NCBI GenBank assembly: GCA_017633255.1
Contig: JAGBPS010000024.1
Span: 80,592 to 144,591 of the forward strand
From: Bacteroidales bacterium
Lineage (GTDB): Bacteria; Bacteroidota; Bacteroidia; Bacteroidales; WCHB1-69
Direction of reading: 5' to 3'
Length of the DNA stretch: 64,000 nt
Part shown: one piece after another, positions 1 through 64,000 of the stretch
Numbering within the stretch: position 1 is the stretch's first letter
Layout: each line of letters starts with the position of its first letter
Notes under the pieces: generated by a model
What the model saw: only the letters and a program-made list of their open reading frames with translations
What the model was told of the DNA's origin: nothing
Database searches by the model: none
Made by a program: the position numbers and the translations under genes

Positions 1-4
1 CGGT

Positions 5-475
5 ATGGGCAAGAAGAATTACACCACCCTGGATGGAAACGACCAGCCATTGAGTTTCTTCCACATCCAAAATGGCGGCATCAGTTTTCACCAGCAGAAC
101 TTCCATCCCGAAGGGGAGCTGTCCATTCGGAAACCTATGGTGATTTGGTGGTTTTGGAACCAAGAAATATATTCTGCTGAACATACAAGCTCCCAATGGA
201 TGAATGCCTTCCAATGGGAATACACTGAACTGGATACTGTGGCTTTTAATAATCTGAAGGTTTTGGACAAAGACAGCGTTTTTTCAAAGAAGGAAAGAAA
301 GATTTTGAAGCAGTTCCCATTAGCTTATCACGGCTATGTTTTTACAGATAAAAAGCTGCAAAAATACTTCTCCAAAGCCAGTTGGTATATCCCCAATCCA
401 GCGTATAAGCCAGACCCTGCCACACTGACTGACAAGGAAAAAGAATGGATGAAATATTGGGGTCAAGGAAAGTAA
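5..475 (+). CDS. YARHG-like domain protein, probably a C-terminal fragment entering from the left window edge
   Basis: The frame is open from nt 2 with no upstream stop, so the Met at 5 may be internal. The C-terminal segment PLAYHGYVFTDKKLQKYFSKASWYIPNP resembles the YARHG-domain signature. Stop TAA at 473-475. Confidence 0.45.
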   Translation: MGKKNYTTLDGNDQPLSFFHIQNGGISFHQQNFHPEGELSIRKPMVIWWFWNQEIYSAEHTSSQWMNAFQWEYTELDTVAFNNLKVLDKDSVFSKKERKILKQFPLAYHGYVFTDKKLQKYFSKASWYIPNPAYKPDPATLTDKEKEWMKYWGQGK

Positions 476-498
476 AAGCAAGCACTAATATTTTTTCG

Positions 499-506
499 TA
501 TCTTTG
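499..506 (+). promoter_or_regulatory. Bacteroidota sigma-A type -7 box (TAnnTTTG), TATCTTTG
   Basis: Exact TAnnTTTG match 22 nt upstream of the ATG at 528. The same TATCTTTGCAG word recurs upstream of several other genes in the window. Confidence 0.5.
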
Positions 507-527
507 CAGGTTAAAGATTGAAATGGA

Positions 528-2363
528 ATGAAACTGTTCTATCGGCTTTTCCGGCACGTGTTCCCCTATAAGGCAGATATTGCTTTTATTCTGGTTTTCA
601 ATTTCTTATATTCCATTTTTTCGATTTTCTCCCTCTCGATGGTGGTGCCGTTTCTGTCTGTTTTGTTCGGTCAGACCGAGGCCGTGACGGTCAAGCCCAC
701 CTTCGAAATCTCCGCCGATTACATCATCAACACCTTTTATTATTACATGGGGCTGATTATCGAGGCGCACGGTTCCGTAGCTGCCCTGATTTACATTGCC
801 GGCACCATGGTAGTGCTGTCATTCCTGTCAAACCTCTGCCGCTACATGGGTATGTTTTTCCTGGCGGACATTCGCTGCGGCATCCTCAAACAAATACGAA
901 GTGAAATCTATCACCAGCTGCTGATTCTGCCGCTTTCGTTCTACTCCAAACAGCGCAAAGGCGATATCCTCAACCGCATGGGCGCCGACGTGCAGGAGGT
1001 GGAATGGTCGGTCATCAGCACCCTGCAATCCATCTGCCGCGACCCCTTCCTCATTGTGGTTTTCCTCATCGCCCTCTTCAGCATCAGCGCAAAACTCACA
1101 CTGATTTCATTAATTGTGTTGCCTATAGCGGGTTTCTTCATCGCCTCTATCGGTAAAAACATCAAGCAGAAATCTGTAAAAGCCCAACAACTGCTGGGAA
1201 AACTGAGTTCTATTTTCGAGGAAACCATCGGCGGACTGAGAATCGTCAAAGCCTATAACGCTATCGATTTCATGTCGGAGAAGTTCAAAGACGAGAATCA
1301 TGAATTTTACAGACTGAATAAGAAAATATACAGAATCAACGAGTTAGGTTCTCCCCTTGTGGAATTCCTGAGTGTGGCGGCCCTGATGCTGATTCTGTTC
1401 TTAGGCGGGGTATTCGCCCCCGAAAGTATGTTCAGCGGCGGACTCTTTGTGATGTACATCCTCGTTTTCGCCCGTATCATTCCGCCTGCCAAGGCTTTGG
1501 TCACCTCGGCTTACAATATCCAAAAAGGAATGGCTTCAGCGGAAAGAATCTATGAAATTATTGACGGTGAGGAAGTTATCGTAGAAGACGAGCAGCCCGT
1601 TTCATTAAAGGAATTTAAAGATAAGATTGAATACAAGCATGTAGGTTTCTCTTATAGCGGCACTACAACCGACGGCCATTACGATGTGCTGGAAGACGTG
1701 AATTTCACTTTGGAAAAAGGCAAAACCATCGCTCTGGTCGGGGCTTCCGGTGCCGGCAAATCCACCTTGGTGGACCTGCTACCCCGCTTTTATGATGTGT
1801 CGGCAGGCGAGATTATCTTGGATGGTATCAATCTTAAAAGATACAGAATCAGCGACTTGCGTGGTATTTTCGGCATTGTGAACCAGGATGTGATGCTGTT
1901 CAACGATACGGTTTACAACAACATCACTTTTGGCATGGACAACAAAAGCAAGGAAGAGGTGATCGAAGCTGCCAAAATCGCTCAGGCCCATGATTTTATC
2001 ATGGAGATGGAAGACGGCTACGACACCATTCTGGGCGACCGCGGCATGAGATTGTCCGGCGGCCAACGCCAGCGCATCAGCATTGCCCGTGCCCTGCTGA
2101 GCAACCCACAGGTGCTCATCCTCGACGAGGCCACCTCCGCCCTCGACACCGAGTCGGAATTCCTGTTCCAACAGGCGCTGGAAGTCTTGCTGAAAGACCG
2201 CACCGCCATCATCATCGCCCACCGTTTGTCGACCATCCGCAACGCCGACCAGATTCTCTTCGTGAAAGACGGCCATATCAGCGAACAGGGCACCCACGAC
2301 GAGCTGATGCAACAAAAAGGTGATTACTACCGTTTCTGTAATCTGCAACTGATGAAAAATTAA
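528..2363 (+). CDS. ABC transporter permease/ATP-binding fusion, MsbA-like lipid/drug exporter
   Basis: 611 aa. Hydrophobic six-helix N-terminal half, Walker A GASGAGKST, ABC signature LSGGQRQRISIARALL, Walker B VLILDEATSALD, H-loop IIIAHRLST. Confidence 0.9.
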   Translation: MKLFYRLFRHVFPYKADIAFILVFNFLYSIFSIFSLSMVVPFLSVLFGQTEAVTVKPTFEISADYIINTFYYYMGLIIEAHGSVAALIYIAGTMVVLSFLSNLCRYMGMFFLADIRCGILKQIRSEIYHQLLILPLSFYSKQRKGDILNRMGADVQEVEWSVISTLQSICRDPFLIVVFLIALFSISAKLTLISLIVLPIAGFFIASIGKNIKQKSVKAQQLLGKLSSIFEETIGGLRIVKAYNAIDFMSEKFKDENHEFYRLNKKIYRINELGSPLVEFLSVAALMLILFLGGVFAPESMFSGGLFVMYILVFARIIPPAKALVTSAYNIQKGMASAERIYEIIDGEEVIVEDEQPVSLKEFKDKIEYKHVGFSYSGTTTDGHYDVLEDVNFTLEKGKTIALVGASGAGKSTLVDLLPRFYDVSAGEIILDGINLKRYRISDLRGIFGIVNQDVMLFNDTVYNNITFGMDNKSKEEVIEAAKIAQAHDFIMEMEDGYDTILGDRGMRLSGGQRQRISIARALLSNPQVLILDEATSALDTESEFLFQQALEVLLKDRTAIIIAHRLSTIRNADQILFVKDGHISEQGTHDELMQQKGDYYRFCNLQLMKN

Positions 2364-2374
2364 AAACTATCAAT

Positions 2375-2938
2375 ATGAGCATTTTAGAACTGATTCTACT
2401 CTCAATCGCACTGGCCATGGACTGCTTCGCGGTCAGTTTTTCCGCAGGAGGACTGCAAAAGGAACTGCGTTTGCGGCACGCCCTGGTCATCGGCTCCTTC
2501 TTCGGTCTCTTTCAAGGCATGATGCCGCTGATCGGCTATTTCGGAGGACAAGCGGTAGTAAGCTATGTCGAGCGCTTCGGCCACTGGATTGCCTTTGGCA
2601 TTCTGCTGATACTCGGACTCAAGATGATGTTTGAAGCCCTGCGCCCCGAAAAGGGAGGGAAAGGCCTGAACATCATGAAACCCACCACTTTATTGGTGCT
2701 GTCCATTGCCACCAGTATCGACGCACTGGCTGTCGGTTTCAGTTTTTCCATGCTGGATGTCAGAATCTGGATTGCCGTGCTGATTATCGGCATCGGCTCC
2801 TTCCTGTTCTCGGTTGGAGGTTTTTACATGGGCAAGTTCCTGTCCAGCCGTCTCAAACCCACCTACGCCGAAATACTGGGTGGTGTGATTCTCATCATCA
2901 TCGGTATCAAGATTCTGATTGAGCACTTAAATATGTAA
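2375..2938 (+). CDS. mntP: Manganese efflux pump MntP family
   Basis: 187 aa, six hydrophobic segments. N-terminal LSIALAMDCFAVSFSAG and a second SIDALAVGFS half-repeat with HWIAFGILLILGLKMM, as in MntP. Confidence 0.85.
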   Translation: MSILELILLSIALAMDCFAVSFSAGGLQKELRLRHALVIGSFFGLFQGMMPLIGYFGGQAVVSYVERFGHWIAFGILLILGLKMMFEALRPEKGGKGLNIMKPTTLLVLSIATSIDALAVGFSFSMLDVRIWIAVLIIGIGSFLFSVGGFYMGKFLSSRLKPTYAEILGGVILIIIGIKILIEHLNM

Positions 2939-2969
2939 TTTATTATTAACCAATTAAATCAATACAAAA

Positions 2970-3566
2970 ATGTCAAAAACTGTAAAAATCTTAATCTTTG
3001 TCGGTATTCTTGCCGTGATAGTCTTTTGGGCTGTCGGTATTTACAACAACATGGTCAAATTGGACGAAGAGACCCAGCAGGCATGGGCTCAGGTAGAGAA
3101 CGTCTATCAGCGTCGTGCTGACCTCATCCCCAACTTGGTGAAGACGGTACAAGGTGCCGCCGAATATGAAAAGGGCACACTGGAAGGTGTGATTGAAGCC
3201 CGTTCGAAAGCCACTTCCGTGCAGGTTGACCCCACCAAATTGACCGAAGAAAACATCGCCGCTTTCCAGCAGGCACAGGACCAGTTGAGCTCCGCCCTCA
3301 GCCGCTTGATGGTCGTGGTGGAACGCTATCCTGAGCTGAAAGCCAACCAGAACTTCCTGGAACTGCAAGCGCAGTTGGAAGGCACCGAAAACCGTATCGT
3401 TGTGGAACGCAAGAAATTCAACGAAGTGGTGCAGAAATACAACACCTCTATCCGCCGCTTCCCGAACAACATTTTTGCTGGCATGTTCGGATTCGACAAG
3501 AAAGGCTATTTCCAAGCTAAAGAAGGTGCCGATGTGGCTCCCGATGTAGAATTTAATTTTGATTAA
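2970..3566 (+). CDS. LemA family protein
   Basis: 198 aa. N-terminal TM anchor, then YNNMVKLDEETQQAWAQVENVYQRRADLIPNLVKTV, which is characteristic of LemA. The stop overlaps the next ATG (TAATG). Confidence 0.85.
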   Translation: MSKTVKILIFVGILAVIVFWAVGIYNNMVKLDEETQQAWAQVENVYQRRADLIPNLVKTVQGAAEYEKGTLEGVIEARSKATSVQVDPTKLTEENIAAFQQAQDQLSSALSRLMVVVERYPELKANQNFLELQAQLEGTENRIVVERKKFNEVVQKYNTSIRRFPNNIFAGMFGFDKKGYFQAKEGADVAPDVEFNFD

Positions 3567-4402
3567 TGAAAAAAGTCCTTTTATTCTGTCTTACTCTCTG
3601 TTGCTCTGTCTTACTGTGGGCACAGATTCCGCCGCAACCCGACCCGCCGCGTTTGGTCAACGACTATGCAGGCGTGTTGACAAGCGAGCAGGTGAACGAA
3701 TTGGAGCACCGTTTGGTGGCCTTCAACGACAGCACCTCGAACGTGATTTGCGTAGTGATTGTCAACGATTTGGGCGACTACAGCGCCGCGGAATTTGCCT
3801 ACGAGATTGGCGACCAGTGGGGAGTTAAGGATAAAAAATTCAATAACGGGGTGGTTATCCTCATCAAACCCTCCAGCGCCAAGGGCGGTGACGGTGACAT
3901 TTTCATCGCCACCGGCTATGACCTGGAGGGGGTGCTGCCTGATGCAGCCTGCAAGCGCATCATTGAGCAGCAGTTCATCCCCGAACTAAAGCAGGGTAAC
4001 TATTATGAGGCTCTGGTCAAGGGACTGGATGTCATCTTGCCCGCAGTAGCTGGCGAAATCAACGTGGCCCGTGAGGATGGTGAGGGAGACGAGGCGTTTC
4101 TTGCCGGCTTCGTCTTTTTCCTCTTCATCATGGTTATTATTCTGATTGTCTCGGCCTCCAGGTCATCCCACAACCGCAAAGGTGGCAAGGGCTCTGGCAA
4201 TGGCAACGGCAACGACGAAGATCTTCTCAACGCCATATTCTGGGGTTCCCTCTTGAGCAACGGTAACCGAGGAGGCAGTGGATACAGCGGTAGCAGCGGC
4301 TTCGGAGGTGGTTTCGGAGGTGGTAGTTTTGGTGGCGGCGGCTTTGGCGGATTCGGCGGTAGCGGCGGATTCGGTGGTGGTGGAGCAGGCGGGAGGTTCT
4401 AG
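3566..4402 (+). CDS. TPM (YgcG-like) domain protein with TM segment and Gly-rich tail
   Basis: 278 aa. Signal peptide, TPM-like core (VNDYAGVLTSEQVNELEHRLVAFNDSTSNVICVVIVNDLGDYSAAEFAYEIGDQWGV), one TM helix and a GGFGG-rich C-terminus. Translationally coupled to the lemA-family gene. Confidence 0.8.
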   Translation: MKKVLLFCLTLCCSVLLWAQIPPQPDPPRLVNDYAGVLTSEQVNELEHRLVAFNDSTSNVICVVIVNDLGDYSAAEFAYEIGDQWGVKDKKFNNGVVILIKPSSAKGGDGDIFIATGYDLEGVLPDAACKRIIEQQFIPELKQGNYYEALVKGLDVILPAVAGEINVAREDGEGDEAFLAGFVFFLFIMVIILIVSASRSSHNRKGGKGSGNGNGNDEDLLNAIFWGSLLSNGNRGGSGYSGSSGFGGGFGGGSFGGGGFGGFGGSGGFGGGGAGGRF

Positions 4403-4496
4403 CCTACCCCATACCATCCACACAGGCCCCACACTACGCGACTGCGTCGCTTATGTGGGGTTATTGAAATGACGTGTCTTCGACACTTTAGAGGAA

Positions 4497-4530
4497 TAAA
4501 AAAAAGACGCTCGAAAGCGTCTTTTTTTTA
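4497..4530. terminator. Bidirectional rho-independent terminator
   Basis: Stem AAGACGCT (4504-4511), loop CGAA, stem AGCGTCTT (4516-4523). An A-run precedes it and a T-run follows, between convergent genes. Confidence 0.75.
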
Positions 4531-5142
4531 GTGTATCCTTAATGTCTGCTTGATCTTCGAGGTGAGGATGTCAATGCCTTTTTCGTTGTGCCCGCCCACG
4601 GGGATGATGATGTCGGCCAGTTTCTTGGTCGGCTCGATAAACGACTCGTGCATCGGCTTGACATAGGTGCGGTAGTGGCGGATGGACTTGTCCAGCCCGC
4701 GGCCACGCTCGTTGACATCGCGCTGGATGATGCGAATCAAGCGCTCGTCAGACTCGGTATCCACATACACCTTCAAATCCAAGGTGTTGCACAAGGTTTC
4801 ATTCGTGAAAATCAGGATGCCTTCCACAATCAACACTTCCGCTGGCTTGACAGGAATGGTTTCCGTGCCCCGACGGCAAGTGACATACGAATAAGTCGGC
4901 ATCTGGACAGTCTTACCTTCCTTCAGCTCTTCAATCTGTTGAATCATCAGCGGCCATTCAATAGCGGACGGATGGTCGAAATTGATTCTCTCGCGCGCCT
5001 CCTGGGAAATGTCGCCCTGATCCTTATAGTAAGCGTCCTGCGACAAAACAGCAACCCTCTCTTGGGGGAGAGACTTGATGATTTTTTTTACTACTGAAGT
5101 TTTTCCGGAACCGGACCCACCGGCAATGCCAATGACTAACAT
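4528..5142 (-). CDS. udk: Uridine kinase
   Basis: P-loop IGIAGGSGSGKTS directly after Met at 5142, then the uridine kinase core (NFDHPSAIEW, YVDTESDERLIRIIQRD). The longer track ORF (to 5244) runs into the tRNA-Gln gene, so the start is trimmed to MLVIGIAGG. Confidence 0.9.
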   Translation of the reverse strand: MLVIGIAGGSGSGKTSVVKKIIKSLPQERVAVLSQDAYYKDQGDISQEARERINFDHPSAIEWPLMIQQIEELKEGKTVQMPTYSYVTCRRGTETIPVKPAEVLIVEGILIFTNETLCNTLDLKVYVDTESDERLIRIIQRDVNERGRGLDKSIRHYRTYVKPMHESFIEPTKKLADIIIPVGGHNEKGIDILTSKIKQTLRIH

Positions 5143-5158
5143 GTGGGGAGAAATTTTG

Positions 5159-5230
5159 TTGCCCAAGGAGGACTCGAACCTCCAATGACAGGACCAGAAT
5201 CTGTAGTGTTGCCAATTACACCATTGGGCA
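5159..5230 (-). tRNA. tRNA-Gln (anticodon CTG)
   Basis: Hand-folded cloverleaf from the reverse complement: acceptor TGCCCAA/TTGGGCA (U1-A72), D stem GTGT/ACAC, anticodon loop TTCTGGT, T arm GGAGG-TTCGAGT-CCTCC. There is one A-C mismatch at the base of the anticodon stem. Confidence 0.85.
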
Positions 5231-5241
5231 TTTTCGAGTTG

Positions 5242-5249
5242 CAAAAATA
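5242..5249 (-). promoter_or_regulatory. -7 box TATTTTTG (minus strand) in front of tRNA-Gln
   Basis: Plus-strand CAAAAATA is an exact TAnnTTTG on the minus strand, 12 nt upstream of the tRNA 5' end. Confidence 0.5.
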
Positions 5250-5357
5250 CAACTTTTTTTTGTTGACTGAAACAGAAAAAATCATTTTTTTACAACTTTT
5301 TATTTGTCATTCTATCAGCATTTTAGATTATCAGATAGAAATTTTTTCTCAAAAACA

Positions 5358-6083
5358 CTAATTTCTCTTGCCAAAAATTCGCAGTAAATAGATGAACAGG
5401 TTGATAAAATCAAGATAAAGGCTCAGTGCTCCCATGATGGTCATTTTGCGTCCTTCCTCCGTCTCCTCAAGGGTGAGGGCGCTCATATCTTTCAGCTTCT
5501 GCGTGTCGTAAGCGATCAGCCCGATGAAAATGAACACACCGGCGTAGGTGGTAATCCAGTAAATCCATGTACTATGAATAAACAAATTGACCAAAGTGGC
5601 TATGATCAGTCCTACCAAAGCCATAATCAAAATGCTGCCCCACTTGGTCAAATCCTGCTTGGTGAAATATCCAAACAGCGACATGGCCGCGAAAGTACCG
5701 GCGCAAATAAAGAAAGTGGAAGCGATAGAACTGGAGGTATAAACCAAAAACAGCGGAGCCAGTGTGATGCCGTTCAGAATGGAATATATCAGGAAAGTAA
5801 GTGTGCAGGCAAACAGTGACATCTTTTCCACCCTGGCCGAAAGCGTCGCCACCAACAGCACTTCAGCAATCAGCAGGAAAATAAAAAAGCTAGTATGCGT
5901 AACGAAAAAGTTCAGCAGCGGCTCAAAATGCACAACAAACATAGACGTGAAACCTGTAACCGCCAGTGCAAAGCACATCCAGCCATACACTTTCACCATA
6001 AAACGCTGATTGGCTTCCGCCAACTCAAAATCCGTAACATTAACGGGTCTTTCTTCTGTGTTAAAATAGGCATCCATTATCAT
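5358..6083 (-). CDS. Bax inhibitor-1/YccA family membrane protein
   Basis: 241 aa, seven hydrophobic segments. Typical BI-1 stretches (FMVKVYGWM, MSLFGYFTKQDLTKWGSIL, AYDTQKLK, ALSLYLDFINLF). Confidence 0.85.
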   Translation of the reverse strand: MIMDAYFNTEERPVNVTDFELAEANQRFMVKVYGWMCFALAVTGFTSMFVVHFEPLLNFFVTHTSFFIFLLIAEVLLVATLSARVEKMSLFACTLTFLIYSILNGITLAPLFLVYTSSSIASTFFICAGTFAAMSLFGYFTKQDLTKWGSILIMALVGLIIATLVNLFIHSTWIYWITTYAGVFIFIGLIAYDTQKLKDMSALTLEETEEGRKMTIMGALSLYLDFINLFIYLLRIFGKRN

Positions 6084-6214
6084 TTAATTTTTGGAAGTGC
6101 AAAGATACAAAAAATAATGTGCCAATTAGTTAATGTGCTAATATGCCAATTTTTTAAGGAAGAATCTGGCTTTGCCCAAGGAAATCTCACTTCACTGGTT
6201 ATTCTAATTTTTGC

Positions 6215-6222
6215 TATCTTTG
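6215..6222 (+). promoter_or_regulatory. -7 box TATCTTTG
   Basis: Exact TAnnTTTG 19 nt upstream of the ATG at 6241. Confidence 0.5.
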
Positions 6223-6240
6223 CATTTGTAATTAGATATT

Positions 6241-7533
6241 ATGAAAAACAAACTGATATTTATAGGCCTGCTGATGACAATAACTGGGCTGTGCATGGCG
6301 CAGGTGTGCGGTTGCACCGACTCATTGGCCATCAACTACGACACCAACGCCACCATCAACGACGGCAACTGCGAATACGAGGCTGTTATGATCGATATTA
6401 CAGAAATAGGCATGCTGGACTCGCTGCTGGATGGATCGTCCTCGCTCTTCTTTTGGAATAACGGCTACTGGACTTTCAATGACCACAACGACAACTGCCT
6501 CTACCGGATTGACAGCACCAACGCAACCACCACGGAAAGCCTCTGTATCAATGGTATCAGTAGTGACGACATAGAAGAGATATCGCAAGACAGTCTCTAT
6601 TTGTATTTTGGCGATATAGGCAATAACAGAGGAAGCCGGCGCGACCTCCATATCCTGAGAATCAGCAAGGAATCCATTCTGAATCATACATTCGCAGTGG
6701 ATACCATCGCATTTTATTACGAAGACCAGACCGACTTCTCCCCGCAACCGCAAAGTACTGACTTCGATTGTGAGGCCTTTGTTGTTTCCCGCGACAGCAT
6801 CTATCTCTTCACCAAGCAATGGGTCTCGAATCAAACCACTTTATACAGTCTTCCCAAAACCCCGGGCACACATATCGCACACCGGCACGAAACCTACAAT
6901 GCCAACGGACTAGTCACTGGTGCGGCCTATCTGCCCGAATATCAGTTGGCCGTCCTTTGCGGCTATGATTATGCTACCGAAAACATGCTGTCCGCTCTTC
7001 ATCCTTTTATTGTATTGCTTTATGATTTTCAAGCTGAAAAGTTCTTCTCAGGCAATAAGCGGCGACTGGATTTCGATTATTTGATAAGGGCGCAAGTGGA
7101 AGCCATTGCCACACATAACGGCTTGGATTACTATATCACCAGCGAGCATTTCACGGCTTCCGTCATGGGTTTCAACATTAACTCACCCGCCAAATTAATG
7201 CGACTGGATTTGCGCGATTATCTCCTTCCCTATCTGAGCAAATTCGACACGTCCGATAATCAGAATACTATACAAATTTCTCATCGGCAAGCGGACGCTA
7301 TTCACATCTACCCCAATCCCGCCACGGACCGGTTGTACATTCAATGTTCACAAACTCTTTCGGGTGCGGAATACGAAATCTTCAACCTCAATGGTCAGCT
7401 AATGATGGAAGGCATTTTAAAAGACAATATTATTTATCTGAATAATAGAAATTTAGCTGCCGGAAAATACATTTTGGTCCTTCGGCAAAATGAGGAAATG
7501 AAGACTTTCAGCTTTATCAAAAAGGAAGAGTAA
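6241..7533 (+). CDS. Secreted protein of unknown function with T9SS C-terminal sorting domain
   Basis: 430 aa. Signal peptide MKNKLIFIGLLMTITGLCMAQ, a Cys-framed motif CGCTDSLAINYDTNATINDGNCEY, and a C-terminal Por_Secre_tail-like IHIYPNPATDRLYIQ...YILVL segment. Confidence 0.75.
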   Translation: MKNKLIFIGLLMTITGLCMAQVCGCTDSLAINYDTNATINDGNCEYEAVMIDITEIGMLDSLLDGSSSLFFWNNGYWTFNDHNDNCLYRIDSTNATTTESLCINGISSDDIEEISQDSLYLYFGDIGNNRGSRRDLHILRISKESILNHTFAVDTIAFYYEDQTDFSPQPQSTDFDCEAFVVSRDSIYLFTKQWVSNQTTLYSLPKTPGTHIAHRHETYNANGLVTGAAYLPEYQLAVLCGYDYATENMLSALHPFIVLLYDFQAEKFFSGNKRRLDFDYLIRAQVEAIATHNGLDYYITSEHFTASVMGFNINSPAKLMRLDLRDYLLPYLSKFDTSDNQNTIQISHRQADAIHIYPNPATDRLYIQCSQTLSGAEYEIFNLNGQLMMEGILKDNIIYLNNRNLAAGKYILVLRQNEEMKTFSFIKKEE

Positions 7534-7544
7534 TTTTTTAAAAT

Positions 7545-7742
7545 CGCAGATTTTTTTCCATAGAATCGCAGATTTTTTTCTTTAAATTTGAAGATTTTTT
7601 ATTGCAAATTCGCAGATTATATTTTATAAAATTGAAGATTTTTTATCATAGATTCGTAGATTTAATTTTATAAAATCGCAGATTTTTTTATTTATATTTG
7701 AAGATTTCTTGTCGTAGAATCGCAGATTTTTAATATCTTTGC
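7545..7742. repeat. Nine-unit tandem array with exact 22-bp period
   Basis: The core hexamer CGCAGA/TGAAGA/CGTAGA followed by a T-run starts at 7545, 7567, 7589, 7611, 7633, 7655, 7677, 7699 and 7721, always 22 bp apart. The last unit overlaps the -7 box of the downstream gene. Confidence 0.85.
7734..7741 (+). promoter_or_regulatory. -7 box TATCTTTG
   Basis: Exact TAnnTTTG 22 nt upstream of the ATG at 7763, inside the last 22-bp unit. Confidence 0.5.
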
Positions 7743-7762
7743 AGCGTCTAATACAATAAGTT

Positions 7763-12780
<5,018 letters not shown>

Positions 12781-12840
12781 GCATTGATTAATTTTGTATT
12801 TTTGCCGCCGTATTTATTTATGAATTTAAACAGAATTAAA

Positions 12841-14250
12841 ATGACTGATTACGAATTGAAGTACAGAGTCGCCGACATGAGTCTGGCGGAATGGGGACGC
12901 AAAGACATTGAGGTTTCCCAAAAAGAAATGCCCGGTTTGATCGCTTTGCGCGAGAAATACGGAGACAGCAAACCCCTGAAAGGTGTCCGTATCACCGGCT
13001 CCCTGCACATGACCATCCAAACTGCAGTACTTATCGAGACTCTGGTGCATTTGGGCGCCGAGGTGAGATGGTGCAGTTGCAATATTTTCTCCACTCAGGA
13101 CCACGCCGCCGCTACCATCGCCGCTACAGGCGTGTCCGTTTTCGCATGGAAGGGTGAATCGCTGGAAGACTACTGGTGGTGCACCAACCAGGCCCTCTCC
13201 TTCCCCGGTGGCAAAGGTCCCAACCTCATCGTGGACGACGGTGGCGACGCTACCCTGCTGATTCACACTGGCTTCAAGGCCGAAGAGGATGCCTCCATCC
13301 TGGATAAGACTCCCGAATCGCACGAACAGTCTGTGGTTTTCAATACTTTGAAAGAATTACTGAAAGAAGACCCGCAGCGCTGGCACAAGATGATCAAGGA
13401 CATCAAGGGTGTGTCTGAAGAAACCACCACGGGTGTTCATCGTCTGTACCAGATGATGGAACAAGGCGAGCTGCTCTTCCCCGCCATCAATGTGAACGAC
13501 TCAGTGACCAAATCGAAATTCGACAACAAATACGGTTGCCGCGAGTCTTTGGCCGACGGTATCAAACGTGCCACCGACATCATGCTGGCCGGCAAGGTGG
13601 TTGTGGTTTGTGGATACGGAGATGTGGGCAAAGGCTGCGCCCAGTCCATGAAGTCCTATGGTGCCCGTGTCATCGTGACCGAGGTCGATCCTATCTGCGC
13701 TCTGCAAGCCGCCATGGAAGGCTATGAGGTTAAGACCGTTGAAGACGCCCTCGACGAAGGCAATGTGTTTGTCACCTGCACTGGCAACTGCGATGTGATT
13801 ACCGTTGACCACCTCAACAAGATGAGAGACCATGCCATCGTGAGCAACATTTGCCATTTCGACAACGAAATACAAGTGAGCGCCTTCGAGAAACAGGCCA
13901 ACATCACCAAACGCACCATCAAGCCGCAGGTTGATGAGTACATCTTCCCCGATGGACATTCTATTTTCATCCTGGCCGAAGGCCGTTTGGTGAACCTGGG
14001 TTGTGCCACCGGCCACCCCTCCTTCGTGATGAGCAACTCTTTCACCAACCAAGTGATGGCCCAGCTGGATCTGTGGCAGCACAACTACAAAGTGGGCGTT
14101 TACAACCTGCCCAAAGAACTTGACGAGGAAGTGGCCCGCTTGCACCTGTCCAAAATCGGTGTCAAGCTGACAAAGCTCACGCAAAAACAGGCCGATTACA
14201 TCGGCGTGTCTGTCAATGGTCCTTTCAAGAGTGACTTGTATCGCTACTAA
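12841..14250 (+). CDS. ahcY: Adenosylhomocysteinase
   Basis: Start trimmed to [33 protein letters not shown]. Conserved SAHH stretches are present ([47 protein letters not shown] site, HFDNEI). Confidence 0.93.
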
Positions 14251-14276
14251 AATCTTCAAAATTATTGCATAAAAAA

Positions 14277-14309
14277 AGAGGATGACTAAAAATAGTCATC
14301 CTCTTTTTT
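14277..14309. terminator. Bidirectional rho-independent terminator
   Basis: 11-bp perfect stem AGAGGATGACT (14277-14287) / AGTCATCCTCT (14294-14304). An A-run precedes it and a T-run follows, between convergent ahcY and the giant ORF. Confidence 0.8.
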
Positions 14310-14328
14310 GTTTGTGATTACTAGAAGT

Positions 14329-17300
14329 TTACTTCTTCACCACTTTCTTTACAGCCAATACATTATCATTGGTGACAAGCTTAATGAAATACACTCCACT
14401 AGCATAGCGAGACATGTCGATTTGTGTAGTCAGCATAGGTGTTTCATGAGGTATCTCTGACATCTCCAGTAATTTTCCGTAGATATCATACACCTGAATT
14501 TCCACAATTCCTGATGGTTCGTTATCCATTGATAACTGCAAATTAATATTGTCCGTCGTAGGATTTGGATATACATTCACAGTAGCCGACATAGAATGGT
14601 CGTCAATGCCCGTTAAAACAGTGAGGTGTAACACAATGATAGAGTCGCAGCCTGCTTCTGTTGTGAGATAGAAGGTATAATCTCCGCTTTCTACACTACC
14701 CGGCTCAAAGGTGGTATCACCGTATGTGTATGGGAGATCGCTTTCATTAATAGTCAAGTAATATTCAACAGTTACCGATTCATTGACAATCAGATGCAAG
14801 GTCACCACCGAATCACAGCCATTGGCCGCCATGAATGTCTGGGTGTAATCGCCACTTTCGGTATAGCTTGTTCCATTCCACTCGTAGCTGTCGCAAGCAG
14901 TGACTTCTACCATTTCCGTCACAGAGTTATTGACGGTCAAGGTCATGGTCACGACAGAGTCACAACCATTAACGCTTTGCAAAGTTACGGTCTGGGTACC
15001 AGCTTCAGTGAAGGTAACACCGTTCCAAGTGTACGGCAGCTCGCTTTCGCAGATAGTTTGGTTGTCGGTCACTGCATAGGCCGATAAAGTCGTCAAGGTC
15101 ATGGTAACGATGGAGTCGCAGCCATTAACGCTTTGCAGGGTCACGGTCTGGGTACCAGCTTCTGTGAAGGTTACACCGTTCCAGATGTAGGGCAACTCGC
15201 TTTCGCAGATGGTTTGGTTGTCGGTCACTGCATAGGTCGGTAAAGTCGTCAAGGTCATGGTAACCACAGAGTCGCAGCCATTAACGCTTTGCAGGGTCAC
15301 AGTCTGGGTACCTGCTTCAGTGAAGGTGACACCGTTCCAGGTGTAAGGCAGCCCGCTTTCGCAGATGGTTTGGTTGTCGGTCACTGCATAGGTCGGTAAA
15401 GTCGTCAAGGTCATGGTAACCACGGAGTCGCAGCCATTAACGCTTTGCAAGTTAAGGGTCTGCGTGCCGGCGGTACTAAAGACAACTCCATTCCATGTAT
15501 AAGGCAGTTCACTTTCGCAAATGCTCATCGACAGGTTGTTCGAGTATGAAGGATTCACCAACAGGGTCATGATTACTGTAGAGTCACAACCTGCGGCATC
15601 CTGTAAAGTCGCAGTATTCACGCCGGCGGCATTGAAGGTGACACCATTCCAAGTATAAGGCAGCTCGTTTTCACAAATAGTCTGGCTGTCCGTTGTAACA
15701 TGTGTCTGGTTAACCGTCAGGAGCATAGTCACCACAGAGTCACAACCATTGACAGTTTGCAAGGTTACAGTCTGCGTACCTGCGGTGCTGAAGACAACAC
15801 CATTCCATGTATAAGGCAACTCGCTCGGGCATACACTTCTGATGTCGGTCACCGAATAAGTCGGTAAGGTCGTTAAGGTCATGGTAACAACAGAGTCGCA
15901 GCCATTGACCGTCTGCAGGTTAAGGGTCTGCGTGCCGGCAGCGTTGAAAACGACGCCATTCCAGGTATAAGGCAGTTCACTTTCGCAAATGCTCATTGAC
16001 AGGTTATTCGAGTATGAAGGATTCACCGACAAGGTCATGATTACAGTGGAGTCACAGCCACTGGCATCTTGTAAGGTTGCAGTATTCACGCCGGCGGCAT
16101 TGAAAGTGACACCATTCCAGGTATAAGGCAGCTCGTTCTCACAAATAGTCTGGCTGTCCGTTGTAACATGTGTCTGGTTAACCGTCAGGATCATAATGAC
16201 AAGGGAATCACAACCATTGACAGTTTCAAGGGTTACATTCTGCGAACCTGCGCCACTGAAAACAACACCATTCCAAGTGTAGGGCAGCTCGCTAGGGCAA
16301 ACACTTCTCACATCCGTTACCGTGTAAGTTGGATTTACAGTAAGCGTCATCGTAACCACAGAGTCGCAGCCATTGGCAGCCTGCAAGGTCACCGTTTGCG
16401 TACCAGCAACGTTGAAGACGACGCCGTTCCAGGTGTAGGGCAATTCGCTCTGACAGATGGTCTGCTCATCGTTCACAGCGTAAGTCGGATTGACGGTCAG
16501 AGTCATCGTCACGACGGAGTCGCAGCCATTGGCAGCCTGCAAGGTCACCGTTTGCGTGCCAGCAACGTTGAAGTCGACACCATTCCAGGTGATGGGCAAT
16601 TCGCTCTGACAGATGGTCTGCTCATCGTTCACAGCATAGGTCGGGTTGACAGTCAGAGTCATGGTCACCATAGAGTCGCAACCGTTAGTAGCCTGCAAGG
16701 TTACCGTTTGTGTGCCAGCCTGAGTAAACTCAACACCATTCCAGGTGTAGGGTAATTCGCTCTGACAGATGGTCTGCTTATCGTTCACAGCGTAGGTTGG
16801 GTTGACAGTCAAGGTCATCGTCACCACAGAATCGCAGCCATTGGCAGCCTGCAAGGTCACCGTTTGAGTACCAGCAACGTTGAAGACGACGCCGTTCCAG
16901 GTGTAAGGCAATTCGCTTTCGCATACGGTCTTGGTATCGGTCACCGCATAAGTCGGATTAACAGTCAGGGTCATCGTCACGACAGAGTCGCAACTGTTGG
17001 CAGCCTGCAAGGTTACTGTTTGCGTGCCAGCTTGGCTGAACTCTACGCCGTTCCATGTGTAGGGCAATTCGCTCTCGCATACGGTCTTGGTATCGGTCAG
17101 CGCATAAGTCGGATTAACAGTCAAGGTCATCGTCACTACAGAGTCGCAACTGTTGGTAGCCTGCAAGGTCACCGTCTGTGTGCCAGCCTGGGTAAACTCA
17201 ACACCATTCCAAGTGTAGGGCAACTCACTCTCGCAAATGCTCTTGCTGTCGCTCACCGCAAAGGTCGGATTAACAGTCAGAGTCATCGTCACTACAGAGT

Positions 17301-20300
17301 CGCAACCGTTGGTAGCCTGCAAGGTCACCGTTTGTGTGCCAGCCTGGCTGAACTCTACGCCGTTCCAAGTGTAGGGCAACTCGCTTTCGCAGACGGTCTT
17401 GGTATCGCTCACCGCAAAGATCGGATTAACAGTCAGAGTCATCGTCACTACAGAATCGCAACTGTTGGCAGCCTGCAAGGTCACCGTTTGCGTGCCGGCC
17501 TGGCTGAACTCTACGCCGTTCCAAGTGTAGGGCAACTCGCTTTCGCAGACGGTCTTGGTATCGCTCACCGCAAAGGTCGGATTAACAGTCAGAGTCATCG
17601 TCACTACAGAGTCGCAACTGTTGACAGCCTGCAAGGTCACCATTTGAGTGCCAGCCTGGGTAAACTCTACGCCGTTCCAAGTGTAAGGCAGTTCGCTCTC
17701 GCATACGGTCTTGGTATCGGTCACCGCATAAGTCGGATTAACAATCAGGGTCATCGTCACCACAGAGTCGCAACCAGAGACAGACGGCAAGGTAACAGTT
17801 TGGGTACCGGCCTGAGAGAACTCTACGCCGTTCCAAGTGTAGGGCAGCTCGCTCTCGCATACGATCTTGGTATCGGTCACCGCAAAGGTCGGATTAACAG
17901 TCAGGGTCATCGTCACCACAGAGTCGCAGCCAGAAGCAGATGGCAAGGTAACAGTTTGGGTACCGGCCTGGGTGAACTCTACGCCGTTCCAGGTGATGGG
18001 TAATTCGCTCTCACAGATGCTCTTGCTGTCGGTCACTGTGTAAATTGAGTTGATGGTAAGATGCATGGTCACGACAGAGTCACAGCCATTAACTGTTTGC
18101 AGAGTGACCGTCTTATCACCGGCGGCATTGAATATGACACCGTTCCATGTATAAGGAAGAGCGGCAGGACATACATCGCGGCTTTCGGAGACACTGTAAA
18201 TTGGGTTCACGCTGAGAGTCATCGTCACGACAGAGTCGCAATCAGTAGAGGACTGCAAGGTAACGTCCTTTGTACCTGCAGTGGTAAAGACAACTGTATT
18301 CCAAGTGTAAGGCAACTCGCTCTCACAAATGGTCTTGGTGTCGCTCACCGCATAAGTCGAATTAACAGTCAAAGTCATCGTCACCACAGAGTCACAGCCG
18401 GAGACAGTCGGCAAGGTCACCATTTGCGAACCAGCTTGGGTAAACTCTACGCCGTTCCAGGTGTAAGGCAACTCGCTCTCGCAAACGGTCTTGGTATCGC
18501 TCACCGCATAGGTTGGTAAAGTCGTTAAGATCATGGTAACGACAGAGTCACAGCCGTTAGCGGCCTGCAAGTTCAGCGTTTGCGTACCAGCTTGGGTGAA
18601 TTCTACGCCGTTCCAAGTGTAAGGCAACCCGCTCTCGCAGATGGTGTCTTTAATTGTAATGTTATAACTTTCCTTTTCATGTACGGTAAAGCTTCCATGC
18701 GCCACTTCATCGCCAATGGCGTTGTACACGGTTACAGAGTAGTTGCCAACAGGTACGGTGATGGCTTGACTCGTCTCGCCGGTGTTCCACAAGTAGTCGG
18801 TTCCCAAATTAGTGTTGACATGCAGAACAGTGGTCTGGTTCGGGCAGATGCTGTCATCGCCTGTGATGTAGAAGTAGGGCGGGATAACCACAGGTTCGGT
18901 AGTGAAGCTTATCACGTCGCTCCAGTCGCTGGTGCCATCAACACCGCAATTAGCACGAACCTTGACCGTGTATGGTGTTTCAGGGCTGAGTCCATTCAAA
19001 GTGTAGGGGTTCGTGGTAACATCGATGAGATTGGTTTCGTTGCCGTTGACGCAGATTTGCCATTCGGTGGCGTTGCCGTTCTCGGTCCACGTTAATGTGG
19101 CATTCACATCGGAGATGTTGCTTGCAGCTAAATTCGCAGGTGCGGGACAAGTCACACTCGGTGCGGACCCGTTAGCCATGAACAGACCAGAGATGTTGGC
19201 ACCGGTGCCGCCACCAATGTAGCCAATAAGTTGCTTTTCGGCAGTAGCGGGGTTCACCAAGTATAATCCGTTATCATTTGAAGAACTCATTTGTCCCATA
19301 AGCATTTCGCCAGTATTCATGTCAAAGGCGATATATGGCATGGTGCTGGAAAATCCAAGGTTTCCAACAGGAGTGATGGTAGCGTCGGTCAGATTCACTT
19401 GGCAGAGGTTCCCTGTCATCATATCCGTACAATAGGCATTGCCATTGCTGTCGATGGCAATAGACAATGCGTAACTGTTGAATGTGCCAATCTCTGTGAC
19501 ATCGTTGATATTGGAAGGATCGAAACTTTTCAGTTTCACTATCTGACTAGAAGTGTAAAGAATATAATAGATTCGTCCGTCAACAGGATTGTAGGACATG
19601 GAGGCAATGTCATTATTGTTGCCCTCAAAATTGGATGCTACTGTCTCGTAAGTTCCCATCGTTTTATTGTAATTGTCAAGTGGAGCTTTGTAAAGGTTTG
19701 TATTGTTTTCGTCGAAGAACCATACTACTCCATTGACACAGGTAGCCGCTAATGAATACGGGGTTATATCTGAGGCTACTGTCACGGTAGCCGGATCTTG
19801 CGCTGAAAAACTGATGAACTTCTTTCGCAAATCGACGTTGTTGGGACTTCTTTGGACGCATGCGTACCAGTTGGCAGTGGAGCGGACTTTCGCAAAAGAG
19901 AAAGGTACACTCCAGAAACTGTAGTCACTACCACAGTTGGCACGTACTTTTACGTTGTGGAAAATGGTGGTATCAAGTCCAGATAGTGTGTAAGGATTTT
20001 CAGTAACATTGATAGGATTGGCCTCATCGCCGTCAAGACAAAGCTGCCATGCTGTGGCGCTACCATTCTCTGTCCAGCTTACTGTGGCAGTTCCTCCGTT
20101 GAGATTGGAGACAGTAAGGTTATCTGGAGTAGGACAGGGACTGCTGGCACAGTTTACCATGTGTGTAAAAGGAGTAAGGAAAGGACCAACTCCACCGAAA
20201 ATCTCGATTCCATTGGCATCATACACGTTATAGGAAGTTTCATTTGCATCAGCACCGTTTACCCATTCGAAGCGGATTTCGCGGCCATTGCACACAAAGA

Positions 20301-23300
20301 GAGATCCTGTGGCGGTACTTCCGTAGTCGATAGTCCAGCTAGCTAAAACAATACCGCTGGTAATATCCACCACGTTGATGGCATTGCCTGTCCAGCCGTC
20401 ACCGTATGTGTCACCCAATACGTAGGTGATTTCGCACTGATCTTCGACCTGACAGGAATTGGTGGTGAAATTAATGCTGTTCCAGTAACTTTCGCCGTCA
20501 ACGCCACAGTCGGCTTTCACCCGCACGTGGTATTCGGTTTCGGGGGTGAGTCCGGTGAGGAGGCAACTGTTTGTGGAAACAAATGTGGTGAAGGAACCGG
20601 AAAAGTCAGCGGCTGTACTGTATTCCACAATCCAGCTGTTGGCATTGCTGTTGTTGTCCCAGATAATCCTGGCTTTGTTCATCCCATTTTCGGATACAGT
20701 CAGGTTGGTGGGCTTTGCGCAGTTTATGCCAAAGTTCAGACGGACACAGTTTTTCTCAGAATTGTAGTCGCCTATGATGTTGTTGGGGAACATCGGGTCG
20801 TAACCGGAACCGTTACGGTAGGCGTATATGGCTTGCAATTCCGTAGTGTGGAAGGTGTGACATCCTATACCGGGCGCGCTGGTGCCCGTCTTGTCGTTCA
20901 TAACGAGCAAAAGGTTTTCGGTGCCATTGTAGTTGAACGGGACATCGAGCGCGAACTCGGTCCAACTGCCAGCCGTCAGCTCAATGGGGCCGCTGAACAC
21001 AAGGTCGGCGGGGGTTACGGCTACCCAGTCGACGTTGTCGCTGAAGGTCGTCTTGTTCGTGTGTACGAGGTACATATCGTAGTTGCGGATTTGGCTTGTG
21101 CCTGCATTATAGAAGGATATGCCGAAAATGGTACCCGTACGGTTGATTTCTGAAGCTGTATAGATTTGTTGGGATATAGAATAATTGGAACTTGAGTTGA
21201 CCGGGAGGTAGTTGCCGCCTCCAGTACAAGTTCCGATTTCGGTGATATTGGGGTTCGCAGGGCAGTTCACTGTATAAGAGACGGGGGTGCTCATAGCGTT
21301 GCTGCCGCTGAAGATAATGTTCCCCTCCACATCATAAACCGTGTAGGATGTCTCGTCGGCAGAGGAGCCGTTCACCCACTCGAAGCGGATGTCGCGGCCG
21401 TCGCATATGGGCAGGGTGCCCGAAAGGCTGTCCCCATAGTTTATGGTCAACGTGCCAAAGACAAAGCCGGTGGCGACATCCACCACGTTGATGGCGCAGT
21501 CGTTCCAACCGTCGCCGAAGCTGTCCGCCAGTTTATAGCTGATTTCGCATTGGTCGGAACCTTCGCAAATATCAGTGGTGAAACTGCGGGTGGTCCAGTA
21601 ACTTTCGCTGCCAGCACCGCAGTCGGCTTTTACCCGAACGTGGTAGGTGGTTCCGCCGACAAGTTCGTTAAGATGACAACTGTTCGATGCTGTCGTTACG
21701 GCCGTGGCATTGGAGAAGTCGGGGAGGGTGGCGTATTCCACGACCCAGCCACTGGCATTGGCGTTGGTGTCCCAGCTAAGTGAGGCGTTGTGCGTAGAGA
21801 TGGAAGTAATCTCAAGGTTGGTCGGCGCATAGCAGACTTGTGCCGAACCGCTGGCCATAAATAGATGTGTGTGGTAAATGTCGGGTTCTCCACCAATATA
21901 ATTCAACTCCTGTTTGGCTGCGGTAGCGGGGTCCACGGAGCAGATTATGTTGCCGGTGTTAGAAAGGGATATGCAGAAGAGTTCGTCGGTTTCCATGTCA
22001 AAAGCCAATACTTCAACATCTGGGAGGTATCCCACTAGGGTGACGGAGGCATTGGTCAGATTCATCCTGTATAGGCTGTCATTTTGGGCAACACAGTATG
22101 CATCTCCAAGTCTGTTAATGGAAATGCTATTGATATCTTGGGCGTATGTGCCGATTGCCGTAATCGTACTCGGATTGGCGGGATCGAAGCTCTTGAGCTT
22201 GTAGTCGCCGCCCACATAGTACAATTTGTCGTCAATGGGATTGTATGTCATACAGAAAATGTCAGCCGTGTCAAAATTCTCCTTTACGGTTTCGAAATTT
22301 CCGATGGTCTTGTTGACATTGTCCAGAGGTGCACGGCCAAGGTCAATCGTACCTTGGTTATAGTTATAGTTGGTGTACCACACATATCCGTTGGCGTATG
22401 CAGTGGAGGTAAAATAGTTGTTGATCAGCTCCGAAGCGGTGCTTGCGGAGGTAAGGTTTTGCATAGAGAAACTGACATATTTGTTCATCCAAGAGTAGTG
22501 GGTTGGGGATGACGTTACAAGGCTGTACCAGTTGGCGGTGGATTGGAGGTCGAAGAGGATGAAGGAGGTCTCGACCCAATCGCTTTGGTGACTGGTATCG
22601 CATACGGCCTTCACTCTTGCCTGGTAGCTCGTGTAATCCAGACCGCTGAGCGTGATGGCGTTGCCTGTGGCGCTGGTCTGCTGCCATAGCGTGTCGGAAG
22701 TCTTCTTGTACTCCACATTGAAGTCCGTGGCATTGCTAGTCCACGTCAGGGTGACTTCATTATGGTTGGTGGAGGCGGTGAGATTCTTGGGCTTCGGACA
22801 AACTGTGCCGAAGTTCAATTGGATGCAGTTTTTCTCATTCAGGAGGGAACCATAATATGAGCCGGGAGTTGATGGGTAAAAATTGGGGTCATCATCGTTG
22901 ATGTACAGGGCTTGCGGATCCGTAGAGGCGAAAGTGTGGCAACTCATACTACTGCTCCAGGAACCGGTGTTGTCATCCACCACAAGCAGTAGATTGTCGG
23001 TGCCGTTGTAGGCGAAAGGCACATCCAGGTCTATAGGTGTCCATTCGTCGGTTTTCATCTCAATATTGCCGCTGAACACCAAGTTGGCGGCGGTGACAGA
23101 AACCCAATCGTTGACACTGCTGAAGCTCGTTTTGTTGGTATGGACGAGGTATACGTCATAGTTGCGGGTTTTGGCGTCTCCGCTGTTGTAGAAGGAAACA
23201 CTGGAGATGGAACCGGGACGGCCGATTTCCGCTGCCGTATAAATCTGCTGCGACAGGCCGTAATTGTAGTAGGCGTCGCTCGGCAGTTGATCGTTTCCAG

Positions 23301-26300
23301 AAGTGCAGGTGCCGATGGAAATTAGTTCTGGCAACACCGGGCAGATTACGGTATAAGGGAGTGGAGCACTCATGGCGCCGCTGCCGTTGAAGATAATGTT
23401 CCCCTCTGCATCATAAACCGTGTAGGATGTCTCGTCGGCAAAGGAGCCGTTCACCCACTCGAAGCGGATGTCGCGGCCGTCGCATATGGGCAGGGTGCCC
23501 GAAAGGCTGTCCCCATAGTTTATGGTCAACGTGCCAAAGACAAAGCCGGTAGCGACATCCACCACGTTGATGGCGCAGCCGTTCCAACCGTCACCGTAGC
23601 TGTCCGCCAGACTATAGCTGATTTTGCATTGATCTGAGCTTTCGCATAAAGTAGTGGAGAAACTGCGGACGGTCCAGTAACTTTCGCTGCCAGCACCGCA
23701 GTTGGCTTTTACCCGAACGTGGTAGGTGGTTCCGCCGACAAGCCCGGTAAGAAGACAACTATTTGTCGTGGTCGTCACGGCCGTGGCATTGGAGAAGTCG
23801 GGGAGGGTGGCGTATTCCACGACCCAGCCGCTGGCATTGGCGTTGGTGTCCCAGGTGAGCGTGGCGTCGTTCATAGCGATGGAAGAGAAGTCAAGGTTAG
23901 TCGGCGCATAGCAGACTTGTGCCGAACTGCTGGCCATAAATAGATGTCTGAGGATAATGTCAGGGTCTCCACCCACATAGGTCAACTCCTGTTTGGCTGC
24001 GGTAGCGGGGTCCACGGAGCAGATTATGTGGCCGTTGCTAGAAAGGGATATGCAGAAGAGTTCGTCGGTTTCCATGTCAAAAGCCAATACTTCAACATCT
24101 GGGAAATATCCCACGGTGGTGACGGAGGCATTGGCCAGATTCATCCTGTAGAGGCTGTCATCTTGGGCAACACAGTAAGCCTCCCCAAGTCTGTTGATGG
24201 AAAGGCTCTTGAAATCTTGGGCGTATGTGCCGATTGCCGTAATCGTACTCGGATTGGCGGGATCGAAGCTCTTGAGCTTGTAGTCGCCGCCCACATAGTA
24301 CAATTTGTCGTCAATGGGATTGTATGCCATACTGAAAACGTCAGTCGTGTCAAAATTCTCCTTTACGGTCTCGAAATATCCGATGGTCTTGTTGACATTG
24401 TCCAGAGGTGCACGGCCAAGGTCAATCGTGCCTTGGTTATAGTTATAGTTGGTGTACCACACATATCCGTTGGCGTATGCATTGGATGTAAAATAGTTGT
24501 TGATCAGTTCCGAAGCGGTGTTTGCGGAGCTGATATTCTGCATAGGGAAACTGACGTATCTGTCCGTCCAGTTGGAGTGAGCCGTGGATGAGATGACGAA
24601 GCTGTACCAGTTGGCGGTGGATTGGAGGTCGAAGAGGATGAAGGAGGTCTCAACCCAATCGCTTTGGAGATTGGTATCGCATACGGCCTTCACTCTGGCT
24701 TGGTAGCTCGTGTAATCCAGACCGCTGAGCGTGATGGTGTTGCCCGTGGTGCTGGTCTGCTGCCATTGCGTGTCGGTAGTCTTCTTGTACTCCACATTGA
24801 AGTCCGTGGCACTACTACTCCACGTCAGGGTGACTTCATTATGGTTGATGTTGGAAACTGCGAGATCTTTGGGCTTCGGGCATATCGTGGTAAAGTTCAA
24901 TTGGATGCAGTTTTTCTCACTCACCAGGGAACCATTATATGAGCCAGGAGCTGTCGGGTCAAAATTGGAGTTGTCGTTATTGATGTACAAGGCTTGCGTA
25001 TTTGTGGTCGTAAAGGAATAACAACTCATACTGCTGATCCAGGAGCCTGTGTTGTCATCCATTACAAGCAGTAGATTGTCAGTGCCATTGTAGGCGAAAG
25101 GCACATCCAGGTCTATAGATGTCCATTCGTCGGTCTTCATCTCAACATTGCCGCTGAACACCAGGTCGGCAGCGGTGACGGGAACCCAATCGTTGGTACT
25201 GCTGAAGCTCGTTTTGTTGGTATGGACAAGATATATGTCATAGTTGCGGTTTTGGGCATCGCTGCTGTTGTAGAGGGAGATGCTGGAGATGGAACCGGAA
25301 CGGCTGATTTCCGCTGCCGTATAGATCTGCTGTGACAGGCCGTAGTCGTTATAGGTGTTGCTCGGCAAGTTTTTGCTCCCTGTGCTGCAGGAGCCGAGAC
25401 CCACTATGTTGGCAGTGCCGCTGACCATAAATAACCCGAGAGCAACAATATAGTCGTCATCGCCAAGATAGCCAATATCCTGTACGGCGGCAGTGGCGGT
25501 ATCTACCAACCCCATCGTGTAGCCGTTGCCTATAAAGCGCGAGCAGAACAACTCGTCGGTTGTGTCGTCGAATGAGAGGAAGACAGCCTGTGTCAGATTT
25601 CCCACGAAGGTGAGGGAAGCGTCGGTCATATTCAGGCGGTAGAGTGAGCCGCTTAATTCATCGTAGGCGTACGCCTCACCCCGGCTGTTGAAGGCGAGGT
25701 CGCGGATATAGATGCTGGGGGAGACTGTGCAAACCGTTGAGACATTGTCGGGAGAGGAGGGATGGAAACTTTTGACTGTATGGTTGTTTGAGACATAGTA
25801 GATTTTGCCGTCTGCCGGGTTGTATGACAGACCCTCCATAAAGTCGGTTTCAAAAACACTTCTTACGGTGTCGAAAGCCCCAATGATGCGGGTGTCGTTA
25901 TCCATCGGTGCCCGGAGCAGACAATAGTGATGACTTGGGTCGTAGCTGGTGGCCCACACGTATCCGTCGGCGTAGGTGATGGAAGGTTGTGAAAACGTCT
26001 GGGCGGCGGAAACTGGTGTTCCTATGGTGATGTCCTGCATAGAGAAGGCGACGCATTTGTCTGACCAATCATAATGATCGAAACTGGAAGTCACATACGT
26101 GTACCATTTGGAGGTGGATTGGATGTTGAGGATGGGGAATGTGATGCTTCTCCAGTCGCTTTCGGAAACACCGGGCGTGCAGACGGCCCGCACACGTGCT
26201 TCGTAATCGCCCATATCCATACCGCTGAGCGTGACTGAATGGGTCGTGGTGGTGAGGCTGTGCCACGTCGTTTCATTGGTCTTCTTGTATTCGACATTGA

Positions 26301-29043
26301 AGTTGGTGGCGTTGCATTCCCAGGTCAGGGTGGTGTTGTGCTGGTTGTCATAGGTGACGGTAAGGTTGTAGGGTTTCTGACAGGTCGGAGTCATCCTCAG
26401 TTGAAGACAATTGGCGGCGGGCGTGGTGAAGCCCGGGTAGTTGGACAGTGTCAGAGGATTGTAATTTTCGGAATAGCCGCAAGAGTACATAGATTTGTTG
26501 CCAGGACTCAAACCTACAAATGAGCTGCATAGCAAGTTGTTGAGGCGGGTTCCGGTGTTGTCGTCCGTAAGCACCACAAGATTGTCGGTGCCGTTGTAGG
26601 AGAACGGGACGTCGAGGGTGATCTCCGACCAGACATTCGTTTGCAGCGTGACATTGCCGCTGAACACGAGATCGGTGGCAGTGACCGGCACCCAGTCGTC
26701 GCCATAGAATTCCGTTTTGTTGGTGTGGACGAGGTAAATGTCGAGGTTGCGGGTCACCGCGGAACCGGTGTTGAAGAATGAGATGCTGTTGATGATGCCG
26801 GCATCGCCGATTTCCGTTGCCGTGTATATCTGTTCTGAGATGGTGTAGTCGAATTGGCTGGCGCTGGGTAAGAAACTTTGAGTGCTCGAGCAAGAACCGA
26901 CATTCACCAAAGTGGCGCTGGAGTTGGGGATCATAAACAATCCTTTGCAAACAATGTTGGTGTCTCTACCGAGAAAACCAATGCTTTGCATATCAGCGGT
27001 GACGGGATCCACCAGCCACATCTGATATCCACCGTTGGAATTCTGAGCTGAGCAGAACAGCTCGCCGGTGGTCAGGTCAAAAGCCAGATAGGACCCGGTT
27101 GAAATGCTCCCCACGGAGGTGTATGAAGCGTCCGTCAGATTCAAGCGGTAGAGTTTCCGACTGCCATAATCTCCGATGATGAACGCCTCCCCCTGGTTGT
27201 TGAAGGCGATGCTGACGATGCTGAGGTTGTCGACGTCGCAAACCACCGTCTTCACGTCCGGTGAGGAGGGATGGAAGCTCTTGACTATATGTCCGCTCAT
27301 AACGTAGTAGATTCTGCCATCGATGGGATTGTACGACATACATTCAACAAAGTTGTCTTCGAATGCACTCTTTACGGTTTCGAAAGCCCCAATGGTCCGG
27401 GTGGTGTCGTTTATCGGTGCCCGGAACAGGTCGTGATGTTGCTGATTATAATTATAGTTGGCGGACCACACGTACCCGTCGGCGTAGGTGATGGCCGGGA
27501 TGGTGTATGGCAAGTTCGATGAAGCTGTCGCGCCCGAGTCAAGGTCCTGCATCGAGAATGTGACGTATTTGTTTGACCATTCAGAATGGACGGCGCTCGA
27601 AAATACGCGCGTGTACCAGTTGGCGGTGGATTGGATGTTGATGATGGTGAATGCGGTGGTCCCCCAGTTGCTCTCGTAAACGCCGGGGTCGCAGATGCCC
27701 TTCACGCGGACGTTGTAGTCGCCCACGGCCAGATTGCTGAGCGTGACCGAGTTGCTTGTGGTGGTGAGACTCTGCCACGTAGTATCGTTGGTCAGCTTGT
27801 ACTCGACAATGAAGTCCGTGGCGTTGCAGTCCCAAGTCAGAGTGGCTTCGCGCTGGAGATTGTTGCAGGAAATGTTGAAGTTGTGAGGAGACTGACACTG
27901 CATCAAGGCAAATCCCAACAGGAGATAGTTCTTCGCACTCATCAGATTGCCGGAAAAATAGGGGGGAGGATTAAAATTCGCAGAACTATAGGTTAAAAGA
28001 GCTTGGTTCGGGCCATCGTAAGATAAGAAATAGTGGGAGCTTGGCTCGGAACCACCGGTATTATCTTCCATCATAACCAGAAGATTGTCGCTGCCGTTGT
28101 AGTCGAATGGGGTGTCAAACTCGATAATGGTCCAGTTGAGTCCAGCGAAGGTCACATTGCCGCTGAACACACGGTCGGCGGCGGTCACAGTTGTCCAATC
28201 CATATTGCTGCTGAAAGCATTTTTGTTAGTGTGTGCCAGATAAAGGTCGATGTTGCGAGTCATCGTACCATCGGTGTTGAAGAACCCAATGCTGCGGATT
28301 GTGCCCGACCGCCCGATTTCGGCGGGCGTATAGATTTGCTCTGACAGGGAATAATTCACTTGTGCCTGTGTCGGCAGAACTTCCATAAATTGGTTATGGC
28401 CGATTTCCACGAATGTCTCGTTAGTGCCGTCCGCCGTAGTGAGGCTCACTTCGTTGCTCCAGTAACTCTCACCGGTGGCACCGCAGTTTGCGCGAACTTT
28501 TACGTAGTAGGTGGTGTTAGGGGTAAGGCCAGAACACGAATAGGAGGTGTCGTTGGTGGTTATTAATTGGGCTAAGTTAAAGTCTGGATTTTTGCTGAAA
28601 GAAACCTCCCAGTCGTCGGCACCACCGGGCTGGCTCCAACTTATAACGGCGTTGGTGAGGCCGACGTTGGCGGTGAGGTTGGTGGGAGTAGGACAGCCTC
28701 CCGTGGTGGTGAAACTTACCACGTCGCTCCAAGAACTTTCATACCAAGTGCCAGGACACTCATATTTGACGTGCACATAATAGATTTTCCCCGCGGTAAG
28801 GCCAGTCAACTGGACGGATGGTCCTGAGGGATAATCGTTGTAGCGCATATGAAAATCAGAATAGAGACTGTATTGAACGTCACGCCAGGTGACGCCGCTC
28901 GGCTCTACCCAGGTCAAATCGGCAGTGTGGTCGGTGATGTTTGAGACGGTGAGGTTGGTGGGGGCGGAACATGACTGTGCGCGCAGCCCGGCCGGCAATA
29001 ATAACCCGACCAATACACATAAAAACAAAGTAAATTTTCTCAT
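14329..29043 (-). CDS. Giant (4,904 aa) repetitive secreted/cell-surface protein with T9SS C-terminal sorting domain
   Basis: One uninterrupted ORF. Signal peptide MRKFTLFLCVLVGLLLPAGLRA|Q (28975..29043), two FN3-like modules (about 28435..28974), five composite supermodules, and 24+2 tandem 52-aa repeats (14614..18639). The C-terminal VNVYPNPTTDNINLQ...GVYFIKLV sorting domain lies at about 14332..14580. Confidence 0.9.
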   Translation of the reverse strand: MRKFTLFLCVLVGLLLPAGLRAQSCSAPTNLTVSNITDHTADLTWVEPSGVTWRDVQYSLYSDFHMRYNDYPSGPSVQLTGLTAGKIYYVHVKYECPGTWYESSWSDVVSFTTTGGCPTPTNLTANVGLTNAVISWSQPGGADDWEVSFSKNPDFNLAQLITTNDTSYSCSGLTPNTTYYVKVRANCGATGESYWSNEVSLTTADGTNETFVEIGHNQFMEVLPTQAQVNYSLSEQIYTPAEIGRSGTIRSIGFFNTDGTMTRNIDLYLAHTNKNAFSSNMDWTTVTAADRVFSGNVTFAGLNWTIIEFDTPFDYNGSDNLLVMMEDNTGGSEPSSHYFLSYDGPNQALLTYSSANFNPPPYFSGNLMSAKNYLLLGFALMQCQSPHNFNISCNNLQREATLTWDCNATDFIVEYKLTNDTTWQSLTTTSNSVTLSNLAVGDYNVRVKGICDPGVYESNWGTTAFTIINIQSTANWYTRVFSSAVHSEWSNKYVTFSMQDLDSGATASSNLPYTIPAITYADGYVWSANYNYNQQHHDLFRAPINDTTRTIGAFETVKSAFEDNFVECMSYNPIDGRIYYVMSGHIVKSFHPSSPDVKTVVCDVDNLSIVSIAFNNQGEAFIIGDYGSRKLYRLNLTDASYTSVGSISTGSYLAFDLTTGELFCSAQNSNGGYQMWLVDPVTADMQSIGFLGRDTNIVCKGLFMIPNSSATLVNVGSCSSTQSFLPSASQFDYTISEQIYTATEIGDAGIINSISFFNTGSAVTRNLDIYLVHTNKTEFYGDDWVPVTATDLVFSGNVTLQTNVWSEITLDVPFSYNGTDNLVVLTDDNTGTRLNNLLCSSFVGLSPGNKSMYSCGYSENYNPLTLSNYPGFTTPAANCLQLRMTPTCQKPYNLTVTYDNQHNTTLTWECNATNFNVEYKKTNETTWHSLTTTTHSVTLSGMDMGDYEARVRAVCTPGVSESDWRSITFPILNIQSTSKWYTYVTSSFDHYDWSDKCVAFSMQDITIGTPVSAAQTFSQPSITYADGYVWATSYDPSHHYCLLRAPMDNDTRIIGAFDTVRSVFETDFMEGLSYNPADGKIYYVSNNHTVKSFHPSSPDNVSTVCTVSPSIYIRDLAFNSRGEAYAYDELSGSLYRLNMTDASLTFVGNLTQAVFLSFDDTTDELFCSRFIGNGYTMGLVDTATAAVQDIGYLGDDDYIVALGLFMVSGTANIVGLGSCSTGSKNLPSNTYNDYGLSQQIYTAAEISRSGSISSISLYNSSDAQNRNYDIYLVHTNKTSFSSTNDWVPVTAADLVFSGNVEMKTDEWTSIDLDVPFAYNGTDNLLLVMDDNTGSWISSMSCYSFTTTNTQALYINNDNSNFDPTAPGSYNGSLVSEKNCIQLNFTTICPKPKDLAVSNINHNEVTLTWSSSATDFNVEYKKTTDTQWQQTSTTGNTITLSGLDYTSYQARVKAVCDTNLQSDWVETSFILFDLQSTANWYSFVISSTAHSNWTDRYVSFPMQNISSANTASELINNYFTSNAYANGYVWYTNYNYNQGTIDLGRAPLDNVNKTIGYFETVKENFDTTDVFSMAYNPIDDKLYYVGGDYKLKSFDPANPSTITAIGTYAQDFKSLSINRLGEAYCVAQDDSLYRMNLANASVTTVGYFPDVEVLAFDMETDELFCISLSSNGHIICSVDPATAAKQELTYVGGDPDIILRHLFMASSSAQVCYAPTNLDFSSIAMNDATLTWDTNANASGWVVEYATLPDFSNATAVTTTTNSCLLTGLVGGTTYHVRVKANCGAGSESYWTVRSFSTTLCESSDQCKISYSLADSYGDGWNGCAINVVDVATGFVFGTLTINYGDSLSGTLPICDGRDIRFEWVNGSFADETSYTVYDAEGNIIFNGSGAMSAPLPYTVICPVLPELISIGTCTSGNDQLPSDAYYNYGLSQQIYTAAEIGRPGSISSVSFYNSGDAKTRNYDVYLVHTNKTSFSSVNDWVSVTAANLVFSGNIEMKTDEWTPIDLDVPFAYNGTDNLLLVVDDNTGSWSSSMSCHTFASTDPQALYINDDDPNFYPSTPGSYYGSLLNEKNCIQLNFGTVCPKPKNLTASTNHNEVTLTWTSNATDFNVEYKKTSDTLWQQTSATGNAITLSGLDYTSYQARVKAVCDTSHQSDWVETSFILFDLQSTANWYSLVTSSPTHYSWMNKYVSFSMQNLTSASTASELINNYFTSTAYANGYVWYTNYNYNQGTIDLGRAPLDNVNKTIGNFETVKENFDTADIFCMTYNPIDDKLYYVGGDYKLKSFDPANPSTITAIGTYAQDINSISINRLGDAYCVAQNDSLYRMNLTNASVTLVGYLPDVEVLAFDMETDELFCISLSNTGNIICSVDPATAAKQELNYIGGEPDIYHTHLFMASGSAQVCYAPTNLEITSISTHNASLSWDTNANASGWVVEYATLPDFSNATAVTTASNSCHLNELVGGTTYHVRVKADCGAGSESYWTTRSFTTDICEGSDQCEISYKLADSFGDGWNDCAINVVDVATGFVFGTLTINYGDSLSGTLPICDGRDIRFEWVNGSSADETSYTVYDVEGNIIFSGSNAMSTPVSYTVNCPANPNITEIGTCTGGGNYLPVNSSSNYSISQQIYTASEINRTGTIFGISFYNAGTSQIRNYDMYLVHTNKTTFSDNVDWVAVTPADLVFSGPIELTAGSWTEFALDVPFNYNGTENLLLVMNDKTGTSAPGIGCHTFHTTELQAIYAYRNGSGYDPMFPNNIIGDYNSEKNCVRLNFGINCAKPTNLTVSENGMNKARIIWDNNSNANSWIVEYSTAADFSGSFTTFVSTNSCLLTGLTPETEYHVRVKADCGVDGESYWNSINFTTNSCQVEDQCEITYVLGDTYGDGWTGNAINVVDITSGIVLASWTIDYGSTATGSLFVCNGREIRFEWVNGADANETSYNVYDANGIEIFGGVGPFLTPFTHMVNCASSPCPTPDNLTVSNLNGGTATVSWTENGSATAWQLCLDGDEANPINVTENPYTLSGLDTTIFHNVKVRANCGSDYSFWSVPFSFAKVRSTANWYACVQRSPNNVDLRKKFISFSAQDPATVTVASDITPYSLAATCVNGVVWFFDENNTNLYKAPLDNYNKTMGTYETVASNFEGNNNDIASMSYNPVDGRIYYILYTSSQIVKLKSFDPSNINDVTEIGTFNSYALSIAIDSNGNAYCTDMMTGNLCQVNLTDATITPVGNLGFSSTMPYIAFDMNTGEMLMGQMSSSNDNGLYLVNPATAEKQLIGYIGGGTGANISGLFMANGSAPSVTCPAPANLAASNISDVNATLTWTENGNATEWQICVNGNETNLIDVTTNPYTLNGLSPETPYTVKVRANCGVDGTSDWSDVISFTTEPVVIPPYFYITGDDSICPNQTTVLHVNTNLGTDYLWNTGETSQAITVPVGNYSVTVYNAIGDEVAHGSFTVHEKESYNITIKDTICESGLPYTWNGVEFTQAGTQTLNLQAANGCDSVVTMILTTLPTYAVSDTKTVCESELPYTWNGVEFTQAGSQMVTLPTVSGCDSVVTMTLTVNSTYAVSDTKTICESELPYTWNTVVFTTAGTKDVTLQSSTDCDSVVTMTLSVNPIYSVSESRDVCPAALPYTWNGVIFNAAGDKTVTLQTVNGCDSVVTMHLTINSIYTVTDSKSICESELPITWNGVEFTQAGTQTVTLPSASGCDSVVTMTLTVNPTFAVTDTKIVCESELPYTWNGVEFSQAGTQTVTLPSVSGCDSVVTMTLIVNPTYAVTDTKTVCESELPYTWNGVEFTQAGTQMVTLQAVNSCDSVVTMTLTVNPTFAVSDTKTVCESELPYTWNGVEFSQAGTQTVTLQAANSCDSVVTMTLTVNPIFAVSDTKTVCESELPYTWNGVEFSQAGTQTVTLQATNGCDSVVTMTLTVNPTFAVSDSKSICESELPYTWNGVEFTQAGTQTVTLQATNSCDSVVTMTLTVNPTYALTDTKTVCESELPYTWNGVEFSQAGTQTVTLQAANSCDSVVTMTLTVNPTYAVTDTKTVCESELPYTWNGVVFNVAGTQTVTLQAANGCDSVVTMTLTVNPTYAVNDKQTICQSELPYTWNGVEFTQAGTQTVTLQATNGCDSMVTMTLTVNPTYAVNDEQTICQSELPITWNGVDFNVAGTQTVTLQAANGCDSVVTMTLTVNPTYAVNDEQTICQSELPYTWNGVVFNVAGTQTVTLQAANGCDSVVTMTLTVNPTYTVTDVRSVCPSELPYTWNGVVFSGAGSQNVTLETVNGCDSLVIMILTVNQTHVTTDSQTICENELPYTWNGVTFNAAGVNTATLQDASGCDSTVIMTLSVNPSYSNNLSMSICESELPYTWNGVVFNAAGTQTLNLQTVNGCDSVVTMTLTTLPTYSVTDIRSVCPSELPYTWNGVVFSTAGTQTVTLQTVNGCDSVVTMLLTVNQTHVTTDSQTICENELPYTWNGVTFNAAGVNTATLQDAAGCDSTVIMTLLVNPSYSNNLSMSICESELPYTWNGVVFSTAGTQTLNLQSVNGCDSVVTMTLTTLPTYAVTDNQTICESGLPYTWNGVTFTEAGTQTVTLQSVNGCDSVVTMTLTTLPTYAVTDNQTICESELPYIWNGVTFTEAGTQTVTLQSVNGCDSIVTMTLTTLSAYAVTDNQTICESELPYTWNGVTFTEAGTQTVTLQSVNGCDSVVTMTLTVNNSVTEMVEVTACDSYEWNGTSYTESGDYTQTFMAANGCDSVVTLHLIVNESVTVEYYLTINESDLPYTYGDTTFEPGSVESGDYTFYLTTEAGCDSIIVLHLTVLTGIDDHSMSATVNVYPNPTTDNINLQLSMDNEPSGIVEIQVYDIYGKLLEMSEIPHETPMLTTQIDMSRYASGVYFIKLVTNDNVLAVKKVVKK
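14614..18639 (-). repeat. Intragenic tandem array of 24 canonical 156-bp (52-codon) units plus two degenerate units
   Basis: Canonical units span 14896..18639 (24 x 156 bp, in frame). Consensus: CESELPYTWNGVEFTQAGTQTVTLQAANGCDSVVTMTLTVNPTYAVTDTKTV. Two diverged copies (CDSYEWNG..., NESDLPYTYG...) fill 14614..14895. Confidence 0.95.
21250..25410 (-). repeat. Intragenic tandem duplication of a roughly 2.08-kb (693-codon) supermodule
   Basis: Anchor strings recur at an offset of exactly 2079 bp (GACATCC at 21475 and 23554; GTAGTCGCCG at 22201 and 24280). The encoded units are mostly identical by eye. Confidence 0.85.
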
Positions 29044-29104
29044 AATTTTGTATTTTTATTTTTTTTCATTTGCTTCATTATGCAAAGCATAAATTTTGCG
29101 GCCG

Positions 29105-29112
29105 CAAAAATA
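29105..29112 (-). promoter_or_regulatory. -7 box TATTTTTG (minus strand) upstream of the giant ORF
   Basis: Plus-strand CAAAAATA is an exact TAnnTTTG on the minus strand, about 62 nt upstream of the ATG at 29043. It overlaps the palindrome TTTTGCGGCCGCAAAA. Confidence 0.4.
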
Positions 29113-29358
29113 AGCAAATAATTGACAAAAAAACAGGGTTAATTGTTAAAATGACAGCCCTAAAACCCAACAAATTCAATATATACAAAAGTAAAATTAA
29201 CACCCCCGCATCAGAACTCCCTTGCCGCCCTCCCCACACCTCACTTTTTTCGGTCATCTGGTGCTGAAATATTGGAAGATTTTGCCTTCAAAATACCGCA
29301 ACAATGATTCAAAATCATTTTTTTGTCATTATTTGTTTCATTATCAAAAAAAATACTT

Positions 29359-29366
29359 TAACTTTG
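29359..29366 (+). promoter_or_regulatory. -7 box TAACTTTG upstream of hppA
   Basis: Exact TAnnTTTG about 86 nt upstream of the ATG at 29452. Confidence 0.4.
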
Positions 29367-29451
29367 CAAATTCATTTGAGCATTTTCGTGGAAAATGCCC
29401 TGATGATTTTGTTCTATGCTTATAATTACATATTAATCAATATTATAAACT

Positions 29452-31845
29452 ATGAAAAAAATCCTAACCTCATTCATGTTGATGTTGCTTCCCGCCTTTA
29501 TGTTTGCGAGCGAAGCGGATTTGACATTGCCTAATTTCAGTGATGTCAGCTTTTTTAACGGTGCGCTGAGTGCCAAAGCTTTGTTATTGTGGGGCTCCAT
29601 CATCGTCATTCTGGGCTTGCTCTTCGGTCTCTTCCAGGCCATGAGAATCCAGAAATTCCCCGTTCACAAAGCCATGAGCAACGTGGCCAACACCATCTAC
29701 ACCACTTGCAAGACCTACTTGCTGCAACAAGGTAAGTTCCTGCTCATCCTCTTCGCCATCATCGGTGCCATCATCATTTTCTATTTTGGCGTGCTGAGCG
29801 GCAAAACAGCTCCTCAGGTGATGCTGATTTTGTTGTGGACCGTGCTGGGTATCCTGGGTTCTTACGCAGTGGCTTGGTTCGGTATCCGTATCAACACCTA
29901 CGCCAACAGCCGTACTTCTTTCGCTTCCCTGAGAGGCAAACCCTGGGATGTGGTTTCCATTCCGCTGCAGTCTGGTATGAGCGTCGGTTTGTTGCTGATT
30001 ACCATCGAGTTGGTGATGATGCTCATCATCCTGCTCTTCGTCCCCTCCGAAAGTGCCGGCGCATGCTTGATCGGCTTCGCTATTGGTGAGTCTTTGGGCG
30101 CCAGTGCCTTGCGTATCGCTGGTGGTATCTTCACCAAAATCGCCGATATCGGTTCCGACTTGATGAAGGTGATCTTCAAGATTGGCGAAGACGACCCGCG
30201 TAACCCTGGTGTGATTGCTGACTGTACCGGTGACAATGCCGGCGACAGCGTAGGCCCCACCGCCGACGGTTTCGAAACCTACGGTGTGACCGGTGTAGCT
30301 CTGATTTCCTTTATCATTCTGGTATTAGGTGACAATGTTGACACTCAAGCTCTCTTGATCGCTTGGATTTTCGCTATGCGTATCCTCATGGTGTTCACCT
30401 CTGTTCTGTCATACGGTATCAACCACGCTATCTCAGCAGCCAAATACAAAAACTCCAAGAATTTCAATTTCGAAACTCCGCTGACCTCTTTGGTCTGGAT
30501 TACTTCTATCATTTCTATCATCGTAACCTTCTGCATCAGCTACCTCTTGCTGAACAACAACTCTGTTTCTGACACTTACGGTGCTGACTTATGGTGGCGT
30601 CTGGCTGCTATCATTAGCTTCGGTACCTTGGCTGCCGCTATTATTCCCGAGTTCACCAAAGCATTCACCAGCTCCAACAGCCGTCACGTACAGGAAGTGG
30701 TGACCGCTTCACGCGAAGGTGGCGCTTCTCTGACCATCCTGTCAGGTATGGTGGCCGGTAACTTCAGCGCCTTCTGGAAAGGTCTGGTGATGGCCGCTCT
30801 GATGTTAGGTGGCGTGGCTGTCGCTTCTCACGGTTTGGACATCTTCGGCGAATACTCTTCAATTTTCGCCTTCGGTTTGGTGGCCTTCGGTTTCTTGGGC
30901 ATGGGTCCTGTGACCATCGCTGTGGACAGCTATGGACCGGTAACCGACAACGCCCAGTCTGTATTCGAATTGTCACAAATCGAACAGATTCCGAATATCT
31001 CTTCAGAAATTGAAAAAGACTACGGTTTCACTCCCGACTTCGAAATGGGCAAATACTATCTGGAAGCTAATGATGGTGCTGGAAACACCTTCAAGGCCAC
31101 TGCAAAACCCGTGCTCATCGGTACGGCTGTGGTAGGTGCCACCACCATGATTTTCGCTATCATCATGTTATTGAAGAACAATGGTATGATGCAGTTGAAT
31201 CTGACTGATCCCGCTGTAATCTTAGGTTTCATCACCGGTGGTGCCGTTATCTATTGGTTCAGCGGTGCTTCCATGCAGGCTGTTACCACGGGTGCTTACC
31301 GCGCTGTGGAATTCATCAAGAAAAATATGAATCTTGACAAGACCGAAGCCGATATTGAAGACTCCAAGACGGTGGTGAAAATCTGTACCAAATATGCTCA
31401 GCAGGGTATGTGGAACATCTTCGCCGTCATCTTCTGCCTCACCCTGGCTTTCGCCTTCTTCGATCCTAACTTCTTCGTGGCTTACCTGATTTCCATCGCC
31501 GTATTCGGTCTGTTCCAGGCTATGTACATGGCCAATGCCGGTGGCGCTTGGGATAATGCCAAGAAGGTGGTTGAAGTTGACCTGAAAGAGAAGAACACCG
31601 ACCTGCACGCCGCCACCGTTATCGGTGACACCGTGGGCGATCCTTACAAAGATACCTCATCCGTGGCTTTGAACCCCATCATCAAGTTCTCCACCCTGTT
31701 CGGTATGCTGGCAGTGGAAATCGCTATCGCCATGAAGCTGTCCGCCACCTCCACCGACTACTCACCGATTATCGGTCTGGTATTCTTTGTGATTGGTTTG
31801 ATTTTCGTTTACCGTTCCTTCTACGGTATGCGTATCAAAAAATAA
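29452..31845 (+). CDS. hppA: Membrane-bound ion-translocating pyrophosphatase
   Basis: 797 aa polytopic protein. mPPase motifs are present: GGIFTKIADIGSDL, EDDPRNPGVIADCTGDNAGDSVGPTADGFETY, GGAWDNAKK, VIGDTVGDPYKDTSSVALNPIIK. Confidence 0.92.
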   Translation: MKKILTSFMLMLLPAFMFASEADLTLPNFSDVSFFNGALSAKALLLWGSIIVILGLLFGLFQAMRIQKFPVHKAMSNVANTIYTTCKTYLLQQGKFLLILFAIIGAIIIFYFGVLSGKTAPQVMLILLWTVLGILGSYAVAWFGIRINTYANSRTSFASLRGKPWDVVSIPLQSGMSVGLLLITIELVMMLIILLFVPSESAGACLIGFAIGESLGASALRIAGGIFTKIADIGSDLMKVIFKIGEDDPRNPGVIADCTGDNAGDSVGPTADGFETYGVTGVALISFIILVLGDNVDTQALLIAWIFAMRILMVFTSVLSYGINHAISAAKYKNSKNFNFETPLTSLVWITSIISIIVTFCISYLLLNNNSVSDTYGADLWWRLAAIISFGTLAAAIIPEFTKAFTSSNSRHVQEVVTASREGGASLTILSGMVAGNFSAFWKGLVMAALMLGGVAVASHGLDIFGEYSSIFAFGLVAFGFLGMGPVTIAVDSYGPVTDNAQSVFELSQIEQIPNISSEIEKDYGFTPDFEMGKYYLEANDGAGNTFKATAKPVLIGTAVVGATTMIFAIIMLLKNNGMMQLNLTDPAVILGFITGGAVIYWFSGASMQAVTTGAYRAVEFIKKNMNLDKTEADIEDSKTVVKICTKYAQQGMWNIFAVIFCLTLAFAFFDPNFFVAYLISIAVFGLFQAMYMANAGGAWDNAKKVVEVDLKEKNTDLHAATVIGDTVGDPYKDTSSVALNPIIKFSTLFGMLAVEIAIAMKLSATSTDYSPIIGLVFFVIGLIFVYRSFYGMRIKK

Positions 31846-31851
31846 TTTCAC

Positions 31852-32646
31852 ATGCAAATGCGAAAAATAAAAGTCCTCATACTGATCCTGTCGTTGATGC
31901 CGTTTGGGCTTGTTGGGCAGACTATCAAGCCCGACAAGAACTTTGTCGATTCGGCATCAACGATGGTGTGGACTGAGGTCAACATGTCGTGGCAGTTTCC
32001 TGTCGGCGGCCTCCGCGAGTTATTCAAGATGAACGGCAGCGTGGGTACCAGTATCACTGTCAAGACAGCATCCAACTGGCTGTTTGGCATCAGCGGCAAC
32101 TATTGTTTCGGCGCCGCCATGCGCGATAACACCGTGTTGGACAACCTGAAGGACCACAACGGCTATACCTTTAACTCAGATGGCACCTGCAACCAGGATT
32201 ATCTGGACAAGGAATTGGAAGGCCGCTATTGGTATGTGGGAGCCGGCTTTGGTTACGTAATTCCCGTCAACCGCTGGAAAAACTCCGGTATCCGACTGTA
32301 CGCCGACTTCGGCGTCGCCCAACACAAGATACACATGGGTAGCCAGGCAGCTGACTATGTACCCATGCTGCGCGGCGAATACAAGAAGGCTTATGACCGC
32401 CGCTCAACGGGTTTCCACATGTCGCAATCGGTGGGCTACCTGTTCATCCAGCGAATACGTGTGGCCAGCTTCTATGTCGGCCTCGAGTTCCACGAAATGT
32501 GGACCAAACCCGACCGCAATTACATACTTGGTGTTGGTCCCACCGATGAAATCAAGACCAAATTCAGCGGCCTGATAGGCATCAAAGCAGCCTGGATTAT
32601 CCCGCTGTATGAAAAGAAAAAGGTTTCCACTTTCTATACTTTCTAA
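31852..32646 (+). CDS. Hypothetical outer-membrane beta-barrel-like protein
   Basis: 264 aa. Signal peptide (MQMRKIKVLILILSLMPFGLVGQ), alternating aromatic/Gly-rich strands, C-terminal ...STFYTF. It begins 7 nt after the hppA stop. Confidence 0.55.
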   Translation: MQMRKIKVLILILSLMPFGLVGQTIKPDKNFVDSASTMVWTEVNMSWQFPVGGLRELFKMNGSVGTSITVKTASNWLFGISGNYCFGAAMRDNTVLDNLKDHNGYTFNSDGTCNQDYLDKELEGRYWYVGAGFGYVIPVNRWKNSGIRLYADFGVAQHKIHMGSQAADYVPMLRGEYKKAYDRRSTGFHMSQSVGYLFIQRIRVASFYVGLEFHEMWTKPDRNYILGVGPTDEIKTKFSGLIGIKAAWIIPLYEKKKVSTFYTF

Positions 32647-32649
32647 TAC

Positions 32650-33885
32650 ATGAGACTTTTATATTCTATCGCAATACATCTTTATAATGCAGCAATACAC
32701 CTTGCTGCATTATTTAATTTTAAGGCCCGCCAATGGGTGCAAGGCCGACGTGGTGTATTTGACTTTTTAGCCAAGCAATGCGCCGGTAAAGACCACATCA
32801 TCTGGTTTCATAGTGCCTCGTTGGGAGAGTTTGAGCAGGGAAAGCCGCTGATGCAACTGTATCGTCAGCAGCACCCCGACTGCACCATACTGGTCACTTT
32901 CTTCTCCCCTTCCGGCTATGAAATCAAGAAAAATGACAAGGTGGCTGACATTATCTGCTACCTTCCACTTGACACTCCTCGCAACGCCCGCCAGTTTATG
33001 GACATTGTGCCCGTGGAGAAAGCCGTTTTTGTGAAATACGAATACTGGTACAATTACATGCACCAGCTCAGCCTCCGCCAGGTGCCTTTTTATTACATTT
33101 CAGCCATCTTCCGTCCCTCACAATATTTCTTTAAGCCTTACGGCAGATGGTTTGCCCAGCAACTTAAAAAATGCACTTATTTCTTTGTGCAGAATGAAGT
33201 CTCTAAAGACCTGCTCCACTCTATTGGCATCAACCAGGTGGAAATCACCGGTGACACCCGCTTCGACCGCGTGTACGACATCTCGCAGCAGCAATACGAA
33301 CTGGATTTTGTGCAGGATTTCTGTAAAGAAGACACTAAACTGATAGTGGCAGGCAGCACTTGGGGACCCGATGAACAGTTGCTGAAACAACTGTTAGAAA
33401 AACTGCCCGCCAATTACAAGCTGGTGCTGGCTCCGCATGTCACCGATGCCAAGCACATCGGGCAGATCAAAGATCTGTTCCAAGAGTTCCCCACAGTTTG
33501 CTATACCGAAAAAGACGGCAAAGACTTATCAACCTATCGGGTGTTGGTGATTGACACCATCGGCATCTTGAGCAAGATTTACAAATACAGTTATATTTCC
33601 TACATTGGCGGCGCCTTCGAAACAGGACTGCATAACATCTTGGAAGCCGCTGTTTTTGGAGTTCCCCTCTTCTTCGGCCCCAAATACCAGAAGTTCAACG
33701 AAGCGGTGCAGCTGGTAGCCTTGCAAGGAGCTTTTTCCATCACCAGCCACGAAGAGATGCTGCAAAAATGCCAGCTCTACGCCTCCTCCCCCGAAGCATA
33801 CTCCAAGGTCTGCCAAATCTGCAAAGAGTTTGTACAGAGCAATTTGGGAAGCTGTGAAAAGATAATTAGCCAATTAGCCAATTAA
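32650..33885 (+). CDS. waaA: 3-deoxy-D-manno-octulosonic acid (Kdo) transferase
   Basis: 411 aa. N-terminal LLYSIAIHLYNAAIHLAALF...IWFHSASLGEFEQGKPL is typical of KdtA/WaaA, with a GT-B C-terminal half (GGAFETGLHNILEAAVFGVPLFFGP). Confidence 0.88.
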   Translation: MRLLYSIAIHLYNAAIHLAALFNFKARQWVQGRRGVFDFLAKQCAGKDHIIWFHSASLGEFEQGKPLMQLYRQQHPDCTILVTFFSPSGYEIKKNDKVADIICYLPLDTPRNARQFMDIVPVEKAVFVKYEYWYNYMHQLSLRQVPFYYISAIFRPSQYFFKPYGRWFAQQLKKCTYFFVQNEVSKDLLHSIGINQVEITGDTRFDRVYDISQQQYELDFVQDFCKEDTKLIVAGSTWGPDEQLLKQLLEKLPANYKLVLAPHVTDAKHIGQIKDLFQEFPTVCYTEKDGKDLSTYRVLVIDTIGILSKIYKYSYISYIGGAFETGLHNILEAAVFGVPLFFGPKYQKFNEAVQLVALQGAFSITSHEEMLQKCQLYASSPEAYSKVCQICKEFVQSNLGSCEKIISQLAN

Positions 33886-33920
33886 TAAATTGGTTAATTG
33901 GAATTGCGGGAAAGTAGGTC

Positions 33921-35567
33921 TTATTTCAAAAACTTAAAAGAAGCCGTCTGGTTTCCATCCATTATTGCAGTGCCAACATAAAAACCTTTCGACAAGGATG
34001 TTACGTTGATTTCGATGAGCGGATTCCCGTTGACAGCTTGTTGCAGGACAAGTTGACCAGCAGCGTTGTAAATGTTAATCAAGCGAATGCTGCCGTCAAG
34101 ATCGGTAAGATGGATTTTGTCGGTAGCGGGGTTCGGATAAACGCTGAGTCGCAGAGGATTATGATTGTTGATGCCAACTTGTGAGGTGTAGGCATGGTAG
34201 AAGTCAGGAATGCCGTAACCTAAAGTAGAGTTGGGAAAATTGTAGCAGTGACTGTTCTCACGTATGATTTGCATGATTTCGGAAGCGGAATACTGAGGCA
34301 ACGCCTGCCATAAACAAGCGCTGAGACCGGCGATGATGGGGCTGGCAAAACTTGTACCCTCTTCAGGGAGTGTAAAATCTGCGTAATAGTACACTCTGGT
34401 TGATTCTCCCATACTTGTGACATCAGGTTTCACGCGTCCATCGTATGAAGGTCCGCGAGAGGAGAAATGGGAACCGACGCTGTCAATGTTACATGAACCT
34501 ATAGTAAGAATGTTAAAAGCATCAGCAGGAATTGAAATATAATACCAGCTATATTCCCCATTATTGCCTGCCGAATTACATTCGATGATACCTTTCTCTC
34601 CCAAAAGGCCGGCACAACGACTGGCGATGCTGGTTTGACCATCACAATCCTCATAGGTATAAGAACCTTGGGGGAAATTGTCAAAGGTGGTATATCCAAG
34701 TGAACTATTAATAACATCAACTCCAAGACTGTCAGCAATTTCAACAGCGTTGACCCATAAATCCTCCTCGAATGGTTGTTCGGTCTCGGAGCATTCGGAT
34801 TGGATGAAGACGTATGAAGCCTTGGGAGCAGTACCTACAAAAGTACCATTCTCATCAGCTGCCATAACAGAAGCCACTCGCATACCATGTCTTGATCCAT
34901 TTATGTACGTTTCGTCCACAAAGTTAGGTCTGAGGGAATATTTCCCAACAAAGCGGCCCTGATTAACCATTTTGTTATAGAAAGAATTCTGCTCAAGTTC
35001 CTTGAAACCCCCATCTATCACAGCAATGAGCATCCCTTCTCCATGGAACCCTTCCGCGTGAAGAAGATGTCCGTTATGTATCGCGATTTGATTATAGCCA
35101 TCCCCATAGTTTATATCATCTTTCGTAGATAACGGAATATTTTGCATCATGGGTGCAGGATTCTCGGGAACTGAAACGGCAGTATTGTTTTTCAACTGGG
35201 TTGAACCAATCGCTTTGACGGAATCCACAAACGAAAGATCATTGATTTGCTGTACAATAGAGGCATCCGTGGAATAGATAGCAATTGTGTTCATCCATTT
35301 GGAAACCGCCAGAACCTGCATTTGCATATCCAAAGCCATAATCTGTTGCTTGTATTGCGGATTTACCGGCAAATCCTGCTCCGTGACCGGAATGTTGAAA
35401 CGGCTCCGCTTGTCAATGGCACGTTGCGTAAGAAATTCCGAAGGATTATTGATAGAATAAGGATTGTTGTTTTTGTCACTCAAATAAATACGATAACAAT
35501 TCGGAGTCTGGGCATGAAGAGCGACAAGCAAGCCCAAAACAACGCAAAGGAGAGATAAATGCTTCAT
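33921..35567 (-). CDS. S8 (subtilisin-like) serine peptidase with T9SS C-terminal sorting domain
   Basis: 548 aa. Signal peptide; catalytic-triad contexts IAVIDGGF (Asp), SRHGMRVASVMAA (His), GTSFASPIIAG (Ser). C-terminal LSVYPNPATDKIHL...GFYVG sorting domain. Confidence 0.88.
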   Translation of the reverse strand: MKHLSLLCVVLGLLVALHAQTPNCYRIYLSDKNNNPYSINNPSEFLTQRAIDKRSRFNIPVTEQDLPVNPQYKQQIMALDMQMQVLAVSKWMNTIAIYSTDASIVQQINDLSFVDSVKAIGSTQLKNNTAVSVPENPAPMMQNIPLSTKDDINYGDGYNQIAIHNGHLLHAEGFHGEGMLIAVIDGGFKELEQNSFYNKMVNQGRFVGKYSLRPNFVDETYINGSRHGMRVASVMAADENGTFVGTAPKASYVFIQSECSETEQPFEEDLWVNAVEIADSLGVDVINSSLGYTTFDNFPQGSYTYEDCDGQTSIASRCAGLLGEKGIIECNSAGNNGEYSWYYISIPADAFNILTIGSCNIDSVGSHFSSRGPSYDGRVKPDVTSMGESTRVYYYADFTLPEEGTSFASPIIAGLSACLWQALPQYSASEIMQIIRENSHCYNFPNSTLGYGIPDFYHAYTSQVGINNHNPLRLSVYPNPATDKIHLTDLDGSIRLINIYNAAGQLVLQQAVNGNPLIEINVTSLSKGFYVGTAIMDGNQTASFKFLK

Positions 35568-35661
35568 ATTCCATTAACAGCGGACATCTATTTAAAATTT
35601 TATGTGCCACACTCTCAAACCTTGCGAAGTCCGCTGAACAAGATTTGAAAAAATGACGTTG

Positions 35662-35669
35662 CAAATTTA
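35662..35669 (-). promoter_or_regulatory. -7 box TAAATTTG (minus strand) upstream of the S8 peptidase gene
   Basis: Plus-strand CAAATTTA is an exact TAnnTTTG on the minus strand, about 95 nt upstream of the start at 35567. Confidence 0.35.
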
Positions 35670-35775
35670 CACATTTTTCCATAATTATATCTTTTTTCCT
35701 GAAATCAAAAAAACTAATACTGCATGCGTATGCCATGCCAACGAACAGGGGATTAAAAGTATGAAGAAAAAAGAG

Positions 35776-35783
35776 TATCTTTG
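35776..35783 (+). promoter_or_regulatory. -7 box TATCTTTG upstream of the lipoprotein gene
   Basis: Exact TAnnTTTG in the TATCTTTGCA context, about 96 nt upstream of the ATG at 35879. Confidence 0.4.
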
Positions 35784-35878
35784 CAAAAAATATTGTCCCG
35801 ACCAACTCTGCCATGCACCGAAAGAGTTGAAGAAAAAAGAAAAAAGGTAAAATATCAAACATTTCAATTTTTATCAAT

Positions 35879-36814
35879 ATGAAAAAACTATTATTTTTAC
35901 TGGCAGCCGTGATGCTGATGACGGCATGTGGAAACAAGGAAAAACAGCTGCAAGAACGTGCGGCGGAACTGTGCAAATACATCCCCGACCATGAGCTGCT
36001 GGAGCAGTCGAAAGACTATATGACTGAGGATTTTTACAATGTGCTCGACACGATGTTCAACCACCTTCCCCAGCACGAGGCCATGGATCACGAATGGCTC
36101 TATTATTTTGTGACCGGCAACGGCGGCACCATTGCCGACTACACAGTGGTTGGTGTGGAGCAAACTGACGACACCCACGCTGTCGCCACCATCAGTGTGC
36201 GCCAAAAATGGGAGGACGGCTCATTTGACGAATCCACCGATGTGGAGGAACACAAGCTCTATATGGAGAAAGTGGGTGACGTGTGGCTCATGTGCGACTT
36301 CGATGGACACAAGGCCGACTGCATCAATTACATCGCCAATAATCGCGAGGAACAAGTCGTAAGACAAGCCATCAGCGACTATCTGGTGAAGGAGATTGGC
36401 TCCCAATATGCGCAAGGCGATATTTGCATCCCCACCCTGATGATGGTGGCAGAAGAGGATTGTGAAACAGAGATTGCATTCGTTTGGGGCGATTTCTGGG
36501 TGTTTTGGTACAATGTTTCAGGAGACACGCTAAAGTGCGTCTCGGGCGGAAACCACTCGGGACGTATGACAATCAGTGAACTTGCGTATCCACAATATTA
36601 CGTCAGTGCTTTTTGGCAGACCGAAGACGGTGCCGGCAATGAAAAAAGTGCCCGTGAAATCTTCGGCAAACACTATGATGTTTACCAGAACATGCATTCC
36701 AACGAGGAAGTGCGCGAAGCCGTCCGCAAGGAACAGCTGCAATGGTACGTCAAAAGCCATAACCTCAAGGTCCGCTATTACCAAGACTTCGGCTGGCCCG
36801 CAGTCGAATTATAA
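35879..36814 (+). CDS. Hypothetical lipoprotein
   Basis: 311 aa. Lipoprotein signal MKKLLFLLAAVMLMTAC|GNKE. No catalytic motif recognised. Confidence 0.6.
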   Translation: MKKLLFLLAAVMLMTACGNKEKQLQERAAELCKYIPDHELLEQSKDYMTEDFYNVLDTMFNHLPQHEAMDHEWLYYFVTGNGGTIADYTVVGVEQTDDTHAVATISVRQKWEDGSFDESTDVEEHKLYMEKVGDVWLMCDFDGHKADCINYIANNREEQVVRQAISDYLVKEIGSQYAQGDICIPTLMMVAEEDCETEIAFVWGDFWVFWYNVSGDTLKCVSGGNHSGRMTISELAYPQYYVSAFWQTEDGAGNEKSAREIFGKHYDVYQNMHSNEEVREAVRKEQLQWYVKSHNLKVRYYQDFGWPAVEL

Positions 36815-38170
36815 TTATATCGCTTTTTTCCGCCAGTCGGCCTTCCAAATATAGAAGAAGGAAATAAGGCCGATGACGATATTGTAGAACCATTCGGCAG
36901 TCCACACACTGGCAATGGTGGAAATGCGGGTGGCCAGATAAACATAGAGCAAATAGCAGATAAGCACCCCGAACTCCAAAGCCATAGCGGCCGAAGTGTT
37001 GCCGGTGCCCGAAATCGCTTCGAAATATATTACACCGACGGAACCCAAAACCGTAGCGACACAGATAACATAAACTGATGGAATAGCGGCAGCCACCAGG
37101 CTGAGATCATCGGTATAGATACGCAGAACCACATCGGGAAAGATGGCTGTGAGGATGACCAGCACCAAGGAGCAAAGCACCGCATTTTTCACCACTTTGC
37201 GCAGCATCGCCATCACCTCATCGCTCTTGCCCTCACCAATGATGCGACTGGTGAGCGTGTTGGCCGTGGCCGCAAAAGCGAAAAACGGGATAATGAGAAT
37301 CATATAGGTACTGCGAACCACCGAGGATACTCCAAGCGCCGTCTCGCCCATCTTTTCAATCAGGATAAAGAAAGCGAACCAAGCCCCGAAGGAGAATAGT
37401 CGCTGAATCATGCAGGGAAAAGCCACTTTCAGGATATTGCCCATCAGTGCAGGCTGCAACTTATGCCAGCGGAACATGCCGTATTCCTGGTGGGGAATGG
37501 TGATGAAAGTATAAATCCAGAAGAAACAGAAAGCGGTCAACTCAGCCAGAAGCGAAGCCAAGGCCGCACCACCGATACCCATTTCAGGCAGACCACAATT
37601 TCCGAATATCAAGCCCCAGTCAAAGAAAATATTGACCACCGCCATGAGAAGGGTGGAATATGTGATGACCTTGGTATTGCTGATGCCCACATAAAACGAG
37701 CGGAAGAGGAAGTTAAACACCACAAAAACAATACCGAAACGCCTGATATCCAAGTATTTCATAGAAGCCGCATAAATATTATCCGACTCAATGATGATAT
37801 TCATCAGTCCATCGCTGAGGAAAAACAGAAGGCTAAGCAACACGAGACCGAGCAGCAAGACGAAAAGCGCTCCGTGCTGGAAGACCACGCCAATCTGTTT
37901 CAGATTGCCCTCGCCGAAACGCCGGGCAATGAAGATTTGGATGCCCACCGCAAAGCCCATCGCCAAGGTGGTGAACACATAATAGAACAAGCCGGCCATC
38001 ATCGACGCACTCAACTCAATTGTGCCCAAATGCCCCAGAAAGGCCGTGTCGGTAAAAGTTATGACAGTTTGCGCCAGATTGCCCAGCATGATAGGATAGG
38101 CAATGCGCCATATTTCTCGATTAGTAACAGAGGTTTTTATCATGGCGCAAAAATACGGCTTTTTTGTCAA
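36815..38170 (-). CDS. MATE family efflux transporter
   Basis: 451 aa with 12 predicted TM segments. N-terminal REIWRIAYPIMLGNLAQTVITFTDTAFLGHLG is typical of MATE. An alternative start at MIKTS (38143) is possible. Confidence 0.85.
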   Translation of the reverse strand: MTKKPYFCAMIKTSVTNREIWRIAYPIMLGNLAQTVITFTDTAFLGHLGTIELSASMMAGLFYYVFTTLAMGFAVGIQIFIARRFGEGNLKQIGVVFQHGALFVLLLGLVLLSLLFFLSDGLMNIIIESDNIYAASMKYLDIRRFGIVFVVFNFLFRSFYVGISNTKVITYSTLLMAVVNIFFDWGLIFGNCGLPEMGIGGAALASLLAELTAFCFFWIYTFITIPHQEYGMFRWHKLQPALMGNILKVAFPCMIQRLFSFGAWFAFFILIEKMGETALGVSSVVRSTYMILIIPFFAFAATANTLTSRIIGEGKSDEVMAMLRKVVKNAVLCSLVLVILTAIFPDVVLRIYTDDLSLVAAAIPSVYVICVATVLGSVGVIYFEAISGTGNTSAAMALEFGVLICYLLYVYLATRISTIASVWTAEWFYNIVIGLISFFYIWKADWRKKAI

Positions 38171-38175
38171 TTATT

Positions 38176-38799
38176 TCACTCCTGTTTCCGGCGCTCGATT
38201 TCGTCGTGGATCTTGGAGGCCATTTCGAAATCCTCACATTCCACAGCGCCGTCCAAAAGATTCTGCAACTCTTCAAGGCTCATCTCTTCCAACTTGGTAG
38301 AAAGATATTTGTCGTAATTCTCATCGGATAAGTCCATTTCCAAATCATCCACCTCCTGTTCTTCTTCCGTATCTGAAGAAAACACTTCCAAGTTCTCCTC
38401 ATCGGAGAAATAGGCTTCCAGCACCTCTTCCTCCACATAGACCGGAATATTGCATTTCAGGGCTAACACCACCGCGTCCGAAGTTCTCGAGTCGATAGTG
38501 AACACCTCACCATTCTCCCTTCTGAAATGAATATCGGCATAAAACACCCCTTCCTCGAATTTATGGATAACCACATAACCCGCATACACCTTGCATACTT
38601 CCGACAAACGCAGAAACAGGTCGTGCGGAGTAGGACGTTTGGGTTTCATCTTATTCATTTCCAATACAATAGCCCTTGCTTCGTTCATCCCGATAAGGAT
38701 GGGTAACAAGCGTTCACCCTCCTTCTCTTTCAGGATCAAAGCGTAAGCCTCAGAAGGAGCCTGGGCATTATTGATGTCGGAAACGGTGAATTCGATCAT
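38176..38799 (-). CDS. Bifunctional nuclease (DUF151/BFN) family protein with C-terminal UVR motif
   Basis: 207 aa. N-terminal BFN-like core (YALILKEKEGERLLPILIGMNEARAI...RPTPHDL), an acidic linker, then a UVR-type helix LEELQNLLDGAVECEDFEMASKIHDEIERRK. Confidence 0.75.
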   Translation of the reverse strand: MIEFTVSDINNAQAPSEAYALILKEKEGERLLPILIGMNEARAIVLEMNKMKPKRPTPHDLFLRLSEVCKVYAGYVVIHKFEEGVFYADIHFRRENGEVFTIDSRTSDAVVLALKCNIPVYVEEEVLEAYFSDEENLEVFSSDTEEEQEVDDLEMDLSDENYDKYLSTKLEEMSLEELQNLLDGAVECEDFEMASKIHDEIERRKQE

Positions 38800-38824
38800 A
38801 ATTGAGGGTTATTTGTTTTTCGGT

Positions 38825-38962
38825 TATACGTTAAGACACTCACTTTGTTCGTTCGGGGAGACGCTCGCTTTGCTCGCTCGTTAAGAACAAATTTATCTCC
38901 CCGTCTTACCGAGTACACGTCAGTGTACGTCTTCCCGAATGCACTTCGTGCATGTCTTAACG
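38825..38962. repeat. Dispersed intergenic hairpin element, family B (copy B1, inverted orientation)
   Basis: Begins TATACGTTAAGACACTCAC.. and contains GGGGAGACGCTCGCTTTGCTCGCTCGTTAAG, the internal inverted repeat GGGGAGA/TCTCCCC, the hairpin ATGCAC-TTC-GTGCAT, and ends GTCTTAACG. Related copies lie at 40305, 46651 and 53881. Confidence 0.75.
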
Positions 38963-38964
38963 AT

Positions 38965-40230
38965 CTAATTCTTAGTTTCTTCGGGATTATGTTTGTATTT
39001 GAAAACAATGGCAAAAAGCACTGCCACTACCATGGCGTAGGCGGCGAAAATATCCCATACAGCAGTCCAATTGCCTACCAAATGATGACCTTCCCAAGTG
39101 CAATATTGGTTGACTACCCATTGCGCTCCCAACGTGCCTATGGTGGCACCAATACCATTGGTCATCAGCATGAATAAACCCTGAGCCGAAGAACGGATAT
39201 CAGTGCTGGTCTCCTTGTCCACAAACAGCGAACCGCTGATATTGAAGAAATCGAAAGCCACGCCATAAACAATCATAGACAAGACAAACAACCACACTCC
39301 GTTGCCGGGGTTACCCAAGCCAAAGAAAGCGAAACGCAATACCCAGGCGAACATGGCTATCAGCATCACTTTCTTAATACCGAACTTGTGCAAAAAGAAG
39401 GGAATCAGCAGAATACACAAAGTCTCGGAAATCTGTGACAAAGAAACCAGAATGTTGGCATGTTGCACCCCAAAAGTGTCGGCATATTCCGGCTGTGCGC
39501 CGAAACTGTGGATGAAAGGATTGGCAAAACCATTGGTAATCTGCAAAGACACCCCCAAAAGCATGGAGAAAATGAAGAAAATGGCCATTCTCTTCTCCTT
39601 GAACAAAGCGAAAGCCTTCAAACCCAAGGCATCCACAAAAGATTTCTTATCCGTAGAGGTTGAAATCGGGCACTTGGGCAGAGTGAAAGAATAAATTGCC
39701 AATACCAATCCGATGAAACCGCTGAGGAGGAACTGTTTTGACGAGTGTTGGAAACCCAGTAAATCAACCGCCCACATGGAGCAGATAAAACCGATGGTAC
39801 CAAAGACACGGATAGGCGGGAAAGCCTTGACCGTATCGTAGCCATTCATATCCAAGGCGTTATAAGCCACCGAGTTAGACAAAGCAATGGTAGGCATATA
39901 GAAAGCTACGCTCAAGGTATAAAGGGTAAACAGAACCGAAAACTGAACCGCATCACCGCTCATCAGACCGTAATAACCAGCGGCAATCATGGCGGCACCG
40001 GCAATCCCGTGGCAAATACCCAGCATCTTTTGCGCCGGTATCCAGCGGTCGGCCACAATGCCTATCAACGCCGGCATAAAAAGGGACACAATACCCTGAA
40101 TGGAATAGAAAAGTCCTATTTTCCCACCCATTCCGTGCGGTCCCAGATAACGGCCCATACAAGTCAAATACGCTCCCCAAACGGCAAATTGGAGGAAATT
40201 CATGATAATCAGTCTGACCTTCAAATTCAT
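38965..40230 (-). CDS. Nucleoside:H+ symporter family (NupG/XapB-like) MFS permease
   Basis: 421 aa, 12 TM segments. N-terminal VRLIIMNFLQFAVWGAYLTCMGRYL is characteristic of the Nuc_H_symport family. Confidence 0.8.
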   Translation of the reverse strand: MNLKVRLIIMNFLQFAVWGAYLTCMGRYLGPHGMGGKIGLFYSIQGIVSLFMPALIGIVADRWIPAQKMLGICHGIAGAAMIAAGYYGLMSGDAVQFSVLFTLYTLSVAFYMPTIALSNSVAYNALDMNGYDTVKAFPPIRVFGTIGFICSMWAVDLLGFQHSSKQFLLSGFIGLVLAIYSFTLPKCPISTSTDKKSFVDALGLKAFALFKEKRMAIFFIFSMLLGVSLQITNGFANPFIHSFGAQPEYADTFGVQHANILVSLSQISETLCILLIPFFLHKFGIKKVMLIAMFAWVLRFAFFGLGNPGNGVWLFVLSMIVYGVAFDFFNISGSLFVDKETSTDIRSSAQGLFMLMTNGIGATIGTLGAQWVVNQYCTWEGHHLVGNWTAVWDIFAAYAMVVAVLFAIVFKYKHNPEETKN

Positions 40231-40304
40231 AGCGGTAGTAATTTCTATTAAAATGCAAAATTACAAGTTTTTTTATGAATAATCGATAACTGGGAAAATT
40301 TTTT

Positions 40305-40445
40305 CGTGCGTGAAGACGTGGAGACACTCACTTCGTTCGTTCGTGGAGACGTGGAGGAAATTTCCGTCTTCACGAATGCACGAGTGCATGACTTCACGTC
40401 TTGACGAATGAGCGTAGCGAATGACTTCACGCTACAATGACTCAC
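40305..40445. repeat. Dispersed intergenic hairpin element, family B (copy B2)
   Basis: CGTGCGTGAAGACGTGGAGACACTCACTTCGTTCGTTCGTGGAGACGTGGAGG..CCGTCTTCACG, with the inverted repeat GTGAAGACG/CGTCTTCAC. Also the hairpin ATGCACGAGTGCAT and GACTTCACG words. Confidence 0.75.
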
Positions 40446-40654
40446 ATAGTGGCGTACCTTCGGCACGCTGTGATACTCTACGCACATCACAACCCCAAAC
40501 TGCGGCCTTCGGCCTTGTTAGGGGGTTAATAGGATAGCGTGCTTTCAGCACTTGTAACTCACGAATCACGGCTCACAGCTCATAGCTCATTACTCACAGC
40601 ATCTCGCAAAATAGTTTGCTAATTAACTAATTTGCTAATTTGCTAATTATTTTG

Positions 40655-40662
40655 TATTTTTG
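40655..40662 (+). promoter_or_regulatory. -7 box TATTTTTG upstream of lysS
   Basis: Exact TAnnTTTG (GTATTTTTGCAG) 29 nt upstream of the ATG at 40691. Confidence 0.5.
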
Positions 40663-40690
40663 CAGTTTGTATTATCAACGAAGAAAAATC

Positions 40691-42403
40691 ATGGAATTAT
40701 CAGAACAGGAAATCATCAGACGCAAGAAATTAGAGGATTTGTTGAATCTCGGTATCAACCCCTACCCCGCCGCGGAATATGAGGTAAACACCACTACCAC
40801 AGAGATTTTGACGGAATTCCCGAAAGACAACAGCAAGTTCCAGAATGTCAGCATCGCCGGCCGTATCATGACCCAGCGCATCATGGGAGCTGTTTCTTTC
40901 TTCGAGATCCAGGACTCCGTGGGCCGCATTCAGATTTACGCCAAACGCGACGAGCTGTGCCCCGGCGAGGACAAAACGATGTACAACAGCGTCTTCAAAA
41001 AATTGGATATCGGTGATATTATCGGTGTGAAAGGCTTTGTGTTCACCACCCAGATGGGCGAAATCAGTATCCATGTGAAAGAGTTCACCATCTTGTGCAA
41101 ATCAGTGTGCCCGCTGCCCATCGTCAAAGAAAAAGACGGCAAAGTGTACGATGCTTTCCAGGATCCGGAACAACGCTACCGCCAACGCTATATCGACCTC
41201 ATCGTCAACCCGCAGGTGAAAGACACCTTCATCAAGCGTACCCTGCTGGTGAACACCATGCGTAATTTCCTGAACGAAAAGGGCTACCTGGAAGTGGAGA
41301 CCCCCATCCTGCAGCCCCTGTACGGTGGTGCCGCTGCCCGTCCATTCAAAACCCATCACAACACCCTCGATATGACCCTCTATCTGCGTATCGCTGATGA
41401 GCTGTATCTGAAAAAACTGATTGTGGGCGGTTTCAACGGCGTATATGAATTCTCCAAGGACTTCCGCAACGAAGGTATGGACCGCTTCCATAATCCCGAA
41501 TTTACCCAGATGGAACTCTACGTTCCTTATAAAGATTATGAATGGATGATGAACTGCGTGGAAGAGATGGTGGAACGCATCGCTCTGGCGCTGCATGGTG
41601 ACACCAAGGTGCAGGTGGGCGAGAATATCATCGACTTCAAGCGCCCGTGGAAACGTTACACCATGTTTGAGGCTATCGAGCACTTCACCGGCACCGACAT
41701 TTCCAATATGGACGAGGCCCAGTTGGCAGAATTTGCCACTTCGCAAGGCGTGAAAGTGGATTCCACCATGGGTAAGGGCAAGCTGATTGACGAAATCTTC
41801 GGCGAAACCTGCGAGCACAAACTCATCCAGCCAACTTTCATCTATGATTATCCGATTGAAATGTCTCCGCTGACCAAGAAACACCGCAGCAAACCCGGTT
41901 TGACCGAGCGTTTCGAGGCTATGTGCAACGGCAAGGAAATCTGCAACGCCTACTCCGAGCTCAACGACCCCATCGACCAGCGCAAACGTTTCGAAGACCA
42001 GTTGGAATTAGGCAAGCGTGGCGACACCGAATCAATGGTATTGGACGAGGACTTCCTGAAATCACTGGAAATCGGTATGCCTCCCACAGCAGGTCTAGGT
42101 ATCGGTATCGACCGTCTGGCCATGATCATGACCAACTCGCCCTCCATCCAGGATGTGCTGTTTTTCCCGCAGATGCGTCCCGAAAAAAAGCCTGAAACTT
42201 CCAGCGACAAGGATTTTATGGAGAGAGGAGTGCCCGAAATTTGGGTTCCGGTGCTGCGAAAACTGAACATCAACACCATCGACCAGCTGAAAGCCGCCAA
42301 CCCCAACAAGCTGCTCAATGACTTGGGAGGCTTACGAAAGAAGCTGAAAATGGACGTTCCGGCAGTGCCTTTGGACACCATCAAATCATGGGTTGAAAAA
42401 TAA
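40691..42403 (+). CDS. lysS: Lysine--tRNA ligase (class II) with C-terminal extension
   Basis: Start trimmed to [19 protein letters not shown] anticodon-binding domain; class II motifs ([34 protein letters not shown]). About 70 extra C-terminal aa, as in other Bacteroidota LysRS. Confidence 0.93.
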
Positions 42404-42438
42404 TTCAAATTTATTGATTGAGATATCGAAAAAAGTTG

Positions 42439-42446
42439 TATTTTTG
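42439..42446 (+). promoter_or_regulatory. -7 box TATTTTTG upstream of tRNA-Leu
   Basis: Exact TAnnTTTG (GTATTTTTGCAG) 34 nt upstream of the tRNA 5' end. Confidence 0.45.
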
Positions 42447-42479
42447 CAGCCTGATTTTTGACCAGCTCAATCAATCAAT

Positions 42480-42563
42480 GCCTAGGTGGCGGAATTGGTA
42501 GACGCGTCGGTCTCAAAAACCGATGAGGTAACACTCGTGCCGGTTCGATCCCGGCCCTGGGTA
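42480..42563 (+). tRNA. tRNA-Leu (anticodon CAA), long variable arm
   Basis: GCCTAGG-TG-GCGGAATTGGTAGACGC..., anticodon stem TCGGT/ACCGA with loop CTCAAAA, long variable arm, T arm GCCGG-TTCGATC-CCGGC. The acceptor stem closes with two G-U wobble pairs. Confidence 0.85.
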
Positions 42564-42570
42564 CGAAAAA

Positions 42571-42598
42571 AGAGGAAGCTTCAACTTCCTCTTTTTCT
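42571..42598 (+). terminator. Rho-independent terminator after tRNA-Leu
   Basis: Stem AGAGGAAG (42571-42578), loop CTTCAA, stem CTTCCTCT (42585-42592), followed by TTTTTCTTTT. Confidence 0.75.
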
Positions 42599-43001
42599 TT
42601 TCTGAAATTGGAATTTCTTTTCTGTTCCTTTTCCAAAGATGGAAAAGGAACCAAAAGATCTTCGCCGATTGGAATGCAACCGCACAGGCCCATACCCCTC
42701 GCCAATCGGCATGGCCACCGCACGCGGCATCATAGCAGTACTTCCACTTGGCTGAGCATCGAAGATGCGTTACCTTTAGTAACCCCAGATGTAGCGCAGC
42801 GGAATCTGGGGGGATCAACGACATCATCTCCCTCTCCTCGCGGCACGCAGGGCACTTGCTCTGATGATGACACCTTGCTGCCGCGAAACACACGTACCTT
42901 TATCCAAATGTCATCTTACTTTACCTCCCCCCTTGTCTCTTTGCCATCTCAAACGATTCAGCACGACAGCAATAATCAAAACACATTTAACGAAATTTAT
43001 G

Positions 43002-43009
43002 TACTTTTG
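43002..43009 (+). promoter_or_regulatory. -7 box TACTTTTG upstream of the carbonic anhydrase gene
   Basis: Exact TAnnTTTG (GTACTTTTGCAG) 29 nt upstream of the ATG at 43038. Confidence 0.5.
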
Positions 43010-43037
43010 CAGACGGATTTAGATAGTAAGATTCATT

Positions 43038-43583
43038 ATGATAGACCAAATTATCGCTTTCAACAAAACATTCGTAGAACAGAAAGGCTACGAACAATAT
43101 CTTACCGACAAATACCCCGACAAGAAACTGGCCGTGTTATCATGCATGGATACCCGGTTGACGGAACTCCTTCCCGCAGCGCTTGGGTTGAAGAATGGTG
43201 ACGCGAAGATTATCAAAAACGCTGGTGGCTTGGTGATTTCGGCTTTCGACTCAGCAATGCGCAGTCTCATTGTCGCCATCTATGAGTTGGGGGTGAAAGA
43301 AATCATGGTGGTAGCACATAGCCACTGTGGTGCCTGCCACATGAGTTACGACCACTTCCATCATGAGATGATTGCCCGCGGCGTGACAGACGAAACATTG
43401 GACACCATACGCAAGTGCGGCATCGACTTGAACCATTGGCTGGAAGGCTTCAAAGACACAGCTGAATCCGTCCGCAAAACCGTCGAAACCATTAAAACCC
43501 ATCCTCTCGTTCCCAAAGATATAGTCGTCCGAGGCTTTATCATTGACTCAGAGACAGGTATGTTGGAGGAAATCCCTAACTAA
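43038..43583 (+). CDS. Beta-class carbonic anhydrase
   Basis: 181 aa. Zinc ligand contexts SCMDTR (Cys, with the Asp-x-Arg dyad) and VAHSHCGA (His-x-x-Cys) are typical of beta-CA. Confidence 0.85.
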   Translation: MIDQIIAFNKTFVEQKGYEQYLTDKYPDKKLAVLSCMDTRLTELLPAALGLKNGDAKIIKNAGGLVISAFDSAMRSLIVAIYELGVKEIMVVAHSHCGACHMSYDHFHHEMIARGVTDETLDTIRKCGIDLNHWLEGFKDTAESVRKTVETIKTHPLVPKDIVVRGFIIDSETGMLEEIPN

Positions 43584-43597
43584 TCACTAATCCCTAT

Positions 43598-45892
43598 TTA
43601 GAACCTCCAGTTCATGCCGAAATAGTAAAGGAAGGGCAGCTGATATACCACCTCGTTGGTGATACGGTTCACATAGAATACATTGCTGTAGTTATACACA
43701 TTGGTCAGTGAGGCACTCAGCTCGATGGAGTGGCGCTCACCGATGAAGAATTTCTTCTTGAAACCGATGTCCAGACGGTGGTATGCCGGCAGTCGCCCCT
43801 GATTGAGATCGTCCAGCACGAAATCAAGTTCCTCGTTGGCATGGATGATGTCGTCGCCAATACCTCCCGCAGGAACAAAGCTGGGATAATAGGCCTGGGT
43901 CTGCGTGAAGGGGAAGCCCGATCCGAAGTTCCAGCGCACGTCAATCTGCCAGGAGCGGCGTTTACCGAAAGCGTAAGAGGCCAATATATTGATATTGTGA
44001 CGGCGGTCGAAGTTCGGCGCATACGTCACATTGGCATCGGTACGTTTCACCCAACCCAAAGAGTACACACCCCAGAGATACAAGCCTTTATATTCAAACT
44101 TGATGGAAATATCTCCACCGTAAGCGTGACCCTGCTCCCACATGAATATCTCGTCAGCCTGCTCGTCCATCAGGTAACGGTTCACAGAAATCAGCTGCGA
44201 GAAATGCTTGTAATAGCCTTCAATATTGATACTGGTGTATTTCAACACATCCAACTCAAGACCTAAAACAGCATGCTGAGAGGTCTGGAGACGATTTTTC
44301 GGTTTTTTCCCGTTCGGCAGCGTAGGCGTGATGCTCAACTGCGAAGGACTGGAAATATAACCGTAGAAAAGGTTGACCACATCGCGGTCGGAGGTGACAG
44401 CCACATAGTTCTGCGAATACAAACCACCCGACATCTTCAGACGTATCTTCTTGGTAATGTTATATTTAATAGCCAAACGGGGTTCCGGTGACACCCTGCT
44501 CAGTGAAGTATAATATTGCAGACGGAAACTCGGCTCAATCAACAGTTTGTTCTTGTAATTGTACTTGTATTTGAGGAAGAACGAAATGTCGGTGGTATGG
44601 TCTTTCGGGTATTCTTTATTGCCATATTTGGTCCAGTACTTATACTCTGTGCTGAAACCCACGGCATTCACACCGATATTAAAAACACTTCTTCCAATGT
44701 AATAGTTGAACACCAAATTGAAATTGAAACCTCCCGTACGGGTGTATTTGCTATAAGAACCCTCGGACTGGTAAGCGGGATCGTTGATTTTGGAAACATA
44801 ATCAGAATAAGCGAAAGTGCCCTCGATGGTAGTATTGGCTTGACCAGGCACCAGCAAGAAGTTGGCTCCCACTCCCCAGTTGTTCCACTGATATTGGATA
44901 GAGCTGTTGTAATTGACTTTATCCATGAAATTGAAGCCGAAAATATTGAATTTCGAACCTCCCTGTCCTGCCAGAGTTATCTTTCCGTAAAGATCCAAGA
45001 AATTGTAAGGCAGACCGTTTTCATTGTTCACGTAAGGATAAAAGACCTTGGAGGATTGTTCCAGAAACGAGCCTTTTCCCGACAGGATGAAGCTCATGGA
45101 GGTCTTTCTGCCCTCTTTCAGCTTGATGAGGGGACCTTCCAGCAGCACCTGCGCCCCGATATTGCTCAGGTCAATTTTTCCTGACAAGCGCTTCTTGTTA
45201 CCGTCTTTCGTTTTGATATTCATCACGGAGGAAATACGGCCGCCGAATTCAGCCCCGAAACCGCCGGTATAGATATCGGCATTACTCATGATATCCATAT
45301 CGAAGACCGAAAACAAACCGATGGAATGGAAGGGGTTAAAGACAATCATTCCGTCGAGCAGCAGCATGTTCTGGATGGGCGTACCGCCACGTACATACAG
45401 CTGGCCACCCTGGTCACCCGTGGAGATAATACCTGGAAGCACCTGCAAATACTGGGCAAAGTCGGGCTGGCCGCCAATTGCCGGCATCTTGGACATTTCC
45501 TTAGGGCTGATACTGATTACAGCCGTACGCGTTTCCTGTATTTTGCGGTCGGTCTCCGCCGTTACCTGAATCTCATCCAAAGCCACCGATGACGGATTAA
45601 TCATATAGCGCTTGATCACCATTTTACTATGTACCTCAATGGTATCAACGAAAAGATCATAACCAAAGAAGTTGATAGACAGCACATATCGACCATTGGG
45701 GACCTTGTCAATGAGGAAGTTACCATTAGATTCGGTCATGGCACCGTAAGTGGTTCCCTGCAATACCACAGGACAGTAACCCACAGGCTCTCCACTGGTG
45801 GCATCATAAACAAAACCTTTCACAGTGGTTTGTGCCATTCCAAACAGCACACTGGTCAGTAAGATGATAAACGCGATAAATTTTTTGGTCAT
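43598..45892 (-). CDS. TonB-dependent receptor with N-terminal carboxypeptidase-regulatory-like domain
   Basis: 764 aa. Signal peptide, CarboxypepD_reg-like VKGFVYDATSGEPVGYCPVVLQGTTYGAMTESNGNFLIDKVPNGRY, a plug region (LQVLPGI..., LYVRGG), a beta-barrel, and a terminal aromatic residue (NWRF). Confidence 0.85.
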   Translation of the reverse strand: MTKKFIAFIILLTSVLFGMAQTTVKGFVYDATSGEPVGYCPVVLQGTTYGAMTESNGNFLIDKVPNGRYVLSINFFGYDLFVDTIEVHSKMVIKRYMINPSSVALDEIQVTAETDRKIQETRTAVISISPKEMSKMPAIGGQPDFAQYLQVLPGIISTGDQGGQLYVRGGTPIQNMLLLDGMIVFNPFHSIGLFSVFDMDIMSNADIYTGGFGAEFGGRISSVMNIKTKDGNKKRLSGKIDLSNIGAQVLLEGPLIKLKEGRKTSMSFILSGKGSFLEQSSKVFYPYVNNENGLPYNFLDLYGKITLAGQGGSKFNIFGFNFMDKVNYNSSIQYQWNNWGVGANFLLVPGQANTTIEGTFAYSDYVSKINDPAYQSEGSYSKYTRTGGFNFNLVFNYYIGRSVFNIGVNAVGFSTEYKYWTKYGNKEYPKDHTTDISFFLKYKYNYKNKLLIEPSFRLQYYTSLSRVSPEPRLAIKYNITKKIRLKMSGGLYSQNYVAVTSDRDVVNLFYGYISSPSQLSITPTLPNGKKPKNRLQTSQHAVLGLELDVLKYTSINIEGYYKHFSQLISVNRYLMDEQADEIFMWEQGHAYGGDISIKFEYKGLYLWGVYSLGWVKRTDANVTYAPNFDRRHNINILASYAFGKRRSWQIDVRWNFGSGFPFTQTQAYYPSFVPAGGIGDDIIHANEELDFVLDDLNQGRLPAYHRLDIGFKKKFFIGERHSIELSASLTNVYNYSNVFYVNRITNEVVYQLPFLYYFGMNWRF

Positions 45893-45979
45893 AGAATTTA
45901 GGTTTCAGGTATCAGTGATTAGGTATCAGTGATTAGGGGCAGTATAGTTAATAATTAATAGTTATTGTTTTTTCAGTTT

Positions 45980-46084
45980 CATTTGCACATTTGCTAATTA
46001 ACCAATTTGCTAATTCAATTAACACATTAGCACATTGATAATTAGCATATTAAAAAACTTTCAGTTTTCAACTTTCAGTTTTAA
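45980..46084. repeat. Dispersed AT-rich intergenic element, family A (copy A1)
   Basis: CATTTGCACATTTGCTAATTAACCAATTTGCTAATTCAATTAACACATTAGCACATTGATAATTAGCATATTAAAAAACTTTCAGTTTTCAACTTTCAGTTTT. Homologous copies lie at 49988 and, inverted, at 63771. Confidence 0.75.
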
Positions 46085-46596
46085 AAAATCAGCCTGATTT
46101 CTTCTTTCAGGGATTCCATCGCCGAAGCGATGGGCGATTGTCCGGCAGTTTGCTCCAAAATAGCCGAAACCAGCTCAATGCCAGGAGCATCGGGAGCGAT
46201 TTTGCCCGAACTGATATTGATGATGCGGATGATTTCTTCCTTGGCATTGCAGATTTTGTCCCACACATCGGAAGAGAGGTAAATCTGCTGCGACAGGTTA
46301 TGCTCAAACTCGGCACGGATGGAGGCAATGAGCAGCTGACGCAATTCACCGTTGGGAGTATTACCATCGTTCAGTCTCAATATCAACTGGTTAGGTTCTA
46401 TCCTCTCCAGAAACATGGCCATGCGCTCGTAAGCCTGCAGGCGTATGGGAGCGATAACGGATCTGTTATGCTCTTTCAACTCCAACAGGCGTTTGCGTTC
46501 GTCATTTCTGATAAACATTCTCATGGAGAAGAAGGCGGTCAGAAAAACAACCAACGCCACCAGAAGCGTACCGATAATATACAGTGCGAATTCCAT
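46081..46596 (-). CDS. Hypothetical membrane-anchored protein
   Basis: Start trimmed to MEFALYIIGTLLVALVVFLTAFF (single N-terminal TM helix). The rest is a soluble helical region with no recognised motif. The longer track ORF start lies inside repeat sequence. Confidence 0.55.
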   Translation of the reverse strand: MEFALYIIGTLLVALVVFLTAFFSMRMFIRNDERKRLLELKEHNRSVIAPIRLQAYERMAMFLERIEPNQLILRLNDGNTPNGELRQLLIASIRAEFEHNLSQQIYLSSDVWDKICNAKEEIIRIINISSGKIAPDAPGIELVSAILEQTAGQSPIASAMESLKEEIRLIF

Positions 46597-46650
46597 TGAT
46601 AATGTGCTAATGAGATAATGTGCAAATGTGCCAATTATTTTCGTCAAGGC

Positions 46651-46744
46651 GGTGAGACGTGGAGACACTCGCTACGCTCGCTCGTGAAGACGGTGTGATG
46701 AAATCTCGTCTTAACGCCTCCACGTCTTAACGTCTTAACGTATA
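46651..46744. repeat. Dispersed intergenic hairpin element, family B (copy B3)
   Basis: GGTGAGACGTGGAGACACTCGCTACGCTCGCTCGTGAAGACGG...CGCCTCCACGTCTTAACGTCTTAACGTATA. Inverted repeat ACGTGGAG/CTCCACGT. It abuts the glnA stop codon. Confidence 0.75.
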
Positions 46745-46746
46745 TT

Positions 46747-48252
46747 TTATCCGCAGTGGAAATAGTTATGTACAAGTTCGAGCATCTTTTCAGGATGTTT
46801 GGCGATCTCCTCGCGGATGTTCTTGTCCTTATAAGATTTCAGCATCTTGATGATGTCGTCAATCATCTCGGCATTGAAAACACCGTGCTGCTCGAAAATA
46901 TCGCGGTGGGCGCTGAGCTCATCGGCAGACTCCCAGCAGGAAGCGGGCAGCTGAGCCAGGCTTTCCAGTTTAGCCTTGTTCTCGGTCTTGTGAATATTGA
47001 CATCCACGTATGTCTTCTTGGCGAAATCGAGGGCACCTTCCATTTCGAAACCGTGACGGGCAGCCACACACAAACCGGCCAAGAGCAGGTAAATGTCAGC
47101 GGAACCGTCGGGACAACGGAATTCGATGGTCTGTTTCTGCGACAGATCCATACGGGCAGGTTTCTCCATCGGGTTCACCATGGCCACCATGTCGTTTTTG
47201 TGGGTCCAGCCCAGCGGCACTCTCACCAATACCGAACGGTTGCGGTCGCCCCAGCAAATAGAGGTAGGAGCTTCCTGATGAGGCACCAAGCGGAAGTATG
47301 AGGTGGGGTTGGTGTTGCCGAAAGCGGTCAGTGAGGAAGCGCAAGTCATGAAACCGGCGATAGCGGAATGAGCGATAGTATTCAACTTGCCTTTGGTAAC
47401 ATACTGGTTCTTGCCGTCTTTGACAATGCGGGTATGGATGTGCAAACCGCTACCGGCTTTGCCGGCAGTGATTTTCGGAGCGAAGGTCACGTCCAAACCA
47501 TACTGATAAGCTAAGTTTCTGATAATCCATTTGGCCAGTACCAGCTGGTCGGCGGCATCCTGCACGTCGGTCACCAAAAATTCAATCTCATTCTGCTCGT
47601 AAATTCTGTCCTCCATGGTGAAGTTACCCACTTCGGAGTGACCGTATTTAATCTGACCACCCACTTTGGAGATATTCAGCATGCATTCTTTGCGGAATTC
47701 CTCGAATTTGGTGAACGGGGTGGATTCGTGATAGCCGCGCTGGTCGGGAGTCAGGTACAAATCATCCTTGTCGCCAATCACGTAGTATTCCAGCTCACCC
47801 ATGGCCTGGAACTTCATGCCCGTCACTTTGGTGAAAGCCTCAGAAGCTTTGCGCAGCACATATTCGGGAGAATTTTCCATGGGCTGTCCGTCCTTGTTGA
47901 AATAGGAGCACAGCATGGAGATGGTTGGAATGTCTGCGAACGGATCCAGGAAAGCGGTGCTGAAACGGGGCACCACATACAAGTCACTGGAACCGGCGTG
48001 GATGAATGACGGGAAGATGTTGGAGCCATCAACACGCTCACCGGCGGACAGAATCTGTTCCAGATATTCGCGGTTGTTCAGCACGAAATTCAGGGTTTTC
48101 AGACGACCGTCACCTGCCACATAATGGAAGTTAATCATCGGGATTTCCTTCTCCTCGATGAATTTGATAATGTCAGCTTTTGTAAATTCTTTCGGATCCT
48201 TCTTCAGGTAGTTTACCAAAGGATTCATGCTCATTAACAAGTTTTCTTTCAT
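46747..48252 (-). CDS. glnA: Glutamine synthetase (about 500-aa type I-like form)
   Basis: 501 aa. N-terminal beta-grasp region (INFHYVAGDGRLKTLNF), catalytic-domain stretches (FQAMGELEYYV, KYGHSEVG, GSGLHIHT, NPTSYFRLVP, WGDRNRSVLVRVP). Confidence 0.88.
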   Translation of the reverse strand: MKENLLMSMNPLVNYLKKDPKEFTKADIIKFIEEKEIPMINFHYVAGDGRLKTLNFVLNNREYLEQILSAGERVDGSNIFPSFIHAGSSDLYVVPRFSTAFLDPFADIPTISMLCSYFNKDGQPMENSPEYVLRKASEAFTKVTGMKFQAMGELEYYVIGDKDDLYLTPDQRGYHESTPFTKFEEFRKECMLNISKVGGQIKYGHSEVGNFTMEDRIYEQNEIEFLVTDVQDAADQLVLAKWIIRNLAYQYGLDVTFAPKITAGKAGSGLHIHTRIVKDGKNQYVTKGKLNTIAHSAIAGFMTCASSLTAFGNTNPTSYFRLVPHQEAPTSICWGDRNRSVLVRVPLGWTHKNDMVAMVNPMEKPARMDLSQKQTIEFRCPDGSADIYLLLAGLCVAARHGFEMEGALDFAKKTYVDVNIHKTENKAKLESLAQLPASCWESADELSAHRDIFEQHGVFNAEMIDDIIKMLKSYKDKNIREEIAKHPEKMLELVHNYFHCG

Positions 48253-48303
48253 GATGCTTTTGTTTATATTTATTTCAATTTATGTCGATACTTTTAGGGG
48301 TTG

Positions 48304-48311
48304 CAAAGGTA
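48304..48311 (-). promoter_or_regulatory. -7 box TACCTTTG (minus strand) upstream of glnA
   Basis: Plus-strand CAAAGGTA is an exact TAnnTTTG on the minus strand, about 52 nt upstream of the ATG at 48252. Confidence 0.4.
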
Positions 48312-48413
48312 CGTAAAGTTTTTGAGATTATCAATTCTTTTGAAATAAAAGTTTTTTTGAGGGTTTATATTGTATTTTTCACCATTTTTGCAGAAGCAAA
48401 ATGAGGCATTGAC

Positions 48414-49235
48414 ATGTTCCACTTCAAGCACTTCTCTTTATACCACGACAACAGCACCCTGAAAATCTCCACCGATGCGCTGCTGCTGGCCGCTGCCACC
48501 CCTGTGGACCAGGTGAGAACAGTGCTGGACATTGGCTGCGGCTGCGGAGTGATTGCCTTCTGTCTGGCGTGGAAGATGCAGCAGAAAGCCCTGCAGGAGA
48601 GGACTGCGAAAGAAAATGTCACGAAGGTGGATATTCTACAAAAGAATGCTCTGCAAGAAAACATAATTCAGGAAAATACCAGTGGAGAAAAAGACTTTCA
48701 TGAAATTATTGGCATTGACATTGACGCCCCTTCAATCGGAGACGCTCTGAAAAGCAAGGAGATTTTTCCGCAAAGAAATTACCAGAACCTCCTTTTTTAT
48801 CAACAAAGTATTCAGAATTTTGCCCGCGAACACCATAAAAAATTTGACCTGATTGTCTCCAACCCACCTTTTTTTGTGGATGCCCTCAAACCCAACACCT
48901 TGCAGAAAAACATCAGCAAACACAACGACACCCTACCGTTTGAGGACTTGAAAGACGCTGTTTGCCAGTTGCTGGCACCCAACGGTCGCTTTTTCATGAT
49001 TCTTCCCGCCAACGAAAGCGAAAAGTTTGAGCAAATTTCTCAAAATCAATTATTTAAATTCTATCAATTACTGATTCAGCCCACCCCGTCAAAACCCATC
49101 AACCGCATCATCACCGGCTACCGCCTGTCCCCCACAGAAAACGGCTGTAAAACAGAATGCCTCTGTTTACGAAATGCCAACAACAACCTCTCACAACCAT
49201 ACCAACAACTGACGGAAGATTTTTTATTGGGTTGA
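48414..49235 (+). CDS. tRNA (adenine-N6)-methyltransferase-like (YfiC/TrmN6 family) SAM-dependent methyltransferase
   Basis: 273 aa. N-terminal FHFKHFSLYHDNSTLKISTDALLLAA, SAM site VLDIGCGCGVIAF, catalytic NPPFF. It carries a low-complexity insert (KALQERTAKENVTKVDILQKNALQENIIQENTSGEKD) between motif I and the next strand. Confidence 0.7.
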   Translation: MFHFKHFSLYHDNSTLKISTDALLLAAATPVDQVRTVLDIGCGCGVIAFCLAWKMQQKALQERTAKENVTKVDILQKNALQENIIQENTSGEKDFHEIIGIDIDAPSIGDALKSKEIFPQRNYQNLLFYQQSIQNFAREHHKKFDLIVSNPPFFVDALKPNTLQKNISKHNDTLPFEDLKDAVCQLLAPNGRFFMILPANESEKFEQISQNQLFKFYQLLIQPTPSKPINRIITGYRLSPTENGCKTECLCLRNANNNLSQPYQQLTEDFLLG

Positions 49236-49407
49236 TTCCCATTAGCACATTAAACATTATTTGCCACCTCGGAGAGGTGCTACGCACGCAGTGCAATTAA
49301 CACCACACCAGCCGTCAGGCGCAGTGTGGTGGATGGAGTCGTACACTCTCTACAGGCATCTCGGAGAGATGCGACAGGCTATGCCTGAGGGAGGTGATAA
49401 GTAATCA

Positions 49408-49839
49408 TTATAGTGACGAATCCTTTTCCTTCAATTTACATCCTTTCCAAACGTCATTCCAATATATTCCACCTCCTCCAAGAGCATGTCCACTATCATA
49501 AATCACAATACTATCCCCATAAAATCGTCCGTGTGGATCTGAAGTTTTGTGTGAACTTGAAGTTTTGTAGAACTCCCCATTGGAACGCACATATATGTAC
49601 ATATATCCATATAATCCCTGCATTCCCATAATTGAATCACCATAAGTAGGGGTATATTCAAGTACAAAATCTCGAGTTCCAAGATCTGTTCCGTTTATGG
49701 TTTCACAACCTTTACATCTATATGTTCCAACATATTTGTCCCTATAGTCGCCTGTGTCATCTGCGACACTTATCGTTTCATTTTTCTGACATGATATAAG
49801 AAAAATGAACATCAAAAAAATTAAACTTCTTGTTTTCAT
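49408..49839 (-). CDS. Hypothetical lipoprotein
   Basis: Start trimmed to MKTRSLIFLMFIFLISC|QKNE (lipobox). 143 aa, Gly/Tyr-rich, no recognised domain. Confidence 0.55.
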   Translation of the reverse strand: MKTRSLIFLMFIFLISCQKNETISVADDTGDYRDKYVGTYRCKGCETINGTDLGTRDFVLEYTPTYGDSIMGMQGLYGYMYIYVRSNGEFYKTSSSHKTSDPHGRFYGDSIVIYDSGHALGGGGIYWNDVWKGCKLKEKDSSL

Positions 49840-49987
49840 GTATGTGTTTTTTTTACAATTTTTTTGGACTGCAAAAATACTTTTTTTTTTTGATATGTTT
49901 TGCAAAAGTATTGCCATAACGCTATACCTAGTCTATACATCCCCTGAAGTTAATCTGACCTGACTCTGACTTAACTCCCCATTACTT

Positions 49988-50086
49988 CATTTGCTAATTA
50001 ACTAATTAACTAATTTGCTAATTTCATTGGCACATTAGCACATTGAAAATTAGCACATTAACTAATTTTCTCATTTGCTAATTATT
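49988..50086. repeat. Dispersed AT-rich intergenic element, family A (copy A2)
   Basis: CATTTGCTAATTAACTAATTAACTAATTTGCTAATTTCATTGGCACATTAGCACATTGAAAATTAGCACATTAACTAATTTTCTCATTTGCTAATTA, collinear with copy A1. Confidence 0.75.
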
Positions 50087-50092
50087 TTTTCG

Positions 50093-50100
50093 TATCTTTG
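50093..50100 (+). promoter_or_regulatory. -7 box TATCTTTG upstream of the S41 peptidase gene
   Basis: Exact TAnnTTTG (CGTATCTTTGCAG, identical to the word at 497-509) 40 nt upstream of the ATG at 50140. Confidence 0.5.
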
Positions 50101-50139
50101 CAGTTTGCATTTAAAATTATGGAACTCAAAAATATTAAT

Positions 50140-51894
50140 ATGAAAAAAATATTTGTTTGCTTACTAATTGCTTCTTTATCAGTATTTTGCAATTTATCGG
50201 CTTTCGCCCAGAACCCGAGCTACCAGCAGAATAGCAGCAAGATGATGCAGATGCTGCAGGCTATCAACAACATGTATGTCGATACTGTCAACTTCGAACC
50301 GCTGGTGGAAAAGAGCATCGTGGAGATGCTGAAAGAACTGGATCCCCACTCCGTCTATATCCCCAAAAAGGAAGTGCAACAGACCAACGAGCCGCTGGAA
50401 GGCAAGTTCGACGGCATCGGTGTGACTTTCCAGCTGATCAAAGATACCATCAACGTGATGGAAGTGATTCCTGACGGTCCATCAGACAAGGTGGGACTGC
50501 GTGCCGGTGACAAAATCGTAAGGGTGGACACCGCAATTGCCTGCGGCAAGCACGTCAACAACAAATGGGTGCAGAGCCACTTGCGCGGTGTGAAAGGCAC
50601 CAAGGTTGTGGTCGGCGTAAAACGTGGCCGCAACCCCGAAATACTCGAATTCACCATCACCCGTGACAAAATCCCCATGAACAGCGTGAACGTTTCTTTC
50701 ATGGTGGACGACAAAACCGGCTATATCAAACTCGACCGCTTCGCCATGACCTCGCCTAACGAGGTGCATACCGCCCTGACCAAGCTCAATGCCCGCGGAA
50801 TGAAGAACCTCATCCTTGACTTGCGCGGCAACGGCGGTGGCTACCTAGACGTGGCTTTCAAGATTTCCAACATCTTCCTCGGCGCCGACCAGATGATTGT
50901 CTATACCGACAACTTCAGAAAAACCGGCCAGCAGTTCAAGTCTGACGGCAAAGGCGAATTCCAGAAAGGCAAACTGATTGTGCTGGTGGACGAGGGTTCT
51001 GCCTCCGCTTCCGAAATCGTTTCCGGCTGTATTCAGGACTGGGACCGCGGTCTGGTGGTAGGTCGCCGTACCTTCGGCAAGGGCTTGGTCCAGAAACCCT
51101 TATACCTCAACGACCAGTCCATGGTGCGTTTGACCATCTCGCATTACTACACCCCCACCGGCCGTTGCATCCAGAAACCTTACTCCGACGGTGTGGAAAG
51201 CTATCTGAACGACCTCAACAACCGTAGCAAACACGGCGAATACCTGACTGCCGACAGCATCAAATTCCCTGACTCTCTGAAATATACCACCCCAAGAGGC
51301 CGTGTGGTTTACGGTGGCGGCGGCATCATGCCCGACATCTTCATTCCTCTCGACACTTCCAAATACTCCACCTTCTACAACGAACTGGCCCGTAAAGGCA
51401 TTTTCGGTGGTTTCACCATGGATTACATGGAAACCCATCGTGAGGAAATGAAGGCCAAATACCCCACTTTCGAAGACTATAAGCAGAATTTCAACATCGA
51501 TGACAAATTGTATGATGAATTCATTCAATATGCTAAGAAAGAAGGAGTTACCGACAGCCTGAAATTTGTGTTCTCCTCCTATCTGCAGGGCTTTGTCAAG
51601 GAAAACAAGGGCAAACTCGACTCCCTATACAGCAAAAGCTTCGACAACAAAGCCGAATTTGACCAGATGTTGAGTGAATACATCCAGAAGCAGCAGAAAG
51701 AGGCGATGCGCCTGAAAAACCTCAACAAGGCGCCCGAATACATCAAGGAATACTTGAAATTTGAAATCGCCCGTACCCTTTACAGCTACGGCGAGGCCTA
51801 CCAGGTGTTCCTGACCAGTGACGATACTTTCCTGCAAGCGGTTGACATCATGAAAGACAACAAAATCTTCAAGAAATTCAAAGTCAACGACTGA
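50140..51894 (+). CDS. S41 family C-terminal processing peptidase with PDZ domain
   Basis: Start trimmed to MKKIFVCLLIASLSVFCNLSAFAQ (signal peptide). PDZ (GLRAGDKIVRVD), S41 catalytic context LVDEGSASASEIVSG and downstream GKGLVQ. The stop overlaps the dnaG ATG (TGATG). Confidence 0.88.
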   Translation: MKKIFVCLLIASLSVFCNLSAFAQNPSYQQNSSKMMQMLQAINNMYVDTVNFEPLVEKSIVEMLKELDPHSVYIPKKEVQQTNEPLEGKFDGIGVTFQLIKDTINVMEVIPDGPSDKVGLRAGDKIVRVDTAIACGKHVNNKWVQSHLRGVKGTKVVVGVKRGRNPEILEFTITRDKIPMNSVNVSFMVDDKTGYIKLDRFAMTSPNEVHTALTKLNARGMKNLILDLRGNGGGYLDVAFKISNIFLGADQMIVYTDNFRKTGQQFKSDGKGEFQKGKLIVLVDEGSASASEIVSGCIQDWDRGLVVGRRTFGKGLVQKPLYLNDQSMVRLTISHYYTPTGRCIQKPYSDGVESYLNDLNNRSKHGEYLTADSIKFPDSLKYTTPRGRVVYGGGGIMPDIFIPLDTSKYSTFYNELARKGIFGGFTMDYMETHREEMKAKYPTFEDYKQNFNIDDKLYDEFIQYAKKEGVTDSLKFVFSSYLQGFVKENKGKLDSLYSKSFDNKAEFDQMLSEYIQKQQKEAMRLKNLNKAPEYIKEYLKFEIARTLYSYGEAYQVFLTSDDTFLQAVDIMKDNKIFKKFKVND

Positions 51895-53876
51895 TGATCT
51901 CGAAGGAAACTATTGATGAAATATATGCCGCCGCCCAGATTGAAGAGGTGGTCGCCGATTTTGTACCGCTGAAACGCCGCGGACAGAACTGGGTGGGCGT
52001 GTGTCCGTTTCACAATGACAAAAACCCTTCGATGTATGTCAGCCCCCGCTTGGGCATCTTCAACTGCTTTGTATGCCACACGGGCGGCAATGCCGTCAAC
52101 TTTGTGATGAAACACGAGCAGATTTCCTATCCCGAGGCATTGCGCTATCTGGCCAAAAAATACGGCATCAACATTGTGGAGGATGCCCGCTCGGAAGACC
52201 TGACAGATGAGGAAAAACTGAAAGAGAGTTTGCTGGCGGTGAACAAGTTCGCGGAACAATACTTTATTGATCAGCTACTTAATACCGAAGAAGGACAGAC
52301 CATAGGATTGTCGTATTTCAAGGAAAGAGGCTTCACGCAGCAAACCATTGAGAAGTTCAGACTGGGTTATTGCCCCGATGGTTGGGACAAATTCACCCAG
52401 GAAGCCCTGAAAAACGGCTACCAGCTGGAGCACCTGATCATGACGGGACTGACCAAACAGTCGGAAAGCGGCAAAATTTTTGACTTTTACCGCGGGCGTG
52501 TCATCTTTCCCATCTACGACAAATTGGGCAAGCCTGTGGGTTTTGGCGGCCGTATTCTGAAAAAAGACGAAAAAACCGCCAAGTATTTCAATTCGCCGGA
52601 AAGCCCTATCTATCATAAAAGTAATGTATTGTACGGCTTCTACCAGGCCCAGCGGGCAATCAAGTCGCAGGACAATGTCTATCTGGTGGAAGGCTATACT
52701 GATGTGCTGTCGATGGTGCAGGCCGGCATCGAGAATGTGGTGGCCACCTCGGGTACCGCTTTCCCCGATGGCCAAATCCGCCTGCTGAAGTCCAAAACCA
52801 ACAATGTCACCGTGTTGCGTGACGGCGACAAAGCCGGCATCAACGCCGCCCTCAAGGACATCAACATCCTCTTGGGCAACGGCTTCAACGTGAGCGTGGT
52901 GATGCTGCCCGACGGCGAAGACCCCGACTCTTTCGCCCAGGGTCACAGAGACTCGGAGATTACCGATTATCTGAAAGACAATGCCGACAGCTTTATCCTG
53001 TTCAAGGCCAGGGTGATGGCCGCGGAGGCCGGCAACGACCCCGCCAAGCGCGCCGCCATGGTGAAAGACATCATCCAGTCTATCGCCCTGATTCAGGATG
53101 ATATCACCAAACAACTCTATATCAAAGAGTTGTCAAAAGTTTTCAATCTTGAAGAGAAGTTTCTGACGGCTGAACTGCGGAAAAATATCGTCAAGAATAT
53201 CAAGGACATCGCCAAAAAAGAAAGCGACCAGGATATCAACATCCACACCAAGCCCGAAGAGAACGTATCATCCAACGATACTACCATAACTGACACTGAT
53301 TCGCTGGCGAGTATCGAGAAGAAAATCATCCTGCTTCTGCTCAATTATGGTGCTTACGAGATTGACGCTGAGATTCCCGATGAGAATGGAAATATTATCT
53401 GTCAAAGCATTAGGCTGGACCAGTATATTTTCAACGACTTCACAGAAGAGGGGCTTTCTTTCCAGCAGCCTTTGTTCCAGAAAATTTTTGAGGAATACGC
53501 CGTGATTGCGGAAAAATCTTCTGACCAGGACGATATCAAAAAAGCCTTTGTCAATCATGAAGATGCTGAAATACAACAGTTTGCTTTGGAGCATCTGATG
53601 AAAGAGGAGATTGAAATCAGTCCCGAATGGCAAAGACGCTTTGAGGTCAGCACCGACCATGTGAACAACAGTAGCTACAAGCTGAACGAGGAAGTTTACA
53701 AGAGCGTGCTGATGTTCAAATACCGCTTTATCGAGCAGTTTCTGGACTTTCTGATGAGTGAAATCAAGAAGAATCCCGCAGAGAATATTCTTGACAACCT
53801 TCTCAGAAAATGCGACATTCTGAACAGACGGAAAGCGGAGATTGGAAAATTGATGGATATGGTCATCGCAAAGTAA
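51894..53876 (+). CDS. dnaG: DNA primase
   Basis: 660 aa. Zinc ribbon CPFHNDKNPSMYVSPRLGIFNCFVCHTGG, RNA polymerase core, TOPRIM (VYLVEGYTDVLS, LRDGDKAG). Confidence 0.93.
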   Translation: MISKETIDEIYAAAQIEEVVADFVPLKRRGQNWVGVCPFHNDKNPSMYVSPRLGIFNCFVCHTGGNAVNFVMKHEQISYPEALRYLAKKYGINIVEDARSEDLTDEEKLKESLLAVNKFAEQYFIDQLLNTEEGQTIGLSYFKERGFTQQTIEKFRLGYCPDGWDKFTQEALKNGYQLEHLIMTGLTKQSESGKIFDFYRGRVIFPIYDKLGKPVGFGGRILKKDEKTAKYFNSPESPIYHKSNVLYGFYQAQRAIKSQDNVYLVEGYTDVLSMVQAGIENVVATSGTAFPDGQIRLLKSKTNNVTVLRDGDKAGINAALKDINILLGNGFNVSVVMLPDGEDPDSFAQGHRDSEITDYLKDNADSFILFKARVMAAEAGNDPAKRAAMVKDIIQSIALIQDDITKQLYIKELSKVFNLEEKFLTAELRKNIVKNIKDIAKKESDQDINIHTKPEENVSSNDTTITDTDSLASIEKKIILLLLNYGAYEIDAEIPDENGNIICQSIRLDQYIFNDFTEEGLSFQQPLFQKIFEEYAVIAEKSSDQDDIKKAFVNHEDAEIQQFALEHLMKEEIEISPEWQRRFEVSTDHVNNSSYKLNEEVYKSVLMFKYRFIEQFLDFLMSEIKKNPAENILDNLLRKCDILNRRKAEIGKLMDMVIAK

Positions 53877-53880
53877 AATA

Positions 53881-54024
53881 ACGTGGAGGCGTGAAGGCGT
53901 GGAGACGTGGAGACATGGAGGCGGTATCGTCTCCACGAGTGAACGAAGTGAACGACTTAACGAACGAACGTAGTGAGCGTCTCCACGAGCGAGCGAAGCG
54001 AGTGACTACACGCCTTAACGTATA
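53881..54024. repeat. Dispersed intergenic hairpin element, family B (copy B4)
   Basis: ACGTGGAGGCGTGAAGGCGTGGAGACGTGGAGACATGG..CGTCTCCACGAGTGAACGAAGTGAACGACTTAACGAACGAACG..CGTCTCCACGAGCGAGCGAAGCGAGTG..CGCCTTAACGTATA. Inverted repeat GTGGAGAC/GTCTCCAC. Confidence 0.75.
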
Positions 54025-54034
54025 AACAAAAAAT

Positions 54035-55387
54035 ATGGAATCAACAAACAACAACCGCGGTTTTTCCTCCAATCTAGGGGCCATCTTAGCCGCTACCGGT
54101 GGAGCCATCGGCTTAGGTAACATCTGGCGTTTTCCCTATACTGTAGGCGAAAATGGCGGTGGTGCCTTTATCCTCCTATACATCGCTTTTGTCTTTTTGT
54201 TAGGAGTTCCCGTCATGATGAGTGAGATTATCATTGGACGTCGCTCACAGAAAAATGTGATAGGTGCCTTCAGAACACTGGCTCCCCAACACAAGGGATG
54301 GATAAGCATGGGGGTACTCAGTCTTGTGGCGGCCTTGGTGATATACGCTTTTTACAGTGTGGTGGCCGGTTGGACACTCAACTATATCGTATTGTCGAGC
54401 AGCGGTCAGCTCATCGGCAAAATGCCCGCCGAAATCAGCCAGATATTTGCCGACTTCACCCATGGTTCCTTCTGGCCGCTGTTTTACCAATTTATTTTCT
54501 TGTGTTTAACTGCCGGCATCATCATTTTAGGGGTGCAGAAAGGCATTGAAAAATATACCAAAATACTGATGCCCATTCTGTTGGTATTGATGATATTGAT
54601 GTGCATCCGCTCATTGACGCTGGACGGTGCCCGTCAGGGTATTGATTTTCTCTTTAAGCCCGATTTCAGCAAGATCACTGGAAATTCGATACTTGAAGCC
54701 TTGGGCCAAGCACTATTCTCTCTTAGCATCGGCATGGGGGCACTCATCACTTACGGCTCTTACATTCAGAAACAAGACAACCTCTTCACCACCAGCCTAT
54801 GGATAGCCGGTGCCGACACCTTTATTGCCATCTTGTCCGGAGTAGCTATTTTCCCAGCCGTTTTCGCCTTTGGTTTAAGCCCTGCCTCTGGTCCGAGTTT
54901 GGTGTACGAAGTGCTGCCCAACGTGTTCAACAGCATGCCTGGAGGCACCATTTTCGCCGTCGGCTTCTTTGTGCTGCTGACCATCGCCGCCCTCACCTCC
55001 ACCATCTCGCTATTGGAAGTCCCGGTGCTTTGGGCTGTCGAGGAATTGCATTGGGGTCGCCGCAAAGCCGCCCTTCTTATCTCACTGTTAGTCTTTATCA
55101 TAGGCGCTTTTTGTGCCCTCTCATTTGGGCCACTGAATCATGTTACAATATTCGGACTCACCATCTTCGGACTCTGTGACCACCTTACAGCCATCTATAT
55201 GATGCCTATCGGAGCCCTGCTGTTCACTCTCTTCATCGGCTGGTACCTGCCCAAAGCGGATGTGTATGATGAGCTGTCCAACAGCGGCCAGCTCAAAGCT
55301 CGCTATTTCAAGATTTACTATTTCATTGTCAAATACATCGCACCCTTGGCCTTGCTCAACATCCTGATTGCCGGTATACTCTCATAA
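54035..55387 (+). CDS. Sodium-dependent transporter, neurotransmitter:sodium symporter (SNF/NSS) family
   Basis: 450 aa polytopic protein. N-terminal signature GGAIGLGNIWRFPY plus GGGAFILLY. Confidence 0.88.
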   Translation: MESTNNNRGFSSNLGAILAATGGAIGLGNIWRFPYTVGENGGGAFILLYIAFVFLLGVPVMMSEIIIGRRSQKNVIGAFRTLAPQHKGWISMGVLSLVAALVIYAFYSVVAGWTLNYIVLSSSGQLIGKMPAEISQIFADFTHGSFWPLFYQFIFLCLTAGIIILGVQKGIEKYTKILMPILLVLMILMCIRSLTLDGARQGIDFLFKPDFSKITGNSILEALGQALFSLSIGMGALITYGSYIQKQDNLFTTSLWIAGADTFIAILSGVAIFPAVFAFGLSPASGPSLVYEVLPNVFNSMPGGTIFAVGFFVLLTIAALTSTISLLEVPVLWAVEELHWGRRKAALLISLLVFIIGAFCALSFGPLNHVTIFGLTIFGLCDHLTAIYMMPIGALLFTLFIGWYLPKADVYDELSNSGQLKARYFKIYYFIVKYIAPLALLNILIAGILS

Positions 55388-55463
55388 AGTGCTAGGCTCT
55401 CCAGCGGACGCACGCAGTGCGTCCCTACTAACCCCTAATCCCTAAAACCTAACCCCTAAAATA

Positions 55464-56045
55464 ATGACCCCAACCCAAAAAATCAGCCTGAAACCCGGCA
55501 ACATGCTCAATCCCACCCCAGTGGTGATGGTCAGCTGTGGCGAAACCCCCGACGAGTACAACATCATCACGGTGGCGTGGACCGGCACACTTTGCTCCGA
55601 CCCTCCCATGTGCTATATCTCTGTGCGCCCTGAAAGACATTCGTACCCGATTCTAAAGGAGCGGAAGCAATTTGTCATCAACCTGGTAAATGAGCAACTG
55701 GCGGCGGTAACGGACTGGTGCGGGGTGCGTTCGGGTAAGAAATACAATAAATTTCTGGAGACCAACCTCACACCGGTGCGAGGCAGTGTGGTAAAAGCCC
55801 CCATGATTTACGAGTCACCGGTGAATCTGGAATGCGAAGTGACAGAAATTGTGCCCCTGGGCACACACGACATGTTCATAGCCAAGGTAGTGGCTGTGCA
55901 TGCCGACCCCCGCTATATGGACAAAAAAACGGGTGCGCTGGACCTCAAACGCGCCAACCTGGTGGCCTATTCCCACGGGCAATATTACACCTTGGGCAAA
56001 ATCCTTGGCAAATTCGGTTTTTCCGTGGAAAAGAAGAAAAAATAA
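55464..56045 (+). CDS. Flavin reductase-like (FMN-binding split-barrel) family protein
   Basis: 193 aa. PTPVVMVSCGE..NIITVAWTG...SVRPERHSY..I......FVINL pattern typical of the Flavin_Reduct domain. Confidence 0.75.
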   Translation: MTPTQKISLKPGNMLNPTPVVMVSCGETPDEYNIITVAWTGTLCSDPPMCYISVRPERHSYPILKERKQFVINLVNEQLAAVTDWCGVRSGKKYNKFLETNLTPVRGSVVKAPMIYESPVNLECEVTEIVPLGTHDMFIAKVVAVHADPRYMDKKTGALDLKRANLVAYSHGQYYTLGKILGKFGFSVEKKKK

Positions 56046-56133
56046 CCCTTAAAAAAGAGAGTTACCGCTTGACCCACAAAAAAACAGGGGCAGAATAATT
56101 CCACCCCTGTTACATGCCGGATAAATCCGGATT

Positions 56134-57237
56134 TTATTCCACATCGGCACGTGCCATAGCATCCTTGTAGTATTTCTGGTTGACGAATACGTCTTCCTTG
56201 TAAGGATTGATATGACGTTTCTTGGAGACAGCGATGATGTAGCCAAGAGCGATGATGTTCACTACCAGTGCAAGTCCGCTAATCACCATCATCATAGTGG
56301 GATTAGCTGCCACAACAGAAGGATCTACGGTAGTGCCCACAATGCCGTCAACTGCGGCCTGTCCGCCGGCAGCGAACAGTTGCTCAACGGTAGCGACACC
56401 TTCGGGATAGAGAACGGGAAGCGTAGCCCAGCTGAACCACTGCTGACCGTCTTTGAAAGTTTCCTGGAAGAGCGGGAATACCTGTGCGAACATACACCAG
56501 ATAGCCAAGGTATTGGCACGATTCTGAATCCAGCCACCACGGTTCCACAGCAGAGCTGCTACGGTAGGAGCCAGCAACAGGGCAACACCACAATACCAGC
56601 TGTGAGTCGGCAAGCAGTTGTAAGTGTAAGCGAAGTTCCAGATGTCATAGATAACGATATACACCCAGGTCATGTCGGCCCAGATCATATCTTTCTTATC
56701 CTTGGAAGCATACACATTCCACCAAGCGGTCATACAGAAAATGTTGAGTAAACCGGCCACGCCGTTCATCACGTTGTGCCAGCCACCATACTGCCATACG
56801 CCTTCTGAGGTAAGCCACCACTTGTTCCATCCCATCACGGCACTCTCGAAGTCGGAAACGCATGCTATCAGAATGTTGATGGCCACGATAATAAACGGGA
56901 ATGGCTTAAACCAATGTTTGGCACCGATGCCCCATTTGTACTTGATCATCATGAAGCCGATACATCCGGCTGTAGCCGCATAAAGCTTGGCATAGTGGAA
57001 CCAGCCTTGCATATAGACGTGAGTCTGGTTTTCCAGTGCCCACTGCGCACCATTCCTGACACCAATCCAGATGGCGAGGAAATAAACAGTAAGAACCAAA
57101 GGAATGGCCAGAAAAGTAATGATGCCGCCGAATTTGGTACGGCGAGCGAACTCGTTGAACAGGATAAGGCCTACGAGAACGACGAGTAGCATTCCCCATT
57201 GGGCCAGCGCGTTAGCGCCATAAACTTGAAAAAACAT
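56134..57237 (-). CDS. Trp-rich polytopic membrane protein of unknown function
   Basis: 367 aa, about 9-10 hydrophobic segments, unusually rich in Trp. No transporter signature recognised (the NiCoT HX4DH motif is absent). Last gene of the minus-strand hyp-containing cluster. Confidence 0.6.
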   Translation of the reverse strand: MFFQVYGANALAQWGMLLVVLVGLILFNEFARRTKFGGIITFLAIPLVLTVYFLAIWIGVRNGAQWALENQTHVYMQGWFHYAKLYAATAGCIGFMMIKYKWGIGAKHWFKPFPFIIVAINILIACVSDFESAVMGWNKWWLTSEGVWQYGGWHNVMNGVAGLLNIFCMTAWWNVYASKDKKDMIWADMTWVYIVIYDIWNFAYTYNCLPTHSWYCGVALLLAPTVAALLWNRGGWIQNRANTLAIWCMFAQVFPLFQETFKDGQQWFSWATLPVLYPEGVATVEQLFAAGGQAAVDGIVGTTVDPSVVAANPTMMMVISGLALVVNIIALGYIIAVSKKRHINPYKEDVFVNQKYYKDAMARADVE

Positions 57238-57256
57238 AATATATAAATTTAAAGGT

Positions 57257-57523
57257 TGTTATTGAGCTGCGCTGTTAGTGATTTCATGTTAGTGACTTCG
57301 TGTTAATGAGCTTCGCTGTTGGTGATTTCATGTTGGTGAGCTTCGCTGTTAAGGAGCTTCGCTGTTAATGATTTCATGTTAGTGAGCTTCGCTGTTAGTG
57401 ACTTCGTGTTTACAACATTTACTCACCAACATTCACTCATTAACATTTACTTTATAACATTTACTCATTAACACGAAGTCATCAACATTTACTCAATAAC
57501 ATTTACTCACCAACATTTACTTC
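57257..57523. repeat. Composite short-unit array, family C (copy C1)
   Basis: Ten direct 14/16-nt units TGTT[AG][AG]TGA + TTTCA / CTTCG / GCTTCGC (57257-57410), a junction TGTTTACAAC, then eight 14-nt units AACATTTACTCAYY that are partly their reverse complement. The element sits between two cistrons. Confidence 0.85.
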
Positions 57524-57856
57524 CCGCACTGTTTTGCGTTCCTTCCGCAGGGCGTAGATGGCCCATGCCGCTGTCAGCACCAACGCCATGGGAACACCCA
57601 CGGTGAGCATCTCACGGAGCATAATTTGGAAGCCTCCTTCCGCATTCAGTGCCGTGAAAAAAGGAAAACTCAAGCTGAGCTCCCCATTGATGGCATGGTC
57701 CACCATAAGCATCAGCGAACCACCCCACAGCATCTTCTCCAATGCGGGAACATGCCGTTTGAGAGCGGATTCGGATTTTTCCAAGGATTCTTTATTGATT
57801 TTGCGATAGGCGCTTGTCGCTACCGCTTCGGTTAATGGGACTAAGAAACAACACAT
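57503..57856 (-). CDS. Small hypothetical membrane protein
   Basis: 117 aa, 2-3 hydrophobic segments, no recognised motif. The last codons (..REVNVGE*) are encoded by the terminal unit of repeat C1. Confidence 0.5.
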   Translation of the reverse strand: MCCFLVPLTEAVATSAYRKINKESLEKSESALKRHVPALEKMLWGGSLMLMVDHAINGELSLSFPFFTALNAEGGFQIMLREMLTVGVPMALVLTAAWAIYALRKERKTVREVNVGE

Positions 57857-57886
57857 ATTATTCAGTTAAAAATTTAAAATTAAGAG

Positions 57887-58228
57887 TTATATGATGATAC
57901 TGTTGATTTCGACTTCGTTGCCGCGGAGCAACCAGGTGTTGCCACTGTTGCAGTGCGGGCAAGTTTTGCCGAATTTTACTGTTTCATATTCTTTTTTGCA
58001 GTTGTCGCACCATGTCACCGCAGGGATGATGTTGACTTTCATCTCACAGCCCCTGAGCATGTCTTCCTTGTCGGCCGCCCAACGCCAACAGTCAGTGAGC
58101 AGATGTGGCACCACCGTAGAAACTTCGCCGATGTCCATCACCACGGTGGAGACATGTTCCACATGGTGCTCCTCCGCCACTTGCTTGACGTCCTTGATAA
58201 TATAGAAGACAATACCTAATTCGTGCAC
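57887..58228 (-). CDS. hypA: Hydrogenase/urease nickel incorporation protein HypA
   Basis: GTG start gives an N-terminal (M)HELGIV Ni-binding MHE motif. The zinc site CDNC...CPHC lies near the C-terminus. 113 aa. The longer track ORF upstream of the GTG is spurious. Confidence 0.88.
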   Translation of the reverse strand: MHELGIVFYIIKDVKQVAEEHHVEHVSTVVMDIGEVSTVVPHLLTDCWRWAADKEDMLRGCEMKVNIIPAVTWCDNCKKEYETVKFGKTCPHCNSGNTWLLRGNEVEINSIII

Positions 58229-58256
58229 TTTGCTAGTTGAACATTGATAGTTACAG

Positions 58257-59294
58257 TTATTTTTTTCCGAAGATGATTTTTCCGGTGCGTTTGAGCATGT
58301 ACGGGAGAATGCCGCTGAATTTGTCCTCGGAAGTGCGCATGACACTGGCCTCGGGGTTGTCGCGGAAGAGATGAATGGCATCGAAGCCGCACTTGGTGGT
58401 GCAAATACCACAACCGATACAGCGGTTCTCATCGACCACCGAAGCACCACAACTCAAACAACGGGCGGTTTCAGTACGAACCTGCTCCTCGGTGAGGGTC
58501 ACCATGTATTCCTTGAACGGACTCTCTTTGGCTTCATGGCCTTCCACCTGACGGGAAGAATTGTCATAGCTTTCCACCACAATATCGTCTTTATCCAGCT
58601 CGATAAAATCACGGCGGTTACGGCCGATGATCATGTGTCCATGTTGCACATAACGGTGCAAACTCTCGGCTGCCTCTTTTCCCGCAGCGATAGCATCAAT
58701 GGCAAACTTTGGTCCTGTGAAAAAGTCACCACCCACAAAAATGTCTTCCTCCGCTGTTTGGTAGGTCAACTTGTCAGCCACAGGATAGACACCCCTGACA
58801 AACTCTACCTTGCTGTCCTTCAGCAGGTCTTTCAAAATGACAGTCTGACCAATGGCGAAGATTACCATGTCTGCATCCAATGTAATGGTTTCATTCTCGT
58901 CATATTGTGGAGAGAATCTGTGTTCTGCATCAAATACGGAGGTACATTGTTTGAAAACGATGCCAGATACCTTGTCCGTGCCGAGCACCTCTTTCGGGCC
59001 CCAGCCAGGATTGATGATTACACCGTCCTCGCGAGCCTCGCGACGTTCTTCTAAAGAAGCGGGCATAATGTCTTCGGTTTCCAACGAGAGCATCGTTACC
59101 GAAGCTGCACCACTGCGTTTGGCCACACGGGCGGCATCGATTGCCACATTGCCACCACCTACCACAACAACATTTCCTTCTACCTTCACCTTGCCGCAGT
59201 TGGCGTCGTGCAGGAAATCGATAGCAGTAGTGGTTCCTGGAAGCGTCTCACCCGTGATGCCAGGCAGCTTGCCTCCCTGGCAGCCAATGGCCAC
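58257..59294 (-). CDS. C-terminal fragment of an Fe-S/FAD oxidoreductase: NAD(P)H-binding part of a GltD-like domain plus ferredoxin domain
   Basis: 345 aa. Second Rossmann motif VVVVGGGNVAIDAARVA, FVGGDFFTGPKFAIDAIAAGKEAA, C-terminal CLSCGASVVDENRCIGCGICTTKC. It lies in the same frame as 59307..61082, separated only by TAA plus four codons. Confidence 0.8.
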   Translation of the reverse strand: MAIGCQGGKLPGITGETLPGTTTAIDFLHDANCGKVKVEGNVVVVGGGNVAIDAARVAKRSGAASVTMLSLETEDIMPASLEERREAREDGVIINPGWGPKEVLGTDKVSGIVFKQCTSVFDAEHRFSPQYDENETITLDADMVIFAIGQTVILKDLLKDSKVEFVRGVYPVADKLTYQTAEEDIFVGGDFFTGPKFAIDAIAAGKEAAESLHRYVQHGHMIIGRNRRDFIELDKDDIVVESYDNSSRQVEGHEAKESPFKEYMVTLTEEQVRTETARCLSCGASVVDENRCIGCGICTTKCGFDAIHLFRDNPEASVMRTSEDKFSGILPYMLKRTGKIIFGKK

Positions 59295-59306
59295 ATAAAA
59301 TCCCTT

Positions 59307-61082
59307 TTAACCCTGTTCACGCAATTGTTGGATGGTTATATCTTTGCCTACTTCCACCCCCGTGCGGATCTCCACACCGATCTCACGCATGATGTCAATT
59401 TCGGCCTTGATGACCTCTTTGTCCAATTTATAGGAAGGAATGCCGTATTGCAGCATACCGCCGGGAATCTCGTTCTTCTCGAACACAGTGGGTTTATAGC
59501 CCATGGTAGCCAGATAATAAGCACAACTCAAACCAGCGGGACCACCACCGATGATGGCGATTTTCTCTTCCCAGTGCTCCTGCACGTTGGAACAGATATT
59601 CACCTCCGGCACAAAGCGGGTATCCGCCTTCAAATCCTGCTCCGCAATGAACTTCTTCACCGCATCAATGGCTATCGGTTGGTCAATGGTGCCACGTGTG
59701 CAGGCATCCTCGCAGCGACGGTTGCACACGCGACCGCATACTGCCGGAAACGGATTCTCTCGCTTGATCAATTCCAAAGCCTCGGTATATTTGCCTTCGG
59801 CGGCTTTCTTCAGATAGCCCTGCACAGCGATATGGGCGGGACAAGCGGTCTTGCAAGGCGCAGTACCCGTCGGGTAGCAGTTGATACGGTTCTTGTCACG
59901 ATAATCCTCATCCCATTTGTGGGGACCCCACTTGCTGGCATCAGGCAGTTCCTGCTTGGGATAGGTCTGTTCGCCATGTTTGGTACACAGCTTCTGCCCC
60001 AGTCTGACGGCTCCGGCAGGACAGTATTCCACGCAGCGTCCACAAGCCACACAACTGGTAGGATCCACTTTTGCCACGTAAGCACTACGCGACAAATTCG
60101 GGGTGTTGAATAGTTGAGATGTTCTTAAAGCATTGCAAATCTTAACATTACAATTGCAGATAGCGAATATCTTGCCTTCACCATCGATGTTGGTCACCTG
60201 ATGGACGAAGCCATGATCCTCGGCTTTTTTCAGAATATCCATCGCCTCATCGTAGGTGATATAATGGCCACGGTTGGTCTCCACCAGATATTCGGTCATG
60301 TCGCCTACGCCGATACACCAGTCACGATAATCGTCAGCGCAGCCTTCCTCGAGTTTCTTGCGACCGTAACGGCACGAGCAAATTCCTACGGCAAGGTGGC
60401 CTTCATAGCGTTTGAGCCAGTAAGAGATATGCTCGATATCAGCGGTCTCGTTCACCATGCTGATGGCTTTTTCCACAGGAATCACATGCATGCCTATGCC
60501 TGAACCGCCCATGGGTACCATCGGAGTGACTTTCTCCAGAGGCAGAAACGTCATTCTTTCAAAAAACATCGCCAACTCGGGATGCTTGTCCATCAACTCC
60601 ACATTCATATTTGTGTATTCCGCACTACCAGGAACAAACATCGGCACCCAGTAAATACGGTCCTTGCGCTCGTAAGAAGTACCAGGCACAGGGCCTTCCT
60701 TGGTATATTTGTCGCCATAGTCGTATTCCAACATGCCAAAATAAGCCAGCTTGTCGAGCAGTTCGTCAAAGGACTTGTCATCCGGGGTATAATGCTTTTT
60801 GCCATTCCACTCGTGGAGTTGGGCATAGCTGTGATGTTCTCTCACTTTGAAAAAGTTGCCGGGAAGCATATCCAAGAGCAAATCCAACGAAGCCTCGCGG
60901 GTCACAGCATCCATTTCATCTTCGAAAATGCATGCGAGGCCCCAATACTCGGGAGCGTCGGTGGTCATTTTAATCTTTCCGGGAACACGGTCCGTAACAT
61001 GACGGACGAATTTGATCAATTTTGGGTTCGGATTCTTGTCCCCTCTGTGTTTGGGAACAAATTTGTTGGACATTTCAGGCAT
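59307..61082 (-). CDS. N-terminal fragment of an Fe-S/FAD oxidoreductase: unassigned Cys-rich domain, 4Fe-4S motifs and FAD-binding start of a GltD-like domain
   Basis: 591 aa. Cys motifs CSCR, CNCNVKIC, CVACGRCVEYCP; GltD-type cluster region CKTACPAHI..PFPAVCGRVCNRRCEDACTRG; FAD dinucleotide motif IAIIGGGPAGLSCAYYL. It ends at an in-frame TAA in the middle of the flavoprotein fold. Confidence 0.8.
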   Translation of the reverse strand: MPEMSNKFVPKHRGDKNPNPKLIKFVRHVTDRVPGKIKMTTDAPEYWGLACIFEDEMDAVTREASLDLLLDMLPGNFFKVREHHSYAQLHEWNGKKHYTPDDKSFDELLDKLAYFGMLEYDYGDKYTKEGPVPGTSYERKDRIYWVPMFVPGSAEYTNMNVELMDKHPELAMFFERMTFLPLEKVTPMVPMGGSGIGMHVIPVEKAISMVNETADIEHISYWLKRYEGHLAVGICSCRYGRKKLEEGCADDYRDWCIGVGDMTEYLVETNRGHYITYDEAMDILKKAEDHGFVHQVTNIDGEGKIFAICNCNVKICNALRTSQLFNTPNLSRSAYVAKVDPTSCVACGRCVEYCPAGAVRLGQKLCTKHGEQTYPKQELPDASKWGPHKWDEDYRDKNRINCYPTGTAPCKTACPAHIAVQGYLKKAAEGKYTEALELIKRENPFPAVCGRVCNRRCEDACTRGTIDQPIAIDAVKKFIAEQDLKADTRFVPEVNICSNVQEHWEEKIAIIGGGPAGLSCAYYLATMGYKPTVFEKNEIPGGMLQYGIPSYKLDKEVIKAEIDIMREIGVEIRTGVEVGKDITIQQLREQG

Positions 61083-61100
61083 ACAGAGTTATATTTTATA

Positions 61101-61339
61101 TGTTGGTGATTTCATGTTAATGAGCTGCGCTGTTAATGAGCTGCGCTGTTGGTGATTTCATGTTAATGACTTCGTGTTGGTGAGCTTCGCTGTTAATGAG
61201 CTTCGCTGTTGGTGACTTCGTGTTAGGGAGCTGCGCTGTTGGTGATTTCATGTTGGTGACTTCGTGTTTACAACATTTACTTTATAACATTCACTCATCA
61301 ACATTTACTCAATAACATTCACTCAAAAACATTTACTTC
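61101..61339. repeat. Composite short-unit array, family C (copy C2)
   Basis: Eleven direct 14/16-nt TGTT[AG][AG]TGA-type units, the same TGTTTACAAC junction, then five AACATT[TC]ACTCA-type units ending AACATTTACTTC at the hypB stop codon. Same orientation and architecture as C1. Confidence 0.85.
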
Positions 61340-62013
61340 TATCTTCCTTTCCATCTCATTATCTCTCCGAGGAGCCAGTCGGCGAAAGCATCCACGCCCT
61401 CGCCGGTTTTGGCGGAGATAGGGATGATTTTCGCCTGGGGATTGCGCTCATGAATGTTTTTCGAACATTTTTCCATATCGAAATCAAAATACGGAAGAAC
61501 ATCGGTTTTGTTGACAAGCACGACATCGCACACCGAAAACATCAAAGGATATTTCAGGGCTTTGTCATCACCCTCAGGCACAGAGAGTATCATCACATTG
61601 CGGCAACTGCCGGTATCGAATTCGGCGGGACAAACCAGATTGCCGACATTCTCGAGGATGACCAAATCCACAGCCTCCAAACCCACGTTGTCCAATCCCT
61701 GTCGGGTCATCTCCGCATCCAAATGACACATGCCTCCCGTATGCAACTGTATGGAAGGAATTCCCGTTGCTTCCTTGATTTTCACAGCATCCACATCGCT
61801 GTCGATATCGGCTTCCATCACCGCCACACGGACCTTGTCTTTGATACGGTTGATGGTCTGGATGAGGGTGGTTGTCTTACCGCTGCCTGGCGATGACATC
61901 ACATTAAGCAGATATACTCCCTTCTGTTTCAACTCATTGCGAAGCTCATCCGCAGCCTTGTCATTATCTGCGAACACACTCTTTTTGATTTCTATTACTT
62001 TAACCTCATCCAT
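61339..62013 (-). CDS. hypB: Hydrogenase nickel incorporation GTPase HypB
   Basis: 224 aa. G1 SSPGSGKTT, and the HypB-specific ENVGNLVCPAEFD and NKTD motifs. Confidence 0.9.
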   Translation of the reverse strand: MDEVKVIEIKKSVFADNDKAADELRNELKQKGVYLLNVMSSPGSGKTTTLIQTINRIKDKVRVAVMEADIDSDVDAVKIKEATGIPSIQLHTGGMCHLDAEMTRQGLDNVGLEAVDLVILENVGNLVCPAEFDTGSCRNVMILSVPEGDDKALKYPLMFSVCDVVLVNKTDVLPYFDFDMEKCSKNIHERNPQAKIIPISAKTGEGVDAFADWLLGEIMRWKGR

Positions 62014-62054
62014 AGTATCTGATTATCTCAAAATATCTTGCAAATTTTTCTCTG

Positions 62055-62062
62055 CAAATTTA
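62055..62062 (-). promoter_or_regulatory. -7 box TAAATTTG (minus strand) upstream of hypB
   Basis: Plus-strand CAAATTTA is an exact TAnnTTTG on the minus strand, 42 nt upstream of the ATG at 62013. Confidence 0.45.
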
Positions 62063-62188
62063 CATAAATTTTTTAGATTAATCACTGACGAATAAAATTA
62101 ATTGCTTATTTTTGTGCCTTCTTTTTTATGGAAAAAGAAGAAAGAAAAATGAAAAACTTATCTTGTATTATCTAAATTATTGAATATT

Positions 62189-62638
62189 ATGTCTTTAGAA
62201 CAAAAAATCAACGACGACATCAAAGCCGCGATGCTGGCCAAAGAAAAAGAAAAACTGAACGCCCTGCGCGCCATCAAATCCGCTATTTTGTTGCTGAAAA
62301 CCGAAAAAGGCGGTAGCGATGAAATTGCCCCCGAAGCAGAAATGGCTCTGCTGCAGAAACTGGTGAAACAGCGCAAAGAGTCAGCCGAGCTGTACAAAGC
62401 CCAGAACCGTCAGGATTTGTATGATGAGGAAATGGCTCAGTATGAGGTAATTGCCCAATATCTGCCCAAGCAGCTCTCCGCTGACGAAATCAAAGAAGTG
62501 GTGCAGAAACTGATTGCCGACAACAACATCTCAAGCATCAAGGAGATGGGCAAGCTGATGGGCTTGGCTACCAAACAGTTGGCTGGCAAAGCTGACAACA
62601 AAACTGTTTCAGAGATTGTAAAATCCCTGCTTTCATAA
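62189..62638 (+). CDS. GatB/YqeY domain-containing protein
   Basis: Start trimmed to ATG at 62189 (MSLEQKINDDIKAAMLAKEKEKLNALRAIKSAI). Typical YqeY pattern continues with ..LQKLVKQRKESAELY... Confidence 0.85.
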   Translation: MSLEQKINDDIKAAMLAKEKEKLNALRAIKSAILLLKTEKGGSDEIAPEAEMALLQKLVKQRKESAELYKAQNRQDLYDEEMAQYEVIAQYLPKQLSADEIKEVVQKLIADNNISSIKEMGKLMGLATKQLAGKADNKTVSEIVKSLLS

Positions 62639-62658
62639 ATTTCACCTAACACAGACAG

Positions 62659-63792
62659 ATGAAATACTATATCGTTGCCGGTGAGGCATCGGGCGATTTG
62701 CACGGCTCCAACCTAATAAAAGCCCTCAAACAACGAGACCCCGAGGCGGACTTCCGCTGCTGGGGTGGCGACTTGATGGAGGCTGCCGGCGGGGAGTTGG
62801 TGAAACACTACCGCGATATGGCCTTTATGGGCTTTATCGAGGTGGCTATGCATTTGAGGCAGATTCTCAACAATATTAAAATTTGTGAAATCGACCTGCT
62901 GATGTACGAGCCAGATGTGCTCATCCTCATCGACTATCCCGGCTTCAACCTGCGGGTAGCCGAATTTGCCCACAACAATGGCATCAAGGTGGTGTATTAT
63001 ATCTCGCCGCAAGTGTGGGCCTGGAAGAAAAACCGCATCAAGAAAATCCAACAGTTTGTGGATGAGATGATTGTGATTCTTCCCTTTGAAAAAGAATTCT
63101 ACGAGAAACACAATGTTCCCGTACATTTTGTGGGGCACCCGCTGCTGGATGCCATCGACAGTGACATCCGTGACAGCGAGGCAGTACGACAGTTCCGTTC
63201 GCTCAACAAGCTGGATGATAGAGAAATAATAGCTATTCTTCCCGGCAGCCGCAAGCAGGAAATTGTCAAAATGCTGCCCGTGATGGTGGAAGTGGCCAAA
63301 CAATATCCTCAGTTCCAATTTGTGGTGTCAGGGGTAAAATGGCAGGATAAATCATTGTATGACAAATACTTAAAAAATACCAGCATCCCGTTGGTCATCG
63401 ACCAGACCTATCCGCTGTTGCTGAATGCCAAGTCAGCCTTGGTCACTTCGGGTACCGCTACCTTGGAAACAGCGCTTTTGGGCACCCCGCAGGTGGTTTG
63501 TTACCGTGGCAGCGTCATTTCTTACGTGATTGCCAAGCACCTCATCAAAGGCATCAATTACATTAGTCTGGTGAACCTCATCCTGGACAAACCCGTAGTG
63601 ACGGAGCTCATACAATACGATATGAATGCCCAGCGCCTGGCAGAGGAATTTGAGAAAATCACCTTCGACGAGGCCAACATCAGCCGCATGAAGGAGGAAT
63701 ATGCGCAGCTGCATCAGATTCTGGCTGACAGCAAAGCGTCTGATAACGCGGCAGAAGTGATTATAAACGGAAAGTTGAAAACTGAAAACTGA
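62659..63792 (+). CDS. lpxB: Lipid-A-disaccharide synthase
   Basis: 377 aa. N-terminal MKYYIVAGEASGDLHGSNLIKAL, IDYPGFNLR, YYISPQVWAWKKNR and LPGSR motifs of LpxB. The last codons (..KLKTEN*) lie in repeat sequence. Confidence 0.92.
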   Translation: MKYYIVAGEASGDLHGSNLIKALKQRDPEADFRCWGGDLMEAAGGELVKHYRDMAFMGFIEVAMHLRQILNNIKICEIDLLMYEPDVLILIDYPGFNLRVAEFAHNNGIKVVYYISPQVWAWKKNRIKKIQQFVDEMIVILPFEKEFYEKHNVPVHFVGHPLLDAIDSDIRDSEAVRQFRSLNKLDDREIIAILPGSRKQEIVKMLPVMVEVAKQYPQFQFVVSGVKWQDKSLYDKYLKNTSIPLVIDQTYPLLLNAKSALVTSGTATLETALLGTPQVVCYRGSVISYVIAKHLIKGINYISLVNLILDKPVVTELIQYDMNAQRLAEEFEKITFDEANISRMKEEYAQLHQILADSKASDNAAEVIINGKLKTEN

Positions 63793-63917
63793 AAATTTTT
63801 TATGTGCTAATTATCAATGTGATAAGGTACAAATTAAACTGAAAGTGAAAAGTTGAAAAACTGAAAGTTTTTAATGTGCTAAGGATTAGTTATCTCATTA
63901 GTTAATTCGTTAGTTAA
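63771..63917. repeat. Dispersed AT-rich intergenic element, family A (two tandem inverted-orientation copies)
   Basis: AAAGTTGAAAACTGAAAACTGAAAATTTTTTATGTGCTAATTATCAATGTG is the reverse complement of the right part of copy A1. A second CTGAAAG...TTTTTAATGTGCTAAGGATTAG.. copy follows. Confidence 0.7.
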
Positions 63918-63986
63918 CAAATGAATCTAAAATCTATAAAAACAATTCAACAAATAAACATTTCAACAATTCAACAAAAATTTTAG

Positions 63987-63994
63987 TATTTTTG
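63987..63994 (+). promoter_or_regulatory. -7 box TATTTTTG for a gene beyond the right window edge
   Basis: Exact TAnnTTTG (AGTATTTTTGCAA) 6 nt before the window end. The target gene is not visible. Confidence 0.35.
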
Positions 63995-64000
63995 CAACGA

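Follow-up and report, generated by a model that had tools for sequence, protein, structure and literature searches.

The giant gene found in the 64-kb window, that is, the whole stretch of DNA analysed, likely encodes a T9SS cargo acting as a very long, multivalent and non-enzymatic binding fibre (an adhesin) at the cell surface of an uncultured Bacteroidales bacterium from the rumen, a reading that is preferred here while considerable room is left for others. From the architecture of the protein and from the partners of its modules in relatives, we infer this adhesin or ligand-binding function, as well as the surface anchoring, the roles of stalk and heads and the nature of the ligand. Following the order of its domains, the protein has a signal peptide, two FN3 domains, five supermodules, another FN3 domain, an 87-aa segment, 26 units of a repeat (R) and a type A sorting domain (Table 1), and the supermodules combine three further modules, named A, C and G, with FN3 domains. 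As computed from the translation, the mature protein has about 522 kDa, a pI of 4.1 and 130 Cys.

Table 1. Features of the giant gene and its flanks, with positions in the window
Feature	Residues (aa)	Position	Strand	Remarks
Complete ORF of the giant gene		14329..29043	-	ATG start, 4904 aa, no interruption; 14.7 kb
Signal peptide	1-22, MRKFTLFLCVLVGLLLPAGLRA followed by Q	28978..29043	-	Read by inspection: MRKF, hydrophobic core, LRA before Q
Two N-terminal FN3 domains	23-208	28420..28977	-	Pfam fn3, 2 stretches, E 3.8e-18
Head region, five supermodules	209-3293	19165..28419	-	Local HMM map; fn3 on every linker
Module A, copy 3 (modelled copy)	1211-1394	24862..25413	-	AF2 all-beta sandwich
Other module A copies		27877-28419, 26362-26916, 22780-23325, 20701-21246	-	Local HMM
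Module C, copy 3 (modelled copy)	1471-1707	23923..24633	-	AF2 compact beta-propeller (predicted)
Other module C copies		26920-27642, 25414-26130, 21844-22554, 19165-19890	-	Local HMM
Module G, copy 1	1796-1906	23326..23658	-	Cys frame; DSYGDGWNG...FEWVNG...ETSY
Other module G copies		21247-21579, 20134-20466	-	Local HMM
Last FN3 domain	3294-3380	18904..19164	-	Pfam fn3, E 2.6e-11
87-aa segment (earlier "Ig-like")	3381-3467	18643..18903	-	Matched no family
R array	3468-4813	14605..18642	-	24 canonical + 2 degenerate units, 52 aa each
Type A T9SS sorting domain	4824-4904	14332..14574	-	Por_Secre_tail + TIGR04183
Hairpin, 17-bp stem, A and T runs on either side		14272..14309	.	Lies where the giant gene and the AdoHcy hydrolase gene converge, between their stop codons
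Upstream intergenic region, AT-rich, 408 bp		29044..29451	-	Common to the divergent H+-pyrophosphatase gene

The gene and its secretion signals

The giant gene is real and not an assembly artefact, as seen by its four intact and collinear versions in independent assemblies. Its translation is identical to MBO6051364.1, whose MAG bears the annotation Bacteroidales bacterium, and full-length versions of 4852, 4800 and 4749 aa are present in three other assemblies; all four are collinear across the first 3460 aa, their sole differences being deletions of exactly 52 aa within the R array, with the indels at aa 3721, 4126 and 4532. The uninterrupted frame described by the sequence-only reading therefore holds, and both the check for an assembly artefact or frameshift and the orthologue comparison of module number that it had proposed, run here by comparing the assemblies, gave collinear and intact versions that differ by in-frame 52-aa units. 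That the ORF is an artefact or a pseudogene, chimeric through mis-joined repeats, is hardly credible any longer and is already largely refuted. Such an origin would draw on the long internal repeats, supermodules 3 and 4 sharing 88% identity along 2.1 kb and containing exact repeats of 100 bp or more, and on one MAG in which the gene is broken across two contigs; against it, besides the four assemblies, every R unit differs in DNA from all the others (51-94% identity between units), and the dN/dS of 0.06-0.48 among paralogous module copies indicates purifying selection on every one of them. Part of the apparent variation in the copy number of R units could stem from the collapse of short reads instead of from differences between strains.

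Regarding secretion, a Gln directly follows the putative cleavage site of the signal peptide, and the C-terminus is recognized by Por_Secre_tail (PF18962; aa 4824-4902, E 1.2e-13, 51.6 bits against a cut-off of 27) and by TIGR04183, the model of type A sorting domains (40.8 bits against 23). Both scores lie above the cut-offs, which upholds the earlier assignment of a Por_Secre_tail-type domain and of a T9SS-sorted cargo. Two more ORFs with sorting domains are located in the window (6241-7533 and 33921-35567), and none of the T9SS machinery (SprA/Sov, PorV, PorU, PorK-N) is encoded within its 64 kb.

The giant gene stands alone among housekeeping genes, with those of beta-galactosidase and AdoHcy hydrolase on one side and those of H+-PPase and Kdo transferase on the other, and this genomic context is uninformative. 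The hairpin downstream is probably a bidirectional terminator. The Bacteroidetes -7 promoter motif is TAnnTTTG, and the TATTTTTG element about 60 nt upstream of the ATG is a putative promoter by its likeness to that motif. A phase-variable promoter or invertible element in the upstream 408 bp was also considered and rejected, as the inverted repeats in this region are short, AT-rich and imperfect, the best perfect arm having 11 nt.

Modules of the heads and of the repeat array

Motif counts and a map built with local HMMs, made from the module copies themselves, resolve five copies of A, five of C, three of G and 26 of R, in agreement with the modular, beads-on-a-string build proposed earlier. 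Supermodules 1 and 2 are arranged as A1-FN3-C1 and A2-FN3-C2, followed by A3-FN3-C3-FN3-G1, A4-FN3-C4-FN3-G2 and A5-FN3-G3-FN3-C5; thus, the five supermodules and their module counts stand as first read, except for the order in the fifth, where G precedes C. Pfam fn3 recognizes ten stretches across the whole protein (237 bits), each of the 11 inter-module linkers (75-90 aa), searched one by one, matches an fn3 or fn3-like model, and out of ten segments scanned, eight exceed the fn3 cut-off of 25 bits by themselves. The start of the protein, read as a signal peptide and two FN3-like modules, was likewise confirmed, by inspection for the former and by Pfam for the latter. Meanwhile, the label "Ig-like" has to be dropped for the 87-aa segment, which matched no family in Pfam or NCBIfam scans at E<=10. 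FN3 and the sorting domain are the only named families recognized by Pfam and NCBIfam in the giant protein; the A, C, G and R modules, scanned singly at E<=10, gave no usable match in either collection. In the literature search, no paper describing these four modules was found, and the motif YGDGW occurred in none.

Module A has about 180 aa, and its core motifs S[EQ]QIYT and HTNK occur five times each (aa 234, 736, 1237, 1931 and 2624), as the five-fold core described earlier implies. Its conserved residues include Y26, Q31, E37, D77, W99, Y110 and N115. Its AF2 model (pLDDT 94.2) is a beta-sandwich that matches nothing in the PDB at E<=1e-3 in Foldseek. A weaker likeness is seen to CBM36/29/22, ConA-like lectins and the Cwp84 lectin-like domain (E 0.004-0.09, TM 0.2-0.45, or 0.4-0.5 across lectin and CBM folds), a likeness at the level of fold class; by sequence, no CBM or lectin family is matched in Pfam, NCBIfam or a PDB profile search, and the latter gave no PDB match at all for this module. 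Its nearest structural neighbours are the tips of phage tail fibres and minor-tail proteins, the Cwp84 lectin-like domain, PHR domains and CBMs, the phage tail-fibre tips being found by Foldseek in BFVD at a TM of about 0.5. One BFVD entry, A0A6J5NL19, an uncharacterised protein of Caudovirales, is a true homologue of the module, with a TMq of 0.81 and 26% identity (E 1.4e-12), and the phage link of module A hangs on this single protein; an IMG/VR pattern scan and an INPHARED tblastn search gave no phage relatives.

Module C (238 aa) carries five copies each of the STxxWY, YNPxD..YY and GLFM motifs, and its conserved residues include W9, Y10, W59, Y104-N105-P106, K121-S122-F123 and E191. Its AF2 model (pLDDT 95.2, pTM 0.91, 19 strands) is a compact beta-propeller, with about five blades if these are inferred from the strand count. 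When compared with the PDB by Foldseek, 1236 matches at E<=1e-3 were obtained, with TolB, Kelch and YWTD propellers as the best, on which the model superposes at E about 1e-8 and TMq 0.53-0.64; among the best 50 of the 1236 matches, all but one contain a beta-propeller. The suggestion, made from motifs, that this module is a beta-propeller is thus well supported by the model. Its sequence is only weakly similar to any propeller family, as none of WD40, Kelch, SBBP, DUF4394, YWTD/LDL-B and TolB is reached above cut-off, the closest being DUF4394 (16.8 bits, cut-off 29.6; E 0.0045) and SBBP (15.8 bits, cut-off 20.5), and as the PDB sequence-profile search gave weak WD40 matches only (best E 0.003).

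Module G, of about 110 aa, has its GDGW and FEWVNG motifs three times each (aa 1817, 2510 and 2881), matching the three Cys-framed modules reported in later supermodules, and it gave no match in Pfam or NCBIfam and no PDB sequence match even with a 36-sequence profile. By an exhaustive HMMER search, it was found in the representatives of 1,798 clusters (50% identity), compared to zero matches in a word-indexed search, and 301 G domains are available for a deep alignment. The word index, also used for A and C, listed proteins under about 420 aa only, with the query's own 4,800-aa cluster representative missing; consequently, the counts obtained from it, at least 188 relatives for A and at least four for C, are lower bounds.

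The R unit, a repeat with two Cys, follows the pattern C-x-S-E-L-P-Y-T-W-N-G ... G-C-D-S-V-V-T-M-T-L-T-V-N-P, where LPYTWN is found 24 times at an exact spacing of 52 aa (aa 3473..4669), so that motif count and local HMM both return the 24+2 copies first counted. At the DNA level, Tandem Repeats Finder detects an array with a 156-bp period (14936-18645), partly with a higher-order period of 468 bp, and units 16-18 and 19-21 represent a three-unit duplication. No match for R was found in the PDB sequence-profile search.

Relatives and proposed function

Many giant proteins encoded in Bacteroidales MAGs from the rumen show the same mosaic of A, G, C, R and FN3. Together with the relatives of A (at least 188) and the clusters of G, this indicates, as judged by sequence, that the giant gene is one member of a large uncharacterised family and not a one-off. 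The modules are unnamed, as first read, but they are not specific to the giant gene, and in this respect the earlier reading was overstated. Relatives of C, as seen by a contig scan with an alignment of its five copies as query, are almost confined to Bacteroidales MAGs of yak, goat and cattle rumen, while module A is also found in one protein of a Fibrobacter MAG and in another that bears a dockerin. Small proteins composed of a signal peptide, module A and a sorting domain exist, as well as others with module C in the same position, which suggests from their sequences that both are autonomous units. The gene for C with a sorting domain has no informative neighbours; the one for A adjoins genes of a C25 peptidase and Cleaved_Adhesin in a single lineage, whereas three other lineages lack this neighbourhood.

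Among 33 relatives bearing G, whether A is also present or not, the modules are accompanied by fn3 (31), Cleaved_Adhesin (16), Por_Secre_tail (9) and MAM (5), followed by Flg_new_2, Lcl_C, BspA-type LRR_5, DUF2436, Laminin_G_3 and dockerin. Cleaved_Adhesin (PF07675) and DUF2436 (PF10365) occur in relatives only, as neither was detected in the whole giant protein (E<=0.1) or in its single modules (E<=10). Considering the fold neighbours of A and C, these partner families and the lack of any catalytic domain in the 33 relatives, the A and C heads, as modelled, look like binding domains rather than enzymes. The opposite view, that catalytic modules, e.g., A as a small jelly-roll hydrolase or C as an enzyme with a propeller fold, make the protein a giant surface degrader of polysaccharides or proteins, is quite improbable. 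In its favour, one relative of A bears a dockerin, a domain common on cellulosomal enzymes, and polar residues of A (Q31, E37, D77, Y110 and N115) are conserved over 125 sequences. Multi-modular cellulases are, moreover, exported via the T9SS by rumen Bacteroidetes (PMC5831590). However, no catalytic Pfam family was found in the giant protein or in the 33 + 13 relatives scanned, the best Foldseek matches of C are the non-catalytic TolB, Kelch and YWTD propellers and not those of GH32/43/68 types, and A has no significant match to an enzyme in the PDB.

In the binding-fibre reading, the Sec signal peptide would direct the chain into the periplasm, and the type A sorting domain would then lead it through the T9SS. 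In the species treated in PMC9143113 and PMC4804311, PorU is described as cutting off the sorting domain of type A proteins, the new C-terminus being joined covalently to anionic LPS, and a like removal and attachment here would make the C-terminus the cell-proximal end. The 26 R repeats directly before the anchor would then serve as a putative stalk, its length varying in 52-aa steps between strains. In all 11 R-bearing relatives, the R array is C-terminal to every A, C and G module, and the domain after it is Por_Secre_tail in two and the Fibrobacter Fib_succ_major in one of the three relatives scanned for it; for this conserved order of heads, R array and sorting domain, a stalk close to the cell is the simplest explanation. 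Facing outwards, the N-terminal 3,300 residues would be presenting 13 putative binding domains (five A, five C and three G) on 11 FN3 spacers, so that many weak contacts could add up to a strong attachment to a repetitive target, possibly glycans of plant fibre or of microbial surfaces in the rumen.

The same multivalent build would be equally suited to cross-linking, and a released agglutinin or matrix protein, exported, freed of its sorting domain and shed to cross-link cells, plant particles or biofilm polymers, has to be weighed. According to PMC10202324, type A cargo may be shed to the medium rather than anchored; even so, such a release is unlikely here, as the order kept in 11 of 11 relatives suggests a cell-proximal stalk and type A cargo is, as put in PMC9143113, typically linked to A-LPS.

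A broader reading, which goes beyond the binding fibre and is possible but doubtful, would take A, G and C as three new glycan- or surface-binding families, effectively new CBM or lectin families, of a toolkit exchanged across rumen lineages. The protein would then be a fibre-attachment organelle for colonising plant particles independently of Sus-type loci, with its R stalk tuned between strains in 52-aa steps. If this were true, the toolkit would be displayed by the T9SS in Bacteroidales, by Fib_succ_major in Fibrobacter, by dockerins in cellulosomal Firmicutes and in a phage tail-protein homologue.

Comparison with known systems

As giant repetitive adhesins exported by the T9SS form an established class, the gene overturns no concept, and what makes it of moderate interest is, above all, its three or four domain families that have not been curated. 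At least three of them (A, G and R) are frequent in metagenomes without a Pfam or NCBIfam model or a solved structure, and, once they are defined, thousands of proteins named only as "fibronectin type III domain-containing" could be better annotated, while binding screens could start directly from the confident models of A and C. The digestion of fibre in the rumen has attachment to feed particles as one of its key steps, for which few proteins have been described from the abundant uncultured Bacteroidales.

The giant protein resembles SprB and RemA from Flavobacterium johnsoniae, being very large, highly repetitive and probably displayed at the surface through the T9SS by means of a C-terminal sorting domain. 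Known T9SS S-layer proteins are TfsA and TfsB of Tannerella, which the heterogeneous 520-kDa chain does not resemble. Size and repetitiveness favour a gliding-motility adhesin of the SprB type, and the sequence-only reading had also proposed an S-layer-like role, but either is very improbable. SprB has SprB repeats and moves along the gliding track, and its sorting domain is of type B, as are those of SprB-type adhesins according to the account of type B anchorage in PMC9143113, whereas the giant protein has a type A domain. Furthermore, Pfam and NCBIfam scans gave no SprB-repeat, type B, lattice-forming or S-layer family, the heads A, C and G are unrelated to SprB, and one long chain of heterogeneous domains leaves the S-layer-like proposal without a basis.

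Another comparison is with the haemagglutinin-adhesin regions of the gingipains and HagA of Porphyromonas gingivalis, type A T9SS cargo built from shuffled and repeated beta-sandwich adhesin modules, whose domain rearrangement is documented (PMC5266723). In relatives of the giant protein, G and A occur together with Cleaved_Adhesin and DUF2436, and one small gene of A with a sorting domain clusters with C25 peptidases and a Cleaved_Adhesin gene. However, the giant protein itself lacks Cleaved_Adhesin, DUF2436 and C25, the C25 neighbourhood is not general, and solved gingipain adhesin domains are absent among the best 50 PDB structural matches of module A.

Type I-secreted giant adhesins, such as the ice-binding MpIBP, LapA and SiiE, have extender repeats (BIg), an N-terminal anchor and C-terminal heads. 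By analogy, a long array of small, near-identical repeats would hold a varied ligand-binding cluster off the cell in both cases, although the secretion system and repeat family are different and the polarity is reversed in the giant protein. At the level of single heads, the nearest neighbours of module A among phage distal domains are collagen-repeat and minor-tail tips (TM about 0.5). Module C superposes on TolB, Kelch and YWTD propellers, which are six-bladed and act as protein- or ligand-binding platforms, whereas the predicted propeller of C is smaller, with its 238 aa, 19 strands and about five blades.

Integrity and architecture of the giant gene

The giant gene starts with ATG and runs for 4904 codons without a break, as claimed by the sequence-only reading for a single 14.7-kb ORF, and the exact sequence of its product is present in NCBI as MBO6051364.1. 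Motif counts gave five copies of module A (S[EQ]QIYT / HTNK), five of module C (STANWY ... YNPxDGKIYY ... GLFM), three of module G (GDGW / FEWVNG) and 24 LPYTWN repeats (R) at an exact 52-residue spacing, reproducing the multiplicities read earlier. With HMMs built locally from the protein's own module copies, the order is SP, FN3, FN3, [A-FN3-C] twice, [A-FN3-C-FN3-G] twice, [A-FN3-G-FN3-C], FN3, an 87-aa segment without a family, 26 R units and the sorting domain, the R units dividing into 24 canonical and two degenerate ones, as also counted before. All 11 linkers (75-90 aa), scanned singly, match an fn3 or fn3-like Pfam model. The C-terminus matches Por_Secre_tail (Pfam, E 1.2e-13) and, above cut-off, the type A sorting model TIGR04183 (NCBIfam), in agreement with the Por_Secre_tail-type domain that had been proposed. 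Regarding the R array, Tandem Repeats Finder detected a 156-bp period and a partial 468-bp higher-order period, which agrees with a three-unit duplication in the unit-by-unit R identity matrix.

Three other assemblies (contigs of 29-139 kb) contribute full-length proteins of 4852, 4800 and 4749 aa to the 90% cluster of MBO6051364.1, all collinear with the window protein when aligned. Residues 1-3460 agree at 98-100%, with no indels except one signal-peptide residue in one variant, and the lengths differ only by exact 52-aa deletions of whole R units, within the array spanning window positions 14605-18642, at aa 3721, 4126 and 4532, each orthologue lacking one unit at one, two or three sites and the deletion at 4126 being common to all three. 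Thus the suggested comparison of module number among orthologues showed a collinear head and a variable R unit count, which reflects either strains with stalks of different length or short-read assemblies that repeatedly collapsed the same units. The R units share 51-94% DNA identity with no identical pair; supermodules 3 and 4 are 88% identical across 2079 bp and represent a recent duplication. Paralogous copies of A, C, G and FN3 differ from each other with dN/dS of 0.24-0.48, and R units with 0.06-0.35, so that selection maintains every one of them. These ratios, the intact orthologues and the non-identical R units make an assembly artefact or pseudogene very unlikely, close to negligible; the exact R copy number alone is still exposed to short-read error.

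Module families and predicted folds

Pfam and NCBIfam recognised only fn3-type and sorting domains, even for isolated modules at E<=10, so that the earlier claim of modules fitting no named family holds for these databases, but the modules recur in other proteins. Nothing longer than ~420 aa came back from the word-indexed protein search, which missed all long G-bearing proteins, including the query's own cluster representative; its counts are lower bounds for domains housed in giant proteins. With the five-copy profile this search gave at least 188 relatives of A, including a large family of 270-285 aa (signal peptide, A and Por_Secre_tail), relatives in a Fibrobacter MAG and in a Cloacimonadota genome, and proteins that carry a dockerin (one) or a Cleaved_Adhesin domain (one). 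The AlphaFold model of A (125-sequence alignment) is a very confidently predicted all-beta sandwich (pLDDT 94.2, pTM 0.89). Foldseek against the PDB gave no match at E<=1e-3; ranked highest, with TM 0.4-0.5, were phage tail-tip/baseplate domains, PHR domains and the Cwp84 lectin-like domain, followed at lower TM (0.23-0.33) by GOLD domains and CBMs. Among predicted viral structures, A has one true homologue, a Caudovirales protein that is itself uncharacterised (26% identity, TMq 0.81, E 1.4e-12); the next matches are tips of collagen-repeat and minor-tail proteins, and IMG/VR and INPHARED searches found no further phage copies.

Module C has at least four relatives in the word-indexed search, two of them consisting of signal peptide, C and sorting domain. 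When a single genome was scanned for each species, relatives of C occurred almost only in rumen Bacteroidales MAGs (yak, goat and cattle), where A, C, G, R and FN3 modules are also present in other orders. Its AlphaFold model (15 sequences, pLDDT 95.2) has 19 strands, and Foldseek gave it 1236 PDB matches at E<=1e-3, headed by TolB, Kelch, YWTD and designed six-bladed propellers (E ~1e-8, TMq 0.53-0.64). C is thus a predicted compact five-bladed propeller, the blade number being deduced from how many strands it has and from a weak 41-47-aa periodicity within the module. The beta-propeller previously suspected for C was confirmed, and structure prediction with Foldseek, also suggested beforehand, gave confident folds for both A and C.

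The word-indexed search found nothing for G; exhaustive HMMER at E<=1e-3 retrieved 1,798 cluster representatives, 698 of them at E<=1e-10, with the consensus C-x5-C-x-I-x-Y-x-L-x-D-S-Y-G-D-G-W-N-G-x-A-I ... C-x-G-R-x-I-x-F-x-W-x-x-G ... E-x-S-Y, and neither a 3-sequence nor a 36-sequence profile matched PDB sequences. R matched no Pfam or NCBIfam family and no PDB sequence; R-like units of two sub-types, CxSELPYxWNG and CDSYxWNGxTYTxSG, are arrayed in other giant relatives.

Genomic setting and partner domains

The giant gene is solitary, flanked by housekeeping genes on both sides. The 430-aa ORF carries no Pfam family besides Por_Secre_tail and none of modules A, C, G and R, being a putative second uncharacterised T9SS cargo, and the subtilase, 5 kb from the giant gene, is a predicted T9SS-secreted serine protease. 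Rfam/ARAGORN found only the two tRNAs across the window; the 238-aa ORF is probably not a gene, as tRNA-Gln overlaps it.

Features of the window around the giant gene
Feature	Position	Strand	Remarks
238-aa ORF	4528-5244		
tRNA-Gln(CTG)	5158-5230	-	Rfam/ARAGORN
430-aa ORF	6241-7533	+	Por_Secre_tail, E 1.4e-9
Hairpin, probable terminator	14272-14309		shared by giant gene and convergent AdoHcy hydrolase side
Giant ORF	29043-14329	-	4904 aa
R array, 156-bp period	14936-18645		
GH2 beta-galactosidase, AdoHcy hydrolase			one side of giant gene, convergent
H+-pyrophosphatase, Kdo transferase			other side, divergent
264-aa ORF	31852-32646	+	no Pfam at E<=1e-5; amid housekeeping genes
548-aa subtilase	33921-35567	-	Peptidase_S8, Por_Secre_tail
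311-aa ORF	35879-36814	+	no Pfam at E<=1e-5; amid housekeeping genes
tRNA-Leu(CAA)	42480-42564	+	Rfam/ARAGORN

In an unrelated Bacteroidales lineage (loci L016-L019; genes 1-7877, 8001-8846), the gene of P0069, a small protein of A plus sorting domain, comes after two Peptidase_C25 (gingipain-family) genes and a Cleaved_Adhesin/fn3/DUF2436 gene. This cluster resembles a gingipain locus outside Porphyromonas; the C25/Cleaved_Adhesin context is absent from such small genes in three other lineages.

Among the best 150 of the 1,798 G-bearing proteins, 71 contain A, ten R units and five C. Pfam placed fn3 in nearly all of 46 relatives scanned and Cleaved_Adhesin in 16 of 33, other partners being Por_Secre_tail, MAM, Flg_new_2, Lcl_C, BspA-type LRR_5, DUF2436, GEVED, Laminin_G_3, dockerin and Fib_succ_major. 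A hidden enzyme is distinctly unlikely: domains of glycoside hydrolases, lyases and peptidases are all absent from the 46 relatives, whose sole enzyme-associated match is CE2_N, which forms the N-terminal part of carbohydrate esterase 2 and is not catalytic. In each of the 11 relatives with R units, these units come after all A, C and G modules, on the C-terminal side, and in the three scanned they are followed by Por_Secre_tail (two) or Fib_succ_major (one). In the relative P0228 (2442 aa), G and an R array stand together with GEVED and MAM, and a Fib_succ_major domain lies at the C-terminus; judged by this domain content it is presumably from Fibrobacter, therefore placing the same modules on a different C-terminal display/sorting domain in another phylum.

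Proposed function and relation to known adhesins

The giant protein is very probably T9SS cargo. Type A cargo has its sorting domain cleaved by PorU and is covalently joined to anionic LPS (PMC9143113, PMC4804311). In line with established T9SS biology, the putative route would begin with Sec export, followed by recognition of the sorting domain and transport across the outer membrane, after which PorU would remove this domain and attach the protein to anionic LPS, so that its C-terminus would lie at the cell surface. A shed agglutinin, for which this attachment would not hold the protein, is unlikely. With the C-terminus at the cell surface, the best reading of the R array, which lies just upstream of the sorting domain and keeps this position across relatives, is a spacer or stalk, whose length would be altered by unit-sized indels between strains. 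The N-terminal 3,300 residues would then form a multivalent distal head, with 13 putative binding domains of three kinds separated by FN3 spacers. This full stalk-plus-heads adhesin is favoured with some reserve. A putative multivalent adhesin is the best-supported function, owing to the fold classes assigned to A and C, to partner domains that are all of adhesin type and non-catalytic, and to the rumen-restricted distribution; plant-particle or microbial-surface glycans are plausible ligands.

The gene itself would not surprise a specialist. What it adds is three or four domain families that have not been curated, of which A and C now have confident fold assignments; the widespread, unnamed families A and G and the mini-propeller C, specific to the rumen, merit curation and testing.

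As judged from sequence, the giant protein appears to belong to the T9SS type A cargo class, and its working mode is likened to that of SprB and RemA, giant repetitive adhesins also carried by the T9SS. Tests for the defining domains of the SprB, Cleaved_Adhesin and DUF2436 families were negative, which rules out membership of these families; that the protein is a gliding adhesin or S-layer protein is hardly likely at all. MpIBP, LapA and SiiE, which are T1SS cargo, are likewise giant repetitive adhesins, but of opposite polarity. Judged by partner domains, the giant protein and the gingipain/HagA haemagglutinin regions draw on one broad, shuffled pool of T9SS adhesin modules; for the gingipain/HagA regions, domain rearrangement is documented (PMC5266723).
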